From NCBI GenBank assembly GCA_963847445.1, contig CAWJZV010000025.1:1-64000 (forward strand): a stretch of DNA of 64,000 bases. The letters are read 5' to 3'. Source of the stretch: an uncultured delta proteobacterium. Its GTDB lineage: Bacteria > Desulfobacterota > Binatia > UBA9968. Made by a program: the position numbers and the translations under genes. Shown here piece by piece: positions 1-64,000 of this stretch; the stretch's first letter is position 1, and every line of letters begins with the position of its first letter. The notes beneath the pieces are model-generated. The model was not told the DNA's origin, searched no databases, and saw nothing but the letters and a program-made list of their open reading frames with translations.

Positions 1-26
1 GGAGAGGGGATAAGATCTTGAAATCG

Positions 27-895
27 CTATTTGCTGCGCGTTCCACGGCGGCTTCGATCGCCTTGCGCGCGTAAACGGTCGCGACATGGCGTTTGTACTC
101 GGCGCCGGCGTAGGAATCTTCCACCGGGTCGGTTTCTTCGGCGGCTTTGGCCGCCGCGGCCGCGATCGTCTGTGTCGTCAGCGGTTTGCCTTGCAGTTCC
201 AATTCCGTTGCGATGGCGCGGGCCGGGCCGCTGCCCAAGCCGCCGATGGCAATCCGCGAGGCCGTGCAGGTGCCGGAGGCTTGTCGCGTGATGATCGCCG
301 CCGCGCTGACGACCACATAGCCGGAGGCTGGGTGCGGCAGCTTGGCGTATGCGGTGCCGGTGCCAGCGGCCGGGATCGGCACGCGGATTTCCGTAAGAAT
401 TTCATTGGCCTTTAGCGCCGTGGTGTAAAAATCGGTGAAGAAGTCGTCGACGCCGATTCTCGTTTGCCCGACGCAGACTGGGCGATGAAGCTGGCATTGA
501 GCGCGGTTAGAACAACCGGCAAGTCTGCCGCGGGGTCGGCGTGGGCGACGCTGCCGCCGATGGTGCCGCGGTTGCGCACCTGCACGTCGCCGATCACCGC
601 GGCGGCTTCGGCCAGGGCGGGAACATGCTTGCGCACGAGGTCGGATGACGCGATATCGGCGTGAACCGTCAGTGCGCCGATCACTAGGCTGATTGCCGTC
701 GACGCTCACGCCGCGCAGACCCGGCACGGTGCCGAGGTCGATCAAAGTTTGCGGCGATTGCAGCCGGAGCTTCATCGCCGGAATCAAACTGTGGCCGCCG
801 GCTAGGAGTTTGCCATCCTCGCCGTGCTGCGCCATCAGTTGCAAAGCTTCTTCGACCGAGCGGGCCGCGACGTAGCCAAAATTAGCGGGAAACAT
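27..895 (-). CDS. coxM: Xanthine/CO dehydrogenase family FAD-binding (medium) subunit, frameshifted; 3' end approximate
   Basis: Manual translation from ATG 895: [18 protein letters not shown]...[17 protein letters not shown]; ORF 412..684 has [26 protein letters not shown]; C-terminal [13 protein letters not shown]; several frame switches. Confidence 0.85.
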
Positions 896-929
896 GGAGC
901 CTCCCTTGGATAGGCGGAGCCCTCAGGGC

Positions 930-960
930 AGGCGCGAGGCGTGAGGCATGAGTTCGGAAT
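930..960. repeat. 7-nt tandem unit (AGGCRYG x3) followed by TTCGGA
   Basis: aggcgcg aggcgtg aggcatg ag ttcggaat between coxS and coxM; unit similar to the one at 3216-3304. Confidence 0.55.
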
Positions 961-976
961 TTTCGAAGTTTCATGT

Positions 977-1486
977 TTATCTCCTCCTCCCTTCATTTTT
1001 TCTGCGGCCCATTTGATCGACTCGACGATATTGACGTAGCCGGTGCAGCGGCACAGGTTGCCTTCGAGGGCGTGCTTGATCTCGTCGTCGTTCGGATTGG
1101 GATTGGTTTCGAGCAAATGCACCGCGGTCATGATCATGCCGGGGGTGCAGTAGCCGCACTGCAAGCCGTGTTTCTCGCGGAAACCTTCCTGCACCGGGTG
1201 AAAGTTGTCGCCGTCGGCCAAACCTTCGATGGTTTTGACCTCGGCGCCGTTGGCTTGCACCGCCAGCACCGTGCAGGATTTCACCGCGCGGCCATTCAAG
1301 TGCACCGTGCAGGCGCCGCACTGACTGGTGTCGCAGCCGACATGGGTGCCGGTCAAATTCTAGATGCTCGCGTAAAAAATAAACCAGCAGCGTGCGCGGT
1401 TCGACCAGGGCGTCATGCTTGACGCCGTTGACCGTAATGGAAACCGGGAGCGCTGCGAACTGGGCCTCAGCAGCCATGCTTGTCAT
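977..1486 (-). CDS. coxS: (2Fe-2S)-binding small subunit of a CO/xanthine dehydrogenase family enzyme, frameshifted near 1357
   Basis: [28 protein letters not shown] joined to [17 protein letters not shown]...[11 protein letters not shown]...GNLCRCTGY. Confidence 0.9.
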
Positions 1487-1559
1487 TGCCTCCGTTGGTA
1501 TGTTGGTTGAACTGATTTCTAACCAGACTCTAGGGTGCAGAGAAATTCAGTCTGGCCAG

Positions 1560-1737
1560 TCATATACCGAGATCGACGCGGGCTCAAGAGCGGCCGCTGG
1601 TCAATTTGAAAGTTAAGGCGGTGAGTCCGAAGCTGGCGGAGCAGAAAATTGACGACGTGGCGGATCGAAGTTGGGTGCGCCGGCTCGATGAAAGCGGGTT
1701 CATCGACCGCGCGTACGCGGCGCAAGGCGTGAAGTAG
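1560..1737 (+). pseudogene. C-terminal remnant of an NMT1/SsuA-type solute-binding protein
   Basis: Manual translation 1612-1737 VKAVSPKLAEQKIDDVADRSWVRRLDESGFIDRAYAAQGVK* resembles the C-termini of the SBPs at 13951 and 16062; no upstream body. Confidence 0.55.
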
Positions 1738-1771
1738 TCACTAGGCCACAATGCAAAGGGGCGGAATGATT

Positions 1772-1885
1772 CACCACAGAGGGCACAGAGATCACAGAGG
1801 TCAAAATGCGGAGTCGAAGAATTGACCGCAAAGGCAAGAAAAATGAATTTCCGAACTTAGCGTCTTTGCGCCTTTGCGGGACAAT
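1772..1885. repeat. 9-nt-period tandem/inverted repeat cluster (CACAGAGnn; CGCAAAG / CTTTGCG)
   Basis: caccacagagggcacagagatcacagag; gaattgaccgcaaagg...ccgaacttagcgtctttgcgcctttgcggg. Confidence 0.6.
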
Positions 1886-1916
1886 CCTCCGAATGCGAAA
1901 GGATCCGAATCCTTCC

Positions 1917-3205
1917 TTACTGTTTCTCGTTCGATTGCAGCGCGTCGAGCGCTTGTTGGACGAGCTTGCGGCGCAGTTCTTTTTCGTCCTTCAGTGGCAG
2001 CTTGGCATCGCCGGTGACATGGACGATGCCGGTTCCTAGGACGACGCGGTTGGAACCGACCATTTTGGCGATGGGCAGCGCGGAGGTGATTTGCACCACT
2101 GGGATGCCGGCTTTTTCGAGTTCGGTGGTGATCGCAGCGCCGCTGCGAGTGCTGGTGCCTCAAGTTGACGTGAGGATCACCGCGTCGACGCCGTCGCGTT
2201 TGATCTTTCCGAGCCATTTCCCGTCCCAAACGGCGTGTGTTCGACAGCGGATTGGAGCGGCCGCAGGTGGAGAGAAACTCCTCGTGCAGTTTGCCGATGA
2301 CGCCGCTTTTTTCCAGCTCACGCAGAGCATCGAGAGGCACCAAGCGGTCGGGATCGTCCTGGACAAACCTGGTGTCGTAACCGCCGTGCGAGACTTCGTA
2401 GTCTTCGCTGCGTAAATCATCGCTGCCGGCGATATTGTAGGCGCCCCAGCGGGTCGCGGCGGTGCCTTCGATCTTGTCGGGATTGCCCTTGGGCACCAAG
2501 CCGCCGTCGGTGATGATCATCAGCTTGGCTTTCGACATGTCTTTGATCCGCGCAGGCATCGGCACGGGCGCGAACGCGGTCGGCAACATTTCCGATTCGA
2601 ACTTTTCGCCTTTCAATTTGGCGACGAGCATATCGACCATGCGCGTGGCGGCGGTCTTTTCGACCAGCTGGTCGCGCAACAGGCCGCGGCTGATATAGCC
2701 TTCCTCGCGCCGGCAGCCCGATGGGTTGCTTGGCCACGAGTTTCTTGCCGAGCTTTGCCATGGTGCGCGACGATATCGCGCATCTTGGCGATGTTGGTTC
2801 CCGAGTCGACGATGTGCAGCGTTTCGCGGTACAGATCGACGCCGGGATTTTCCACATGCATCGCCGTGATCGCCGGAATGGCCAACTCGCGATTGCACTG
2901 GCGCGTGCAGAGCGCGCCGGCGGCCATGCCGTAGCGCCCGGCATCGAAGCAGGGACCGGCGGCGAAGAGATCCGCTCCACTGGCGCGAATTTTCTCCAAT
3001 ACCGCCGCGGTTACTTGGTCTTGATGTTCGACGGCGTAATTATCGCCGCAGACGATCGTCAGGTTACCGCCGCATCATCGCCCATGAGTTGTTCGAACAG
3101 TTTCGCCGGCCCCAACGCGCCGTCGCGAAATTCCAATGACGCGCCGGCATGTTCTTCCGCGCCGATGCCGCCGAAAAATTGATTGACGTAGTAGACGATC
3201 TTCAT
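1917..3205 (-). CDS. grdB: Glycine/sarcosine/betaine reductase selenoprotein B family protein (Sec TGA at 2160-2162; several frameshifts)
   Basis: MKIVYYVNQFFGGIGAEE, AGPCFDAGRYG, ITDGGLVPKGNPDKIE, HGGYD...DPDRLVPLD, DGVDAVILTST-TGA-GTSTRSGAAITTELEKAGIPVVQI...VGSNR. Confidence 0.88.
2132..2148 (-). promoter_or_regulatory. Putative bacterial SECIS hairpin
   Basis: mRNA UGA + 11 nt + UCGCAGC-GGC-GCUGCGA: perfect 7-bp stem with a G-first loop, 17 nt in total. Confidence 0.7.
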
Positions 3206-3215
3206 GATTGACTCC

Positions 3216-3304
3216 TAGGCATGAGGCAATAGGCACTAGGCAACAGTAAGATTTAGGATGCTCGGAGTTTCTTACTAATGCCTATTGCCTCATGCCTATT
3301 GCCT
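3216..3304. repeat. Inverted repeat of 7-nt units between the grdE-like and grdB-like genes
   Basis: TAGGCATGAGGCAATAGGCA (3216-3235) is the exact reverse complement of 3279-3298; inner agtaaga/tcttact pair. Confidence 0.85.
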
Positions 3305-3307
3305 TCT

Positions 3308-4590
3308 TCAATACACTAACGATCTCATCCTCGACGCGCCCTGTTGATTGGTGACGCCGATGATGTTGTTGGCGTCGATGGTCATGGGTCCGACGAGCAG
3401 CTCGGCCAACTCCGGTTTGGCGGCGATGACGCGGGCGGCTTTGGGGATTTCGTACTTCGGTGCCGTTGCCGCCGTTGTAGACGATGGCGTTGACTTCCGG
3501 GACGTTGAACAAGAGCGCCGACTCGACGCGCCGGTCACGCGACACGTCGGAGACCATGACGGCGGTCTTGATGCCGGATCTGTTCCAACAAGCGCGCGGT
3601 TTCCGACAGGTCGGCGTGGGGCAGGCCGCCGCCGTACTTGGTCATCACGGCGCCGTCGGCGCGCAGGTTCCACTTGGCTAAATTCGCCGCAGCATGGCAT
3701 TGCCGTTCGCGGTCGACGTTATCGTTGCCGGCGACGGTGGCGACGGTGCCGACAAAGTTTATCTCGCGCGCTTGGTGGCGCCGGTAGAGATCGAGAATCA
3801 CCGGATGATTTTGATAAAAATAGGTCTCCGTGCCGCCGAACCAGGAGTTGAGCGACGGCACCAATGCGCCGTCGAGCCATTCGTCGGGATGTAAAATGAC
3901 CGGCAGCATGCCGTCGGTATTGGTTCCATAAATAATCGGCTCGTCGACCGCCGGCTTGCGCTGGCGCGAAAAAATCTGGCCGATATAGACGACGCGGGAC
4001 AATCCTTCGCGGCTTGTTGTCTTCGGCGCCGATGGGCTCGAATGTCTGTGTGGACGCCGGTGCTTGCGCAAGCGCGGCGCGGGCGAGATGCACGGCGACT
4101 TTGACGCCGGCGACGCGGTAGGCTTTTAACACCGCCGAGCGCGGCAACCCTGGTTTTGTCTGCGGTACCACCAGGAGATGACAAAGTTTTGAATATGCGC
4201 TGCCGGCGGTGGCGCTCGCCGCTCATCTCCAACACCCGTCCGGTGGCGCTGCGCGACGGGTCGGGGGACATTTCAGCGAAGACCGAAACCGCCGCGCCGG
4301 CGAGCACATGAGTCGTTCCCATCCCCGCGGTGGTCGGCGGCGCCGATGATGCCGGGAAAGTCGCTGCCGCCGTCGGCTTTGGCGCGCGGCTCGACGACAT
4401 CGAAGATCGGCCCGGCGCGGCAGCTCTCGCCGGGGCGGACGATGTCGAAAGCGACGTTATCGATGGCGGCATCTTCCAGTACCAAGCGGCGCAATTCCTC
4501 GCCATCGACCGTAAGCGCGCTGCCGTCGAGCGACAAGCGCGTGCCGAATTGAATGTCGGTGATTGGATGGACGGCAAGGGTGAGCTGCAT
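3308..4590 (-). CDS. grdE: Glycine/sarcosine/betaine reductase component B proprotein (GrdE/GrdG/GrdI family), frameshifted
   Basis: MQLTLAVHPITDIQFG...DIVRPGE...IFDVVEPRAK; LPVILHPDEWLDGA...YFYQNHPVILDLYRRH...INFVG; IIGVTNQQG C-terminus. Confidence 0.8.
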
Positions 4591-4735
4591 GCGACGATCT
4601 CCCGATCACAACTGATAGATCAAACTTCGATTCTAGGCAATCTATGTCCCGGCGCTTGCGCTTGTCAACTTGTAGTCGTGATTCACCTTGTCCCTTTCGG
4701 AGAAGGTCACAACCTCGCTCAGGTGAAGGAAGGTT

Positions 4736-4816
4736 GTCATGCCGGCGAGGCCGGCATCCATCTTCGCTTGTACTGCAGGCCGAGAAACCCTGGATTCCGG
4801 CCTGCGCCGGAATGAC
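4736..4816. repeat. REP-like inverted doublet (GTCATKCCGGC...GCCGGMATCCA)
   Basis: gtcatgccggcgaggccggcatcca ... tggattccggcctgcgccggaatgac. Confidence 0.75.
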
Positions 4817-4991
4817 GGATGAGGCGGCATCAGTCGACGATTCAGACACCTCGTTTTAAAGCCGAGGGGCAATCAGTTTCAGTAAATTCAGTGAACCGCC
4901 ACTGTCGGGGCGACTACGGTGCGCCTACAGTGACTGGTTCCGACCTTCGTCGCCGGTGCAAAGGTGCAGATCCACGAGGTCATTCAAAACC

Positions 4992-6486
4992 ATGATCCGT
5001 TTCTCGCCGCTTCCTAACCAAGCTCATATCATCCCCTGGCAGGAATGGGGCGACGCGGCCTTTACGCGCGGCCCACGCCGAGGACAAACCGGTGATGCTT
5101 TTCTTGTCGGCATTCTGGTGCCGGTTCTGCCAGCGCATGGATGAGCAAGCATTTTCTGAGACCGAAAACATCGCGCTGCTCAATGCTTACTTCATTCCAC
5201 TGCGGGTCGAGTATACGCAGCGTCCCGACGTCGACGCGCGTTACAACTTGAACGGCTGGCCGACCATCGCCTTCATGACGCCCGCTGGGCAGTTGCTCGC
5301 GGCCGTCAATTATTTGCCGGCGGATCAGTTCAAAGAATTGCTCATCGACGTGTACATGAGCTACCAGCAGCGCAAAGACGAGCTTCGTGGCGCGGCGCAG
5401 AACTACGGAAGAGAACGCCTGAGCCGGCGCGACAGCTGGCCGATTCGGAGTTGGCAACGAATCTAGCGGCGATCACCGAGAGCGTGATGGCGCTGGCGGA
5501 CCGTACCTATGGCGGTTACGATCGCGGGCAGAAATTTATCCATCCCCAAGTTAATGATTTTTTGCTGGCGCGCTATCAAGCGACCCACGACTCGCAATAT
5601 CTCGATCAGGTTTGTCTGACTCTCGAGCGCATGCGCGCCGGCGAGCTTTACGATCATCAAGGCGGCGCCTACTTTCGCACTTCGTCCAACCCGGACTGGA
5701 GCCATCCGCACCGGGAAAAATTGCTGTTGGAAGAGGCCGGGTTGTTGGCCAATTGCTTGTCGGTTTTTCGTATCACGCAGCGGGCGGAATACCGGCGCAT
5801 GGCTGAGGAGATCATTGAGTACTTGGATGCCAGGCTTTTCGATCCGGCGAGCGGAACTTTCCACGGCTGCGAAGATTGGTTGCGTTATGAACCGCCGGCC
5901 GTTGATGGCGAGGAATTCTTCACGATCATCGATCGCTGCGTTTACACCGACGCGAACGCGGTTGCCAGCGCGGCGTATCTCGATGCTGCGGTGCTATTGG
6001 ACAAGCCGGCTTACCGCGAGCGAGGGCTCGCCGCGCTGGAGTTTCTCTGGCAGAACTGCCGCAGCGACGGCGGCGGGATGTTTCACTACTTCGACGGCGC
6101 GGCGCATGTGCCGGGGCTACTGCAGGATCAAGCGCAGATGGGCAGCGCGTTGTTGCGCGCCTACCAAGTGACGGGAGATGGTGCATACGTGGATCGGGCG
6201 CGACGGTTGGCCGAGTTCATATTGACAGAACTGAAAAGCCCGAGCGGCGGTTTCTACGATATTTGCACGCAGGATTCGGCTGCGCTCAAGGCTTCGACTC
6301 ATTTTGATAGAACAGAACGGCGCCGCGGCTTCCTTCTTTCTCTCATTGGCTCAAGCGACGAAGGACGCCAAGTATCGCGACGCGGCGCGCTGGGCGCTAT
6401 GTGCATTCGTCGGTGATTTTAACCAGTACGGCGTTCACGCCGCGCCGTTCGGAAATGCGCTGGCGCAACTCCGAGGACTGGAGTAA
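4992..6486 (+). CDS. DUF255 thioredoxin-domain protein with alpha/alpha barrel (YyaL/SSP411-like), frameshifted
   Basis: IPWQEWGDAAF, DKPVMLFLSAFWCRFCQRMD, RPDVDARYNLNGWPTIAF, LYDHQGGAYFR...WSHPHREKLL, GLLQDQA, GGFYD. Confidence 0.85.
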
Positions 6487-6556
6487 ATGGAAGTGATGGA
6501 GTAATGGAGTGTTGGGAGGACCGAAGAACCCAGTACTCCAGTACTCCATCACTCCA
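6479..6556. repeat. Inverted repeat of ~8-nt units (TGGAGTRW) between convergent genes
   Basis: gtgatggagtaatggagtgttggg ... cccagtactccagtactccatcactcca; half copy at 29090-29125. Confidence 0.8.
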
Positions 6557-6564
6557 ATTCCCCG

Positions 6565-8098
6565 TTATCCCCTTATCTTCATCTCCACCGCGAGGATGCG
6601 GTTGTCGGGCGTGCCTTTCCAGATGACATTTCTCGCGACACCGTAAATTTCCGAGAGCGTGTAGAGCGGCACGAAGGGCGCGTCTTCCATGATCAGGCGG
6701 CCAGCTTGCTGCAAGATCGCCACGCGTTTTTTCTGATCGGCGGTGCGCTGTTGCTCTTCGATGAGTTTGTCGAGCTTCCGGGTTGCTGTAGCCGATGCGT
6801 TTGGTGATGCCGGTGTGAAAGTATTGATCGTAGAAAGTGTCGGCGTCGGAGGCGGTGCGGCCGGCGTAGTAAAAGGGCAGCTTGCCGCCGTTGACGCCAT
6901 CCTTGCCCCAGTAGACGGCGTACTCCTGGCCGACCAATTCGATTTTGATGCCGACTTTTGCCAACTGATCGCCGATCACTTCACAGACTTCCCGGCCCTT
7001 GAGATGGCGGTCGGGCGAGAAATGCAGCTTGATTTCGAAGCCGTTTGGATAGCCCGCCTGGGCGAGCAGCTCGCGGGCTTTCTTGGGATCGTGGGCATAG
7101 CGTTTCATCGCCGGGTCGAAGCCGGTCATGTTCGCCGCCAGCGGGCCGTTGAGCACTTGGCCGTTGCCGGAAAAGACATGTTTCATTATCGGCGCTGGAT
7201 CGATGGCGTGGTTGACCGCTTGGCGCACCAACTTGTTGTCGAAAGGCTTATGGGCGACGTTCATCGCGACGAAATACATGCGAAAGCCGGGAATCTTCTC
7301 GACCCGGACGCGCGGATGTTTCGCTACTCGATCGATTTCTTCGATGGGCAGGTTGCTGACCACGTCGGCCTGGCCTGACAGCAGACCGGCGACCCGCGCC
7401 GCCTCTTCTTTTACGCCTCTCAAGATGACTTCCTTGATCTCCGCCTTGGCGCCCCAGTAGTCGTCGTTGCGCGCCAAGACCAGGTTGCCGCCGCGCTGCC
7501 AGCTGACAAATTTATAGGGACCGGTGCCGATGGCGTAGTTGTCGGCCTGGTCGCCGTATTTTTCCGCGGCGGCTTTGCTGATGATATAGCGTGTGTCCAG
7601 GCGGTCGAGCAGCAGCGAGAGCGGCTGCTTGGTGTTGAAAACCACGGTGAAATCGTCGGGCGTTTCCACTTCTAACTCCAGGATGTCGCCGCCCTGAAGG
7701 CTGCGCTTGTCGGTTTTCATGCGCTCGATGGAATAGGCCACGTCTTTCGAGGTTAACGGCGCGCCGTTGTGAAAGCGGATGTTTTTTCTGAGCTGGAAAA
7801 TCCAGCGTCGTCCTTGGAATTCCCATGAGTCGGCGAGCACGCCGACATATTTTTGCCGGGTGTAGTCCATGACGATCAGCGGCTCGATCAGATGGAGCCA
7901 GATGCCGTTGATGCCGCCGCCGCTGTAGCCGTAGGGATGGAGCGAGTCGAGGCTGACGCCTTGATAGATGACGACTCGCTCTCTGGACGCCGCGAGCGCA
8001 TTCCCTCCAAGGGCGGGCCCGATCAGAGCCCCGAGGCCGAGGGTGGTACTGTGTTGAAGAAAGCGCCGGCGACTTATGTTGGTTTCTTTGCTAGCCAT
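6565..8098 (-). CDS. ABC transporter substrate-binding protein, family 5 (peptide/nickel), Tat signal; frameshift near 6780
   Basis: SRRRFLQ Tat motif, LRKNIRFHNG, IGTGPYKFVSW, KPFDNKLVRQA; C-terminus continues in ORF 6565..6900. Confidence 0.9.
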
Positions 8099-8177
8099 GG
8101 CAGTGCTCCTTTGATTGTTGTTCTTTAGTGCTTAGCGCGAATGGGTGTTGTTGCTGTGCAAGCGCGCCCCGCCACCC

Positions 8178-8285
8178 AGGGCGTATGCCATACGCCCCTA
8201 CATCGGATTTCTCCCGAAATCTCTGTTCTATGCGTCGCTCAGTTCCTTCGCATTCGCTCAGGACAGCTTTGCGGCCAATTCTCTT
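8178..8285. repeat. GTAG-type REP-like hairpin plus degenerate CTTTGCGGCCAATTCTC repeat
   Basis: agggcgtatgccatacgcccctac (reverse GTAGGGGCG...); ctttgcggccaattctc is the reverse complement of gagaattggccgcaaag at ~53403-53419. Confidence 0.6.
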
Positions 8286-8425
8286 GTCCGCTTATAGCAC
8301 CAGCGCTGCTCGCACGGCAAAGTGATTTTTATCGCAGTCGCTTGGCTAATCGGCGTTAGCTTGACACAATGGCGCCAGAGTTATTATGACCGAACAGGCG
8401 CTCTCGACCTAAGCGAGGTGTTGGC

Positions 8426-9709
8426 ATGGACATCAAATCACTCGTCGACCCGGAAGGCGGTCTCATCGATCGGCGGATCTTCGCCGACCGGGAGATCTAC
8501 GATTTGGAACGCGAGCGTATCTTTGCGCGCTGCTGGCTTTACCTTGGCCACGAGTGTGAGATTCCCAACCCCGGCGATTTCGTCACCCGCTACATGGGCG
8601 AAGACCCGGTGATTCTAGCGCGCGACTTAAACGGCCAACTGCGCGCGCATTTAAACATGTGCCGCCATCGCGGCAATCGGGTGTGCCGCGCCGACCGCGG
8701 CAATACCAAATTATTTCAATGCTCGTATCATGGCTGGTCATACACCACCGACGGCAAACTCGCGCTGGTGCCGATGGTCGACACCTTCGGCAATCTCGAT
8801 CGCTCGCAGTGGGGCTTGGTTTCGGTGGCGCAGGTCGACAGTTACAAGGGACTGATCTTCGCGACCTTCGATCCCGAAGCGCCGCCACTGCGCGACTATC
8901 TCGGCGACATGGCCTGGTATTTGGACATTCTCCTCGACCGCCGCGAGGGCGGCACGGAGGTAAGCGGGCCGCAGCGCTGGGTAGTCGACGCCAACTGGAA
9001 GACCGCCGCGGAAAATTTCGGCGGCGACGGTTACCACATCGCCTCGACTCACGGCTCGGCGCGCGAGTTGGGCATCGACACGACCACCAGCAAAACCCGC
9101 CAATGGAACAAAGGCTGTCAGATCGCCTGCGACAACGGCCATATTCTAGTTTCCTGGCTGACGCCGCCGGACAGCGGGCCGTGGTTTGCTCAGCCGGATG
9201 ATCAGCTCGCCGACTACATGAAAGAGCATGAAGTTGAAATCGAAAGCCGTTTAGGAACCAAGCGGGCGCGGCAGATTTCCCCGTCGGCGGGAACGGTTTT
9301 CCCCAATCTCTCGGTGCACTGGCTGACGCGGACGATTCGCGTCTGGCAGCCGCGCGGGCCGGACAAGATGGAGATCTGGAGTTGGGCGATCGTCGACAAG
9401 GCGGCTTCGCCGAAGATCAAGGATGTCATGCGCTTCGTGGCGCAGTACCGTTTCAGTCCGTCGGGAGTCTTCGAGCAGGACGACATGGACAACTGGATTC
9501 AAGTCACCGGCGCGGCGCACAGCCTGATCGGCCAGCGCTTTCCGGCCAACTATCAGATGCGCGGCAACGAGCCGCCGGTGGAAATCGATCTGCCGGGACG
9601 CGTGAAAAGCCGCTTCAGCGACAACAATCAGCTAAGCCTGTACATGCACTGGGCCAAGCTGCTGCAAGCGAACAATTGGCGCGAGGTTGCGAACGCGTCC
9701 AATGGATAG
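8426..9709 (+). CDS. Aromatic ring-hydroxylating dioxygenase alpha subunit (Rieske; biphenyl/phenylpropionate-type)
   Basis: CRHRG...CSYHGW Rieske motif; NWKTAAENFGGDGYH...TH; FEQDDMDNW. Confidence 0.95.
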   Translation: MDIKSLVDPEGGLIDRRIFADREIYDLERERIFARCWLYLGHECEIPNPGDFVTRYMGEDPVILARDLNGQLRAHLNMCRHRGNRVCRADRGNTKLFQCSYHGWSYTTDGKLALVPMVDTFGNLDRSQWGLVSVAQVDSYKGLIFATFDPEAPPLRDYLGDMAWYLDILLDRREGGTEVSGPQRWVVDANWKTAAENFGGDGYHIASTHGSARELGIDTTTSKTRQWNKGCQIACDNGHILVSWLTPPDSGPWFAQPDDQLADYMKEHEVEIESRLGTKRARQISPSAGTVFPNLSVHWLTRTIRVWQPRGPDKMEIWSWAIVDKAASPKIKDVMRFVAQYRFSPSGVFEQDDMDNWIQVTGAAHSLIGQRFPANYQMRGNEPPVEIDLPGRVKSRFSDNNQLSLYMHWAKLLQANNWREVANASNG

Positions 9710-10212
9710 CCAGCTGCGCCACCAAGTCGAGGATTTTTATTACCTCGAAGCCGAGCTGCTCGACGAGCGCAAGCTGCGCGAGTGGTTCGAGCTGCTGGCC
9801 GAAGATATTCGCTACTGGATGCCGCTGCGGCACAACACCGCTGGAGCGGCCTGAAAGCGTCAGCGAAGAGCTGTCCCAGCCCGGCGACGCCTATTATTTC
9901 GACGACGATTGGCAGAGTTTGAAGATCCGCGTCGAGCGCGCCTATTCGAAGATCGCCTGGGCGGAAGTGCCGCCGTCGCGCACGCGCCACCTGATTACCA
10001 ACATCCGTATTAAGAAAGACGACGGCGAGCAAATCGAAGCCCATTCGAATTTTCTCGTCTACCGCACGCGCCAGGAAAGCGACAAGGATATCTTCGTCGG
10101 CACGCGCCAGGATACTCTGCGGCGCGCCGGGGCGAGCTTCAAGATCGCCCGGCGCACGATCATCCTCGATCAGGCGGTGCTGGACGCGAAGAATATCAGC
10201 GTGTTCTTGTAG
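9702..10212 (+). CDS. Aromatic ring-hydroxylating dioxygenase beta subunit, frameshift near 9838
   Basis: MDSQLRHQVEDFYYLEAELLDERKLREW...RYWMP joined to WAEVPPSRTRHLITN...KIARRTIILDQAVL. Confidence 0.9.
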
Positions 10213-10294
10213 ACCTCCGCGCGCTTATGTTCGATTCACCGGCAATCTGATCAAACATTATCAAGGGAAAGTAATTTTCTCACGGTTTGGGTGT

Positions 10295-10525
10295 TTAGTG
10301 CACATGATCGTCCGGCGCGGCAGCGCGCGGCTTTTCATTCCTGAGTAACTCTACTTGCGACAGAAGACCTGCGATTTTGCTCCAAGCTTCGCTCTCGGCG
10401 GGCAACCAGCGGGCGCGGATGTAGCCTTGTTTGTCGATTAGAAATTCGACATGGGGTGTGGTTGTGATCAGGTTTTCATCACTAAACGAGCGAGCGAACA
10501 GTTTATAGGTTTCGGTGATTTCTCT
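10295..10525 (-). pseudogene. C-terminal redoxin-like fragment, resembling the tail of CopD/cytochrome c fusion proteins
   Basis: ITETYKLFARS...HVEFLIDKQGYIRARWLP...PDDHVH*; the upstream part of the ORF does not look protein-like. Confidence 0.5.
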
Positions 10526-10694
10526 AATTCCTTTGTTGCGCGCCCGCCGGTTCGCTATGTATGTGTACGAATGTTGTTTGGCATACCGCCCTATCGGGTT
10601 GGTGTCAATTGAAAGTTGGGATCTCGCACACAAAGCCAATTGCCAAATCAAGGAATTCCGATTAGCGTGCGCTCAACGGAAAGGGGCGACGATC

Positions 10695-11681
10695 ATGAAG
10701 CCTGTTTCACGGTATTTCTTGTGCTTGGTGTTGTGCTGGCATATGCAGGGGGCAAATGCGTCGGCCGAGCCGCTGGTGGTCGGCTACTCCGCTGTGAGTT
10801 CGGTGTTCTTGCCGTTCTGGATCGGCAAAGAAGCGGGGTTTTACAAGAAAGAAGGCCTCGACGCGCAGCTCGTCTACATCGCCAGCTCGACGACCATGGC
10901 ACAGGCGATGTTTGCCCGCCAGGTGGCGATCTCGTCGGTCAATAGCGGCAGCGTGGTCACCAGCACGCTTCAGGGCGGCGAACTGGTGCTCATGGGCGCG
11001 GTGATGAATGTGGCCGGATTTTACATCATGACTCGGCCGGAGATCGCCAATGTCCAGGAGCTGCGCGGCAAGAAAATTGGCGTCACGCGCTTAGGCTCGT
11101 CTTCGGATTTCGCCGTGCGCGAATATCTGCAAAGAAATAAGCTGAATCCCAGCCGTGACGTTAACATCGTCCAGATCGGCGGCATGCCGGAATTGGCCGC
11201 GGCGTTGAACAATGGCTCGATCAGCGCGGCGCCGTTGTCGGCGCCGAGTTTCCATATCGCCGAACAACGGGGAAACCGGATCATCGCCAACCTCGCGAAC
11301 GAAGGAATTTACTTTGTCATCGCCGGACTGACGACGACGCGCCGCTATCTGCGCGAGCAACGCGGCGAAGCCAAAGCTTTTCTGCGCGCCTTTGGCCGCG
11401 CCACCCACTTCATGTTTCACCAAAAGGACGAGGCGAAAAAGCTCTTGACCAAATATGCCAAGATCGATGACGCCGGCACGCTCGAAGGCAGCATGAAATA
11501 CGCCTATGACTTTACCGAAAAGATTCCCCTGGTGAAACGTGAAGGCGTGCAAGTGGTGCTCGATCAAGAGGCGGCGAAGATTCCCCAGGCGAAGGATTTC
11601 ACCGCCGAGCGATTCTACGACAACGGTTTGGTGCAAGAGCTTATCAACGAAGGGTTCTACAAATCGCTTTGGGGTAAGTGA
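10695..11681 (+). CDS. NMT1/SsuA-type ABC substrate-binding protein
   Basis: Signal peptide, GFYKKEGLDAQLV, LRGKKIGVTRLGSSSD, IVQIGG. Confidence 0.9.
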   Translation: MKPVSRYFLCLVLCWHMQGANASAEPLVVGYSAVSSVFLPFWIGKEAGFYKKEGLDAQLVYIASSTTMAQAMFARQVAISSVNSGSVVTSTLQGGELVLMGAVMNVAGFYIMTRPEIANVQELRGKKIGVTRLGSSSDFAVREYLQRNKLNPSRDVNIVQIGGMPELAAALNNGSISAAPLSAPSFHIAEQRGNRIIANLANEGIYFVIAGLTTTRRYLREQRGEAKAFLRAFGRATHFMFHQKDEAKKLLTKYAKIDDAGTLEGSMKYAYDFTEKIPLVKREGVQVVLDQEAAKIPQAKDFTAERFYDNGLVQELINEGFYKSLWGK

Positions 11682-11693
11682 AAGGGAGTTTGG

Positions 11694-12734
11694 ATGAACG
11701 CGAGTTATGCACCGATCGATGCCGACGGCCATGTGATGGAGACCGACGACGAACTGCGCCGCTATTTACCGGCGCCGTTCGAGGGGCGGCGCGCGCTAAC
11801 CGCGCTGTTTCCATCCCTCGACGGCTGGCCGCGCAGCACGCGCAAGGCGCCGGACCCAACGCCTTGTTTAGAAAGGTGGCGGATGTTTCTCAATGCCTCC
11901 GGCGTGGCGGGCTCGGTGCTTTATCCGACAATGGGTCTGGCCATGGCGCATATCAAAGACGTCCAATGGGCGACGGTGATGGCGCGCTGTTACAACGACT
12001 ATCTTTACGGCGAATTTCTCGCCCAGGAGCCAGAGCGGCTGTGGGGTGTGGCTTTGCTGCCGATACAAGATGTCGCAGCGGCAGCCGACGAACTTGAACG
12101 CTGCGTCAAGGATTTGCGAATGGTCGGCGGGGTGATTCCTGCCGTCGGTTTGTCGAAAGGGCTCGGCCATCCGATGTACGATCCGCTCTATCGAACCGCT
12201 GTGCGGTTGAACGTGCCGCTGGCGGTGCATGGCGGATCGAGCGCGGGTCTTGGCCTGGATATTCTTGATTCGTTCGTCAAGATTCTCGTCCTTGAACACG
12301 CTGTGGCGCAGCAGATTCATTTTACCAGTTTTCTCCTCGACGGCGGGCCGGTGCGTATTCCCAATCTTAAAATCGCTTTCCTCGAAGCCGGCGTTGGCTG
12401 GGTGCCTTATTTGATGGAACGACTCGACGAAAAATATGAGAAGCTGCCGCACCAGGCGCCGCTCCTGACCAAAGCGCCGAGCGAATATGTTCGGGACGGC
12501 TCGATCTATTTTTCCTGCGAGCTAGAAGAAAAGATTCTTTCTTATGTCATCGGCCTGGGCTTGGAAAAACAGATCATGTATCCGTCGGACTTCCCGCACG
12601 AGCGGCCGACTCTCGAACAGTTTCTCGCCGACATTCCGCACTTCCAGGCGCGCGAGGATCTGTCGGCGCCGGTAAAGAAATTAATTCTGCGCGACAACTG
12701 CATCGATTTTTACTCGTTAAGTTTGGCGAAGTAA
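11694..12734 (+). CDS. Amidohydrolase_2 family protein
   Basis: [31 protein letters not shown]. Confidence 0.9.
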
Positions 12735-13510
12735 GTGGGAACTGTGGAACCCAAAGTCATATTGGCGCGGCCGGACGATCACCGCGGCATTCTCTGCCTG
12801 CAAGAAGCGGTGGATGCGATGTTAGAGGCATTTCGCTATTGGGCGCGCGACCCGTTGGTCGCCGAGCTGCGCCGGCGCACGCATACGCCAAAGACGTGCG
12901 CATCACGCTGCATCAAGGCGCGGCGCCCGGCTTCGGTACCACCGGCATGATGGGGCACGCCGAGCTGGTGCGCATCTTTGGCAACATCCAGAAATATCCG
13001 CGTCGCGGCCGGCCGGTGCTGGTGCTTTACGATGCCTACGGCGTCGAGACCAAAGCACTGAACCGAGCTCATGCTCGTAATCGCGAGCGTTTCCCGCAGG
13101 ACTTTGCCTTTCAGTTAACCGAAAAGGAGTTCGTTGACTTGAGGTGCCAATTTGGCACCTCAAGATGGGGAGGGCGCCGCTATCGACCCTATGCTTTCAC
13201 CGAACAGGGGGTCGCGATGCTATCGGGGGTCTTGCATAGCCGGCGCGCCGTTCAAGTCAATGTCGCGATTATGCGGACCTTCGTACGGCTGCGCCAACTG
13301 TTGGCGTCAAACGCCCGCTTGGCGCGCAAGCTGGAAGAGATGGAAGAAAAATACGATAGCCAGTTCAAAATCGTATTCGACGCGATCCGAGAGCTGATGA
13401 CACCACGGAACCCAAGAAACGGCGGATCGGCTTTCTCGTCGGCGAACGACCGGCACCCTATGGTAAAGCACGAAGCAAAGCAGTTCAGTAGATCTTTAAT
13501 TGTTCATTAA
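12735..13510 (+). pseudogene. Chimera: ornithine cyclodeaminase/mu-crystallin N-terminus fused to an N-truncated ORF6N-domain protein
   Basis: [10 protein letters not shown]...[13 protein letters not shown]...PVLVLYDA | [25 protein letters not shown]...[19 protein letters not shown]...[10 protein letters not shown]; junction ~13036. Confidence 0.7.
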
Positions 13511-13528
13511 CTGAACGGAAAGGAATCA

Positions 13529-13954
13529 ATGATAATGTCTATCGATGGAGTTCGTTTTGGCCATGTGGCCTTTAAAGTTGCGGATGTGGAAAAGAGCATT
13601 CGCTGGTACGGCGATGCGTTCGGCGCCAAGGTGATCTATCGCGTCGAGCCGAGCGGCGAGCGGCCGGAGCTGATGTTCTTGGAGTTTTCCAAAGGACAGT
13701 GCGTCGAGCTTTTCCCCGGCGGCAAAAACATGTTGGCGTCGCCGCCCGATCCGATCGGCTACATTCATTTCTGTCTGGTGCTCGATAATCTGGAGCAGGC
13801 ACTGGAGCATCTGGCCAAGATGGGTGTGAAGCCCGATCGCAAATTCATCGGCCGCGCCAAGCAGCGCATCGCGTTTGTCTCCGATCCCGACGGTAACAGT
13901 ATCGAGCTGATGGAAATTCCACCGGAGTCGGAGATCTACCGAACCTATCCGTGA
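13529..13954 (+). CDS. VOC/glyoxalase family protein
   Basis: GHVAFKVADVEKS, HFCLVLD, FVSDPDGNSIELME. Confidence 0.9.
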   Translation: MIMSIDGVRFGHVAFKVADVEKSIRWYGDAFGAKVIYRVEPSGERPELMFLEFSKGQCVELFPGGKNMLASPPDPIGYIHFCLVLDNLEQALEHLAKMGVKPDRKFIGRAKQRIAFVSDPDGNSIELMEIPPESEIYRTYP

Positions 13955-14928
13955 TGCCAATGTTTTTGCGACTCTGTGTCTTGCTCCTGCTGTTGGTTTG
14001 GGCTGGTGAAATGCCGGCGCAGACCGCGGGCGCGCGCAAGGCGCCGGTGCGAATCATCTACAGCGCGCTCACGGCGTCAAACGGGCCGGTGTGGGTTGCT
14101 GCCGATCAGGGACTTTTCGAGAAATACGGTCTCGATGTCCAGATCGTACACGGCCGCGGCGCTTCGCCGATCCAAGCGCTGGCCGGCGGCACCGTCGAGT
14201 TGGGCCACTTTGCCGGCGCGTCAGTGATCTCGGCCAATCTCGGCGGCAGCGATCTGGTTTTTGTCGCGGCGCAGACCAATTACGTCGTGCTGTCGATTTG
14301 GACGCGCAAGGATTCGCCGATTAAAACGCTCGCGGACTTGGCCGGGAGAAGCATCGGCGTGAGCGCGCCGGGCTCGGCGACACACACGACGACGCGAGCG
14401 GCGCTGCGCAAGGCCGGGATAGCGGACAAGGATATGAAATTCGTCCATCACGGCGCGCTGCCGGAGATTTTCGTTTCATTGGACAAGGGGTTGGTCGACG
14501 CCGGCGTTGCCTCCGCGCCCCGCCCCGCTTTTCGTGAGCTCGTCGATCTGGCGACGCAGAGGATTCCGTTTCTCCAAGGAGCGATCATCGTCAACCGGAG
14601 TTATCTCCAACGTGAACGGCCGGTGCTGCTGAATTTCTTAAAGGGCTTCGTTGAAGCGATGAAACTGGTGCGGGAAAAGCCGGAGGTGGTGACCGCCTCG
14701 CTGATGAAGCATCTGCGCATCCCACAGGAGATTGCCCGCGGAGCGTATCGTTCGTTCGTCAATGTCTGGGAGGAAGTGCCCTATGTGCGCGCCGAGTCGG
14801 TGCAGGCGATTCTGGATTTTCTGCCGAAGGAGCAGGTGAAAGACATCACGCCGGAAAAATATATCGACAACAGTTTGATTCGGGAGTTGGAAACGTCTGG
14901 TTTCGTCAAGAATCTCTACCGCAAATAA
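13951..14928 (+). CDS. NMT1/SsuA-type ABC substrate-binding protein
   Basis: Signal peptide, WVAADQGLFEKYGLDV, IKTLADLAGRSIGVSAPGS. Confidence 0.9.
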   Translation: MMPMFLRLCVLLLLLVWAGEMPAQTAGARKAPVRIIYSALTASNGPVWVAADQGLFEKYGLDVQIVHGRGASPIQALAGGTVELGHFAGASVISANLGGSDLVFVAAQTNYVVLSIWTRKDSPIKTLADLAGRSIGVSAPGSATHTTTRAALRKAGIADKDMKFVHHGALPEIFVSLDKGLVDAGVASAPRPAFRELVDLATQRIPFLQGAIIVNRSYLQRERPVLLNFLKGFVEAMKLVREKPEVVTASLMKHLRIPQEIARGAYRSFVNVWEEVPYVRAESVQAILDFLPKEQVKDITPEKYIDNSLIRELETSGFVKNLYRK

Positions 14929-14936
14929 ATCTTCGC

Positions 14937-16018
14937 TCAATAGGGTTCGAAGTCGCGCAAAGCCGGCAGGACTTCGCTGCCGAAGAGTTTGATCGAGCGC
15001 ATTAAATCTTCTTCTGCGATGGCGCCGATGTTGAACTCGGCCATGACGGTGTTGAATACGCCCTCGCTGGCCGCTTGCTTGATCTGTTCGATGACAGTTT
15101 TCGGCGAGCCGACAAAGGCTAAGTTGCTGTTCTCGCAAATATTCGACGTCGATCGAGTGGCGCGCGATCTCGGCGCCGCGGGGATTGCCGCGTTTCTCGT
15201 GGTTCTCGGCAAGCCGCTGGTAGCCGATGCCACCGTCCGCGCGGGTGCCAAAGACATTGGTGAAACAGTGCTCGAAATAGGGTTTAGCTTTCGCCACGGC
15301 TTTGGCGTCGGTCTCATCGACGTAGACTAACACCCAGTAACCGATATTCGGCTTGCCGGTGTGGCCGCGCGTCACGCCATAAGCGCAAATATTCGCGATA
15401 GCGCGGCGCAACCTCGTCGCGCGGCACCAAGAAAAGATACCCCGTATGGACGCCTTCGCGGGCGAGGAGCGCCAGAGTGTCGGCGTCGCGCGAATGAATC
15501 CAAATCGGCGGATGGGGCTGTTGGAGCGGCTTAACCCCGAGCGTGACGTTTTGGTACTGGTGAAATTCCCCGTTGAAGCTGAACGGCCCCTGGCTCGACA
15601 GCGCTTGTTTGATGCAGAGCAGCGCTTCGTGAGTGAGCGCGCGGCGATTATTAAAATCAGCGCCGTAGGGTCCGAAGAAGTCGGGCACAATGCCGGAGAC
15701 GAGTCCCAGTTCAAACCGGCCATTGGCGAGGTTGTCCAGCACCGCGGCGTCTTCGGCGATACGCAACGGATCGTAAAGCGGCGCGATATTGCCCATGGTG
15801 CCGACGCGCAGCCGTCGGGTATGGGCGGCCGCCGCGGCGCAGTAAATCGACGGCGACGGCATCCAGCTTTCGCGCGGATTGAAGTGATGCTCGACGCAAA
15901 AGCCATAGTCAAAACCGAGTTCGTCTGCCGCTGCTAATTCGCGCCACAGTTGCTCGTAGCGCTCCGCCGCGTTCATACCGGGCTTGTTCCAAACATGAGA
16001 GAAGTGGGCGAATTTCAT
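14937..16018 (-). CDS. LLM class flavin-dependent oxidoreductase, frameshifted
   Basis: ADELGFDYGFCVEHHF, PLRIAEDAAVLDNLANGRFELGL, KPLQQPHPPIW, VGSPKTV...SIKLFGSEVLPAL. Confidence 0.9.
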
Positions 16019-16061
16019 GGCAGTCCGTATCGACCTTTTGGCGTTGACTCGGCAAATTCGC

Positions 16062-17060
16062 TCAACGTTTCTTGTAGAGGCTATCGGTATAACCGCTCAG
16101 ATCCAATTCTTTCACGAAGCTGGCGTCGAAATAGTCCTCGGGATTGTGCGACTTGGCTTTCGGCTCTGAAGCGAGGATGGTTTTCAGACCTTCGACGGAC
16201 GGATATTGCTTTCTCGGCAGTACCGCTTCACTGATTAAATTTTCCCAGGTTTTTTCCAAGACATCGCGCTCGACGGTACGGCCGATAAATCGCCCCAAGG
16301 CTCGGATGGCGCTTTCTTTGTCGGTGTAAATACGATGGACGGCTTCGATTTGAGATTTTACATAGCGCCTAACGACATCGCGATTTTCTCGAATATATTT
16401 TTTGGTCGTGGCGACGGCGGTGTGTTGATAGACAAGTCCAAGCTTGGGCAGATCGGCGAGAGTGTTCATGCCGCGCTTTTGCGCGATGATACTGGCCGGC
16501 GGATTGACCACGGTGGCTTGCACGCGTCCGGCGAGCACCGCGTCGACGCGCGCCGTGGTGCTGCCGATCTGCACGATGGTGACATCTTTGCCGGGCGTCA
16601 GGCCAATCTTCGTCAGCGCGTAGCGGGCGATAAAGTCAGATGACGAGCCGAACCGGCTGATCGCCACCGAGCCGCCCTTCAGCTGCTCGGGAGTTTTTAT
16701 CTCCGGCCGGCTTAGCAGGTAATAGTTTAGCGAGATGACGCCGCCGGCGACGATGGTCGCATCGGAACCCGCCATGACGGAATTCACTACCGCGGGCCCG
16801 GCCAACTGCGCGATCGGCGTATCGGCTGAGACCAGCGCCATGATCGCGGTGGTGCCGCCGGCGAAGAAAACCGCTTGAACGTCGAGGCCATTTTTTTCAA
16901 AGATACCGGCGTCTTTGGCCAGCCACGCCGGCAGCGCATCGCCGCTGATGGCGCTGTAGCCGACGTTGATTTTCGTCAGTTGCGCCTGCGCCGATTGAGC
17001 TAAGACGGTGAATAGCGCCACGGCAGGAATGATTCGCGCAAAGCTTTTCAATCTAAGCAT
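16062..17060 (-). CDS. NMT1/SsuA-type ABC substrate-binding protein
   Basis: Signal peptide, AKDAGIFEKNGLDV, ISRFGSSSDF, YPSVEGLK. Confidence 0.9.
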   Translation of the reverse strand: MLRLKSFARIIPAVALFTVLAQSAQAQLTKINVGYSAISGDALPAWLAKDAGIFEKNGLDVQAVFFAGGTTAIMALVSADTPIAQLAGPAVVNSVMAGSDATIVAGGVISLNYYLLSRPEIKTPEQLKGGSVAISRFGSSSDFIARYALTKIGLTPGKDVTIVQIGSTTARVDAVLAGRVQATVVNPPASIIAQKRGMNTLADLPKLGLVYQHTAVATTKKYIRENRDVVRRYVKSQIEAVHRIYTDKESAIRALGRFIGRTVERDVLEKTWENLISEAVLPRKQYPSVEGLKTILASEPKAKSHNPEDYFDASFVKELDLSGYTDSLYKKR

Positions 17061-17125
17061 ATGAAGAACCTCGACGTGTTAGTTTTTCTCCAGGCAACTC
17101 AAGGGCGGTCATGAAAACGACCTGC

Positions 17126-17989
17126 TCAATAGCCGTACTTCTTTTCCATTTCCTTGAGCTCGGCATTGCCCATGTTGGCGTACCATTTGCGCGTATCCTC
17201 GATGCCGGGAGTGTTTTTGAAATAGGCCGCTTCTGTGCCGTTCTTTTTCAGTTCTTCCAAGCACTGGCGCATGCCGTGCAGCATGGCGACTTGCAGCACC
17301 GTCGGGATGCAGCCGACGCGGCCGCCCAACTCGCCGTAGCGCTGGATCGTCATCACGCCGCGCGGCGGCACGCCGACCAGCGGCTTGCCGAGCTTGGCGT
17401 AGGCTAGGATTTCTTCCTCCGTGCGCGCGCTGACCCAGGAGGCGTCGGCGCCGGCTTCGATGCAGGCCTGGGTGCGTTCGAGGCGCTCTTGCAGCGAGTC
17501 CTTGGCTTCCGAGCGGGCGATGATGACGAGGTCCTGGTCGGTGCGTGCGTCCACGGCGGCTTTGATTTTGGCGACGAATTCCTCGCGCGAGATCAAGCCG
17601 ACATCGAAGCCTTCATGGCCGGCGCGCTTGGGCGTCATCTGGTCTTCGATGTGGATGGCGGCGACGCCGGCACGGTCGAATTCCTTTACCGCGCGATAGA
17701 CGTTGACGGCGTTGCCGTAGCCGGTCTCGGCGTCGCTGACGATGGGAATGTTGACGGCGTCGACGATTTCGCGCGCCTTGTTGATCATCTCGGTGAGGGT
17801 AAGCAAGCCGGCGTCGGCAAATCCGAGCGAGCGGTGTTGTCCGCTGCCGGAAATATGCACCAGCGGAAAGCCCTGCCACTCAACCAAGCGGGCTTGAATG
17901 CCATCGTTACAACTCGGCGCCAGATGACAGGTGGGCTGCTGCATCATCGCTTTCAACGCTTTACGTTTTTCATTTGCGGTCATAGCCAT
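17126..17989 (-). CDS. Isocitrate lyase/PEP mutase family protein
   Basis: DAGLLTLTEM, SDAETGYG, IHIEDQMTPKRAGH, VIIARSEA. Confidence 0.9.
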   Translation of the reverse strand: MAMTANEKRKALKAMMQQPTCHLAPSCNDGIQARLVEWQGFPLVHISGSGQHRSLGFADAGLLTLTEMINKAREIVDAVNIPIVSDAETGYGNAVNVYRAVKEFDRAGVAAIHIEDQMTPKRAGHEGFDVGLISREEFVAKIKAAVDARTDQDLVIIARSEAKDSLQERLERTQACIEAGADASWVSARTEEEILAYAKLGKPLVGVPPRGVMTIQRYGELGGRVGCIPTVLQVAMLHGMRQCLEELKKNGTEAAYFKNTPGIEDTRKWYANMGNAELKEMEKKYGY

Positions 17990-18022
17990 TTTCTTTCTTC
18001 CTTCCTGGTTCGTTATCGTTAT

Positions 18023-18706
18023 TTAAGCCTTTTGCACGCCGGCGCGGGCAAATTCATCGCTGCGGCCGACGGTGGCTTTCAGTAATTCCGGCGGGATGAT
18101 CTTGGCGCCGCCCAAAACCTCGGCGTAGATCGCCATTTGCGCCGCTTCTTCGACAATCAAATTGGCCCGCGCTGCGGCGGCGGGATTGGCGCCGAAGGCG
18201 AGCACGCCGTGGTTTTCCAATAGCACGGCTTTGGTGTTCTTCGTCCCGTTCAAGGCGGTGACGATGTTGGCGATGGATTCGCCGGAGCCGCGTGGGCCAT
18301 ATTTCGCTAACGGCACGCCGTCGGCCATTTCATTGCGTACCAACGCTTCATAGGAGCAAGCCAAGGCGCGGCTCGCCAGGGCGAAGCTGGTGGCGTAGGT
18401 CGAGTGGGTGTGGACGACGGCGCCGGTCTCCGGCCGTTGTTTGTAGACGATGGCGTGCATGTGGACGATCTCGGCGTTGGTCGGGTTGATCTCGCCTTCG
18501 ACGAGTTTGCCGTCGAGATCGAGCAGCGCGAGATTCTCCGGCTGCAAATTATCGAAGGAGCTCGATGCGGTGAGCAAGATCGTGTCGGTGCCGGGCACGC
18601 GCACGCTAAAGTTGCCATGGTGGCTCATCGAGATCGCGCCGATGCGGACGAGAAAATTCGCGCTCTCGATGACCGCTTGGCGCAGTTCGCTGTGTTTTAG
18701 TGCCAT
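18023..18706 (-). CDS. Class II aldolase/adducin family protein
   Basis: GNFSVR, HAIVYKQRPETGAVVHTHS, LLENHG. Confidence 0.9.
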   Translation of the reverse strand: MALKHSELRQAVIESANFLVRIGAISMSHHGNFSVRVPGTDTILLTASSSFDNLQPENLALLDLDGKLVEGEINPTNAEIVHMHAIVYKQRPETGAVVHTHSTYATSFALASRALACSYEALVRNEMADGVPLAKYGPRGSGESIANIVTALNGTKNTKAVLLENHGVLAFGANPAAAARANLIVEEAAQMAIYAEVLGGAKIIPPELLKATVGRSDEFARAGVQKA

Positions 18707-18772
18707 TGGTTTTCTCCTCGTATTGTTGCAACCGACAATATCGCGATCAGGTGGACGGTCTCAAGCCTTTGG

Positions 18773-19453
18773 CTATCGAGATTCGACCCGGCTGCTGAAA
18801 TATTCCCACGCCCGGTTGGAGACTTCTGCACCGGAGACTTGCGGATATATGACCGCCAGTTCCTCCGCCGTGAAATAGCGCGGCTTGCCCGCGGACATGG
18901 CGCGCAGCTGATAATTGGCCGCTTCTTCCATCCATAGGGTCATGATGCAGACGCGCCGGACATCTCTGTCGGCGACATTGACGCCATGGCCGCGCAGCAA
19001 CATGGCGCCATGCTTGCCGAGAGTCTTGGCCACGGCATCGCCCAATTCGCGGGTGCGAATCAAGGTGATCGGATCGAAGACCTGGACGTCATTTCTAAAC
19101 ACCGCGCCCGACGCGTGCAGCGGGCGCACGGTTTCACCGAGAGCGCCCAACACCACGCAGCTCGGCGGATGCACATGGCATACCGATTGGACATCGGGGC
19201 GCGCTTGGTAAATCCGCGCGTGAATCCAAAATTCGGTGTTCGGCCGGCCTTCACCGGAAAGCTGATTGCCGTCGACATCGAGCGTCAAAAGATTATCCAG
19301 TCGCACCAGCGCGGGACTCATGCGCGGCGGGAATATGAACGTATTCGTGCCAGGAATGCGCGCGCTGACATGGCCAAAGGCGGCGGCGATGCCTTGCTGG
19401 TGGAGAATGTGGCTGGCGGTGACGATGTCTTGCTTTAGCTCGTCGATGTCCAT
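18773..19453 (-). CDS. Class II aldolase/adducin family protein
   Basis: FGHVSARIP, EFWIHARIYQARPDVQSVCHVH, LLRGHG. Confidence 0.9.
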   Translation of the reverse strand: MDIDELKQDIVTASHILHQQGIAAAFGHVSARIPGTNTFIFPPRMSPALVRLDNLLTLDVDGNQLSGEGRPNTEFWIHARIYQARPDVQSVCHVHPPSCVVLGALGETVRPLHASGAVFRNDVQVFDPITLIRTRELGDAVAKTLGKHGAMLLRGHGVNVADRDVRRVCIMTLWMEEAANYQLRAMSAGKPRYFTAEELAVIYPQVSGAEVSNRAWEYFSSRVESR

Positions 19454-19557
19454 AGGCGTACCTCTTCACAGATTGTCTCAAATCACTTATGCCAAGGCGC
19501 GCACAATGTCTACGGCTCCGATCTTGGATCGAACCGAGAACAAGCAAGACGAAGGCG

Positions 19558-19589
19558 AAAAAAAACCGGCTCGATGGCTCGAGCCGGTT
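19558..19589 (-). terminator. Rho-independent terminator after the metallopeptidase
   Basis: AACCGGCTCGA-gcca-TCGAGCCGGTT followed by a T-run on the minus strand. Confidence 0.8.
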
Positions 19590-19623
19590 CGACAGAGGGA
19601 CGGTGATGTGAACCTTGGGCGGA

Positions 19624-21437
19624 CTACTTGGCAACCACGCTGACAGTGTTCGAATAGGCAGAATGGCCGCTCGCGTTGTAACTGCGCACTCGGTAGTAGT
19701 AGGTCGATCCTGAGCGGCGGTTACCATCGGTAAAAGCCGTTACGTTGGCGCCACGGGTGGCGATTCGAATAAAGCTCGAGCCGTCCGTGGAGCGCTCGAT
19801 TTTGAAGCCTTTCTCGTTACTGGAGTTGTCGTTCCAGGTGAGATTGATGCGCCGCGCGAGTGTCGACGAACCGACGAGACCGCTCGGCGCGCTCAACCCG
19901 CTCACTACGGTGATTTGCAGTGTCGCGCTGTCGGTGACGCCTTTGCCGTCGGTAACGCTCACTGTGAAAGTGTTCACTCCCAGATCGCTGCCACTCGGGG
20001 TGCCGGTCAAAGCGCCGTTTTGGGCGACAATGAGCCAGGCTGGTCCGCCACTCTTGGAGAATGTCAAAGCGTCGCCGTCAGCGTCGCTGGCGTTGCTGGC
20101 GACGCTGCTTGAATAGGCTAGCGCCTGGGTGGCGTTTGGCTTGCTAATCGGATCGCTGGTAAACGCCGGTGGATTATTGGCGGCGGCGGCGTCGCCGCTG
20201 CGAAAGGCGGCGACGATCGGCGCGGTCAAATCTCCTGTCCAAGCATTGTCACGCTGGTTGGCGATGCCGGTCGGCAGACCGTTGTAGAGAACATCGGGAT
20301 TGGAGTAATGCAACACGCGCGGACAAGGCGCGGCGCAGGCGTAGGACATAATCGTGCGGAATGAGCCCGGGACGTTGTGGCCGAAAGACCAGTCATAGGA
20401 AGCACCCGCCGGGGAAATTCCCGCGGTAGCCGGGTCATGCTCCATACCGAGGTTGTGACCGTGTTCATGAGCTAAGGTGCTATTGGCAAGACAGCCGCGT
20501 GCCGTGACTTGAAAGGCATAGGAGGCGAAACCAGCGCCAGGATTTCTTTGCACCCAGCCGATGCCGCAATAACCGCCGCCGTTTTCGGTGATCAGCGACA
20601 CCATGTCGGCCGAGTGGGTATTGCGCAAGGAGGCGACGGCTGCGTTACCGGTGACCCAATTCAAGTCGGAGTCAATATTGCCGGAATCGTTGTAGGCCAC
20701 TTCGGCGGTGTGCGCCAAGCGGTAACGCGCGATCATGTTACTGTTGATAAAGGCTGTGTTGGCTTGATCGACGGCGGCTTGAATTTGCGCTTGGATTTGC
20801 GCTACACCGCCAGCGGCGGCGCGAGCCTGGGGCGTGTAGACCGACATCAAGACAATTTCTGTTGTCGTTGTTGCTGCTGCGCTGGCGGGCGCGGTTGCGC
20901 TGCTGGTGACGCTCAGGTCGGCGCGCCAGCGCGCTTTGGCGGGACTTTATCGTGGCCATGGGTACGATGGTCATGGCCCCATTCGGGGTTAAAACTGTCG
21001 GTGTCGATTTTTTCGATGATCGTGCGGCCATCGCGTCCCGGACGCAACGTATAGATTTCGTTGCCGCTCTGTATATGGCCGAGGAGAATGCCGTTATGGA
21101 GGGTCAAAGTCACCTTGCTGCTTGGGTCGTCGTCGGCCTGACCGCGCCATACCATGTTGTCCGCGCTGCGCTGGTCGTGATGATGACGGTCGATCAGCAG
21201 ATCGGCTTTGCCGGGCACGACGATCGTCAAGCGCTCGGGGTTACTGGCCAGAAGGTTGTGATCAACGTCGCCGATGGACGCCACGCTGGCGTTGCGCTCC
21301 GGCAAGACGGCCACTGGCCGTTGGCGAAACAGGTGAGGGTGGGATTGGGCAATCGCGCTGGCGTCGAGTTGGCCGGCTATGACTGCGATGCTACCGAGGA
21401 CGACTAATCGTCGCATCGTTGACTTAAATCGGTTCAT
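19624..21437 (-). CDS. Secreted M12/reprolysin-like zinc metallopeptidase with Ig-like (He_PIG) and FN3 domains; frameshifted near 20850-20915
   Basis: Signal peptide and prodomain; HEHGHNLGMEH...TIMSY Met-turn; DADGDALTF...GALTGTP; APSGL...LTWNDNSSNEKGFKIERS. Confidence 0.88.
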
Positions 21438-21523
21438 GGTTGCGATCCTTTCCACTTTTCATTGTCCCGGCGGGAAGATCCGCCAGGAGCTCGTGAAGCT
21501 GATTTGTCTCGGTGTACGTGGAG

Positions 21524-21539
21524 AGCATTGCTCGTGCCA
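21524..21539 (-). promoter_or_regulatory. Putative sigma54 (-24/-12) promoter
   Basis: TGGCAC-GAGCA-ATGCT ~90 nt upstream of the peptidase start. Confidence 0.6.
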
Positions 21540-21838
21540 CCTTCCCGGCGAATTTGTCTGCGTCCCGCTGCACCCCAATTGGCAGAATTTTCAGCTGTGA
21601 GCCGGTTTGGGTTATTGCTGGAGGCTATGCGGGCAGACCAAAATCGTCCGTGGCGATGGCGCCAGTGCCATTGTCCAGCATTTGGCGGGATCAGCGGCTG
21701 ATTCGTAAAGCGAATATTTTGGCGGTCGCGAGGTATGCTTGATCGAGCCCCTTTTTGGGCGCGACCCTAGCCCAGTTGAGTAGGCTGCCGCTATCGGATA
21801 GTTTTGTCTGGTCATTAGGCAACGGTGCCGTGAATCCC

Positions 21839-23842
21839 ATGAAACTTAACCATCCATCCGCTGGCGAATCTGCTTCAGCGGAAACCCAAGGACGTGGAGA
21901 TTCCCCTCGAGCCGACCTTGGGCGGCAAATTTATTACCAACGTGACGATTGGGCGGCGTCGCTCAGCGGGCTTGATCCTGACTGGCAGATTCTGCCGCTG
22001 GCGGAGAGTTGCCCGGCCGAGGATTGCGGTCTTGCAGTGGTGTTTGTCGACCAGTTGGAGCGGCTCGGCGAAAGTTGGAGCGGGGCGATCCGCGACCATC
22101 GCGCGCGTTTGTTATACGTTGTTGAGCCAGGTGGCGGGGTCGTGCCGGACGCGAGCGGCCTGCCGATTTTCGCGGTTGTGCAGATCGCCGCGCCGGCGCC
22201 GGTCTTGGGCAGTCAGATTCGCACTGCCTTCGATAATCTTTTGCTGTCGCGCCGGCAGAGCGAGATTGAAAAACAAGTTCAGCGCACTCAGAGCGAGATC
22301 GACCGGCTCAATGAGATCGGCATCGCGCTGTCGTCTCAGCATGACCGCGAATCGCTGCTCAATTTGATCCTGCAGAAAAGCCGGGAGATCAGTCAGAGCG
22401 ATGCCGGGTCACTGTACTTGGTCGAGGACGACGGCGCCGGCGGGCGCCGGCTGCGTTTTACCCAGACGCAAAACGACAGCATCCAAGAGCCTATGGCCGA
22501 GACCTATTTGCCGATCGATCATGCCAGTATCGCTGGATACGTCGCGCTCACCGGCACGGAGTTGGTATTGGACGATGTTTATCAAATTCCTCGCGACTTG
22601 CCGTTCACTTTCAATGCCAGCTATGACGAGGAATACGGCTACCGCTGCAAATCGATGCTCGCCGTGCCGATGAAAAATCCCCAAGGGGAGATCATCGGCG
22701 TGGTGCAACTGATCAATTGCAAACGTGACGCGGCGCTCCGCGTTGACCAACGGAGCGTGGATGCGGTGGTGGTGCCCTTCCCCAAGCAATGCCGGCCGAT
22801 TTTGCGTTCCCTGGCGAGCCAGGCCGCAGTGGCGGTCGAGAACATCCGGCTCTATGAAAGCATCGAGACTCTCTTCGAGGGTTTCGTGCGCGCGTCGGTC
22901 ACGGCCATCGAATCGCGCGACCCGACCACGTCCGGCCATTCCTTTCGCGTCGCCGATCTGACCCTCGGGCTGGCGCAAGCCGTAGACCGCGCCGACACCG
23001 CGCCATTTCGCGATGTTCGCTTCAGCCGCGGTGAGATGAAGGAGCTGCGCTACGCCTCGCTGCTGCATGACTTCGGCAAGGTCGGCGTGCGCGAACAGGT
23101 GCTGGTCAAAGCCAAAAAGCTTTATCCCGGCCAGCTCGAACTGATTCAACAACGCTTCGCCTACGCGCGCAAAGCTTTGGAACACGCGCAGAGCGAACGC
23201 CAGCTTGCCTACCTACTCGACAAAGGGCGGGACGAGTTTCTGCGCCAGCAGCCGGGGTTCCAGGGCGAATTGGCAGCCGAGCTGCTGGAACTCGATGAGC
23301 TGCTCGGATTTATCGTTCGCTGCAACGAGCCGACGTTGTTACATGAAGGTAACTTTGCGCGCCTGGCCCTGGGGGCAGCGCGGCAAGTCGCCGACGCCGA
23401 TGGGCGACCCTTGGCGCTCTTGTTGCCTCAGGAGGCGCGCCTGTTGGCGATCCCGCAGGGCAGTCTCGACGAGGCGGAACGCTTGCAAATTCAATCCCAT
23501 GTCGATCACACGCAGAATTTCCTACGGCAAATCCCCTGGACCAAGGAGATCAAGAACGTCGCCGAGATCGCCGGGGCGCATCATGAGAAACTCGATGGCA
23601 CGGGTTACCCGCACAGTCTGGCGGCGCAGGATATCCCGATGCAGTCGAAGATGATGACCATCGCCGATATTTTCGACGCGCTGTCGGCCGGCGACCGGCC
23701 CTATAAACCGGCCGTGCCTTGGGAGCGGGCCCTCGATATCCTGCACGATGAGGCTAAGCGTGGGTTAGTCGACGATGCGTTGTTGGGGATCTTTCGTTCC
23801 GCCGAAATTTTCCGGTTGGCGAGGAATTGGAAAACCAACTGA
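21839..23842 (+). CDS. GAF + HD-GYP domain phosphodiesterase
   Basis: GAF (DAGSLYL, SIAGYVA, SMLAVPM, GVVQLIN); RDPTTSGHS, LLHDFGK, HHEKLDGTGYP, IADIFDAL..DRPYK. Confidence 0.92.
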   Translation: MKLNHPSAGESASAETQGRGDSPRADLGRQIYYQRDDWAASLSGLDPDWQILPLAESCPAEDCGLAVVFVDQLERLGESWSGAIRDHRARLLYVVEPGGGVVPDASGLPIFAVVQIAAPAPVLGSQIRTAFDNLLLSRRQSEIEKQVQRTQSEIDRLNEIGIALSSQHDRESLLNLILQKSREISQSDAGSLYLVEDDGAGGRRLRFTQTQNDSIQEPMAETYLPIDHASIAGYVALTGTELVLDDVYQIPRDLPFTFNASYDEEYGYRCKSMLAVPMKNPQGEIIGVVQLINCKRDAALRVDQRSVDAVVVPFPKQCRPILRSLASQAAVAVENIRLYESIETLFEGFVRASVTAIESRDPTTSGHSFRVADLTLGLAQAVDRADTAPFRDVRFSRGEMKELRYASLLHDFGKVGVREQVLVKAKKLYPGQLELIQQRFAYARKALEHAQSERQLAYLLDKGRDEFLRQQPGFQGELAAELLELDELLGFIVRCNEPTLLHEGNFARLALGAARQVADADGRPLALLLPQEARLLAIPQGSLDEAERLQIQSHVDHTQNFLRQIPWTKEIKNVAEIAGAHHEKLDGTGYPHSLAAQDIPMQSKMMTIADIFDALSAGDRPYKPAVPWERALDILHDEAKRGLVDDALLGIFRSAEIFRLARNWKTN

Positions 23843-23920
23843 GTTGGCCAATCCAGCAGTGGTCGTGAAACCTTGAGCGTGCGGCTTGGCCCGCGGGCGA
23901 CCCGCCGGTCGCATCTCCAG

Positions 23921-25009
23921 TTAAAAATGAAACAACCGCTGCGGATTTGCCGAGAGGATTTTCTCCATCGTCCTGTCGCTCAGATCGCCGCGCGCCTTTA
24001 AACCGTTGGCCAGCTGATCTTGGCGGAACGCGTCGCCATGGGGAAAGTCGGTGGCGGTGACGAGAAAATCGTCGCCGTTCTTGCCGATGATGTACGGCAG
24101 GTCGTCGTCCATGGCGCAGGATACGAAGACCCGTTCGGCGAGCCATTGATCGATCTTCGCGCCGTTCTGGCCGCGCAGGCCTTTGATCAGTTGCACTGTC
24201 CACTCCGAGCCGGCTTCCAAGAAAGCGACGCGCAGCTTGGGAAAATCTTCGAGCAGCTTAGAGCCGAGTATTTGTTGAAAGGCGTAGAGCACGTAAGGGC
24301 CGCTGACGATGCCTTTGCCCAAGGGATGGACATGGGGCTTGCCGTCTTCGTAGGTCGGCCGCGGCACGCCCTGGAACATTTCGCGGATCATCGGACTCGA
24401 ACCGTTGCCGACGTGGACCGTGACCGGTAAATCTTGATTCGCCGCCTCTTCGTAGATCGGCCAGTGATCGGGATGGGTGAGCGGCCGGTCCCATTCGATG
24501 CCGCGGGCATAGATGCCGGCGGCGCAGCCGAGAGTTTTTACCCGGCGAATTTCCTTTACCGCCAGGTCAGGACGGCGCCAGGGCACGACGGCGACGTAGC
24601 AAATTCTCCCGCCGGACTGGGCGCACTGAGTCGCCATGAATTGATTGTAGCTGCGCGCCAGCGCGGCTTCGAGTTCGACGTTCTCGGCCAAGCAGCCGAG
24701 CCAAATCGACGGAAAAACCACTTGGGTGTCGATGCCCAACTCGTCCATGTGGCGCAGGCGAGTTTTGACATCGCGCATTTCTTGCACCGGGATCGACACG
24801 TCTTTTTCGCCGGCGCGTTTCATGGTTGTTGGATTCGCGGCAAAGAAGCGCAGTTTGTAGTCGATCACCCAGGCGGCGTTATGCCAGCCGAAGCAGGTGT
24901 CTTCGGGAAACGTCACCGGGATCGGCCTTAATAAATAAAATTCCGGGTCGAGATATTGCCAAGTCTCGACACACTCTTCGACATGGGCGTCGCAATCGAT
25001 CACGCGCAT
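23921..25009 (-). CDS. Amidohydrolase_2 family protein
   Basis: IDCDAHVEE, VHVG, AFLEAG, TDFPH. Confidence 0.9.
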   Translation of the reverse strand: MRVIDCDAHVEECVETWQYLDPEFYLLRPIPVTFPEDTCFGWHNAAWVIDYKLRFFAANPTTMKRAGEKDVSIPVQEMRDVKTRLRHMDELGIDTQVVFPSIWLGCLAENVELEAALARSYNQFMATQCAQSGGRICYVAVVPWRRPDLAVKEIRRVKTLGCAAGIYARGIEWDRPLTHPDHWPIYEEAANQDLPVTVHVGNGSSPMIREMFQGVPRPTYEDGKPHVHPLGKGIVSGPYVLYAFQQILGSKLLEDFPKLRVAFLEAGSEWTVQLIKGLRGQNGAKIDQWLAERVFVSCAMDDDLPYIIGKNGDDFLVTATDFPHGDAFRQDQLANGLKARGDLSDRTMEKILSANPQRLFHF

Positions 25010-25206
25010 CGGTGTTTCCTTTTCTCTTTATGATTCACCGGACAAATTATGGCAGCGCGTCGGAGCTGTCAAATCGGCGGTTAACTTGACATCACGCGGC
25101 GCCAAGATTAGTTCGCGGTAAATTTCTCCAGCGCATCGGACGGCAACTTCTCTTCCTGCATGTCACGCGCTGGACACGAGGCGGGGGCAAAGGTTCTTGT
25201 GATCTC

Positions 25207-25340
25207 TTCCCCTTGGAAAGGGGGATCGAGGGGGATTTGGTGTGCGGTAGGGCGTTGTCTTGGTAGCAGCCAGATTGTCCTGTGGGACGATGGGTCGCGA
25301 GACGCAAAAAATCTCCCCTGCCCCTTGCCAAAGAGGGGTA
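25207..25340. repeat. REP-like inverted doublet (CCCCTT...AAAGGGGG)
   Basis: ccccttggaaagggggatcgagggggattt ... aaatctcccctgccccttgccaaagagggg. Confidence 0.65.
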
Positions 25341-25445
25341 CGGAGGATTGACAGGTTTTCAGTGGTTAACGAGTATCTGTCGTATCTTCTCGAGCCGGCG
25401 TGTTCAGACGCGACTTATGGGTAACGATTAGCGGCGGAAAGGAAA

Positions 25446-26568
25446 ATGATCATGATGAATCTCGGAGGATATCGGTCGTTAAAGTTGTTCTTGGCAGTTT
25501 GCCTCGGCGTCGCGATTCTACCGGGCGCGAATTCGATTAGCAGCCACGGTGGAAGACATTGCGCTGCTCAAGTCGCCGGGCCGCGAGAAGATTCTCGTCG
25601 AAGGCGCCAAGAAAGAGGGCAAGGTTACTTTCTATACCGGACTGATCGTCGATCAGGTGGTGCGGCCGCTCAAGGAGGCATTCGAGAAAGACTATCCGTT
25701 TATCCAGCTGGATTTTTTTCGCGGCAACTCGGAACGGGTCGCGCAAAAGATGCTGCTCGAATACCAGGCCAAACGTTTCGATGTCGATCTGATCAGCGGC
25801 AGCGGTTCGACGACGATGATCCAGCAGGCGGGCTTCATGCAGCGTTTCTATTCGCCGCAGCTGGCCGAGTACCCCAACGGAACTCAAAGATCCCAAAGGC
25901 TTTTGGGCGAGCAGCAACGTTTACTTCATGACCGCGGCTTACAATACGCGCAACGTGCGCCCGGCCGATGTGCCGAAGAGCTACGATGACTTGCTCCACC
26001 CGCGCTGGAAAGGGCAGATCATGTGGTCGACTGTCGCGGCTCGTGGTCCACTAGCCGCGGCTCAGGCGGGCCGCAGTTCATCGGCCACATTCTCCTCACC
26101 ATGGGACAAGAAGCCGGCAAGGCTTACTTACAAAAATTGAAGACGCAAAATATCGCCAAGACCACCGCCAGCGCGCGCCAGGTGCTCGACCTGGTGATCG
26201 CCGGCGAGTATCCGATGGCGCTGCAGATTTTCAATCACCATGCTTACATCAGCAAAGCCGCCGGCGCGCCGGTGGAGTGGCTGCCGTTGGAGCCGGTGAC
26301 CGCGACCATCAGCACCATCGGCCTGGCGAAAAACTCGCCCCATCCCCACGCGGCGATGTTGTTTCTCGACTTCATCCTGTCGCGCAAAGGCCAACGGATC
26401 ATGCAAGCGGCCAACTATCTGCCGTCCCACCCGGAGATCCCGGCACGCCAAGCCGATCTCAAGCCCGGCGGCGGACGATTCAAGCGCGCCAGCTACATCA
26501 CCCCGGAAGTGATGCATGAAAAGGCCAACGAGTGGACCGATTACTTTCAAAAAGAGTTCTTGCGGTAG
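25446..26568 (+). CDS. Extracellular solute-binding protein (Fe3+/thiamine-like), frameshifted paralog of 32000..33082
   Basis: EGAKKEGKVTFYTGLIVDQVVRP, AYNTRNV..DVPKSYDDLLHPRWKG, PHPHAAMLFLDF. Confidence 0.85.
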
Positions 26569-26602
26569 GACGAAGATTCCCGGGCGAAGACCGGATTCTG
26601 TT

Positions 26603-26685
26603 CACCACGAAGGCACGAAGGACACGAAGGTATTCGGAAGATTTATACTCCGAACATTCGTGCTCTTCGTGACTTCGTGCGTGAG
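26603..26685. repeat. Inverted repeat of 9-nt units (CACGAAG) with TTCGGA/TCCGAA core
   Basis: caccacgaaggcacgaaggacacgaagg tattcgga...tccgaacattcgtgctcttcgtgacttcgtg. Confidence 0.85.
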
Positions 26686-26721
26686 AATGGAATTTCTCTC
26701 CGCTGACTAGAATTACAATCG

Positions 26722-27885
26722 CTACTTGATGACATTCTCCGCGCGCAGGTCGCTCAACTGCGCGGCGCTCAAGCCCAAGACTTTTCCCAATACATCATCG
26801 GTGTGCTGGCCGAGCAGCGGGGCGTCGTCGCGGATGCTGGCTGGCGTCTTCGACATGTGAATCCACGGCGCCAGGAGTTTGGTCGGGCCGGCGACCGGAT
26901 GATTCCTGTCGATGAAGGCTTTGCGCTCTTTGATATGCTCGTCTTCGATGACTTCGCCCATCGACAGCACCGGCGCGCCGAAGTAGTCGATGGCGCGCAG
27001 CCCATCCCAAAGCTCTTGGCGCGGTTTGGTGGCGACAAACGCTCTGACTAGGTTGTAGAGCTCGCCGCGATTTTGTTTGCGCGCCGCTTCCGTCGCGAAG
27101 CGGGCGTCTTGCACCAGATCTTCGCGCCCCATGAATTTTGCCAGTTTGGCAAAGCCGTTGTCGCTTAGATCGGGCACGCGCAGCGTAAAATAGCCGTCCG
27201 CCGCCGGCACCGGCTTGTTGCCGATCTCGATGCCGATGAAATGCTCGTGCAATTCGCTGATCATGAAACCCATCAGCGCTTCCTGCATCGACACGACGAT
27301 TCTCTGCCCTTCGCCGGTCTTCTCGCGCGCGTGCAGCGCCGCGAGGATGCCGCAGACCATGCTGACGCCGGCGGCTTCGTCGCCGATGCCGATCGCCTTG
27401 GTGCCCGGCGCTTTGTTGTAGCCCCAGCCGGTGTGGGTCCAGCCGGTCATGCTGTTGTTGGTATGCGCCGTGCTGCCGTAGTCTTTGTACGGCCCCGACT
27501 CGCCGAAGCCGCGCGTGCAAGAGTAGATGAGGCGCGGGTTGATCTTTTTCAAATCTTCGTAGCCCAGGCCGAATTTCTCCATCTGCCCGGTGTGGTAGTT
27601 TTCGACCACGATATCGGCTTTGGCGATCAACTGTTGCGCCAGCTCGACGCCTTGCGCGGTCTTGAGATTCAGCACGACGCTCTTCTTGTTGACGTTGATC
27701 CAGAGAAATTCGTAAGCGTCGACTTTGGCGTCGGGCGGCATCCACGAGCGGCGAAAGCCGTCGCCGGCGGGCGGTTCGATCTTGATAATCTCCGCGCCCA
27801 GATGGCCGAGCAGCATGGTGCAGAAAGGGCCGTTCAAAGCATGGGTGAAATCGATTACGCGAATGTCATCTAGTGCGCCGGGCAT
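26722..27885 (-). CDS. CoA transferase family III (CaiB/BaiF)
   Basis: IRVIDFTHALNGPFCT..LGAEIIKIEPP.GD, NKKSVVLNLK, ADIVVENY, GFGESGPY, APLLGQHT. Confidence 0.93.
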   Translation of the reverse strand: MPGALDDIRVIDFTHALNGPFCTMLLGHLGAEIIKIEPPAGDGFRRSWMPPDAKVDAYEFLWINVNKKSVVLNLKTAQGVELAQQLIAKADIVVENYHTGQMEKFGLGYEDLKKINPRLIYSCTRGFGESGPYKDYGSTAHTNNSMTGWTHTGWGYNKAPGTKAIGIGDEAAGVSMVCGILAALHAREKTGEGQRIVVSMQEALMGFMISELHEHFIGIEIGNKPVPAADGYFTLRVPDLSDNGFAKLAKFMGREDLVQDARFATEAARKQNRGELYNLVRAFVATKPRQELWDGLRAIDYFGAPVLSMGEVIEDEHIKERKAFIDRNHPVAGPTKLLAPWIHMSKTPASIRDDAPLLGQHTDDVLGKVLGLSAAQLSDLRAENVIK

Positions 27886-27904
27886 GGGAACCTCCGTTTG
27901 GAAA

Positions 27905-27938
27905 AAGTATGAAGGATGAAGGCGGAAGGATGAAGTAT
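27905..27938. repeat. 7-nt tandem unit (ATGAAGG-like)
   Basis: aagtatgaaggatgaaggcggaaggatgaagtat. Confidence 0.55.
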
Positions 27939-28109
27939 CACCGCCGTCATCTCGTCTGGGAAATTATGTGGCTGGAACATAGCACGAATCGGCGCGCTGG
28001 CAACAGATTTCACCACGGCGAATTCGCCATGCAGGGCGGAGGAAAAACTTGACAGGGAGATGACGCGTGACTAGCGTCGTGCGATGTTAGCAATCGAACA
28101 GGAGAAGAT

Positions 28110-29084
28110 ATGACTAAGAAACTCTTCGCATCGCTCTATGCACCTTGCTCTTTGCGCATGCTTGTCCGCCCAGGCGCAGCAGCCAACGAAAATCCCGCGG
28201 ATCGGATACCTGGGTGCTACTTCGCCGACGGCGCCGCAGCACGCTCGACGCATTTCGCCAGGGGCTGCGCGAGCTTGGCTATGTCGAAGGAAAAAACATT
28301 CTCATTGAGTACCGCTGGGCGGAGGGAAGCTCGAACGCATGCCTGACCTTGCAGCTGAGCTGGTCCGTCTCAAAGTGGACGTGATCGTTACGGCCGGCCC
28401 GGCGGATACTAAAGGTGCTAAGCAAGCGACCAGCACGATTCCGATTGTCATGGGATTCGACAATGATCCGATCGGCAACGGCTTCGTCGCCAGCCTGGCG
28501 CGACCGGTGGAAACATCACTGGACTATCCACCTGGCGCCGGAGATAAGCGGCAAACAACTGGAGCTGCTGAAGGAAATCGTTCGTCGGCTTTCCCGCGTC
28601 GCCGTCTTCGGGACGTCGCGCCAGCCGGGCAACGCACAATCGTTGCAAGAGGTGGAACTCGCCGCCAAGGCGTTAAAGGTGAAGCTTCAATAGCTGGATG
28701 TGCTCGATCCCAAGGATATTGAGACCGCATTCCGCGCCGCCACCAAGGATCATGCTGACGCAATCCTCGTGCTGCAGACCCCTTGGCCTCGCTGCATCGC
28801 ACGCAGTTTGTCGACCTGGCGGTAAAGAACCGGCTCCCGGCGACCTATTCTAGGTCCGATTTCGTCGAAGCCGGCGGGCTCATGAGCTACGGCGCCAACT
28901 TTCCGGACTTGATGCGGCGCGCCGCGACCTATGTCGACAAGATTCTCAAAGGCGGACGCCCGCCGACTTGCCAGTCGAGCAGCCGATGAAGTTCGAGTTC
29001 ATCGTCAATCTGAAAGCGGCGAAGCAGATCGGTCTGACGATTCCGCCCAATGTACTGGCGCGAGCGGATCGGGTGATTAGATAA
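28110..29084 (+). pseudogene. ABC_sub_bind-type substrate-binding protein with several frameshifts and an in-frame TAG
   Basis: [60 protein letters not shown] at 28691, [29 protein letters not shown]. Confidence 0.8.
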
Positions 29085-29250
29085 ATGCTTGGAGTGATGG
29101 AGTAGTGGAGTCATGGAGTGTTGGGATTATTCAACGAATGACGTCGCTCCGATGGCCCGCTTAAACAACCTTAGCGAGGTCGTCGCAAGACCCTTTGCGC
29201 GTTCCTTGGTCACGGCGTAAACTATCGGTGTTGTTAAGGAGGGCCGCCCG

Positions 29251-29562
29251 GTGCTGAGTCAAACTCGTTACGAACACATCATGCTAAATGACGCCCAAGT
29301 GCCGATGATTGTTGGCACGACGATGAAAGTTACCGAGCTGGTGCTGGACCATCTGGCGTATGGGTGGAGTCCCGAAGAATTGCATTTTCAGCACCCCGAT
29401 CTGACTCTGGGGCAGATTCACTCGGCGCTGGCATATTACTGGGATCACAAAGCTGAACTTGACCAAGACATCGAGCGAAGGCTTCAGAGTGTCGACCAAA
29501 CTCAGCGACGGGTGGCATCCAATACATTGGCCGAGCGATTAAAGGCGCGCGGCCGGATTTGA
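29251..29562 (+). CDS. DUF433 family antitoxin
   Basis: PMIVGTTMKV...GWSPEEL...PDLTLGQIHSALAYYWDH. Confidence 0.9.
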   Translation: MLSQTRYEHIMLNDAQVPMIVGTTMKVTELVLDHLAYGWSPEELHFQHPDLTLGQIHSALAYYWDHKAELDQDIERRLQSVDQTQRRVASNTLAERLKARGRI

Positions 29563-29909
29563 TGTCGATTACCTTCTACATGGATCACCACGTTCCGCGG
29601 GCTATCACGCTCGGGCTTCGCCTACGTGACGCGGACGTAATCACCGCTTACGAAGACGGGACTAGCGAGCTTGATGACGCGGGTGTGCTGGACCGGGCCG
29701 GTGAACTGGGTCGAGTACTGTTCACCCGCGATGACGACCTGTTGGCTGAGGCGACAAAGCGACTACGAGAAGGAATCCCATTTCACGGCATCGTCTACGC
29801 GCATCAACTCCAAGCGTCGATCGGCAGGTGCGTGGAGGATTTGGATCTCATCGCCAAGGTCGGCGAGCCCGTCGATTTGATGAATCAAGTGCTGTTCTTA
29901 CCACTTTGA
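29562..29909 (+). CDS. DUF5615 PIN-like toxin
   Basis: FYMDHHVP...DAGVLDRA...RVLFTRDDDL...HGIVY; TGATG overlap with the DUF433 gene. Confidence 0.9.
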   Translation: MSITFYMDHHVPRAITLGLRLRDADVITAYEDGTSELDDAGVLDRAGELGRVLFTRDDDLLAEATKRLREGIPFHGIVYAHQLQASIGRCVEDLDLIAKVGEPVDLMNQVLFLPL

Positions 29910-29910
29910 G

Positions 29911-30017
29911 AATTTTGGATTTTAGATTGGGAATGCCAGGTAGCTTCATCAAGAGGTGTTGCTGATGGTGGGTGAATTTCTTTTCCGATAATCCAAGATC
30001 GAATATCGAAAATCCAC
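29911..30017. repeat. Inverted repeat of ~7-nt units (TTTTRGA / TCNAAAA) directly after the TA pair
   Basis: aattttggattttagatt ... aatccaagatcgaatatcgaaaatcca. Confidence 0.6.
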
Positions 30018-30038
30018 CATGGGCTGGCGTCTTCGCTC

Positions 30039-30455
30039 CTACGCCGGCTTAAACTTCGCCAACGTCACTTCGGGCGTCACGTCTTCGAACACCGCCTTGA
30101 CCGCCATGCCGACTTTGACATCTTGCCACGGGCAGCCGATGACGTTGCTGAGGAGCTGCACCCGTCCGTCGGTGCCGTCGATGGCGATATGGGCGACGAC
30201 GTAGGGGAGGTCGGGTTGAAAGGCGGCGACCGCGGCGTAGTGCACGACGACGAAGGTTGTGACCTTGCCGGTTTCCGCCAGGCGGGTCCATTCAAACTTC
30301 CACGAATAACACTCGGGACAAAACGCTTGGGGCGGCCAGCGGAACTGCCGGCAGTCGCTGCAGCGCTGGGCGCGCAGCTGGTGGAGTTTGCACGCATCCC
30401 AAAACGGTTGCGTGTCGACATCGGTGCGGGGCAGCGGTTTGGCGTAGGCGTTCAT
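30039..30455 (-). CDS. Zn-ribbon/OB-fold DUF35 protein
   Basis: PFWDAC...QRCSDC...PP..FCPEC...GKVTTFVVVH...PYVVA...VGMAVKAVF. Confidence 0.92.
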   Translation of the reverse strand: MNAYAKPLPRTDVDTQPFWDACKLHQLRAQRCSDCRQFRWPPQAFCPECYSWKFEWTRLAETGKVTTFVVVHYAAVAAFQPDLPYVVAHIAIDGTDGRVQLLSNVIGCPWQDVKVGMAVKAVFEDVTPEVTLAKFKPA

Positions 30456-30457
30456 AC

Positions 30458-31639
30458 TCAAGCCTTTCTCAGCAGCATGGCGCTGTCGACGCATTCGCCG
30501 CAGAGCAGCGCGATCTGCGGATCGCGCACCTGGCGGCAGGTGGCGCGGTCGTAGCTGTGCGGCCCGTCGCAGAGATCGTCGACGACGCCTTCGGGGCGCA
30601 GTTGCTGCACCGCTTCGATGAAATGGTTAAGGCCGGCGATATGTCCTTCGGACAACAGGCCGCCGTGGGTATTGACCGGCAGCGAGCCATCGAGGCGATT
30701 ATTTCCGGCGCGAATCCATGGGCCGATCTCGCCTTTGGTCACTACGCCCAAGTCTTCGAGATGGGTCATGCACATGAACGTGAACGGATCGTAAATCTCG
30801 GCGATGCTGACATCGCGCGGCGTGATGCCGGCGCCTTCGTAAAGCCGCGGCGCGGTGTTGACGCCATTGGTCTCCCACCAACCGGCGGTTGCGCTGGTGC
30901 CGCCGACGCCGGCCATGATGTAGACCGGCGCATGCTTCAAATCGCGCGCGCGCTCGGCGGAAGTCACCACCAACGCCACGGCGCCGTCGGTTTCCTGGCA
31001 GCAGTCGAACAGGCGAAACGGATAAATGATCCAGCGCGACGCCTGATGTTCTTCAATGGTCATCGGTTTGCGCATCATCGCCTTCTTGTTGAGCATGGCA
31101 TGGCTGCGCTCGGTGACGGCGAGGTGGGCGAAGTCGAAAGATGTCGTGCCGTAGCGCGCCATGTGGGCGGTGGCGTGGGGGCCGAAATGGGCCGCGGCAT
31201 GGTGCTGGCCGAAGGGCATCGTAAACTGATCGGGACCGCTCACGTCATGGGCGCGCTCGGTGCGCGCGGCGCGGCCTTCGCTGTAACGATTCTGCGCTTT
31301 GAACACCAGAACGTTCTTACAGACGCCCGAGTGCACCAGCATCGCCGCGGATAATACCGCGGCGCAGTTCCAACCGCCGCCGCCGTCGCTGTAGAGCTGA
31401 AAGTTGCAATTCTTGATGCCCAACATCTGCGTCAGCTCGGCCACCTCTTTAGACTCCGGCCGCTTGTGAAAATACGAAACGACGCCGTCGATATTCTGCA
31501 CCTCAAGTCCGGCATCGGCGATGGCGTTGAGACTCGCCTCTGCGGCGAGCGTCAGCGTGCGCACTCCCGACTTGCGTGTAAACGCCGTCCAGCCGATACC
31601 GGCGATGGCGGTTTTGTCTTTGATGGCTTGTTCCGGCAT
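30458..31639 (-). CDS. Thiolase-like/lipid-transfer protein (Ltp2-type), partner of DUF35
   Basis: TAIAGIG, PFRLFDCCQETDGA, AEIYDPFT, LPVNTHGGLLSEGH. Confidence 0.9.
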   Translation of the reverse strand: MPEQAIKDKTAIAGIGWTAFTRKSGVRTLTLAAEASLNAIADAGLEVQNIDGVVSYFHKRPESKEVAELTQMLGIKNCNFQLYSDGGGGWNCAAVLSAAMLVHSGVCKNVLVFKAQNRYSEGRAARTERAHDVSGPDQFTMPFGQHHAAAHFGPHATAHMARYGTTSFDFAHLAVTERSHAMLNKKAMMRKPMTIEEHQASRWIIYPFRLFDCCQETDGAVALVVTSAERARDLKHAPVYIMAGVGGTSATAGWWETNGVNTAPRLYEGAGITPRDVSIAEIYDPFTFMCMTHLEDLGVVTKGEIGPWIRAGNNRLDGSLPVNTHGGLLSEGHIAGLNHFIEAVQQLRPEGVVDDLCDGPHSYDRATCRQVRDPQIALLCGECVDSAMLLRKA

Positions 31640-31706
31640 CAAACTGCTCCTGAAAAAATTAGCTGCGAGTCTAGGTCTCTGCAGCGTGCGGCGCCGTGAT
31701 TCCGGC

Positions 31707-31783
31707 GTAGGATGGGTGGAGCGTTAGCGATACCCATCGTTTCCCAAGGTGGGTATCGGCGCTTTGCGCCTCCACCTACCTAC
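31707..31783. repeat. GTAG-type REP inverted doublet
   Basis: gtaggatgggtggagcg...atacccatc ... gtgggtatc...cctccacctacctac. Confidence 0.75.
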
Positions 31784-31999
31784 AAAGTTCGACTGTGAAA
31801 CGGTTGTCCTGCCAATCTGGCCGGACCTTACCACGAATCCGCGGACTGGCAAGAGAAATTCAGCGCGAGCGTTTTTCGCGCTACCGGGGCAACCAATCCT
31901 TGACAGCAAGGCGACGGCGGGTCTAGCTTGCGCCATGAAGTTGTTGACGACTGATTTGGCAAGATGATCGCCTCAACCGCGGTCCGAGGAGGAACGATT

Positions 32000-33082
32000 A
32001 TGTTTGGCAATCTGTTCATGCGCTTACTCTTGGCTTTGGCCGCCGCCACGGCAGCGGTTCCCGCCACTGTGGCGCACGCGGCGACGGTGGAAGAAATCGC
32101 CTTGATGAAATCGCCCAATCGCGAAAAGATCCTCATCGAAGGCGCGAAGAAAGAAGGTAAGATAACCTTCTACACCGGACTGATCGTCGACCAGGTGGTG
32201 CGGCCGGTGAAGGATGCCTTCGAAAAGGAATATCCGTTTCTCCAAATCGAGTTTTTTCGCGCCAACGCCGACCGTCTGGCTCAGCGGGTGTTGGCTGAGC
32301 ACCAAGCTAAACGCTATGAGGTCGATGTTGTCAGCGGCAGCGCCGCCGCGACCATGTTGCAGCGCGCCGGGCTGATGCAGCGTTTCTACTCGCCGCCCAT
32401 CGCCGAGTATCCGCGCGAACTGAAAGACGCCAACGGTTTTTGGGGCAGCACCAACGTTTACTTCATGACGCTGGGCTACAACACGCGCAATGTGAAAGTC
32501 GCCGAGCTGCCGAAGAGCTATGAAGACTTGCTCAATCCACGCTGGAAAGGCCAAATGATGTGGTCCACCAGCCGGGGCTCGGGCGCGCCGCAATTCGTCG
32601 GCAACATTTTCACCAGCATGGGTCAGGAAGCCGGCAAGGCTTATCTACAAAAATTGCGACAGCAAAACATCGCCAAGAGCACCGCCAGCGCGCGCCAGAT
32701 ACTCGACCTGGTCATCGCCGGCGAGTATCCGCTGTCGATTCAAATCTTCAATCACCATGCTTTCATCAGCAAGGTCGCCGGCGCGCCGGTGGAGTGGCAC
32801 CCCTTGGAGCCGGTGACCGCGACCAACAATTCCATCGGCATTGCCAAGACCGCGCCCCATCCGCATGCGTCGATGCTGTTTCTCGACTTCGTCCTTTCGC
32901 GCAGAGGCCAGCGGGTGTTTCAAGCCGCCAATTACTTGCCGGCCCATCCCGAAGTTCCAGCGTTGCAAGCCGACCTAAAACCCGGCGTGCGCTTCAAGAA
33001 AGCGAATTATCTCAGCCCGGAGCTGCTCTACGACAAGAGCAATGAATGGGCGGATTATTTTGAAAAGGAGTTTTTGCGCTGA
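32000..33082 (+). CDS. Extracellular solute-binding protein (Fe3+/thiamine-like)
   Basis: GAGGAGG RBS, signal peptide, EGAKKEGK, YNTRNV..LPKSYEDLLNPRWKG, APHPHAS. Confidence 0.9.
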   Translation: MFGNLFMRLLLALAAATAAVPATVAHAATVEEIALMKSPNREKILIEGAKKEGKITFYTGLIVDQVVRPVKDAFEKEYPFLQIEFFRANADRLAQRVLAEHQAKRYEVDVVSGSAAATMLQRAGLMQRFYSPPIAEYPRELKDANGFWGSTNVYFMTLGYNTRNVKVAELPKSYEDLLNPRWKGQMMWSTSRGSGAPQFVGNIFTSMGQEAGKAYLQKLRQQNIAKSTASARQILDLVIAGEYPLSIQIFNHHAFISKVAGAPVEWHPLEPVTATNNSIGIAKTAPHPHASMLFLDFVLSRRGQRVFQAANYLPAHPEVPALQADLKPGVRFKKANYLSPELLYDKSNEWADYFEKEFLR

Positions 33083-33126
33083 GGGCGGGTGGTTTGACGA
33101 CTCGATAATTGTTCAATTCATACGGT

Positions 33127-33840
33127 ATGAAGACAACTCTTAGCGCTCCTGACATAGTCTTTGTACCGGAGACCAGGATTGGCTTTTGGTTTCTCGGCAC
33201 CCAGACTTGGACCACCCATGTTCTAAAAGTCGCACTTGACGATTTGGAACGACTGATGCCGCAACGCCAGCCATCCTATCCGATCGTGCTCGATGCGGGA
33301 TGCGGGCAAGGCAAGTCGTTCCGGCTGTTGATTGAGCATTTCTCGCCGCAGCGCTTGATCGGAGTCGACGCTGAAGTGAAATGTCTGCGACATGCCCAGG
33401 CCGAGGCGTTGAAAGAAAAAATTCCGATAGAATTGCGTCATTGCGATATCGCGGCCCTCGATATCGCCGATGCCAGCGTGGACCTGGTGTTTTGCCATCA
33501 AACCTTTCACCATCTATCGCGACAGCAAATGGCATTGGCGCAAATGTTTCGCGTGCTCAAACCCGGCGGACTATTGTTGTTCGCCGAATCGACTCGTGCC
33601 TATATCCACTCTTGGATCATTCGCCTGTTGTTTCGCCATCCGATGCATGCGCAGCGTAGCGCGGACGAATACCTGGCGATGATTCGCGATCAGGGTTTTA
33701 CTTTTGGCTCCCAGAATGTGTCGCTACCCTATCTGTGGTGGAGTCGATCGGATCTCGGCGCCTTCGAGTGGTTTGGTTTCGGCGTCCCGGCGCAGCGGGA
33801 AGAAACGCTGGTCAACCTCGTTGCTGTGAAACCTGGCTAA
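33127..33840 (+). CDS. Class I SAM-dependent methyltransferase
   Basis: VLDAGCGQG, SVDLVFCHQTFHH, RVLKPGG. Confidence 0.9.
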   Translation: MKTTLSAPDIVFVPETRIGFWFLGTQTWTTHVLKVALDDLERLMPQRQPSYPIVLDAGCGQGKSFRLLIEHFSPQRLIGVDAEVKCLRHAQAEALKEKIPIELRHCDIAALDIADASVDLVFCHQTFHHLSRQQMALAQMFRVLKPGGLLLFAESTRAYIHSWIIRLLFRHPMHAQRSADEYLAMIRDQGFTFGSQNVSLPYLWWSRSDLGAFEWFGFGVPAQREETLVNLVAVKPG

Positions 33841-33995
33841 GTGGAAACTCGCTGCCAGGTGGGCAGCAACTGAGCCCGGAGATTTTCAATCTCAAGGGCA
33901 TCGCGTGGGTGGGTCGATTCGAGCAAGAGTGATTGCGCTGAGGGTGCGCAGATGGAGTCATGCTAAGTTGAGTTGCGCGTTGCCAAGCATGTTGA

Positions 33996-34430
33996 TTGAT
34001 GGGATATCTCGCTGTAGCTATGCTGTTTTCACAAATCACGCTTGTCGTGGCTACTGCTGCCTTGTTACCCGCTTGTATGTCACTGCGCCAGGAAATTTGT
34101 CGGAGCGAGGAGCAATCCGCCATTCATGATTCACTGTACTTCGGTACTGCCAAGCCAGATGGAGTGGTTACGGGAGAGGAATGGGCTCAATTCCTTGGAG
34201 ATGTCATCACTCCTCGGTTTCCGCAGGGGCTCACCGTGTTTCGAGCGTCGGGGCAGTGGAATATGGAAAATGGCACGATGGCTCGAGAGGCAACCTACGT
34301 GGTGCAAATTATTCATCCCAACGAGGAACGCTTCGAAAAGAATGTTCGAGAACTCGTCGCCGCCTACAAGGAACAATTTCAACAAGATTCGGTGCTTCGG
34401 GTGACGGCCCGTTCGTGCGTGTCGTTCTAG
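33996..34430 (+). CDS. DUF3574 domain protein (probable lipoprotein)
   Basis: LYFG..KPDG.V...W..FL...ITPRFPQGLTV..A.GQW...YKEQFQQDSVLRV. Confidence 0.85.
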   Translation: MMGYLAVAMLFSQITLVVATAALLPACMSLRQEICRSEEQSAIHDSLYFGTAKPDGVVTGEEWAQFLGDVITPRFPQGLTVFRASGQWNMENGTMAREATYVVQIIHPNEERFEKNVRELVAAYKEQFQQDSVLRVTARSCVSF

Positions 34431-34669
34431 TCGCTATATGGCCGCGGCCGGAGCAAAACCTCGATCAGCGTAATGAAAATGGATCGCGAGATGGCCTTGA
34501 GGGGAGTCAGTTATCTAGCGATTCGCAAAGCGGCGGGAGTCGGGAGTCAGGGAGATCAAAATTCTGCACATTCGTTCAGGAGAAATTTTGAATTCGAATC
34601 AAGAAGCACAAATACGAAACGGCATAGCCAGCGGGCGTGAAAAAGCGCGCGCGCTAGAAGGAGAGAGAA

Positions 34670-35440
34670 ATGAATTCAGATAATGAAGACGTAAAACGCG
34701 AGGTGGCAGCGGCGAACCGAGTGCTGGCCAATCTTGGCTTAGCGACCGGGTTTGCCGCCGCCTTTGGCCACGCGAGTATGCGCATTCCCACCGAGCCCAA
34801 TCATTTTTTCGTCAAAGGACGCGAGTACGAGTACGACGCGCTGGCGGTGATGGAGGCCGATGACATGGTCATGTGCGACACCGAGGGATTCAAGATCGGC
34901 GGGCGCACCGGGTTGACGCAGTGCTCGGAAGTCAAGATCCACGCCTGCATTTACAAGACGCATCCGAACGTGCAGGCGGTCGTGCACGTGCATCCGCGCT
35001 ACACGATACTCATGAGCATCCTGACCGGCGGGCTCAGGCCGATGTGTCAGGAAGGCGCGCAGCTGGTGCAGCAGCCGTTGCCGATTTATCCCCACGTCAA
35101 GACGATTCAGAGCGACGCCGAAGGCATGGAGGTGGCAAATCTGTTGGGCGAGAGCCAAGCGATGCTGCTTTATGGCCACGGCGCGGTGACGACGGGAAAA
35201 AATCTGTCCGAAGCGGTGATGGGTATGGCATTTTTAGAAGAACAAGCACGGATGAATTACCTGGCCTATTGCGCTGAGGGCAAGGATTATAAAAGCTTGC
35301 CGGGTAACTTAATCGACGAGATGTCCAATCGCACACCGCTGTACGAACAGCCGCATTTCAAGGATGTCCTCAAAGGCCGCGCGCCGCAGCGTGACGGCAC
35401 ATGGAATTATCAGAAGCTGGCGGCGACCCGGAAGCCATAA
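34670..35440 (+). CDS. Class II aldolase/adducin family protein
   Basis: GHASMR, EVKIHACIYKTHPNVQAVVHVH, LYGHG. Confidence 0.9.
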   Translation: MNSDNEDVKREVAAANRVLANLGLATGFAAAFGHASMRIPTEPNHFFVKGREYEYDALAVMEADDMVMCDTEGFKIGGRTGLTQCSEVKIHACIYKTHPNVQAVVHVHPRYTILMSILTGGLRPMCQEGAQLVQQPLPIYPHVKTIQSDAEGMEVANLLGESQAMLLYGHGAVTTGKNLSEAVMGMAFLEEQARMNYLAYCAEGKDYKSLPGNLIDEMSNRTPLYEQPHFKDVLKGRAPQRDGTWNYQKLAATRKP

Positions 35441-35485
35441 AAGCGTTCAATAAACAACGCAGAGGGTCGGTTCCCTCGGGATCGG

Positions 35486-36571
35486 TTACAGGCCGTAGAA
35501 CGTTTTGGCGTTGTCGTAAAGAATCTTCTGCACCGCGGTTTTCGAGATCTCGCCGGCGTCGGCACGTTCCTTGAGCAGGCGTGGAAACTCGTATTCCATC
35601 GACGAGTCGCGGTGGGTGTAGTCGGAGCCGACCATCAGGCTGTCTTCGCCGGCGACTTTCAAAATATACGGTAAGTCTTCGTCGACTTGGCAGGTGACGT
35701 ACATGCGGTTGGCTTTGAGCAAGTCGGATGACAGCGAGTAGCGGGCGAACTGGCTAAACGTGCCGGAGCCGTCGGCGGCTTTTTCCATGCGCCGTTTCAG
35801 TTCCCAGGCGATAAACGGGATCCACGAGCAGCCGGCTTCGATAATACCGAAGCGCAGCTTGGGATACTTCACCGGCAGTTGATGGCGGATGATGGTGTGA
35901 AACGCATGAACGGTCGGCAACTGCGAGCGCATGAACGAACCCAGCGAAAATTCCCGCGCCGGCACGAAGTCCGGTGTGCCCGAGCCGATGTGCACACAGA
36001 TCGGCAAGTCCAAACGATTGGCTTCCTCGTATAGAGGGGTGAAATACTGGTCAGCGGGCCATTTGCCGGCTTCCAAGTCGCCTTTCTTGAGAATACCGCA
36101 GGCGCCGTGATCTTTGGCGAACTGTAATTCTTTGATGGTCTCATCCATGTTCATCAGCGGCGGCAAACAGACCCAGCGCAAGCGGCCGTGGGACTCGGCG
36201 CAGCGGTCGGCGAGCCAGCGGTTATAGCTGCGCCGCAGGGCGGTGGACACTTCCGGGCGTTCGGTGGCTTCCATCAAAAATAGCGTCGGATAAAGCACTT
36301 GGACTTCCGTGCCCATGGCATCCATGTCGCGCAGCCGCGCCGGCACGTCGAGCAACTCGCGGGTCTCCACCGTGGTGCGGGTATTGCCGTCATCGCGCAC
36401 GAAGCGCATCTGGCGATGGCCGTCGACCAACCAGTAGCGGGCCGGCGTCTTCGACGGATCGACGCGGCTGGGATGTTGGGTGATCGGTTTGAAATCCTGC
36501 TCGAAGTCGCGGAGATATTCCCAGGTGGCTTCGGTCTCGTCGATATGGGTGTCGGCATCGATGATCGGCAT
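35486..36571 (-). CDS. Amidohydrolase_2 family protein
   Basis: IIDADTHIDE, CVHIG, IEAGCSW, GSDYTH. Confidence 0.9.
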   Translation of the reverse strand: MPIIDADTHIDETEATWEYLRDFEQDFKPITQHPSRVDPSKTPARYWLVDGHRQMRFVRDDGNTRTTVETRELLDVPARLRDMDAMGTEVQVLYPTLFLMEATERPEVSTALRRSYNRWLADRCAESHGRLRWVCLPPLMNMDETIKELQFAKDHGACGILKKGDLEAGKWPADQYFTPLYEEANRLDLPICVHIGSGTPDFVPAREFSLGSFMRSQLPTVHAFHTIIRHQLPVKYPKLRFGIIEAGCSWIPFIAWELKRRMEKAADGSGTFSQFARYSLSSDLLKANRMYVTCQVDEDLPYILKVAGEDSLMVGSDYTHRDSSMEYEFPRLLKERADAGEISKTAVQKILYDNAKTFYGL

Positions 36572-36785
36572 GGCGTTGCTCCTTGGCAGATTCGCTTTTC
36601 TCGATTTTAACCACAAATCGGTTATGGTTGGCAAAGGGACAACCGAGAGAGAAAGTCGGTCTTTAGCACGAAGGCTGCCAAGGACATGAAAGTTTCAGAA
36701 GCGCACTCTTAGTATTGCTATCCAATAGCTAACACCAACATGTTTGTCATAGCGTGCGGCTTTAGTATTCCGGGAGTCGAAGATT

Positions 36786-36926
36786 CTCGGAATCGGAAAT
36801 TCCTCTCGCCAAGTCGCAAAGACGCCAAATTCGGAAAGGAAAAAAATAGGATTCTTAAGAACGTTCTTCACCATTCTATTTTCCGACCTTTGCGAGCTTA
36901 GCGCCTTTGCGAGAGATATTCCGAGT
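36786..36926. repeat. Long inverted repeat of 9-nt units (CGCMAAG) with TTCGGA/TCCGA core
   Basis: ctcggaat...ctctcgccaagtcgcaaagacgccaaattcggaaa ... tttccgacctttgcgagcttagcgcctttgcgagag..attccgag. Confidence 0.8.
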
Positions 36927-37158
36927 TTCGATTGCAGCTGTTCGCCGACAGGCGAACCTCTTTTCCCTAGCGTAGTCTGGGGAAAAGCGTGAATTACTAT
37001 CCGTGATAGTTTGCGCGGCTTGGGCAAATTTCTCGATGCGTCAAAGTCGAGAGGGCGGATTTCAAACCCGCTGTCGGCTGTTGCTGCGATGACGCGGTTG
37101 AATCCATGGGTTTACTCCAAAAGACACTTTGATATAGTCGGTGACCACGTGGTGAACT

Positions 37159-38331
37159 ATGGCTTCAATCCTGATCAAAAACATCGGCACGTTAGTTACG
37201 GGTAAGTTGGAAAGCCCGCTGCGGCAGGCGGACTCGATCTTTATTAAAGATGGTTTCATTGCGGCCATCGGCAGCGGTTTGCATCAAGCCGCCGACCAAA
37301 CCATTGATGCCCATGGCATCACTGCGGTTCCCGGTTTGATCGATTCCCATTCGCATCCCTCCATCGGTGAGTACACGCCGGCGCAGAATTCACTCGGCTG
37401 GATCACCAACTACATGCATGGAGGCGTGACCGCGCTGATCTCCGCCGGTGAGTTGCATCTGCCGGGACTGCCGCTGCCGCCGGACGCGCGCACGGCGTTG
37501 TCCGTCGCCATCGTCACCAAGAAGTGTTACGACAACCTGCGGCCGTCGGGGGTGAAAGTCCACGCCGGAACGTTGCTGCTAGTGCCGGGATTGACGGAAA
37601 AAGATTTCGACGAGATTCAATCTCTCGGCATCAAGCTGGTCAAATTCATTTTCTACGACTACAGCCTGTTGCCCAACGGCGAAGCCAACCGCTACGTCGA
37701 CTGGGCGCATGCCCGCGGCATCAAAGTTAAAATTCATTCCGGCGGCGTGTCGCGTTCCGGTGTGAGCCAGGTGGCCGGCTTCGACATGGTGCAGAAGATC
37801 AAACCGGACATCATCGGCCATATCACCGGCGGGCCGATTCCCATGCCTGAAGCGGACATGCTGCGCATCGCCAACGAAACCGAATGCTTCATGGAAATTT
37901 GTACTTCTGGAAATTACCGGCTGGCGCTGAGTCTCGCACGCGCAGTCACCGCCAACGGCCGTTACGACCGGGTGCTGATCGGCACGGACACACCCGGCGG
38001 CACCGGCGTCGTGCCGCGCGGTATTCTGCGCGAGATCGCTTTCATCTCTTCGGTGGGTGAAATTCCGCCGGAGAAAACCATCTGCATGGCCACCGGTAAT
38101 GTCGGCCGCGCCCATGGCTTGAATCTCGGCATTCTCGAAGAGGGGCGGCCCGCCGACGTCGTTTTGATGCACAAGATCACCGGGTCGGTGTCGACGGATG
38201 CGCTGGACTCATTCGCCAAGGGCGATCTGCCGGGGATTTCCTATGTGATCATCGACGGCGTCGTTCAAGTAGCCGGCCGCAGCCAGCAAACCCCGCCGCC
38301 CGAAGTGCTGGCCAACCAGTCTTGTTGTTAG
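37159..38331 (+). CDS. Enamidase-like amidohydrolase
   Basis: PGLIDSHSHP..GEYTP.QN...HGGVTALISAGELHLPG, IHSGG, GHITGGP, GTDTPGGTGV.PRG, ATGN. Confidence 0.8.
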   Translation: MASILIKNIGTLVTGKLESPLRQADSIFIKDGFIAAIGSGLHQAADQTIDAHGITAVPGLIDSHSHPSIGEYTPAQNSLGWITNYMHGGVTALISAGELHLPGLPLPPDARTALSVAIVTKKCYDNLRPSGVKVHAGTLLLVPGLTEKDFDEIQSLGIKLVKFIFYDYSLLPNGEANRYVDWAHARGIKVKIHSGGVSRSGVSQVAGFDMVQKIKPDIIGHITGGPIPMPEADMLRIANETECFMEICTSGNYRLALSLARAVTANGRYDRVLIGTDTPGGTGVVPRGILREIAFISSVGEIPPEKTICMATGNVGRAHGLNLGILEEGRPADVVLMHKITGSVSTDALDSFAKGDLPGISYVIIDGVVQVAGRSQQTPPPEVLANQSCC

Positions 38332-38343
38332 AGGAGAGTGATC

Positions 38344-39324
38344 GTGAGCGCTTGTGAATTTGGCGTGGGGTTATTTCCCACCGAACCATTAGAGAAAATG
38401 ATTCATCTGGCCAAGGTGAGCGAAGAGGTTGGCTTTAGCCATATCTGGGTCGGCGATTCGCATTTAATTTGGCGCGAAGCCTACATCAACATGACGGCAA
38501 TGATGCTCAACACCACCAAAGTGAAGTTGGGCACCGGCGTGACTAATCCATTGACGCGCCATCCGTCAGTGCTGGCCAGTGGCTACGCGACTCTGGAAGA
38601 ATATTCGCCGGGGCGAATGATTGTCGGCATCGGACTGGGCGACAGCTCGGTGGAAACCATGGGCATGAAGCCGTCGACGCTGGCGAACTTCGAAAAATCT
38701 CTCGAGCAAATGCGCCAGATTCTCGACGGCAAAGAGGCGCAGTTGCCGACCGGTAAGATCCACTTGCTGCATCCGACCAAGACTCGCGTGCCCATCTATA
38801 TCGCCGCCAGCGGGCCGAAGATGCTCGAGCTCTCCGGCCGCATCGCCGACGGCATCATTGTGCTGGTCGGAGTCGCCGACGATTACATCGCTGATGCTAA
38901 GGAGAAAATCGCCGCCGGCGCCAAGGCGGCGGGACGGAAGCTGGCAGATATTAATTTAGTTCTGTGGGTGCCTTGCGCAGTTTCGGAAACGGCGAACGCC
39001 AAAGACGCGGTCAAGGCCCATGTCGCCCGCGTGGTCGCCCATCCGCTGCCCTACGTGCTCGATCCCAACGAGCAGAAAATCTTACAAGAGATCCGCAAAA
39101 CCTACGACTACTACCATCACATGGATCAGCAGGCGAACCACGCCGATGTGATTCCCGATTGGCTGGTCGACAAGTTCGCCATCGCCGGCTCGGTGGCCCA
39201 ATGCAAAGCGCAGATCGAGCGCATCAAAAAAACCGGCGTCCAGCAAATCGCCATCATTCCCTACAGTCCGCCGGGCGGCAGCCGTGAAGAGACGATTCGC
39301 GGCTTCGCCAAGGCGATGAGCTGA
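38344..39324 (+). CDS. LLM class (Mer-like, possibly F420-dependent) oxidoreductase
   Basis: GFSHIWVGDSH, LGTGVTNPLTRHPSV, GIGLGDS, PIYIAASGPKMLELSGRIADG. Confidence 0.9.
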   Translation: MSACEFGVGLFPTEPLEKMIHLAKVSEEVGFSHIWVGDSHLIWREAYINMTAMMLNTTKVKLGTGVTNPLTRHPSVLASGYATLEEYSPGRMIVGIGLGDSSVETMGMKPSTLANFEKSLEQMRQILDGKEAQLPTGKIHLLHPTKTRVPIYIAASGPKMLELSGRIADGIIVLVGVADDYIADAKEKIAAGAKAAGRKLADINLVLWVPCAVSETANAKDAVKAHVARVVAHPLPYVLDPNEQKILQEIRKTYDYYHHMDQQANHADVIPDWLVDKFAIAGSVAQCKAQIERIKKTGVQQIAIIPYSPPGGSREETIRGFAKAMS

Positions 39325-39482
39325 ACCTGCCAATCAAGCGCTTGCAGCGGGCGACGCGCTTTAAACAACTCGATCGAGAACTATGCTGCGAATTAGCTGA
39401 CAAGTTTGTTATTCAAAGCGCATTTTCGTACGGCGCTAGTGCCGGGAAGCCTTGTAATGCGCTGAATATCAACGTTTTCCTC

Positions 39483-39498
39483 TGGCACGTGTGTTGCT
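39483..39498 (+). promoter_or_regulatory. sigma54 promoter (consensus match)
   Basis: TGGCAC-GTGTG-TTGCT upstream of the response regulator. Confidence 0.7.
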
Positions 39499-39670
39499 GC
39501 CTTCAAATTTCCGTAGTGGCGATCAAGTATCCCGAACCTATCCGCGATCAGGGATAAATCATATATTTTGGCCCAACGCTGTGCAGTTCCGAACGGATGA
39601 GACTCAGGGAAGTTTCGCTACAAACTTTGATCGGTAATGCCCGTCAAAAGAGATCCGGGAGAAATTAACC

Positions 39671-40366
39671 ATGAACGTACTTATTGTGGAGGATAATGCG
39701 ATTAGTGCTACAGTTTTGGAGCACACACTGGACAAACATGGTTACGACACGATCACGGCGCATGACGGGGAACAGGCATTGACATGTCTGGAGTCACACC
39801 CGGAGATTGACCTTGTCATCACCGATATCGTCATGCCCAACGCCGATGGGGTTGAATTGGTGCGCAGAATCAAGGAGCGCGAGGAATGGAATGACATCCC
39901 GATTCTGGTATGCACGTCGTTGCGGCCCGAGAGCGCAAACCACCGACTCCTGGGACAAGGGTCGAAGTATCTTTTCAAGCCGATCATAGCTTCTACTCTG
40001 ATCCAAAAAGTGAACGAAGCTTTCGCGCATAAACGGCAAGTCTTGCAAGACCCTGAGCTCACTAGGTCACAGATCGGCATTGACTCCGAAGCCTTTGCCG
40101 AGGTTCTGGACAAATTTTCTCAGACTGTGAGCGATGCAATCGTCCGACTAGAGAAGCGGGGTAAAGACGCCCTGGAGGAGCCGATGGATCTGAAAGATCT
40201 TTTGGAAGGAGCCAAGCTGATTAGAGCCGAGCGGCTAAGCGAGATTTTGACTAGTCTGGAACAGTGTTCAAATTGGCGGAAGCTGGAGATGTTCCGCTCC
40301 AAGCGGCCTTTTCTATTGAGGCAATTGAAGGCGATGCAATATCACCTTGAACTTTATACCCGCTGA
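39671..40366 (+). CDS. Response regulator (REC) with degenerate HPt-like C-terminus
   Basis: VLIVEDN, DLVITDIVMPNADG, YLFKP; helical C-terminus without the HPt histidine. Confidence 0.85.
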   Translation: MNVLIVEDNAISATVLEHTLDKHGYDTITAHDGEQALTCLESHPEIDLVITDIVMPNADGVELVRRIKEREEWNDIPILVCTSLRPESANHRLLGQGSKYLFKPIIASTLIQKVNEAFAHKRQVLQDPELTRSQIGIDSEAFAEVLDKFSQTVSDAIVRLEKRGKDALEEPMDLKDLLEGAKLIRAERLSEILTSLEQCSNWRKLEMFRSKRPFLLRQLKAMQYHLELYTR

Positions 40367-40625
40367 CGACCGCAGGGCAGACCGCAGGCTTCTGTCGAGC
40401 AATGAGACATTGCGCCAGTGGCACTGACGAACTCAAAAATGCCGACGCCTTTTTACGATCTAATCTTGCCAGCCTGCGCCGCGGCGCTCGTGCAGCAAGC
40501 GCTGAATACGATTGCCTGGAGCCATAGAGCCAAGGAGGTTTGGGGTCTCAGGTGCGCTCACGTCCAGAGTCATTCGTCAATGGCGAAGCGGCGGTAGGGG
40601 TTTCCAAGATCGACGAGACTCGGTG

Positions 40626-43600
40626 ATGAGAAAATCCCTTTCCAATCTAACAACAATCGGGGTTGTTTGCGCGCTTTATTTTATTATCGGTAAGCTTGGG
40701 TCGTGGTTGGCCGCTGTCGATCCAAACGCAACGGTAGTTTGGCCGCCAACAGGCTTTGCGCTTGCGGCTGTTCTCCTGCTCGGACAGCGCGTTTGGCCGG
40801 CAATCCTGTGCGGCGACGTTCTGCTCAATGTAACCACGATTGGATCATTTGAGACCTCGCTTGGCATCGCGGCGGGAAATACCGTCGAAGCGCTTGTCGG
40901 CGCCTGGCTCGCTAGCCGCTTCGCTAACGGTGGTAGCGCGTTCGATCGAGCCAGTGATGTTGTCAAGTTTGTTGCGCTTGCCGGCCTGACGAGCACAGTA
41001 ATCGGCGCCACGTTCGGCGTGACTAGCCTCTGCCTAGGCGGATTCGCCCGTTGGGATGATTATTTGGTCCTATGGGCCACCTGGTCGCTCGGCCATTTGA
41101 CCAGCAATCTAGTCATAGCTCCGCTGATCCTGGTCTGGACGGTGACGCCCTTGCCTCATTGGCAGCCCCGTTCGGCGATCGACGCCGTGTTCTTGTCGCT
41201 GCCGGTCTTGGTTGTTGGCCAGATGGTTTTCGGAGCGTGGGTTTCAAGCGATAGCAAATCTGATCCGATAGTATTCTTGTGTATTCTACCGCTTTTTTTG
41301 GCCGCGCTCCGGTTCGGCCAACACGGGGCGGTAACGGCGACCTATGCGATGGCGGCATCGGCAATCTGGGGTACCCTGCATGGATTCGGTCCTTTTGCGT
41401 TAGCAGACGCTAATGAGTTAGTTTTCCTGTTACAAACATTTTTGGCTACGATCGCTGGAGCTACCCTCGTCCTCACCGCCGTTCTCTCCGAGCACAAACG
41501 CACCGAGGAGCTATTTCACTTGGTGGTGGAGTCGGTGCCCAACGGGTTGATGATGATCGATCACAATGGACTGGTCGTCCTGGCCAACCCTCAGATGGAG
41601 AGGATGTTTGGTTACTCCAGCCAGGAATTGCTCGGCCAGCCGGTCGAGACATTAATAGTAGGGGGGTATCGTGACCAACACCTGGGGCATAGAGAAGAAT
41701 TTTTTACCGATCCGAAAGTGCGGTCGATGGGTGCCGGAAGGGATCTCTTCGGTTTGCGCAAAGACGGCAGTGAATTTCCCGTAGAAATCGGCTTGAACCC
41801 GATTAACACGCCTGAGGGCGCCCAGGTCTTAGCTTCGGTTATCGATATTACTGAGCGTCGCGCGTACGAGTCTCGGTTACAGCATAGCGAGGAGCGGTTT
41901 CGCTCAATGATCGAGAATGTTAAAGATCACGCGATTTATATGCTCGATCCCGAGGGACGCGTGCTCACGTGGAACCAAGGTGCCCAACGAACTAGGGGTT
42001 ATCGCGACCACGAAATCATCGGTAAGCCTTATGATGAGCTTTTTCCAGCCGAGGATCGGGCGGCCGGCAGAGCCCAAGAACTTTTAGCAACGGCGCTAGC
42101 CGAGGGTCAATGTGAAACGGAGGGTTGGCGCGCGCGTAAGGACGGCTCCAAGTTTTGGGCCAGCACCATCATAACCGCGGTGCGCGACGCTGACGGAAAG
42201 CTCATCGGTTTTTCCAACGTTACCCGGGATCTAACCCGGTGGAAGCGGATTGAGGACGAGCTGACGTTGGCCAAAGAAGAGGCTGACGCGGCGAATCAGG
42301 CCAAATCTGATTTCTTGGCGAATATCAGCCACGAGATTCGCACGCCGATGGCCGGCGTGATCGGTATGTCTGGGCTGCTGTGTGACACCGAGCTCACTGC
42401 TAAACAGCGGGAATACTGCGAGATTATCAGAGGTTCCGGCGAATCTTTGCTGACCATCATCAACGAGCTCTTGGATTTTTCCAAGATCGAGTCCGGCATG
42501 TTGGAGCTCGAGATAATCGATTTCGATCTGCGCAGCGCGATGAAAGAATTTGTCGAGTTATTTGTCCGCGAGGCCGACGACAAAGGGATTGAGCTGATCA
42601 ATTTTATCCACCCCGACGTGCCGGCGAATCTAAGAGGCGATCCGGGACGATTACGGCAAATCCTCTCCAATCTGGTCGGCAACGCGCTCAAGTTTACGAC
42701 CAAGGGAGAAGTGGCCGTTTGGGTCGAGGTCGTCGAGCAGAATCAGAATTCGATTAACTTACGCTTCGCAGTGAACGATACCGGGATCGGCATCGCCAAA
42801 GACAAAATCGACAAGCTATTCAACGCTTTTACTCAAGCCGACTCCTCGATCACGCGGAAGTATGGCGGCACGGGACTGGGCTTGGCGATCTCAAAAAAAT
42901 TCGTCGACCTTATGGGTGGCCAGATCGGTGTCAGCAGCGAGGAAGGTCGTGGCAGTAGTTTTTGGTTTACCGTGGAGTTGGAAAAAGGCCATTTGACTGA
43001 GCCGGCACGCCAGATTCATGTGGAATTAAGCAGGATGCGCATGCTGATCGTCGATGACAGCTCAACCCATCGAGCGTTGCTGGAAAGCTACCTAAGTTCA
43101 TTGGGCATCGCCAGCCAGAGCGCCGCCGACGCGACGTTTGCGCTAAAATTATTGCGCGCATCCGCGCAACGCGGCGAACTGCCGGACCTGGTCTTGTTGG
43201 ATTCATCGTTGCCGGGTACGAATGCTCCCGAATGGGCGCGGGCGATCAGGCGCGAGAATGGGTTGAGTCGGCTGAAGCTTTTGCTGATGACTACGGCGAG
43301 CCAGCGGTTCGATCTTGGGGTATACGATAACGGCGGTATCGACGGATTTCTCACTAAGCCCATCGGTCTTGCACCATTGATCGAGTGTTTGGCCGTGGTG
43401 ACGGGAAAAGCGCCGAAGGTTGACGCTTCAACGGCGATACCTTCGCGACACAGCAGACCGGCGCTTGCGGCGCAGCAGCCGCTGCGCATTCTCGTCGCCG
43501 ACGATAATTACATCAATCAAAAGGTGGCGGTGAGTTTGCTCGAGAATCTCGGCCATCGGGCCGACGTGGTGGCCAATGGGCACGAGGCGATAGAGGCTTA

Positions 43601-44261
43601 CAGGCTGGTTCCTTATGACATGATTTTGATGGACGTGCAGATGCCGGAAATGGATGGCCTTGAGACCAGCCGGAAAATTCGCGCGCTCGAGAAAACCAAG
43701 AACCGCCATACACCGATCATCGCGATGACCGCGCATGCCAGGAAAGAAGACCAGGAAAAATGTTTGGCGGCGGGCATGGACGATTACGTTTCGAAGCCGG
43801 TCAACCCGCGGGAATTGAAAGCCGCCATCGCGCGCAGAACCGCCGCATCGATGACGATCCCCCCAATTGAGCCTCCAACACTAGCGCCAGCGCATGCCGA
43901 TGTCCTCAACTTCTCGCATGCCTTAGAGTTGGTCGATGGTAATCGCGAACTGCTTTGCGAGGTGGCGCGCATCTTTCTCAACCAGTATCCCAAAGCACTG
44001 GCAGAAACCCGGCGCGCGCTGGCGCAGGAGGATTATCAAACACTGACCAGCACGGCGCACAACTTGGTCTCATCGGTGGGACAATTAGGCGGCCAAAGGG
44101 CCGTGGCGGCAGCGCGCAAACTAGAACTTATTAGCAGCGACGGCGATCGTTCCCAGGTTCCGGCTGCGCTCGCGGAACTTGAGAGAGAACTCTTGTGGCT
44201 CAAATCGGCGATGTCCAATCCGGCTTATTTTCGCTTACCGCCCGCCGAGGCGCTGCACTGA
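40626..44261 (+). CDS. Hybrid sensor kinase MASE1-PAS-PAS-HisKA-HATPase-REC-REC-HPt
   Basis: VWPPTG MASE1; RKDGSEFPVEI; SHEIRTPM; GDPGRLRQIL.NLVGNALKFT; GGTGLGL; MDVQMPEMDG; AHNL. Confidence 0.95.
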   Translation: MRKSLSNLTTIGVVCALYFIIGKLGSWLAAVDPNATVVWPPTGFALAAVLLLGQRVWPAILCGDVLLNVTTIGSFETSLGIAAGNTVEALVGAWLASRFANGGSAFDRASDVVKFVALAGLTSTVIGATFGVTSLCLGGFARWDDYLVLWATWSLGHLTSNLVIAPLILVWTVTPLPHWQPRSAIDAVFLSLPVLVVGQMVFGAWVSSDSKSDPIVFLCILPLFLAALRFGQHGAVTATYAMAASAIWGTLHGFGPFALADANELVFLLQTFLATIAGATLVLTAVLSEHKRTEELFHLVVESVPNGLMMIDHNGLVVLANPQMERMFGYSSQELLGQPVETLIVGGYRDQHLGHREEFFTDPKVRSMGAGRDLFGLRKDGSEFPVEIGLNPINTPEGAQVLASVIDITERRAYESRLQHSEERFRSMIENVKDHAIYMLDPEGRVLTWNQGAQRTRGYRDHEIIGKPYDELFPAEDRAAGRAQELLATALAEGQCETEGWRARKDGSKFWASTIITAVRDADGKLIGFSNVTRDLTRWKRIEDELTLAKEEADAANQAKSDFLANISHEIRTPMAGVIGMSGLLCDTELTAKQREYCEIIRGSGESLLTIINELLDFSKIESGMLELEIIDFDLRSAMKEFVELFVREADDKGIELINFIHPDVPANLRGDPGRLRQILSNLVGNALKFTTKGEVAVWVEVVEQNQNSINLRFAVNDTGIGIAKDKIDKLFNAFTQADSSITRKYGGTGLGLAISKKFVDLMGGQIGVSSEEGRGSSFWFTVELEKGHLTEPARQIHVELSRMRMLIVDDSSTHRALLESYLSSLGIASQSAADATFALKLLRASAQRGELPDLVLLDSSLPGTNAPEWARAIRRENGLSRLKLLLMTTASQRFDLGVYDNGGIDGFLTKPIGLAPLIECLAVVTGKAPKVDASTAIPSRHSRPALAAQQPLRILVADDNYINQKVAVSLLENLGHRADVVANGHEAIEAYRLVPYDMILMDVQMPEMDGLETSRKIRALEKTKNRHTPIIAMTAHARKEDQEKCLAAGMDDYVSKPVNPRELKAAIARRTAASMTIPPIEPPTLAPAHADVLNFSHALELVDGNRELLCEVARIFLNQYPKALAETRRALAQEDYQTLTSTAHNLVSSVGQLGGQRAVAAARKLELISSDGDRSQVPAALAELERELLWLKSAMSNPAYFRLPPAEALH

Positions 44262-44552
44262 TATTCCAGACCTCGCTATTGCCTATTGTCATCGCCTGCA
44301 CACCGCGGCTGGAGTGATATTGGCGCCTTCCGGGTACTGCGACCGCATGATCACGTCGATAAACGACAGCAGAGATTCATCACGGTTTTTTCCCTCCAAC
44401 CGCCCTACCGAGGCAACCGTCTGAATCAATTCGACGGCGAATGACACCACTAAGTATCTGGCGATTCTGTACAATTTTGTCCATATATTGTTCATTTTTG
44501 CACAACAATCTCTTTTCGCTCCCGGAAATTGCTAAATAGCTGCCAATTTTTT

Positions 44553-44568
44553 TGGCCCATTTGTTGCG
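44553..44568 (+). promoter_or_regulatory. Possible sigma54 promoter
   Basis: TGGCCC-ATTTG-TTGCG in AT-rich DNA upstream of the second kinase. Confidence 0.45.
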
Positions 44569-44812
44569 CATCGACAAATTCGCAGGAAGCAATGCGTGTT
44601 TCAGGCAGCCAGTGGTCAGGAATCGACCTATTTCAGTCGATCCGGTAAATGCAATGAATCATGGATCCCCTCAGAGCAGCCTAGGTAATAGCGTTGACAG
44701 CAGCGCTTTTCACTGGACATCAAGTGGGTTAGCCATGATTGGGCAAACCCATCCGGGCTAAGAGTCGATGCAAGTTGAATCTAGGTAACAGCATCGACCG
44801 ACAAGATATCGT

Positions 44813-47800
44813 ATGCGACTGACGGTGATCCATAAGATTGGCTTGGCTCTGGCCGTTGTTTTACTCCTCGGACTGATGCCAGTGCTGATGATCTTTAATG
44901 GTCTTAAGCAGCTGGAGCAGACAGTCGGCCAAGTGACCGATATCGACGAACCGATCAGCGCCGCCGCCTACGAGATGGAAATCAGCACGATCGCTAGCGG
45001 CATGGCGGTACTCAAGTATCTGGAGACCGGTGACGCCGAATACCGCGCGCAGCTGGCGCAACATGAGGACGACTTTGGCAGATTCAAGGCCCAGTACGAC
45101 CGCGTAGTTGGCACCGAGACGGGCAAGGCGTTGGGACAAAAGATCGTCGTTCTTTACCAGAAGTTCAAGACTCTCGGTAAAATCTTGATGGACCGAAAGG
45201 ATGAACAAGAGCTGATCTTTAGCAAAATTGGCGCGGAGTTTGAGAAATTAGACGAGATCGTCGACAAAAAAATACAGGCAAAAATAGACCGACGGGGAGC
45301 GGACGGAATCGACAAGACCATACGAGCGGGGAAAATGGAGGCCAATATTGCCGAGATCGGCGCCTGGCTGGGCAACTATCTTCGAACTCCAAAAAAGCGC
45401 TACAAGGAGCGTATTTTTGCCAATGCCAACGATTTTCTGGAGGAGCTTGGACAATTCAAAAAGCTCAAATTGACCGAAGCGGAAATACACTGGACAGGAG
45501 AGCTGGCAAAAGAGTTTAAGCGCAACCTGCTCCTGGTTCAAAGGGTTCTGGTGGTTCACAACTCCCAGCAAACCAGCCTCGATTCGTTCCTCGATCTACG
45601 AGCGAAGATGGACGACCTGCTGGATGATCAGATCCAGCTCTTGGCCGTGAAAAATCTTGTTGAATCTAAAAAACGGGCGGCTCAGGCATCGGCTTATGCC
45701 GTCCGCATGGCCGTCGTTTTGGTCCCTTTATTTATACTGTGCGCTATCGGCGCCGTCCTGCTTATCATGCGTAGCATTAAAAGGCCGCTTAAGCAGTTGA
45801 TGGACGGTACTCAAGCCATTGCCAAGGGTGACCTAACCTATCGCTTGGTTCCAAGAGGTACGGATGAGTTTGGCGAATTGGCAGAGAATTTCAACCGGAT
45901 GGTAGTTCAATTAGACGCCACAACCGTTTCTAAAGTTTGCTTAGAGGCAAGTGAAGAAAAGTTGCGGGTCGCTAATGCCAGTTTGATTGAAGACATCTCC
46001 GAGCTCGAGGCGATGGAGGAGCGGTTGCGGCAAAGCGAAGCGCGTTTCCGATCGATGATCGAAAATGTCAAAGACCATGCGATTTTTATGTTGGATGCCG
46101 GCGGCCGGGTGATGACCTGGAACCAAGGAGCCGAATCGGTCGGAGGATATCGGCTCGAAGAAATTATCGGCAAATATTTTTCTTGTTTCTATACGGCCGA
46201 AGATATTCATAGCGGAAAACCGCAGCGAATTTTAAACACCGCCATGGCCGGCGGCTACTGCGAGGATGAGGGTTGGCGCATACGCAAGGACGGATCGAGG
46301 TATTGGGCCAATGTGGTGATCACCGCGGTGCGCAATGGCGGGAACGAGCTGCTGGGCTTTTCAAACGTGACCCGGGATCTGACTCGTCGTCGGCGCGTAG
46401 AGGTGGAGTTGCAAGCGGCCAAAGAAAACGCCGAATCCGCCAATGAAGCGAAGTCTAGTTTTCTCGTCAATATCAGCCATGAGATTCGCACACCGATGAC
46501 GGGAATCCTCGGGATGGCGGGATTATTATCGGAGACCGAATTGACGCCCAGGCAGAAGGAATTTTGCGACGTCATCAAGCAGTCCGGCGACGCGCTCTTG
46601 ACGATCATCAACGAACTATTGGATTTTTCCAAGATCGAGTCGGGCAAGATGGATCTCGAGATCCTCGATTTCAATCTGCGCAGTGTGGTCGACGACGTAG
46701 TGGCGCTGTTCGCCAAGCAAGCGGCGGATAAGGGCGTGGACTTGGTCCACTCGATGAACGCCACAGTGCCCTCGGAGCTGCGCGGCGACCCAGGGCGGCT
46801 GCGCCAGATCCTGGCGAATCTGGTCGGCAACGCGCTCAAGTTTACTAACCAAGGGGAAGTGGTGGTTGAGGTGACGGTGGAGGAGACCGGCGGGGAGTGG
46901 GCCAAACTGCGTATCGAGGTGAGCGACACCGGCATCGGCATCTCCGAGAACAAGATCGGTCAGCTGTTTAGTGCGTTCACCCAAGCCGACGCCTCGATCA
47001 CGCGCAAATACGGCGGCACGGGTTTGGGGTTGGTGCTTTGCAAGAAGTTCGTCGATCTGATGGGCGGACAGATCGGGGTGAGTAGTGTAGACGGCCAGGG
47101 CAGCCGCTTTTGGTTCAGCGTGCAGTTGGCCAGGAGTTACGACTCTCGCCATTCGACGCCGGTGCCGCATAGCCAGTTGCGCGGCTTGCATGTGCTGCTG
47201 GCGCAGGGTAAGCGCACGGCGCGCACGGTTCTAGAACACTATCTGAGTTCGCTGGGGATGAGCTACGACAGCGCCGAAGACAGTGCGGCAGCGCTGGAAC
47301 TGTTGGCTGGATCGGCTTCGCCGGGCAAGGCCTACGACTTGGCGATCATTGATGGTAACTCGCAGGTTAATTTGCCGGGGATGAATGGATTCCAACTGGC
47401 CCACGCCGTGAGGCGGGACAAGCGCTGGGATGGGTTGAAGCTGGTCATCCTTACCGCGGTGAGCAAACTCGGAGATGGTGAGCAGGCGCGGCAACCGGGC
47501 ATCGACGGATATCTGCTCAACCCGGTAAGCTTATCTCAGTTGGGCGAGTGTTTGGCGCTGGCGATGGGCGAGAGTGGGCAGGATGACGCATCGGCGGTGC
47601 CGATTACGCGGCCCGGCTTGGGAGAGGTTAAGGTACAGCGCCGGCTGCGCATCCTGGTGGCCGACGATAATCACATCAATCAAAAGGTGACCGCTAGTCT
47701 GTTGCAGAATCAGGGGCACCGCGCCGACGTGGTGAGCAACGGCAACGAGGCGGTGCAAGCCTACAAGTTGGTTCCCTACGAAATAGTCCTGTTGGATTTG

Positions 47801-48427
47801 CAGATGCCCGAGATGGACGGCTACGAGGCCGGCCGGCAAATTCGCTCGCTACAGCGCGAGCGCGGTCGTCATTGCGCCATCGTCGCGGTGACCGCGCACG
47901 CCATGGCAGGGTTCAAGGAGCAGTGCATCGCCGCCGGTTTCGACGACTACATATCCAAGCCGATTCTACCACGGGAACTTAAACGCGTCATCGTGCGCGC
48001 CGCTGCTAAAAGCTTCACGGAGGCTGCCGTAATAGAGCCGACCGCGCGCCATGCCCGACTCGAAGCGATCGACATTATGGATGCCCTCGCGCGCGTCGAG
48101 GGTAACCGCGAGCTGCTCGACGAGATCGCCAAGATGTTTTTGGATGAGTATCCAAGACTTCTAGAGGAAATCCGTCAAGCCTTGTCAGCGGCCAACTGCA
48201 AGACGCTGACCGGCGCGGTCCATACGCTCGGCTCTTCAGCGGGACAGGTGGGTGCCGGTCATGCGCTCGCCATCGCCCGGGCGATCGAGGAACTGGGATC
48301 GCACAATGACTTGGCAAGCGTTTCGCCAGCCCTCGCCGAGCTCGAAGCGGAGCTGTCGTTAGTCCGATCGGCGCTCAACGAGCGCGGCTTTGGCTTGCGC
48401 GACTCTCCACGACAGTCGATTCATTGA
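44813..48427 (+). CDS. Hybrid sensor kinase: helical periplasmic sensor-HAMP-PAS-HisKA-HATPase-pseudoREC-REC-HPt
   Basis: Two TM helices, DEFGELAENFNRM, SHEIRTPM, GGTGLGL, LDLQMPEMDG, VHTLGSS. Confidence 0.95.
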   Translation: MRLTVIHKIGLALAVVLLLGLMPVLMIFNGLKQLEQTVGQVTDIDEPISAAAYEMEISTIASGMAVLKYLETGDAEYRAQLAQHEDDFGRFKAQYDRVVGTETGKALGQKIVVLYQKFKTLGKILMDRKDEQELIFSKIGAEFEKLDEIVDKKIQAKIDRRGADGIDKTIRAGKMEANIAEIGAWLGNYLRTPKKRYKERIFANANDFLEELGQFKKLKLTEAEIHWTGELAKEFKRNLLLVQRVLVVHNSQQTSLDSFLDLRAKMDDLLDDQIQLLAVKNLVESKKRAAQASAYAVRMAVVLVPLFILCAIGAVLLIMRSIKRPLKQLMDGTQAIAKGDLTYRLVPRGTDEFGELAENFNRMVVQLDATTVSKVCLEASEEKLRVANASLIEDISELEAMEERLRQSEARFRSMIENVKDHAIFMLDAGGRVMTWNQGAESVGGYRLEEIIGKYFSCFYTAEDIHSGKPQRILNTAMAGGYCEDEGWRIRKDGSRYWANVVITAVRNGGNELLGFSNVTRDLTRRRRVEVELQAAKENAESANEAKSSFLVNISHEIRTPMTGILGMAGLLSETELTPRQKEFCDVIKQSGDALLTIINELLDFSKIESGKMDLEILDFNLRSVVDDVVALFAKQAADKGVDLVHSMNATVPSELRGDPGRLRQILANLVGNALKFTNQGEVVVEVTVEETGGEWAKLRIEVSDTGIGISENKIGQLFSAFTQADASITRKYGGTGLGLVLCKKFVDLMGGQIGVSSVDGQGSRFWFSVQLARSYDSRHSTPVPHSQLRGLHVLLAQGKRTARTVLEHYLSSLGMSYDSAEDSAAALELLAGSASPGKAYDLAIIDGNSQVNLPGMNGFQLAHAVRRDKRWDGLKLVILTAVSKLGDGEQARQPGIDGYLLNPVSLSQLGECLALAMGESGQDDASAVPITRPGLGEVKVQRRLRILVADDNHINQKVTASLLQNQGHRADVVSNGNEAVQAYKLVPYEIVLLDLQMPEMDGYEAGRQIRSLQRERGRHCAIVAVTAHAMAGFKEQCIAAGFDDYISKPILPRELKRVIVRAAAKSFTEAAVIEPTARHARLEAIDIMDALARVEGNRELLDEIAKMFLDEYPRLLEEIRQALSAANCKTLTGAVHTLGSSAGQVGAGHALAIARAIEELGSHNDLASVSPALAELEAELSLVRSALNERGFGLRDSPRQSIH

Positions 48428-48521
48428 GCTGCGACAGAGCTGCCGACTGCGGCACCATGCGAGCTAAATGAGTCCGTTTGGACACGCAGCACCGGGTAGC
48501 GAGGCGACCGCGTGCAACATC

Positions 48522-48640
48522 GTCTGTGTGTCCTCGTGGTTGACACCCACCACTTCAAGTAAAAGTTACCGCTAGTTTGCTCGAGAGAATGGGCCACCGG
48601 GCCGATGTCGTCAGGGACGGCAAAGAGGCGGTAGCCGTTC
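48522..48640 (+). pseudogene. Degraded REC-domain fragment homologous to the kinases' last receiver domain
   Basis: RLCVLVVDTHHFK* then KVTASLLERMGHRADVVRDGKEAV, versus RLRILVADDNHINQKVTASLLQNQGHRADVVSNGNEAV. Confidence 0.75.
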
Positions 48641-48934
48641 AAATTCATCTGTTAGTTAGCCTTCGACTGAATCGGCATGAAATCTCAGGCAAGAGCGGGA
48701 TTTTTGAGAACAACCCGCCAAAGCGCTCGCATCTGGCTGTCGCAGTCTGCTATAAATTGCGGTGTTCGACGGACCGGCTGGGTAGGGTCTATGGCGCGCG
48801 GAAGAAGCCTGAGCTTTTGAGGAATTAGCAATCATCAGCGAGACTGAACAGGCTGGCCGGGGCTATAAGGGCACGACGAATAGTTGGAACTTCGCTGATT
48901 GCGGAAGTTAAGACTAAGCAAAGAGGTGCAGCGT

Positions 48935-49327
48935 ATGAAAATTGTCCACACCATGATCCGAGTCAACAATCTCGATGAGAGTTTGAAATTCTATTGCGAC
49001 GGCCTCGGTATGACGCTTTTAAAGAAACGTGACTATGAGTCGGGCCGCTTTACCAACGTGTTCGTCGGCTATGGTTCAGAGGATACTGATGCGGTCATCG
49101 AGCTCACCTATAATTGGGACACCCACGCTTATGACATCGGCAACGGCTTCGGCCATATCGCGCTCGGCGTGCCGGATGTCTACAAGACCTGCGATGAGTT
49201 GCGCGCCAAAGGCGTGAAAATTACACGCGAGCCCGGGCCGATGAAACATGGCAGCGGCGCCAACGCCATCGCCTTCCTCGAAGATCCCAATGGGTACAAG
49301 ATCGAGCTGACGACGCGGGCAGAGTAG
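48935..49327 (+). CDS. gloA: Lactoylglutathione lyase (glyoxalase I)
   Basis: HTMIRV...IELTYNWD...GNGFGHIALGV...REPGPMKHG...EDPNGYKIEL. Confidence 0.93.
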   Translation: MKIVHTMIRVNNLDESLKFYCDGLGMTLLKKRDYESGRFTNVFVGYGSEDTDAVIELTYNWDTHAYDIGNGFGHIALGVPDVYKTCDELRAKGVKITREPGPMKHGSGANAIAFLEDPNGYKIELTTRAE

Positions 49328-49616
49328 GGGACGACGAGGACATGCACGAGTAAGATGGTCGTAGAATACTCTGTATGTTGTAAATATACGGTCGAGTATA
49401 TGGCAACTATTCATTGCAGCTTGCGAGGCAACAGCGGGGCTCAAACGATAAGAGTGTTCGTTAAAGCAACGAACTAATCTACTGCCGTAATGTAATCGGA
49501 GCAGACTGCCGTTCGGAACTGAAATCGCTAGGATTGGGCGCGCAGTATGTCGCGGTTTGCTTGCCCGCCTTCGCACCGGCGACGGTGCAGCGCGACGCTG
49601 ATTAACTGTTCAAAAT

Positions 49617-50099
49617 CTACAAAAACCGCATCACCGCGAATATTCCGATCATCGCTAAGGCCATGGCGATTTTGAGGGCGGCGCCGAGGACTAAGCCGAT
49701 GGTGGCGCCGATGCCGGCGCGGGCGGCCTGGTGCAGATTTCTCTGGGCTGACAGCTCACCGATCACTGCGCCGATGAACGGACCGAAGATGACGCCGGGC
49801 AGGCCGAGAAACAGGCCGGCGACGAGTCCGATAAGAGCACCGATGATGGCGCGTTTGGATGCGCCGAATTTCTTGGCGCCAAACATTGTGGCCCAAAAGT
49901 CCACGGCGTAAGTCAATCCTGCCAAAACCGTCAGAACGGCTATCGTTCCCAGGCCGACGTAAGTAAAATCGTTAGCCCAAGCGCCGACAATGAGACCTAT
50001 TAGAATTAGCGGCGCACCCGGTAAGCCGGGTAGGACGAGTCCGACCAAACCGAGTCCGACCAGAAGAGCCGCACCGACCCAGTAGACAATGACTTCCAT
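49617..50099 (-). CDS. DUF456 family membrane protein
   Basis: GLVLPGLPG, GAKKFGASK, GPFIGAVIGEL. Confidence 0.9.
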   Translation of the reverse strand: MEVIVYWVGAALLVGLGLVGLVLPGLPGAPLILIGLIVGAWANDFTYVGLGTIAVLTVLAGLTYAVDFWATMFGAKKFGASKRAIIGALIGLVAGLFLGLPGVIFGPFIGAVIGELSAQRNLHQAARAGIGATIGLVLGAALKIAMALAMIGIFAVMRFL

Positions 50100-50142
50100 G
50101 GGTTCGCTTCGTTATCGTCGAGCCTGGTTGCGCTGATTCGTT

Positions 50143-50904
50143 TCAGCGCGGCAGCCTCTCAAGTTTCAGGCGCTGCCGTCGCCGCGTCGCGGGTGCGACG
50201 CCATGCCCCTTGAACTGCGTTAACCGCACCGCGATGACTTTGTAAACATCTGCGGAGAAGCCAAATCCGAGGTGAGTCGATATGACTTCGACATGTTCGA
50301 TGTTGGGAGTTTGACCGTCTATACATGCTTGCCAGGCCACCATCGAGTCCTTGCGCGAATAGATCGCCACAACCGGTACCTCCAGGTTGGCCATTTTACT
50401 GCGCAGCTCGACCTCGGCGGCGATGGCTTCAACATCGATACCGCGCTTGCGATAGGATTTCGCCGCAGCCGTGTATTTGGGGCCGCCGACGACCGGCGTG
50501 CCCAGGGTAATCACCAGACGAACGAGGTCGGGACGCTCGCGCGCCAGCTCGCGGGCCAAGTACCCGCCGAAGCTCCAGCCAATGATGGCGACCTTTTGCT
50601 TGCTCCGTCGGGATAAATTTCCCAACCGTCGCAAAAGCCGCGGCAGCGACTCGCTGGCAGCGCCGCGATTTCGACCCAGACCCCAACCCCGCGCTCGATA
50701 GCCGAGTAGACGCAAATAGCCCTTGAGAATCATCGTCGAGCCGTCGCCGGCGCCATAGCCAGGAAGGACGAGAATCGGTTCGCCGTTGCCGCGCGGCTGG
50801 CGCGCGAGGGAGGGAAATCTTAACAGAAGCCGCGGTAACTCGATCAGCCCGCGCGCTTCGCGCATCAAATGGGACGACGACGGTGGTTGGAGGATTTCAC
50901 TCAT
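50143..50904 (-). CDS. Alpha/beta hydrolase (esterase-like)
   Basis: VLPGYG, GWGLGRN, IGWSFGG, ITLGTP, YSRKD, THLG. Confidence 0.9.
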   Translation of the reverse strand: MSEILQPPSSSHLMREARGLIELPRLLLRFPSLARQPRGNGEPILVLPGYGAGDGSTMILKGYLRLLGYRARGWGLGRNRGAASESLPRLLRRLGNLSRRSKQKVAIIGWSFGGYLARELARERPDLVRLVITLGTPVVGGPKYTAAAKSYRKRGIDVEAIAAEVELRSKMANLEVPVVAIYSRKDSMVAWQACIDGQTPNIEHVEVISTHLGFGFSADVYKVIAVRLTQFKGHGVAPATRRRQRLKLERLPR

Positions 50905-51251
50905 GGGTTCCGGTGGCTCAACGTTGGAGGTTCGATGCTACCTAAAATCCGCTTGCCGAACAATGCCGATAGGTGCAGGCCGCCCTTCTCTGAGAGTTGG
51001 ATAGATGAGTGCCGGCGCGATCTCCTGTTTCATCCGGCTGCTGTCGGTGATGACCGTGGTCATGCCCATTTGAATCATTTCGCGCATTGGCGGTGATTTA
51101 CTATGCAAAACGTGCGCCGACAATGAGGAGGTCACGACTTCGCGACTCGGTAATTCGGTATCGCGGCTTGAATGACTTTCACTTCTTGTCCGATGAGCCA
51201 TTTCTCTATAGGTGAATTTCATCGGTCTAGACCTCTACGGAATCTGAGTTG

Positions 51252-51917
51252 CTACTCAGTCTTCGCCGGGAACGGACAGAGATCTTTGACGGTGCACTCC
51301 GGGCACTTAGGTTTCTTGGCTAAGCAGACGCGGCGGCCGTGGTACTGCATCAGGTGGCAGAAGCGCACCCGTTGTCTTTTCGGGACGATTGTCATCAGGT
51401 CGGCTTCGATCTTGTCCGGATCGGTTTTGGTCGTGAAGCCGAGCCGCTGCGATAGACGCATGACATGAGTGTCGACGCCGATAGTTTGCTCGCCGAAACC
51501 GTTGCCGAGGACGATATTAGCAGTCTTACGGCCGACGCCGGGGAGGCTGACGAGGTCTGCTAGATTGTCGGGAACTCTCCCGCCGAAGCGTTCGACAAGT
51601 TGCACGCAACAGTTGTGAATCGATTTGGCTTTGCTGCGGTAGAAGTTGATCTTGCCGATCTGCTTTTCCAATTCTGGCAGCGGCAGTGCGGCATAATCGG
51701 CGGCGGTTTGGTTCGCTTTGAACAGTTCTGGTGTGACTTTGGTGACCAGATCGTCGCGCGCCTGTGCGGCGAGGATCAGTGCGATCAGCAATTCCAACGG
51801 ATTGGCGAAGTCGAGGTCGAGTTTGGCGTCGGGGTGGGCTTTTTCAAGCCGGGGCAGGATCTTTTTGAGGTTATCCCGCGGATCGGCTTTAGCGCTTTTC
51901 GGCGTTTGAGCGGTCAT
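51252..51917 (-). CDS. nth: Endonuclease III
   Basis: LPGVGRKTAN HhH, VDTHV.R, C-x6-C-x2-C-x5-C Fe-S motif. Confidence 0.95.
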   Translation of the reverse strand: MTAQTPKSAKADPRDNLKKILPRLEKAHPDAKLDLDFANPLELLIALILAAQARDDLVTKVTPELFKANQTAADYAALPLPELEKQIGKINFYRSKAKSIHNCCVQLVERFGGRVPDNLADLVSLPGVGRKTANIVLGNGFGEQTIGVDTHVMRLSQRLGFTTKTDPDKIEADLMTIVPKRQRVRFCHLMQYHGRRVCLAKKPKCPECTVKDLCPFPAKTE

Positions 51918-51976
51918 TTTAGTTTCAACGAAAAATATGGTACCAAAAAGCGACTCATAAAGGGAGGATTATCTCG

Positions 51977-52312
51977 ATGGAAGCCAGCGCATTATCGACT
52001 GTCAAACAAAACATCCGCCAATTGGCCAAACAAAAGGCCGAACTCAACGCCGCAAAACCCGATCGTAAGAAAGTGCGCCTGCTGCAAAGAAAGATCCGCC
52101 TGCTCAAGCGCACCAGCCGCGTGCTCGCTGGCGAGAAGAAGGCTGTGGCGGCACAGGCTGCCGCCGAAGCCGCTGCCAAAGAGACTGCGGAAAAGGCCGC
52201 AGCCGCGAAGACCGCAGCCGACGCTAAGGCTGCCGCTGCCAAAGAGGCTGCTGAAGCTGCCAAGGCTGCCGAAGCTGCTGAAGCTGCTGCAGCGACTGAA
52301 GTCAGCGCCTAG
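51977..52312 (+). CDS. Hypothetical protein with basic N-terminus and Ala/Lys/Glu-rich tail
   Basis: GGGAGGA RBS; 111-aa ORF filling the gap between nth and the radical SAM gene. Confidence 0.7.
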   Translation: MEASALSTVKQNIRQLAKQKAELNAAKPDRKKVRLLQRKIRLLKRTSRVLAGEKKAVAAQAAAEAAAKETAEKAAAAKTAADAKAAAAKEAAEAAKAAEAAEAAAATEVSA

Positions 52313-52322
52313 TTGCAAAGTC

Positions 52323-53378
52323 ATGATTACGCCGCCTCCTCTGCGCGGCCGCGGTTCGGCGACCAACCCGAAAAACCGTTTCGAGTCCGTCGATCGGGTG
52401 CCCGAGCCGCCAGGGGATAGCGACGAGGTTACCGCCCCTCACACGCAGTTTTACCGAGACAGTTCGAAATCTCTGATCGCCTTCAACGACAGCCCCGATG
52501 TCGGCTTCGATGCCAGCATCAATCCCTATCGCGGCTGCGAGCATGGTTGCGTTTATTGCTACGCTCGTCCGACGCACGAGTATCTCGGCTTCTCCGCCGG
52601 CCTGGACTTCGAGACCAAGATCATGGTCAAGGAAGACGCGCCGGAACTGCTGCGCAAGGAATTATCGAGTCGCAATTGGCGACCGCAGCTGCTTGGCATG
52701 AGCGGCGTCACCGATTGCTATCAACCGGCGGAAAATAAATACCGACTGACCCGGCGCTGCTTGGAAGTACTTTTGGAGTTTCGCAATCCAGCAGTCATCA
52801 TCACCAAGAACCATTTAGTCACCCGTGACATCGATGTTCTTTCAGAGTTGGCCAAGTTTGACTGCATCGGCGTGACGATCTCTTTAACGACACTGGACGG
52901 GAAACTCGCCTCGGCGCTTGAACCGCGCGGCTCTACTCCGGCCCGCCGTCTGGCGGCGATTCGAAAATTAGCCGACGCCGGCGTGCCGGTGGGCTATCTG
53001 CAAGCGCCGATGATTCCCGGCCTGACTGACTCCGAAGCGCCGGCCATCGCCGTCGCCGCGGCGCAGGCCGGCGCGACGTTCTCCGGATATGTGGCTTTGC
53101 GGTTACCGTTCGCCGTTAAAGAATTGTTCGAACAGTGGCTCGGCCAGCACTATCCCGACAAAAAAGATAAAATTCTTCACCGCGTGCGCGAGATCCGCGG
53201 CGGCAAGCTCAACGATCCCAACTTCAAATCGCGCATGCGCGGCGAGGGGATTTACGCCGAGCAGATGGCGGCGCTGTTTCAGCTAGCGCGCAAGAAGTCG
53301 GGGATCATCGAACGCTGGCCCAAGCTGACGACGGAACATTTCCGCCGGCCGGAGAAGGACCAGTTGAGTTTGTTTTGA
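52323..53378 (+). CDS. PA0069 family radical SAM protein (spore photoproduct lyase-like)
   Basis: RGRGS..NP.NRF, NDSPDVGF..SINPYRGCEHGCVYCYARPTH, TDCYQP.E, QLSLF C-terminus. Confidence 0.95.
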   Translation: MITPPPLRGRGSATNPKNRFESVDRVPEPPGDSDEVTAPHTQFYRDSSKSLIAFNDSPDVGFDASINPYRGCEHGCVYCYARPTHEYLGFSAGLDFETKIMVKEDAPELLRKELSSRNWRPQLLGMSGVTDCYQPAENKYRLTRRCLEVLLEFRNPAVIITKNHLVTRDIDVLSELAKFDCIGVTISLTTLDGKLASALEPRGSTPARRLAAIRKLADAGVPVGYLQAPMIPGLTDSEAPAIAVAAAQAGATFSGYVALRLPFAVKELFEQWLGQHYPDKKDKILHRVREIRGGKLNDPNFKSRMRGEGIYAEQMAALFQLARKKSGIIERWPKLTTEHFRRPEKDQLSLF

Positions 53379-53661
53379 GCGCAAAGTGAAGATGCCGGAT
53401 CGGAGAATTGGCCGCAAAGAACGCAAGGGTCACAAAGTTGGGAAAAGGAAGATGCACCACGAAGGATTATTGTCGCGCGCATCCTTATCTTGCGGCGATG
53501 GCGTCGATTTAGGCTTGATTGGGATTGAAGTCTTAGAGTGTGACGTTGTCGCCGCGCTGGGCAGATCGTTGGCGCTGTGGCAGCCGATCAGCCCGGCCCG
53601 GTGATGAGGATTTTTTTTGTTGTTCCCTCGTTGTTGGCTTCAATTCCTTAGAGTCGCTAGG

Positions 53662-54012
53662 TCAGTCGCAATAGTATTCCAATTGATAGCCATTGGGATC
53701 GCTGATGTAGAAAGCGGTTTTGCCGCGGCGGCCGTCGATTTTGATGCCTATCTTTTTGAATTTTGCTTCGAGCTTTTTAAATTCCGCCTTGGTGACTTTG
53801 AAGCCGAGATGTTCGAGGCCTTGGTTAGCTCTTGACCGTTGCGCGGTCTTGACGAAGTTCAGCAGATCGCCGCTGCCGGGCGTGGTCAGGAAAATCATGC
53901 TGGGCGGGTGGCGGAACGCTACTTTTAGCCCTAAGACGCCGACGTAGAAATCCTCGGTCTTTTTCAAATCGCGCACCTTAAGCGCGATATGGCTCAGCCC
54001 CTTTTTTGCCAT
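53662..54012 (-). CDS. VOC family protein
   Basis: LSHIALKVRDL...FY..VLG...HLGF...YISDPNGYQLE. Confidence 0.9.
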   Translation of the reverse strand: MAKKGLSHIALKVRDLKKTEDFYVGVLGLKVAFRHPPSMIFLTTPGSGDLLNFVKTAQRSRANQGLEHLGFKVTKAEFKKLEAKFKKIGIKIDGRRGKTAFYISDPNGYQLEYYCD

Positions 54013-54161
54013 GGATTGGCTCCTCCGTGATCGTAGTTCGTGAACGTGTTCGCCGGACGGGTTTTTATATCTCATCGGTTCTCGCAGGTTCAACCGGCGG
54101 CACTTTTACAACCGCAGCGATCCTTGATAATTTGAACACTCTTCCTCGTAATGGCTGTGAC

Positions 54162-55463
54162 TTGAAGTCTCCTACAACATTTTCATCTTCCCGGTCCGAC
54201 CGTAAGTTCTTCTACGGCTGGTACATTGTCGGCGTCGGCTTTCTTTCTCACGTCGTTTGCGCATTTCACATGTCGAGCACGCTGAGCGTGTTCTTGAAAC
54301 CGTTGACCGAGGACTTGGGCGTGTCGCGCGGCTTGTTCTCGCTTCTGCGCTCGGGGGAAATCCTCATCGGCGCGGCGATGGCGCCGCTGGTGGGACCGAT
54401 GGTCGATCGTTTCGGCGGCCGCTGGTTGATGGCCGGCGGCGCGCTTTCGGCGGGGTTGGGTTTCGTGCTGATGAGCCAGGTCGGCGCGTTCTGGCAGTTT
54501 CTTTTGCTGCGTTGGATTTTCGTCGCCATCGGCGGCGTGTTCATGTGTCACATGATCGTCAGCGTGACGGTGTCGCGCTGGTTCGTGCGCAAACGCGGGC
54601 GGGCCATCGCTATCGCCAGCATGGGTCAGGGATTTGCCAAAGTTTGTATTCCGGTAGTGACCGCGACGCTGTTCGCCTGGGTCGGCTGGCGGCTGACCTG
54701 GTCGATCTTTGGTCTGATCACCTTGGCCCTGGTAGTGGTTCCCGCTTTGATCTTCATGCGGCGCAGCCCGGAAGAACTGGGCTTGCAGCCGGATGGCATG
54801 GACGCGCCGCCAGTCAGTGCCGACGCCAAGCAATCGAATGACGACAAAAAAGCAACTTTGTCGGCGGACGAAGCGGTCTGGACCTGGCGCGAAGTGATTC
54901 GCAGCAGAGCGTTTTGGCTTATCTGTATCATCTACGGCATGGCCAACGTCGGCATCGCCGGTTTGAATCTGCATGTGTTCGCTTACGTTACCGACATCGG
55001 CTTCTCGCCGCTGGTAGCGGCGACGGTGCTGAGCATTATCGCGTCGACGCAGCTTGGCTCGACCATGGTGTGGGGCGTGATCAGCGAGCGCATGGACATC
55101 CGCCATTCCAGCTTAATCATGTTTTTGGTTCAGTCGGCGGGATTGGCGCTGGTGCTCGCCACCGACCAGGTAGTGCCGGTCTACTTGGGCTTTTTTCTTT
55201 ACGGCATCGGTTTGGGTGGTGGCTGGGTGCTGCAAGAATTGATTTGGGCGACCAATTTCGGTCGCGTCTCCCTCGGCATGGTGCGCGGTCTGGGTATTCT
55301 CGTGACGCACGCGTTCGGCGCCGTGGGAGCGCCGTTCTTCGGTTTTGTCCACGATGTTACCGGCAGCTACCAGTCGTCGTTCTTGGCCTTCGTCGTCGCT
55401 TTGATGATCGCGGCGTTCTTGAGTCTTGCAGTACACGCACCGCAAAAAACTCTGCGCCGGTGA
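54162..55463 (+). CDS. MFS transporter
   Basis: FFYGWYIV, GPMVDRFGGR, RWFVRKRGRA, about 12 hydrophobic segments; start uncertain. Confidence 0.9.
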   Translation: MKSPTTFSSSRSDRKFFYGWYIVGVGFLSHVVCAFHMSSTLSVFLKPLTEDLGVSRGLFSLLRSGEILIGAAMAPLVGPMVDRFGGRWLMAGGALSAGLGFVLMSQVGAFWQFLLLRWIFVAIGGVFMCHMIVSVTVSRWFVRKRGRAIAIASMGQGFAKVCIPVVTATLFAWVGWRLTWSIFGLITLALVVVPALIFMRRSPEELGLQPDGMDAPPVSADAKQSNDDKKATLSADEAVWTWREVIRSRAFWLICIIYGMANVGIAGLNLHVFAYVTDIGFSPLVAATVLSIIASTQLGSTMVWGVISERMDIRHSSLIMFLVQSAGLALVLATDQVVPVYLGFFLYGIGLGGGWVLQELIWATNFGRVSLGMVRGLGILVTHAFGAVGAPFFGFVHDVTGSYQSSFLAFVVALMIAAFLSLAVHAPQKTLRR

Positions 55464-55519
55464 GTTGACCGCGCCGATGGACCGCGCATAATAAAGACAC
55501 CAACCGCGAATAGCTGCAA

Positions 55520-56659
55520 ATGGATTCACTCATTTCCAATGGCGCCAAACTGCGCAGCGACGGCCCGCGCAACGGCCTGCTCAAGCTCTCCATCGACGGC
55601 CGGCTCGACGCCGACAGCACCGGGCGCGTGTGGCGCGAGTCGACCCGGCTCGTGTCGGCGGCGCGGGCGGCGACGGTGGATCTCGACGCTTCAGCGATGG
55701 ACTACTGTGACGGTTCCGGCATCGCCTTGCTGATTCAATTGCGCCGATTGCAACAAAAGGCCGGCGGCAAGCTGGAGATCCACGGCCTGCGGCCGGAGTT
55801 CCAAGAGCTGCTCGACGACTGGTCGCAGGGCGGCAGCGACACTACCCAGAGCAAAGCCAATGTTCGCGTGCATCTTGTCGAAGAGGTTGGCCAGTCGGCG
55901 GTGCAACTCTGGGACGATATCCGCGAGGTGATTAGTTTTATTGGCCAACTTGGTCATGCCATCGTCAAGGCAGCGCTTCATCCCAGCACGGTTCGTTGGC
56001 GCGATACTCTACTGGTCGCTGAAGAGCTCGGTGTCAATGCGCTGCCGATCGTCGCCTTGTTGAGTTTTCTCGTTGGCGTCATCATGGCCTTTCAGGCGGC
56101 GGTCGCCTTGCGCCAATTCGGCGCCGAGATCTTCGTTGCCAACATGATCGGCTTGTCGGTGCTGCGCGAGATGGGACCCCTGATGACCGCGATCATCCTC
56201 GCCGGCCGCTCGGGCTCGGCCTTCGCCGCCGAGATTGGCACCATGAAGGTGCGCGAGGAAATCGACGCGCTCAAAACCATGGGGCTGGAGCCGGTGCGGT
56301 TTCTGGTCGTGCCGCGGGTGCTCGCCGGCGTAGCCATGACGCCGGTGCTCACGGTGTTCGCCGATCTGTTCGGCGTGATGGGCGGCTCCGTGGTCATGAT
56401 GTCTCTTGGTTTTCCGTTGATCACTTTTTTTAATCAACTTCAGTCTGCGGTGAGTTACGGTTCTTTGGTCGGCGGGCTGGTCAAGGCCTTCGCCTTTGGT
56501 ATCCTGATCGCCGCCATCGGCTGCCTGCGCGGCCTGCAAACCGAGACCGGCGCCAGCGCCGTAGGCTTGTCCACCACTCATGCGGTGGTGAGCGGCATCA
56601 TTTTGATCGTCATCACCGACGGGATTTTTTCGGTGATCTATTATTACCTCTGGGTCTGA
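55520..56659 (+). CDS. mlaE: STAS-fused MlaE family ABC permease
   Basis: DGSGIALL STAS; REMGPLMTAIILAGRSGSAFAAEIGTMKVREEIDAL. Confidence 0.9.
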   Translation: MDSLISNGAKLRSDGPRNGLLKLSIDGRLDADSTGRVWRESTRLVSAARAATVDLDASAMDYCDGSGIALLIQLRRLQQKAGGKLEIHGLRPEFQELLDDWSQGGSDTTQSKANVRVHLVEEVGQSAVQLWDDIREVISFIGQLGHAIVKAALHPSTVRWRDTLLVAEELGVNALPIVALLSFLVGVIMAFQAAVALRQFGAEIFVANMIGLSVLREMGPLMTAIILAGRSGSAFAAEIGTMKVREEIDALKTMGLEPVRFLVVPRVLAGVAMTPVLTVFADLFGVMGGSVVMMSLGFPLITFFNQLQSAVSYGSLVGGLVKAFAFGILIAAIGCLRGLQTETGASAVGLSTTHAVVSGIILIVITDGIFSVIYYYLWV

Positions 56660-56668
56660 CCAGCACTC

Positions 56669-57439
56669 ATGACAATCGGCGAGACGCTCATTCGAGTGGA
56701 CGGTTTTACCGCGGCCTACAACGGCCGGGTGATTCTCAATCAGCTAAGCTTCGAAGTCTACCGCGGCGAAGTGTTCGTCATTCTCGGCGGCTCGGGCTGC
56801 GGCAAGAGCACGCTGCTCAAACATATGATCGGCTTGTATGCGCCGGCGGCGGGCACCATCCTCATCGACGGCGACAATGTCGCCACGGTGGAAGGCCAGG
56901 AGCGCCAACGACTATTAAGAAAATTCGGCGTCATGTATCAGAGCGGCGCGCTGTTCGGCTCGATGACGGTGTTGGACAATGTTTGTCTGCCGCTGCAGGA
57001 GTTTACCGATCTGCCGCCGGATGCGATTCGCTTGATCGCCTCGATGAAGCTGCAGCGCGTTGGTCTTGGCGGCTTCGACGATCACATGCCATCGGAATTG
57101 AGCGGCGGCATGCAAAAGCGCGCCGCCATCGCCCGCGCCATGGCGCTCGACCCGCAGGTGTTGTTTCTCGACGAACCGTCGGCCGGGCTCGATCCGATCA
57201 CCTCGGCGGAACTCGACGATTTGATCTTGTCGCTGGCGCGCAGCTTGAAAATAACTTTTGTCATCGTCAGCCACGAGCTGGCAAGCATCTTCGCGATTGC
57301 AGACCGGGTGATTATGTTGGATAAAAGTGTCAAAGGCATCGTCGCCACGGGTAAACCCCAGGAGTTGCGCGACCGCAGCGACAATCCCTGGGTGCGGCAG
57401 TTTTTTTCCCGGCAGCCGTCCGCGGATAACCCAACGTAG
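56669..57439 (+). CDS. mlaF: MlaF-type ABC ATP-binding protein
   Basis: GGSGCGKST, LSGGMQKR, DEPSAGLDP, SH. Confidence 0.92.
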   Translation: MTIGETLIRVDGFTAAYNGRVILNQLSFEVYRGEVFVILGGSGCGKSTLLKHMIGLYAPAAGTILIDGDNVATVEGQERQRLLRKFGVMYQSGALFGSMTVLDNVCLPLQEFTDLPPDAIRLIASMKLQRVGLGGFDDHMPSELSGGMQKRAAIARAMALDPQVLFLDEPSAGLDPITSAELDDLILSLARSLKITFVIVSHELASIFAIADRVIMLDKSVKGIVATGKPQELRDRSDNPWVRQFFSRQPSADNPT

Positions 57440-57479
57440 CGCACGCAGAGCACTATCTTAGCCGATCAATACACCGGGT

Positions 57480-58538
57480 ATGGAAAAAGCCAGCTACTTC
57501 AAGATCGGTCTGTTCATCATCGTCGGCACGATCATCGGCGCCATCGGCGTGGTCGCCCTCGGCGTCGGCACGATCTTTCAGAAAAAAGTCCTGGTCGAAA
57601 CGTATATCGACGAATCGGTGCAGGGACTCGACGTCGGCTCGTCGGTGAAATTCCGCGGCGTGCAAGTCGGCAAGGTCGAGACCATTAGCCTGACCAGCGC
57701 CGAGTACCCGACCAAGCGCCGCTACGTTTTGGTGCGCATCGGCCTGACGACGAAAATATTTCAAGCGCCACTGTCCGACGCTGGCTCGCCCAGTTTCATG
57801 ACCGAGGTTGAAAAAGGTTTGCGCGTCCGGCTGGCGTCCCAGGGCGTCACCGGCGCGGCGTATATCGAAGCGGATTATCAAGACCCGGCGCGCAACCCTC
57901 CCTTGGAAATCGATTGGCAGCCGATTTATCCCTATGTGCCGTCTACCTTGAGCCGGATCACCCAGCTGAGCGAGTCGGTGGAAAAGATTCTCCGCAGCAT
58001 GGAAAACATCGATGTCGGCCGGCTGGTCGACGGTCTGGAAAAATCTCTTTTGACGATCACTAAGGTCGCCCAAGGCGCGAACTTCGATAAACTCGGCGGC
58101 CAGGCCGATGCGTTTTTGACCGAGGTGCGCGACACCAACCGCCAGTTGAAAGAGTTGATCGGCAGCAGCGAAATCAAATCCGCCTTCAAAGACAGCGCGG
58201 CGGCGGCGAGCGGCGCGCGCCAGATCATCGAGCGCGCCCAAGGGCCGGTCAATCAGATGCTCGCCGACTTGCCGCGCGCCGCTGAGAGTTTGGAGCGGAT
58301 GGTCAAGCGTCTCGATTCGGTCACCGCAGATTTGCCGGAGACGAGCGCCCAGCTCCGGCAAACCTTACAGCGCATGAACCGATTGATCGCGACTCAGCAA
58401 CAGGGGATCGCTGCCACAGTCGAGAACTTGCAAGCGGTTTCCAGTGACATCAAAGAGCTCACGGAAAGTTCGCGCAAGTATCCATCCCAGGTGTTGTTCG
58501 GCGCGCCGCCGCCGCCCTCGAAGGTGATGCAACGATGA
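57480..58538 (+). CDS. mlaD: MlaD/MCE family protein
   Basis: N-terminal TM, ESVQGLDVGSSVKFRGVQVGKV, QGVTG..YIE, helical tail. Confidence 0.9.
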   Translation: MEKASYFKIGLFIIVGTIIGAIGVVALGVGTIFQKKVLVETYIDESVQGLDVGSSVKFRGVQVGKVETISLTSAEYPTKRRYVLVRIGLTTKIFQAPLSDAGSPSFMTEVEKGLRVRLASQGVTGAAYIEADYQDPARNPPLEIDWQPIYPYVPSTLSRITQLSESVEKILRSMENIDVGRLVDGLEKSLLTITKVAQGANFDKLGGQADAFLTEVRDTNRQLKELIGSSEIKSAFKDSAAAASGARQIIERAQGPVNQMLADLPRAAESLERMVKRLDSVTADLPETSAQLRQTLQRMNRLIATQQQGIAATVENLQAVSSDIKELTESSRKYPSQVLFGAPPPPSKVMQR

Positions 58539-59149
58539 AATCATTCAGGACTCTTTCTGTGGCCGCAGCAATGTCGGCCATGCTGGCCAGCGGTTGCGTC
58601 ACCCTTGAACGCAGCTATCCCGAGAAGCGTTACTATGTCTTGGAAGTGCGCGCGCCGGCGCCGGCCGGTGGGGCGGTTCATAATGAAATTTTGCAAGTGT
58701 CGACTTTGCGTATTTCGCCGCGCTACCAGGATCGAAGTTTTGTCTATCGGATTTCGGACAGCGGTTTCGAGAGTGATTTTTACAATCAATTTATCGCCCC
58801 GCCAGCCGGATTGATCAGCGAAGAGATTCGCAAGAGTTTGATCGGCGCGCAGCTTTTCAAGTATGTCATCAGCGCGTCGCATAGCCAGGCGCCGAGCTAT
58901 GTGTTGGAAGGCGCCGTCAACGGGATCTACGGCGATTTCAGAAATCTGCAATCGCCCGCTGCGGTCATCGACCTGGAGTTTTTTCTGACCAGCGATCTGC
59001 CCGCCAAGCCAGGCATTCTCATGCAGAAACGCTACGTGAAATCCGTGCCGGTGAGCGGCCGATCGCCGGAAGCGCTGGTGAAAAGCTGGGATCTGGCGCT
59101 GGAGGAAATCCTCACTGCTCTCACAGCGGATCTTAGAGCGGTGAAATAA
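58535..59149 (+). CDS. ABC-type transport auxiliary lipoprotein (PqiC-like)
   Basis: LASGC lipobox, YYVL, FVYR...FYNQF...P. Confidence 0.85.
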   Translation: MKSFRTLSVAAAMSAMLASGCVTLERSYPEKRYYVLEVRAPAPAGGAVHNEILQVSTLRISPRYQDRSFVYRISDSGFESDFYNQFIAPPAGLISEEIRKSLIGAQLFKYVISASHSQAPSYVLEGAVNGIYGDFRNLQSPAAVIDLEFFLTSDLPAKPGILMQKRYVKSVPVSGRSPEALVKSWDLALEEILTALTADLRAVK

Positions 59150-59233
59150 TATTCGTGCAAGTCGTTCAAAACCTTCAAAACAGCTCCGATTTCGCCGTCG
59201 TCTCAAACGATTGGAACGGAGTCGCCCGGCAAT

Positions 59234-61639
59234 TTACGTCACTGGGCGGACTCTGCATAGATACGACCGATGCGGCAGCGAGCCGCTGATCGGATCCGAT
59301 AGATCGGTGCCGATCAGCATGGCGGCGTTGGCGCCGGTTGAATCGTAGGCGTCGTAGCCAGGCAATTCCAATTCTTTACAGCCTTGCCACCAGCCATGTT
59401 GGACGCAGACGGCGCCGGGGATGATGTTTCTGGTCACACGCGCTTTGACTTTGATCGCACCCTTCGGGGTTTCGACGGTCATCCATTCTTTGTTTTTAAT
59501 TCCGTAACGCAGTGCGGTTTCGGGGTGAACGTCGGCGCTCGGTTCGGGCAGCGCTTTGCGCAAGCTCGTGAGGGAGCGATGTTGGCTGTGGACGAAGGTG
59601 GTGTTTTTCGCGTTGGTCAGGACCAGGGGAAAATTGGCAGCGATATCCGGACGGCTAACCGGGCTCAACGCCGGCTCGACATATTCCGGCAGCGCTGGAT
59701 AGCCGGCGGCGGCGAACTTGTGGCAGTAGAGTTCGACTCGTTTCGACGGCGTGGCGAAGCCGCGCGGTCGGCCGTCCTTATTTGTCTTGGCATGTTTCTC
59801 GAAGCTCGGTGCCACCGGACGTGAAATGCCGCCGGGAGCGTTTTTCAATTCGTCCAGCGTAATTCCTGTCGGTGCGAGTTCGTAGGCGTAGCCGGCTTCG
59901 ATGTCGCCGTTGAAAAATTGCTCGCTCATGCCCATGCGCTTGGCCAGTTCAAAAAGTATCCAGGTGTCCGAACGCCGCTCGTATAGCGGTTCGACCACAG
60001 CGGCGCGGTATTGCAGGTGGGTCTTGCCGGCTTGTCGATGTTCGAACGCGGTGGTGATGGTGGACATCTCGAGGAAACTGGTGGCTGGCAAGACATAGTC
60101 GCATAGCGCGGCCGTCGGCGTCATGAACAAATCCAGCGCCACGGCGAAATCCAATTTGCTCAAAGCTTCGCGGGCGCGGCGCGGGTCGGGATTGGACATC
60201 ACCGGATTACAGCCGAAGGCGAGAAACGCTTTGATCGGGTAGGGCTGTTCGTCGAGGATCGCGGTGAAGATATCGTAGGCGGCGCAGTTGCCCGGCGATG
60301 CCGGCGGGCCGAGCGGCTTTTTCTCGCGGCCGATGCGCAGCGCCGCCGCTTCTTTCGATAGAAACTCTTTGCCATCGACATTGTTGGTCGGCAGCTTGGG
60401 AAAGGTCACGTTGCCGCCCTGGCGGTCGAAGTCGCCAAGCAGCGCGTAGAGCGACGCGATGGCGCGGCTGGTTTGGGTCGCGTTGGTGTGCTGGCCAACG
60501 CCGTTCCACATGTACATGCTGAGCGGCCGGTTGTGCGCCAGCATGAGCGCGGTTTTCCAGACTTGCTCGGCCGGCACCCAGGTGATTTTTTCAGATTTCT
60601 CCGGCGCGAATTCTGCGGCGATCTCGCCGAGCCGTTCGAAGACCGGCTGACAAATAATTTCATTGCCGTCTTTCGAGCGCAGAATGCGCGTGCCGAAGAG
60701 TGCGGGGCGCACGTCGTCGCGGGCGTACGCGCCGGTGTCAGGATCGTAAATGACAGTTTCATTCTTCGCTTCGTCCCAAACCACGAAGCGATTCTGGCTT
60801 CCCGCTGCGCTGAGATCGGCTTCGCTGACGACCGCGCCGGTTGCCGTGTTCAGCAAAAATATGCCGTTGGTCCAGCGGCGCACGAACTCGACGTCGTACC
60901 AGCTCTCTTCGATGAGACAGTGGATCAGCGCCAACGCCAGGGCGCCGTCGGTGCCGGGACGGACTTGCAGCAACATGTCGGCGTTGGCGCCGATGCCGAC
61001 GCGGCGCGGATCGACGACCACGGTTTTCATGCCGCGCTGGCGGGCTGCGACGATATCGTGGGCGAGGATCAACGACGTCGAGCTCGGGTTGTGGCCCCAC
61101 AGTAAAAAACTCTTGCTATGCGCGACATCGGGTGTCTGAATCGTCGTGCCGAAGGTAAAACTGAAGCCGGTGTCTTTGTGCCAGTTGCAGACATGAGTGG
61201 TCGAAACCCAGTTGGGACTGCCGTAGAGATAAAGAAAGCGTCCTAGCCAGCGCTCGACATCGTCCACCGAGGTGCCGCTTTTCGTACCCTTGCCCAGCGC
61301 CATCGCTTTGGCGCCGTGCTGCTCGCGGATCGCTAGCAATCTTCTCGCGATGTCGTCGAGCGCTTCGTCCCAACTGACGCGCTGCCAACCGGGATCGGCG
61401 TCGGTCTTGGACCGGGTGCGCTTGAGCGGATAATTCAAGCGGTCGGAATTGTAAACCAGCTCCGGCGCGGCCTTGCCCTTGACGCACATGACGCCGCCGT
61501 TGGGATGATCGTGGTCCGGCTCCAACTTCGTCACCCGGCCGTTCTCGACGGTGGCGATGGTGGCGCAGTGCGCGGTGCAGAGGGCGCAGTAGCCGCGCAC
61601 TTCCTTAGCCTCAATTACTTGCTCAGCTGGATTGGACAT
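59234..61639 (-). CDS. Molybdopterin (DMSO reductase family) oxidoreductase with N-terminal 4Fe-4S cluster
   Basis: YCALCTAHC...CVKG, RLNYPLKR, WQRVSWDEAL, VDPR, PGTDGALAL, DYVLPA, HSQHR, HGWW. Confidence 0.93.
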   Translation of the reverse strand: MSNPAEQVIEAKEVRGYCALCTAHCATIATVENGRVTKLEPDHDHPNGGVMCVKGKAAPELVYNSDRLNYPLKRTRSKTDADPGWQRVSWDEALDDIARRLLAIREQHGAKAMALGKGTKSGTSVDDVERWLGRFLYLYGSPNWVSTTHVCNWHKDTGFSFTFGTTIQTPDVAHSKSFLLWGHNPSSTSLILAHDIVAARQRGMKTVVVDPRRVGIGANADMLLQVRPGTDGALALALIHCLIEESWYDVEFVRRWTNGIFLLNTATGAVVSEADLSAAGSQNRFVVWDEAKNETVIYDPDTGAYARDDVRPALFGTRILRSKDGNEIICQPVFERLGEIAAEFAPEKSEKITWVPAEQVWKTALMLAHNRPLSMYMWNGVGQHTNATQTSRAIASLYALLGDFDRQGGNVTFPKLPTNNVDGKEFLSKEAAALRIGREKKPLGPPASPGNCAAYDIFTAILDEQPYPIKAFLAFGCNPVMSNPDPRRAREALSKLDFAVALDLFMTPTAALCDYVLPATSFLEMSTITTAFEHRQAGKTHLQYRAAVVEPLYERRSDTWILFELAKRMGMSEQFFNGDIEAGYAYELAPTGITLDELKNAPGGISRPVAPSFEKHAKTNKDGRPRGFATPSKRVELYCHKFAAAGYPALPEYVEPALSPVSRPDIAANFPLVLTNAKNTTFVHSQHRSLTSLRKALPEPSADVHPETALRYGIKNKEWMTVETPKGAIKVKARVTRNIIPGAVCVQHGWWQGCKELELPGYDAYDSTGANAAMLIGTDLSDPISGSLPHRSYLCRVRPVT

Positions 61640-61677
61640 GTCGTTCTCCGATTGCGGCTAGCGTGCTGTGCGCGGCG

Positions 61678-61755
61678 GTTCAAAAGTTCAAACGTTTAAC
61701 CGTTCAAGGTCAGACTCCGGGACGTTGAACTTTTGAACGGTTGAACTTTGAACGG
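61678..61755. repeat. Inverted repeat of ~8-nt units (GTTCAAnn / nnTTGAAC)
   Basis: gttcaaaagttcaaacgtttaaccgttcaa ... ttgaacttttgaacggttgaactttgaac; degenerate copy at 59163-59219. Confidence 0.8.
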
Positions 61756-61761
61756 TTATTG

Positions 61762-63234
61762 TCAAGTCCGGTTCGGTTTACCGATGAAGCCCGGGCCAAA
61801 GCCGGCTTCGTGCGCCGCCCAGGCGCCGGCGACGCGGCCGCTGAAGATCGATGGGCCGAGCATGGTGCCTTCGAGGCCGGCTTTGCCGTTGATGTGGCCG
61901 CCGGCCATGCCGGCGACCTCGCCGGCGGCGTAGAGTCCTGGGATCGGTTCGAAAAATTTATTCAGCGCGCGGCAGCGCAGATCGGTTTTGGCGCCGCCGA
62001 AATTTTTCCGCGCCAGCGGGCAAATCTGAATCGCGTAGTAGGGCGGCGTGTCGAACTTCTTCGAACCCTTGAGCGACTTGCCGAATCTGGATTCATTTTC
62101 CAATTTCCCATCGAAGCATTGATTGTAGGCTTCGACCTCGCCAAGAAAATTCTTCACGTCGTCGAAGCGGCACTGCTTGCCCAGCTCTTCGAGACTATCG
62201 GCCTTCTTGATGAACGGCGAATTGTTGAGCAGCTCTTCCACCTTCGCTCGGTCGATGACATCGCCGCGGCGATAGTACGGGTCGGCGACGTCGATCTTCG
62301 CCAGCATCGGCGTGTCGGCGATGGCCCAGGCGTGGGGCGGCGTTTGCGCGAGCAGCGCGGGCGTCGCCGAGGCGCCGCCGGTGCGCGACTCGTTGTGAAA
62401 GCGCCGGCCCTGCTGGTTGAACCAGATGTAGCCGGGCACCATGCGGAAAACCAAGCCGCGGCGCTGCTGCGGGTCGCGGTAATCCGGCGTGGCGTAGACG
62501 TAGAACCAGATGCAGTCCATATGCGTGAAGTAGCCGCCGAGCTCGCCGATCATCTTGTGGCCTTCACCCTTGGCGCCGAAGCCGGAGCCTTCCATGACGC
62601 GGAAGTTTTTGAACTCGGGGCGATGTTCCAGGACCATTTCGAGATTGGAATTGAAACCGCCAGTGGCAACGACCACGGTTTTGCTGTGGATGTCGATGGC
62701 TTCACTACCTTTCGCAGCGGTGAGACCGGCGACGCGGCCATCTTTCGTGATCAGTTTGCCGGCTTTGGTCGACGTCATGATCGTGATGTTGGGAATCGAT
62801 GCGGCGGTTTCGATCAGCGCGGTCATGAGACCCAAGCCGTTGTTGTCCGGACGGTGCCAGCGCAAGACGCGGTTGCCTTCCTGGAATTTCATGTCGACCC
62901 ATTTGACGCCGCAGCTCTCGGCCCAGTGATAGAGATCGTGCAAGCTATGCTCGAGATAGTAGCGCGCCCAGATTTCGTCAGCCTGGCCGCCGCCCCACTT
63001 GACCCAATCCTCGAACGCCATGTCCGGCGTATCGTCGATGCCTTGGGATTTTTGCAGCGGCGTGCCGACGATGCAGCAGCCGCCGCCGGAGATCGCCGCC
63101 GTGCCGCCGCATTCCGCCGCTCCTTCCAGAACCAGCGCTTTGCCGCCGGCGCGGGCGACTTCGATGGCTGCCGGTATACCCGCGCCGCCGCCGCCGATGA
63201 TCGCCACATCCGTTTCGATAATCGAATTAGCCAT
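61762..63234 (-). CDS. FAD-dependent oxidoreductase (flavocytochrome c/fumarate reductase/KstD superfamily)
   Basis: IIGGGGAG, GGTAAISGG, VVVATGGF, GRRFHNE, IPGLYAAGE. Confidence 0.9.
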   Translation of the reverse strand: MANSIIETDVAIIGGGGAGIPAAIEVARAGGKALVLEGAAECGGTAAISGGGCCIVGTPLQKSQGIDDTPDMAFEDWVKWGGGQADEIWARYYLEHSLHDLYHWAESCGVKWVDMKFQEGNRVLRWHRPDNNGLGLMTALIETAASIPNITIMTSTKAGKLITKDGRVAGLTAAKGSEAIDIHSKTVVVATGGFNSNLEMVLEHRPEFKNFRVMEGSGFGAKGEGHKMIGELGGYFTHMDCIWFYVYATPDYRDPQQRRGLVFRMVPGYIWFNQQGRRFHNESRTGGASATPALLAQTPPHAWAIADTPMLAKIDVADPYYRRGDVIDRAKVEELLNNSPFIKKADSLEELGKQCRFDDVKNFLGEVEAYNQCFDGKLENESRFGKSLKGSKKFDTPPYYAIQICPLARKNFGGAKTDLRCRALNKFFEPIPGLYAAGEVAGMAGGHINGKAGLEGTMLGPSIFSGRVAGAWAAHEAGFGPGFIGKPNRT

Positions 63235-63543
63235 GAAAAACTCCCTGTAGAACGAAATCGATGGTTGACGGTTTACCACCGTTGTCTGGACGGGGTCAAA
63301 TTAGGATACGGAGGAAAAGCCGCAGAGGACGCGAATGAGCGCAAAAAAGATTCTGGACTGCCGGGGTAAGTTTAAGACCCGCCCTCTGGGCCATTGCTAA
63401 CCGGCGTTTGGCTGTGACGCTGTCACGCCAGTTTGACACGCATGGCTCGACTATGGACCCAGGCTGGCAGTCTAGTTTCTCCCTAGAGCAAAGGATGTAC
63501 CGAGCTTTACCTCAATTTACCACTGCTTGCCAATTTGAATGGC

Positions 63544-63559
63544 TGGCATACGCATTGCG
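63544..63559 (+). promoter_or_regulatory. Putative sigma54 promoter with upstream palindrome
   Basis: TGGCAT-ACGCA-TTGCG; TGTCA-N8-TGACA at 63421-63438. Confidence 0.55.
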
Positions 63560-63601
63560 CCGTTGCAAGGCTGTCCAACCAAAAAGGAGGAACAGACTTA
63601 T

Positions 63602-64000
63602 ATGGATTTAAGACCCAAACAAAAATTCTTTAGCGCAGCCATCGGGTTGATGATGCTGTCGCTAACAACTTCGGCTGCGATGGCGGCGCAGGTGACCGGA
63701 GCGATCTTTACCACGCTGGTCGACGGCAGTTCGGTGAACCACAATATTTATAACGCCAAGCAGGATGTTTACTCTGAACGGCGGACCGAATTCTGCCAAC
63801 GCTCCATGTACGGCGGCGGGACTGCCGAATGGGGATTATTACTTTCAAGTGACCGATCCATCCGGGAAAGATGCTTCTGTTCAGACGGCCGACTCGAGCA
63901 GCGAAGGCGTGATGGTGCAGGGCGGTGTATCATCGACACTCACCAGTTGTCTCGGCACATGATCCATGGAGATTGGCAATGCGTCGGCAAATGCGCAGTA
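63602..64000 (+). CDS. Secreted protein, N-terminal part (frameshifted, probably runs off the window)
   Basis: AGGAGG RBS; signal peptide MDLRPKQKFF...AAMAA, GAIFTT..DGSSVNHNIY..KQDV, then LNGGP...GLPNGDYYFQVTDPSGK. Confidence 0.7.
   Translation, partial: MDLRPKQKFFSAAIGLMMLSLTTSAAMAAQVTGAIFTTLVDGSSVNHNIYNAKQDVYSERRTEFCQRSMYGGGTAEWGLLLSSDRSIRERCFCSDGRLEQRRRDGAGRCIIDTHQLSRHMIHGDWQCVGKCAV

Follow-up and report, generated by a model that had tools for sequence, protein, structure and literature searches.

The window, meaning the whole 64,000-nt stretch of DNA that was analyzed, carries near its start two adjacent genes on the minus strand, a grdE-like gene (3311..4590; 426 codons in intact orthologs) and, downstream of it, a grdB-like selenoprotein B gene (1917..3205; about 427 codons in intact orthologs). 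The spacer between them is occupied by a palindromic insert (3216..3304) with 24-nt arms that are 96% complementary, and this insert is largely missing from the orthologous spacers. Divergent from the gene pair, on the plus strand, lies a DUF255/Thioredox_DsbH gene (4992..6486), which encodes a CxxC motif (FWCRFC, 5113-5130) and whose orthologs are matched by PF03190. Downstream of grdB, also on the minus strand, are the 2Fe-2S subunit (about 838-1486) and the FAD-binding subunit (2-895) of a molybdenum hydroxylase, an arrangement (2..1486) that is syntenic in a genus relative. The DUF255 gene and both hydroxylase genes are frameshifted in the window.

The grdB frame is also broken and runs through pieces at 3062-3205, 2769-3071, 2708-2767, 2251-2706 and 1920-2237 (all minus strand). 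Profile searches against Pfam and NCBIfam matched PF07355 and TIGR01918 (GrdB) on every piece of at least 48 aa, each exceeding the superfamily cut-off by itself, and intact orthologs scored 465.5 and 488.6 bits with TIGR01918 (cut-off 65.45). Pieces of the partner gene matched PF09338. A total of 6147 database proteins among 7998 scored candidates reached E <= 1e-10, and the source annotations of the matches read 'glycine reductase' or 'betaine reductase'. A PDB sequence search at E <= 0.01 returned no solved structure for GrdB or GrdE.

The translated grdB frame reads VILTST-U-GTSTRSGAAITTELEKAGIP and continues to ...SNEKQ, with a stop codon at 1917-1919 on the minus strand. The U corresponds to an in-frame UGA (2160..2162, minus strand) that occupies the conserved selenocysteine (Sec) position of the family in its ...TST-U-G... 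context, and it is followed by G-T-S-T-R-S-G, in which two AGC serine codons (2151-2153 and 2142-2144, minus strand) replace cysteine codons. The original prediction had pointed to this TGA within a GrdB-like frame with a normal C-terminus and to the two AGC codons, and both observations were confirmed on the minus strand. Gene callers stop at the UGA, and the best 120 database matches all end at or near the Sec codon, 117 of them at exactly 346 aa; this is what would be seen if the UGA were an ordinary stop, the 346-aa product were the protein and the downstream frame were untranslated. We consider that reading extremely improbable, because the 80-codon stretch beyond the UGA shows protein-level conservation (up to 97% identity) and aligns with the C-terminal end of the family models, the hairpin that follows the UGA covaries, and the genome has a complete Sec machinery (selA, selB, selD and tRNA-Sec). 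The last of these points also disposes of a missing Sec machinery, which the original prediction had named as a finding that would speak against it. The open frames of orthologs that carry the TGA and the motif are 428-468 aa long. Together, these comparisons strongly indicate that the UGA at 2160-2162 is decoded as Sec and not as a stop, a prediction made from sequence.

A 17-nt hairpin, UCGCAGC-GGC-GCUGCGA (2132..2148, minus strand), with a 7-bp stem and a GGC loop, begins exactly 11 nt past the UGA (spacer 2149-2159), as had been proposed. Its stem pairing is kept in 96.9% of 700 cells, against 12.9-57.4% in slid controls, and cells in which both partners had changed numbered 27, a count reached by none of 500 shuffles. 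Covariation was seen at three stem pairs, namely 28-36 (AU 83, UA 16, UG 1), 27-37 (CG 90, UA 6, UG 3) and 24-40 (UA 76, GC 4), and includes a compensatory switch from Ser AGC/Ala GCU to Cys UGC/Ala GCA. RNAalifold recovered the inner 6 bp of the stem unaided, and synonymous sites are invariant within the stem and variable in the flanks. The folding energy is unremarkable (z = 0.31; 115 of 200 shuffles fold as well), so it is comparative conservation and covariation, and not stability, that set the hairpin beyond chance. An outer helix in the single-sequence fold was set aside, as its codons vary among orthologs. Like the bacterial SECIS of the E. coli fdhF type, the element is a stem-loop at a short fixed distance past the UGA with G residues in the apical loop, whereas its stem is short and perfect (7 bp), the loop has 3 nt, there is no bulge, the hairpin lies wholly within conserved codons, and a search of 1600-5000 at E <= 1 matched no Rfam family. 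The evidence supports a putative SECIS element that behaves as such.

To place the gene, we compared its motifs with those of homologous loci, a check that had been suggested along with the prediction. Of 30 loci from relatives, 29 carry both the TGA and the Ser-for-Cys motif (UGTSTRSG), and the stem covaries as described above. In 80 loci from other phyla or lineages, the TGA is kept in 79 and UGTSTRSG in 64, and the canonical form UGTCTRCG was found in only one (L139). A quick tree recovered a clade of 62 rows, 60 of them with UGTSTRSG, with a support of 100. Members of this Cys-less clade have STCGRSN or STSGLSN in place of the TxGNxTxV (GrdB) and TTGTGT (GrdF) motifs, and SHGGYD[PT]-x8-RLVPLD; in the window GrdB, STCGRSN was confirmed and the latter motif begins SHGGYDT. 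The hosts, from soil, sediment and sea water, include Binatia, Dehalococcoidia/SAR202 and a Nitrospinota MAG. The proposal of a UGA-recoded GrdB/GrdE selenoenzyme in a non-clostridial host is supported, and the related records are named Candidatus Binatia or 'uncultured delta proteobacterium'.

Two further features go with the Cys-less type. A GPCF sequence, at approximate codon positions 2949..2960 in the window (minus strand, within the GPCFDAGRYG motif of piece 2769-3071), is present in 87 of 88 UGTSTRSG rows versus 2 of 14 other rows, with GPAF or GPVF in the other 12. A DUF255 gene flanks 29 of 64 Cys-less loci versus 0 of 15 Cys-bearing loci. As both are clade traits, shared ancestry would be enough to produce either association. 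A classical thioredoxin gene with a TrxB-like gene was seen only at one Cys-bearing locus (L137), and it is a DUF255 CxxC thioredoxin-fold gene that often adjoins Cys-less loci instead.

The GrdE gene adjoins grdB in 76 of the 80 wider loci. In the GrdE alignment, the position of the canonical pyruvoyl-forming cysteine is taken in the Cys-less clade by SYYTS, SYNTS or SLNSW, and neither Cys nor Ser is conserved there, whereas the canonical-type GrdE of L139 keeps SGN-CVSAC at the same site. According to the accessible text of PMC9908766, pyruvoyl self-cleavage occurs at residue 242 of C. difficile GrdE. The grdB-like gene is, by sequence comparison, a member of a large clade that spans several phyla and combines U-G-T-S-T-R-S-G, GPCF and a GrdE lacking the pyruvoyl-forming cysteine. 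In openly accessible main texts on Binatia/Binatota, SAR202/Dehalococcoidia or the GrdB UxxCxxC motif we found no account of this clade.

Relative to orthologs, the window copies of grdB and grdE carry about 12 single-base indels within 2.7 kb, located in grdB as a missing base at about 3061 and extra bases at about 2904/2898/2890, 2765, 2708 and 2213, and in grdE as insertions near 4339, 4217, 4016, 3577 and 3455. With both genes affected, only the last 106-codon fragment of grdB reads through as it stands. A 12-aa frame at 4162-4197, considered as part of grdE, was spurious by ortholog comparison. The density of indels would fit a genuine decaying pseudogene, redundant with a second copy at the end of contig C17 that is 92.7% identical, and genes from about 6.4 kb onward do have long single open frames. 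We nevertheless judge decay quite unlikely. The C17 copy is also frameshifted, at different places, and the flanking CoxM/CoxS and DUF255 genes as well as the unlinked selA, selB and grdC are likewise broken, so the errors are not peculiar to grdE/grdB. The substitutions, moreover, have the pattern of purifying selection, with 96 of 131 differences from orthologs at third codon positions and 90 synonymous versus 29 non-synonymous codons. The region is a duplicated contig end, and the MAG has 6.9% contamination; polishing errors arise easily under such conditions. Contigs from four unrelated public runs omit the same bases, as do four orthologs. The indels are thus most likely assembly errors. 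The density of open frames along the window was tried as a proxy for error density and was too noisy in this GC-rich DNA.

No public sequencing run was found with the exact window sequence (best share of sampled words 0.23), and no RNA run was listed among those that contain part of it. One run with a metatranscriptomic label that was flagged 'probably DNA' (X20) yielded contigs over parts of grdB with at least 88% likeness; these were not counted as evidence.

The window contains no grdA, grdC or grdD, and the original prediction had described the module as orphan and possibly stand-alone. Its observation on the window holds for grdA and grdC, since GrdA and GrdC matches are confined to another contig of the genome, C4. 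The GrdA gene there (C4:214454-214882, 171.9 bits) has one TGA in the context ...ECFV-U... (CxxU), and GrdC (NF040746) is found as two frameshifted pieces adjoining it. The genome also has five more GrdB-family loci, and three other GrdB/GrdE types are encoded in it. The same 34 of 41 related genomes contain both GrdA and GrdC (GrdC above its cut-off in 30 of these), almost always with one copy of each, versus 3-6 GrdB loci per genome, and one GrdA serving several B modules is a known architecture, as far as the available sections of PMC10838667 describe it. In other lineages the Cys-less GrdB occurs in grdC-grdA-grdE-grdB clusters. At 19 of 64 Cys-less loci, grdA and grdC are no more than 6 kb away; these 19 come from Binatia, Dehalococcoidia/SAR202 and an Acidiferrales MAG.

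These findings leave the description as orphan or stand-alone without a basis, and a C-N-cleaving selenoenzyme that acts by itself, with no GrdA, GrdC/D or thioredoxin, is very unlikely, even though 5 of 37 genomes with GrdB matches (G001, G009, G020, G021 and G032; completeness 65-95%) had no detected GrdA or GrdC. GrdD (NF040747) had no match in the genome itself (91.8% complete) or above the cut-off in any of the 41 relatives (best 28.8 bits), and the grdC-grdA units of genomes G038 and G015 have no GrdD alongside, so the canonical acetyl-phosphate step cannot be assumed. A complete grdACD set and a grouping with canonical GrdB had been named as evidence against the prediction; GrdA and GrdC do exist, whereas GrdD was not found and the score is not that of canonical GrdB.

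We then compared the module with the characterized reductases. GrdB/E, GrdF/G and GrdH/I of Clostridia and relatives share with it the two-gene organization (PF09338 plus PF07355/TIGR01918), the Sec position with a SECIS hairpin directly downstream, and the use of one common GrdA (CxxU) and GrdC for several B modules. They differ in having UxxCxxC after Sec (Wagner 1999, as cited in the parts available of PMC6778437 and PMC13188914), where the clade has UxxSxxS and the extra GPCF cysteine, and clade hosts are not Clostridia. The clade also falls below all three equivalog cut-offs. With TIGR01917 (GrdB) the scores were 425.6 and 446 bits (cut-off 602.2), while the canonical control L139 passed with 647.2 bits. 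GrdF (NF040794) gave 477-481 bits (cut-off 800) with no TTGTGT, GrdG (NF040793) 172 bits (cut-off 780) with no Cys at the cleavage site, and GrdH (NF040795) 437-442 bits (cut-off 775). In its missing pyruvoyl-forming Cys the clade GrdE resembles GrdI only, and the library searched gave no GrdI model match.

The published description of FarB/FarE from Synergistota, as far as accessible (PMC10838667), presents FarB without CxxC after Sec and FarE without processing cysteines, like GrdI, and the pair is proposed to supply GrdA and the common reductase. The clade proteins likewise lack both features, whereas the FarE model (NF053623) is far under its cut-off (137.9 versus 675 bits) and phyla and habitats differ. 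Neither a farA antiporter nor a farC radical-SAM gene was among the annotated neighbors. In D-proline reductase, PrdB is a homologous selenoprotein of about 240 aa and PrdA a pyruvoyl proprotein; the PrdB model matches the C-terminal half of the clade protein with 82-87.5 bits (cut-off 300).

From these data we infer, with a probability of roughly 0.75, that the region encodes the GrdE-like and selenoprotein GrdB-like subunits of a substrate-specific 'protein B' in a glycine-reductase-type system of a Binatia-type bacterium. The gene pair is widely conserved and would then represent a Cys-less reductase module that probably uses partner genes elsewhere in the genome. By the established Grd mechanism, as outlined in the accessible sources, a substrate of the form X-CH2-COO- would be bound by GrdE/GrdB and attacked by Sec at its alpha-carbon, with X expelled. 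The carboxymethyl group would then move to the Sec of GrdA, and GrdC would make an acetyl thioester from it.

Scores below the equivalog cut-offs for glycine, sarcosine and betaine make another substrate plausible, as had been suggested. In so remote a phylum, a protein that scores below such a cut-off may nonetheless act on glycine. The module could be the lineage's own glycine reductase protein B with diverged motifs: no other B module is clustered with grdC-grdA as often as the Cys-less type (the 19 loci above), the source annotations read glycine reductase, and SHGGYD[PT]-x8-RLVPLD is close to the GrdB motif AHGGxD[QTAP]-x8-RV[IL]PxD...TxGNxTxV, which is given beside TTGTGT for GrdF in the available part of PMC9751293. 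Against this, the TIGR01917 scores stay low where the canonical control passes, TxGNxTxV and UxxCxxC are absent, and GrdE has no Cys where the pyruvoyl group for glycine and sarcosine reduction is formed. A glycine-specific protein B is thus possible though doubtful. For the protein B reading as a whole, we put the chances of a substrate other than glycine or sarcosine at about even; such a substrate, like betaine (GrdHI) or fluoroacetate (FarBE), would be one that requires no pyruvoyl Schiff base. On that view, the GPCF cysteine and/or the neighboring CxxC DUF255 protein would take over what is attributed to the absent CxxC, namely protection of Sec from oxidation and contact with GrdA.

A further and more speculative proposal, which taken as a whole we rate as unlikely, is that the UGTSTRSG/GPCF clade is a separate, environmentally abundant reductase system and not glycine reductase. 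It would work with no pyruvoyl group, the near-Sec cysteine would have been relocated to the GPCF motif, and the CxxC DUF255 thioredoxin-fold protein would be a dedicated redox partner. The carboxymethyl group would still go to GrdA/GrdC, with the acetyl thioester resolved without GrdD, for example to acetyl-CoA and not acetyl phosphate. If true, largely aerobic soil and marine Binatia, SAR202 and Nitrospinota could cleave a quaternary-amine or other substituted acetate, for instance betaine to trimethylamine, which would feed Binatia methylotrophy.

The clade is very common yet lacks both chemical hallmarks of the characterized enzymes, UxxCxxC and the pyruvoyl-forming Cys. In its accessible portion, one published genome analysis (PMC6778437) saw a missing UxxCxxC in a protein B component as pointing to a pseudogene, whereas the conservation of the Cys-less motif argues that genes without UxxCxxC may well be functional. 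In this respect the clade is a natural experiment on the purpose of the CxxC beside Sec. As the text available of PMC11784365 indicates, grdB serves in environmental metagenomics as a marker for glycine reduction and the reductive glycine pathway. Should the substrate be something other than glycine, what has been inferred about pathways in Binatia, SAR202/Dehalococcoidia and other lineages would need revising.

The window carries, on the minus strand, a grdE-family gene (3311-4590; PF09338) and a grdB-family selenoprotein B gene (1917-3205; PF07355, TIGR01918), whose frame reads ...GVDAVILTST-U-GTSTRSGAAITTELEKAGIP... and has the C-terminus ...SNEKQ. The selenocysteine (Sec, U) codon TGA lies in the grdB frame at 2160-2162, both post-Sec serines are encoded by AGC, and a hairpin with a perfect 7-bp stem and a GGC loop (2132-2148, same strand) begins 11 nt past the UGA. 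On re-reading the sequence, the original prediction had all of these features right, but it overlooked that both genes are broken by single-base indels. Compared with four orthologous copies, grdE has 1-base insertions near 4339, 4217, 4016, 3577, and 3455, and grdB has a 1-base deletion near 3061 and 1-base insertions near 2904, 2898, 2890, 2765, 2708, and 2213.

In our reading, these indels arose through faulty assembly or polishing where two near-identical sequences had been binned together; that the broken frames instead mark a real pseudogene is unlikely. Contigs from four unrelated public runs, aligned to the window at at least 88% likeness, omit bases 2213, 2708, 2765, 2889, 2899, 2903, 3455/3458, 3576, 4016, 4217, and 4339, and in relatives the grdB orthologs keep an unbroken frame of 428-468 aa containing a single TGA. 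When the window copy is put into the frame of the orthologs, third codon positions account for 96 of 131 differences against one ortholog and 107 of 145 against a second, and synonymous codons outnumber non-synonymous ones (90 vs 29 and 98 vs 35, respectively), which also argues against decay. Frameshifts are likewise found in the flanking CoxM/CoxS-like and DUF255 genes and in the unlinked selA, selB, and grdC. The setting points the same way, as the window begins at a contig end, and its first 4.7 kb (1-4686) shares 89-93% identity with the end of another contig of this genome (G000:C17:209320-216153), whose second grdB copy is frameshifted at other places. Given this identity, the near-identical GrdB loci on contigs C42 and C32, and the 6.9% contamination of the MAG, both pairs look like the product of two strains in one bin, not like true paralogs; strain co-binning is the probable cause of the assembly break and of the erroneous indels. 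The error reading is not proven, since the exact window sequence was not found in any sequencing run (best share 0.23).

The grdE-grdB spacer contains a palindrome (3216-3304; 24-nt arms, 96% complementary); most of it is missing from the orthologous spacers, and it resembles a short inserted repeat. The intergenic stretches 1753-1881 and 4734-4878 have matches of 75-96% identity on many further contigs of this genome, as REP-like dispersed repeats do, and the first encloses a perfect 10-nt inverted repeat (1826-1835/1870-1879).

The UGA, the serine motif, and the hairpin are conserved far beyond this genome. The C-terminal GrdB fragment was matched in 37 of 41 related genomes, nearly always with exactly one TGA, and ILTST-U-GTSTRSG occurs in 29 of the 30 retained loci of relatives (the 30th is a partial match starting past the site). 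In a wider scan of one genome per species, 79 of 80 loci kept the TGA, and the motif starting with it reads UGTSTRSG in 64, UGTSTRCG in 11, UGSSTRCG in two, and UGTGTRCG and the canonical UGTCTRCG in one each. The record titles include Candidatus Binatia, 'uncultured delta proteobacterium', Dehalococcoidia/SAR202, Rokuibacteriota/Methylomirabilia, Syntrophobacterales, Nitrospinota, and Acidiferrales, among others. The 17-nt hairpin is identical in 24 of the 29 relatives' loci with the motif, and its CGC, AGC, GCU, and GCG show zero synonymous variation while nearly all flanking third positions vary. The stem also covaries. Among 100 distinct 72-nt segments, the stem pairs in 96.9% of cells (12.9-57.4% with a slid partner), and 0 of 500 shuffles reached the 27 double-change cells. 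Most telling is the second of the two serine positions: with Cys (UGC) there, GCA replaces GCU as the Ala codon across the stem. Base pair 28-36 is AU (83), UA (16), or UG (1); 27-37 changes from CG to UA in 6 and is UG in 3; 24-40 changes from UA to GC in 4, with 20 unpaired. RNAalifold finds the inner 6 bp of the stem unaided. Two results point in the opposite direction: the folding energy, taken by itself, is unremarkable (z = 0.31), and a search of Rfam gave no family matching the hairpin. One unpublished genome (G005) is counted in the 41-genome tallies of the GrdB fragment, GrdA, GrdC, and GrdD, and its locus (L024) forms one row in the motif and covariation counts; no claim hinges on it.

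Intact orthologs score above the cut-off of the family model TIGR01918 (465.5 and 488.6 bits vs 65.45) and below those of the substrate-level models for GrdB (TIGR01917; 425.6-446 vs 602.2), GrdF (477-481 vs 800), GrdH (437-442 vs 775), and PrdB (82-87.5 vs 300), whereas the sole locus with the canonical UGTCTRCG among the 80 (L139) passes the GrdB model with 647.2 bits. A quick maximum-likelihood tree, built on 74 rows after about eight short or N-terminally incomplete rows were left out, places 60 UGTSTRSG and two UGTSTRCG rows in a single clade (SH-aLRT support 100). The motifs TxGNxTxV, needed for GrdB, and TTGTGT, for GrdF, given in PMC9751293, are replaced in this Cys-less clade by STCGRSN, STSGLSN, and similar. 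At the GPxF[NDE]AGRYG motif, GPCF is found in 87 of 88 UGTSTRSG rows and in the two UGTSTRCG rows of the same clade, vs GPAF or GPVF in the 12 other rows. The GrdE partner scores 172 bits on GrdG and 138 on FarE and lacks cysteine where L139 has SGN-CVSAC. The pyruvoyl group of Clostridioides difficile GrdE comes from Cys at residue 242 (PMC9908766), and GrdI and FarE are described as lacking processing cysteines and not being proproteins in PMC10838667, where FarBE provides one precedent for a protein B without CxxC and without processing cysteines.

The B module had been predicted to be an orphan, which does not hold for the genome as a whole. Six GrdB-family loci of four types are present: UGTSTRSG (the window copy and its C17 twin), UGSSTRCG (C24), UGTGTRSG (C42 and the C32 twin), and UGTCSRSG (C4). 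None of the four has the canonical UxxCxxC; all four have a stem-loop in the corresponding position, with compensated pairs that differ by type. The genome also encodes eight GrdE-family loci, a GrdA on C4 that has a TGA of its own within C-x-x-U and adjoins GrdC, a tRNA-Sec gene on C2, and a selA-selB-selD cluster (G000:C14:191492-195726; L009, L043, L050). Here selD carries an in-frame TGA, so SelD would contain Sec, and selA and selB are in pieces through frameshifts or a TAG, consistent with genome-wide assembly errors. GrdA and GrdC occur in the same 34 of 41 relatives, almost always in single copy; five genomes (G001, G009, G020, G021, G032; 65-95% complete) have GrdB matches and neither of the two, and G010 and G033 have both without a GrdB match. 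Across the 80 wider loci, grdE adjoins grdB in 76, and grdA and grdC lie inside the 6-kb flanks in 26, 19 of them UGTSTRSG loci. Typical orders are grdC-grdA-grdE-grdB, as in a Binatia genome (G029) and an Acidiferrales MAG, and, in Dehalococcoidia and SAR202, grdA-grdC pointing away from grdE-grdB. Several substrate-specific B modules sharing one common GrdA and one protein C is a known architecture (PMC10838667). GrdD (protein C alpha, NF040747) was found neither in this genome nor in 40-41 relatives, the best match having 28.8 bits and a PlsX-like look. GrdC and GrdA form a two-gene unit (L154:6430-10105, L155:7398-9294), and in G038 the GrdC-containing open frame is 1042 aa with an N-terminal half without family assignment.

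A DUF255/Thioredox_DsbH gene (window 4992-6486) encodes a protein of ~500 aa with an invariant FWC-x-x-CQRMDE. It neighbours the module in 29 of 64 UGTSTRSG loci and in none of the 15 Cys-bearing ones; three arrangements are seen, and the loci come from several phyla. The GPCF and DUF255 associations are clade traits, the relatives not being independent samples. Window 6422-17989 is syntenic with a genus relative and encodes an SBP_bac_5 binding protein, a Rieske ring-hydroxylating oxygenase alpha subunit, several NMT1-like binding proteins, Amidohydro_2, and a PEP-mutase/isocitrate-lyase family gene. The SAR202 cluster, too, is followed by genes for Amidohydro_2 and PEP_mutase (L148:7983-10811). 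At a Cys-bearing UGTSTRCG locus (L137:86-8448), a Liv-type ABC transporter adjoins a cluster of hydantoinase B, thioredoxin, grdC, grdA, grdE, grdB, and a TrxB-like gene; speculatively, this could fit a creatinine/N-methylhydantoin to sarcosine route. Another hydantoinase B gene (L061:18110-19822) is located 8 kb from the G004 ortholog. Beside the G029 cluster, and at this locus only, are a radical-SAM/DUF3641 gene and an FGE-sulfatase-domain gene in two pieces (L082:8136-10191); conversion of the Ser of the STUG motif to formylglycine is a published speculation.

Beyond the demonstrated family membership, recoding signals, partner genes, and conservation, the chemistry would follow the Grd model (Andreesen 2004), as summarized in PMC13188914, PMC9908766, and PMC10838667. 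A substituted acetate bound by GrdE/GrdB would be attacked at the alpha-carbon by Sec, releasing the leaving group; GrdA would receive the carboxymethyl-selenoether, and GrdC would make the acetyl thioester. Roles proposed for the CxxC that follows Sec are shielding Sec from oxidation and possibly contacting GrdA (PMC13188914, PMC6778437, PMC10838667). Since the module lacks this CxxC and would also lack a pyruvoyl group, the likeliest substrate, at about even odds, is one that needs no Schiff base, betaine- or fluoroacetate-like rather than glycine or sarcosine. As GrdD was not found, the last step may not be canonical phosphorolysis.

The gene family, the Sec codon, and the NCBI family-level name for such proteins are already known, and a study of DCM fermenters took a missing motif in one B component as a pseudogene sign (PMC6778437). 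Our search of open-access main texts found no description of a large multi-phylum UGTSTRSG/GPCF clade with a putatively non-pyruvoyl partner, of its link to DUF255, or of GrdD absence in these lineages. The clade matters as one that is abundant and annotated as glycine reductase.
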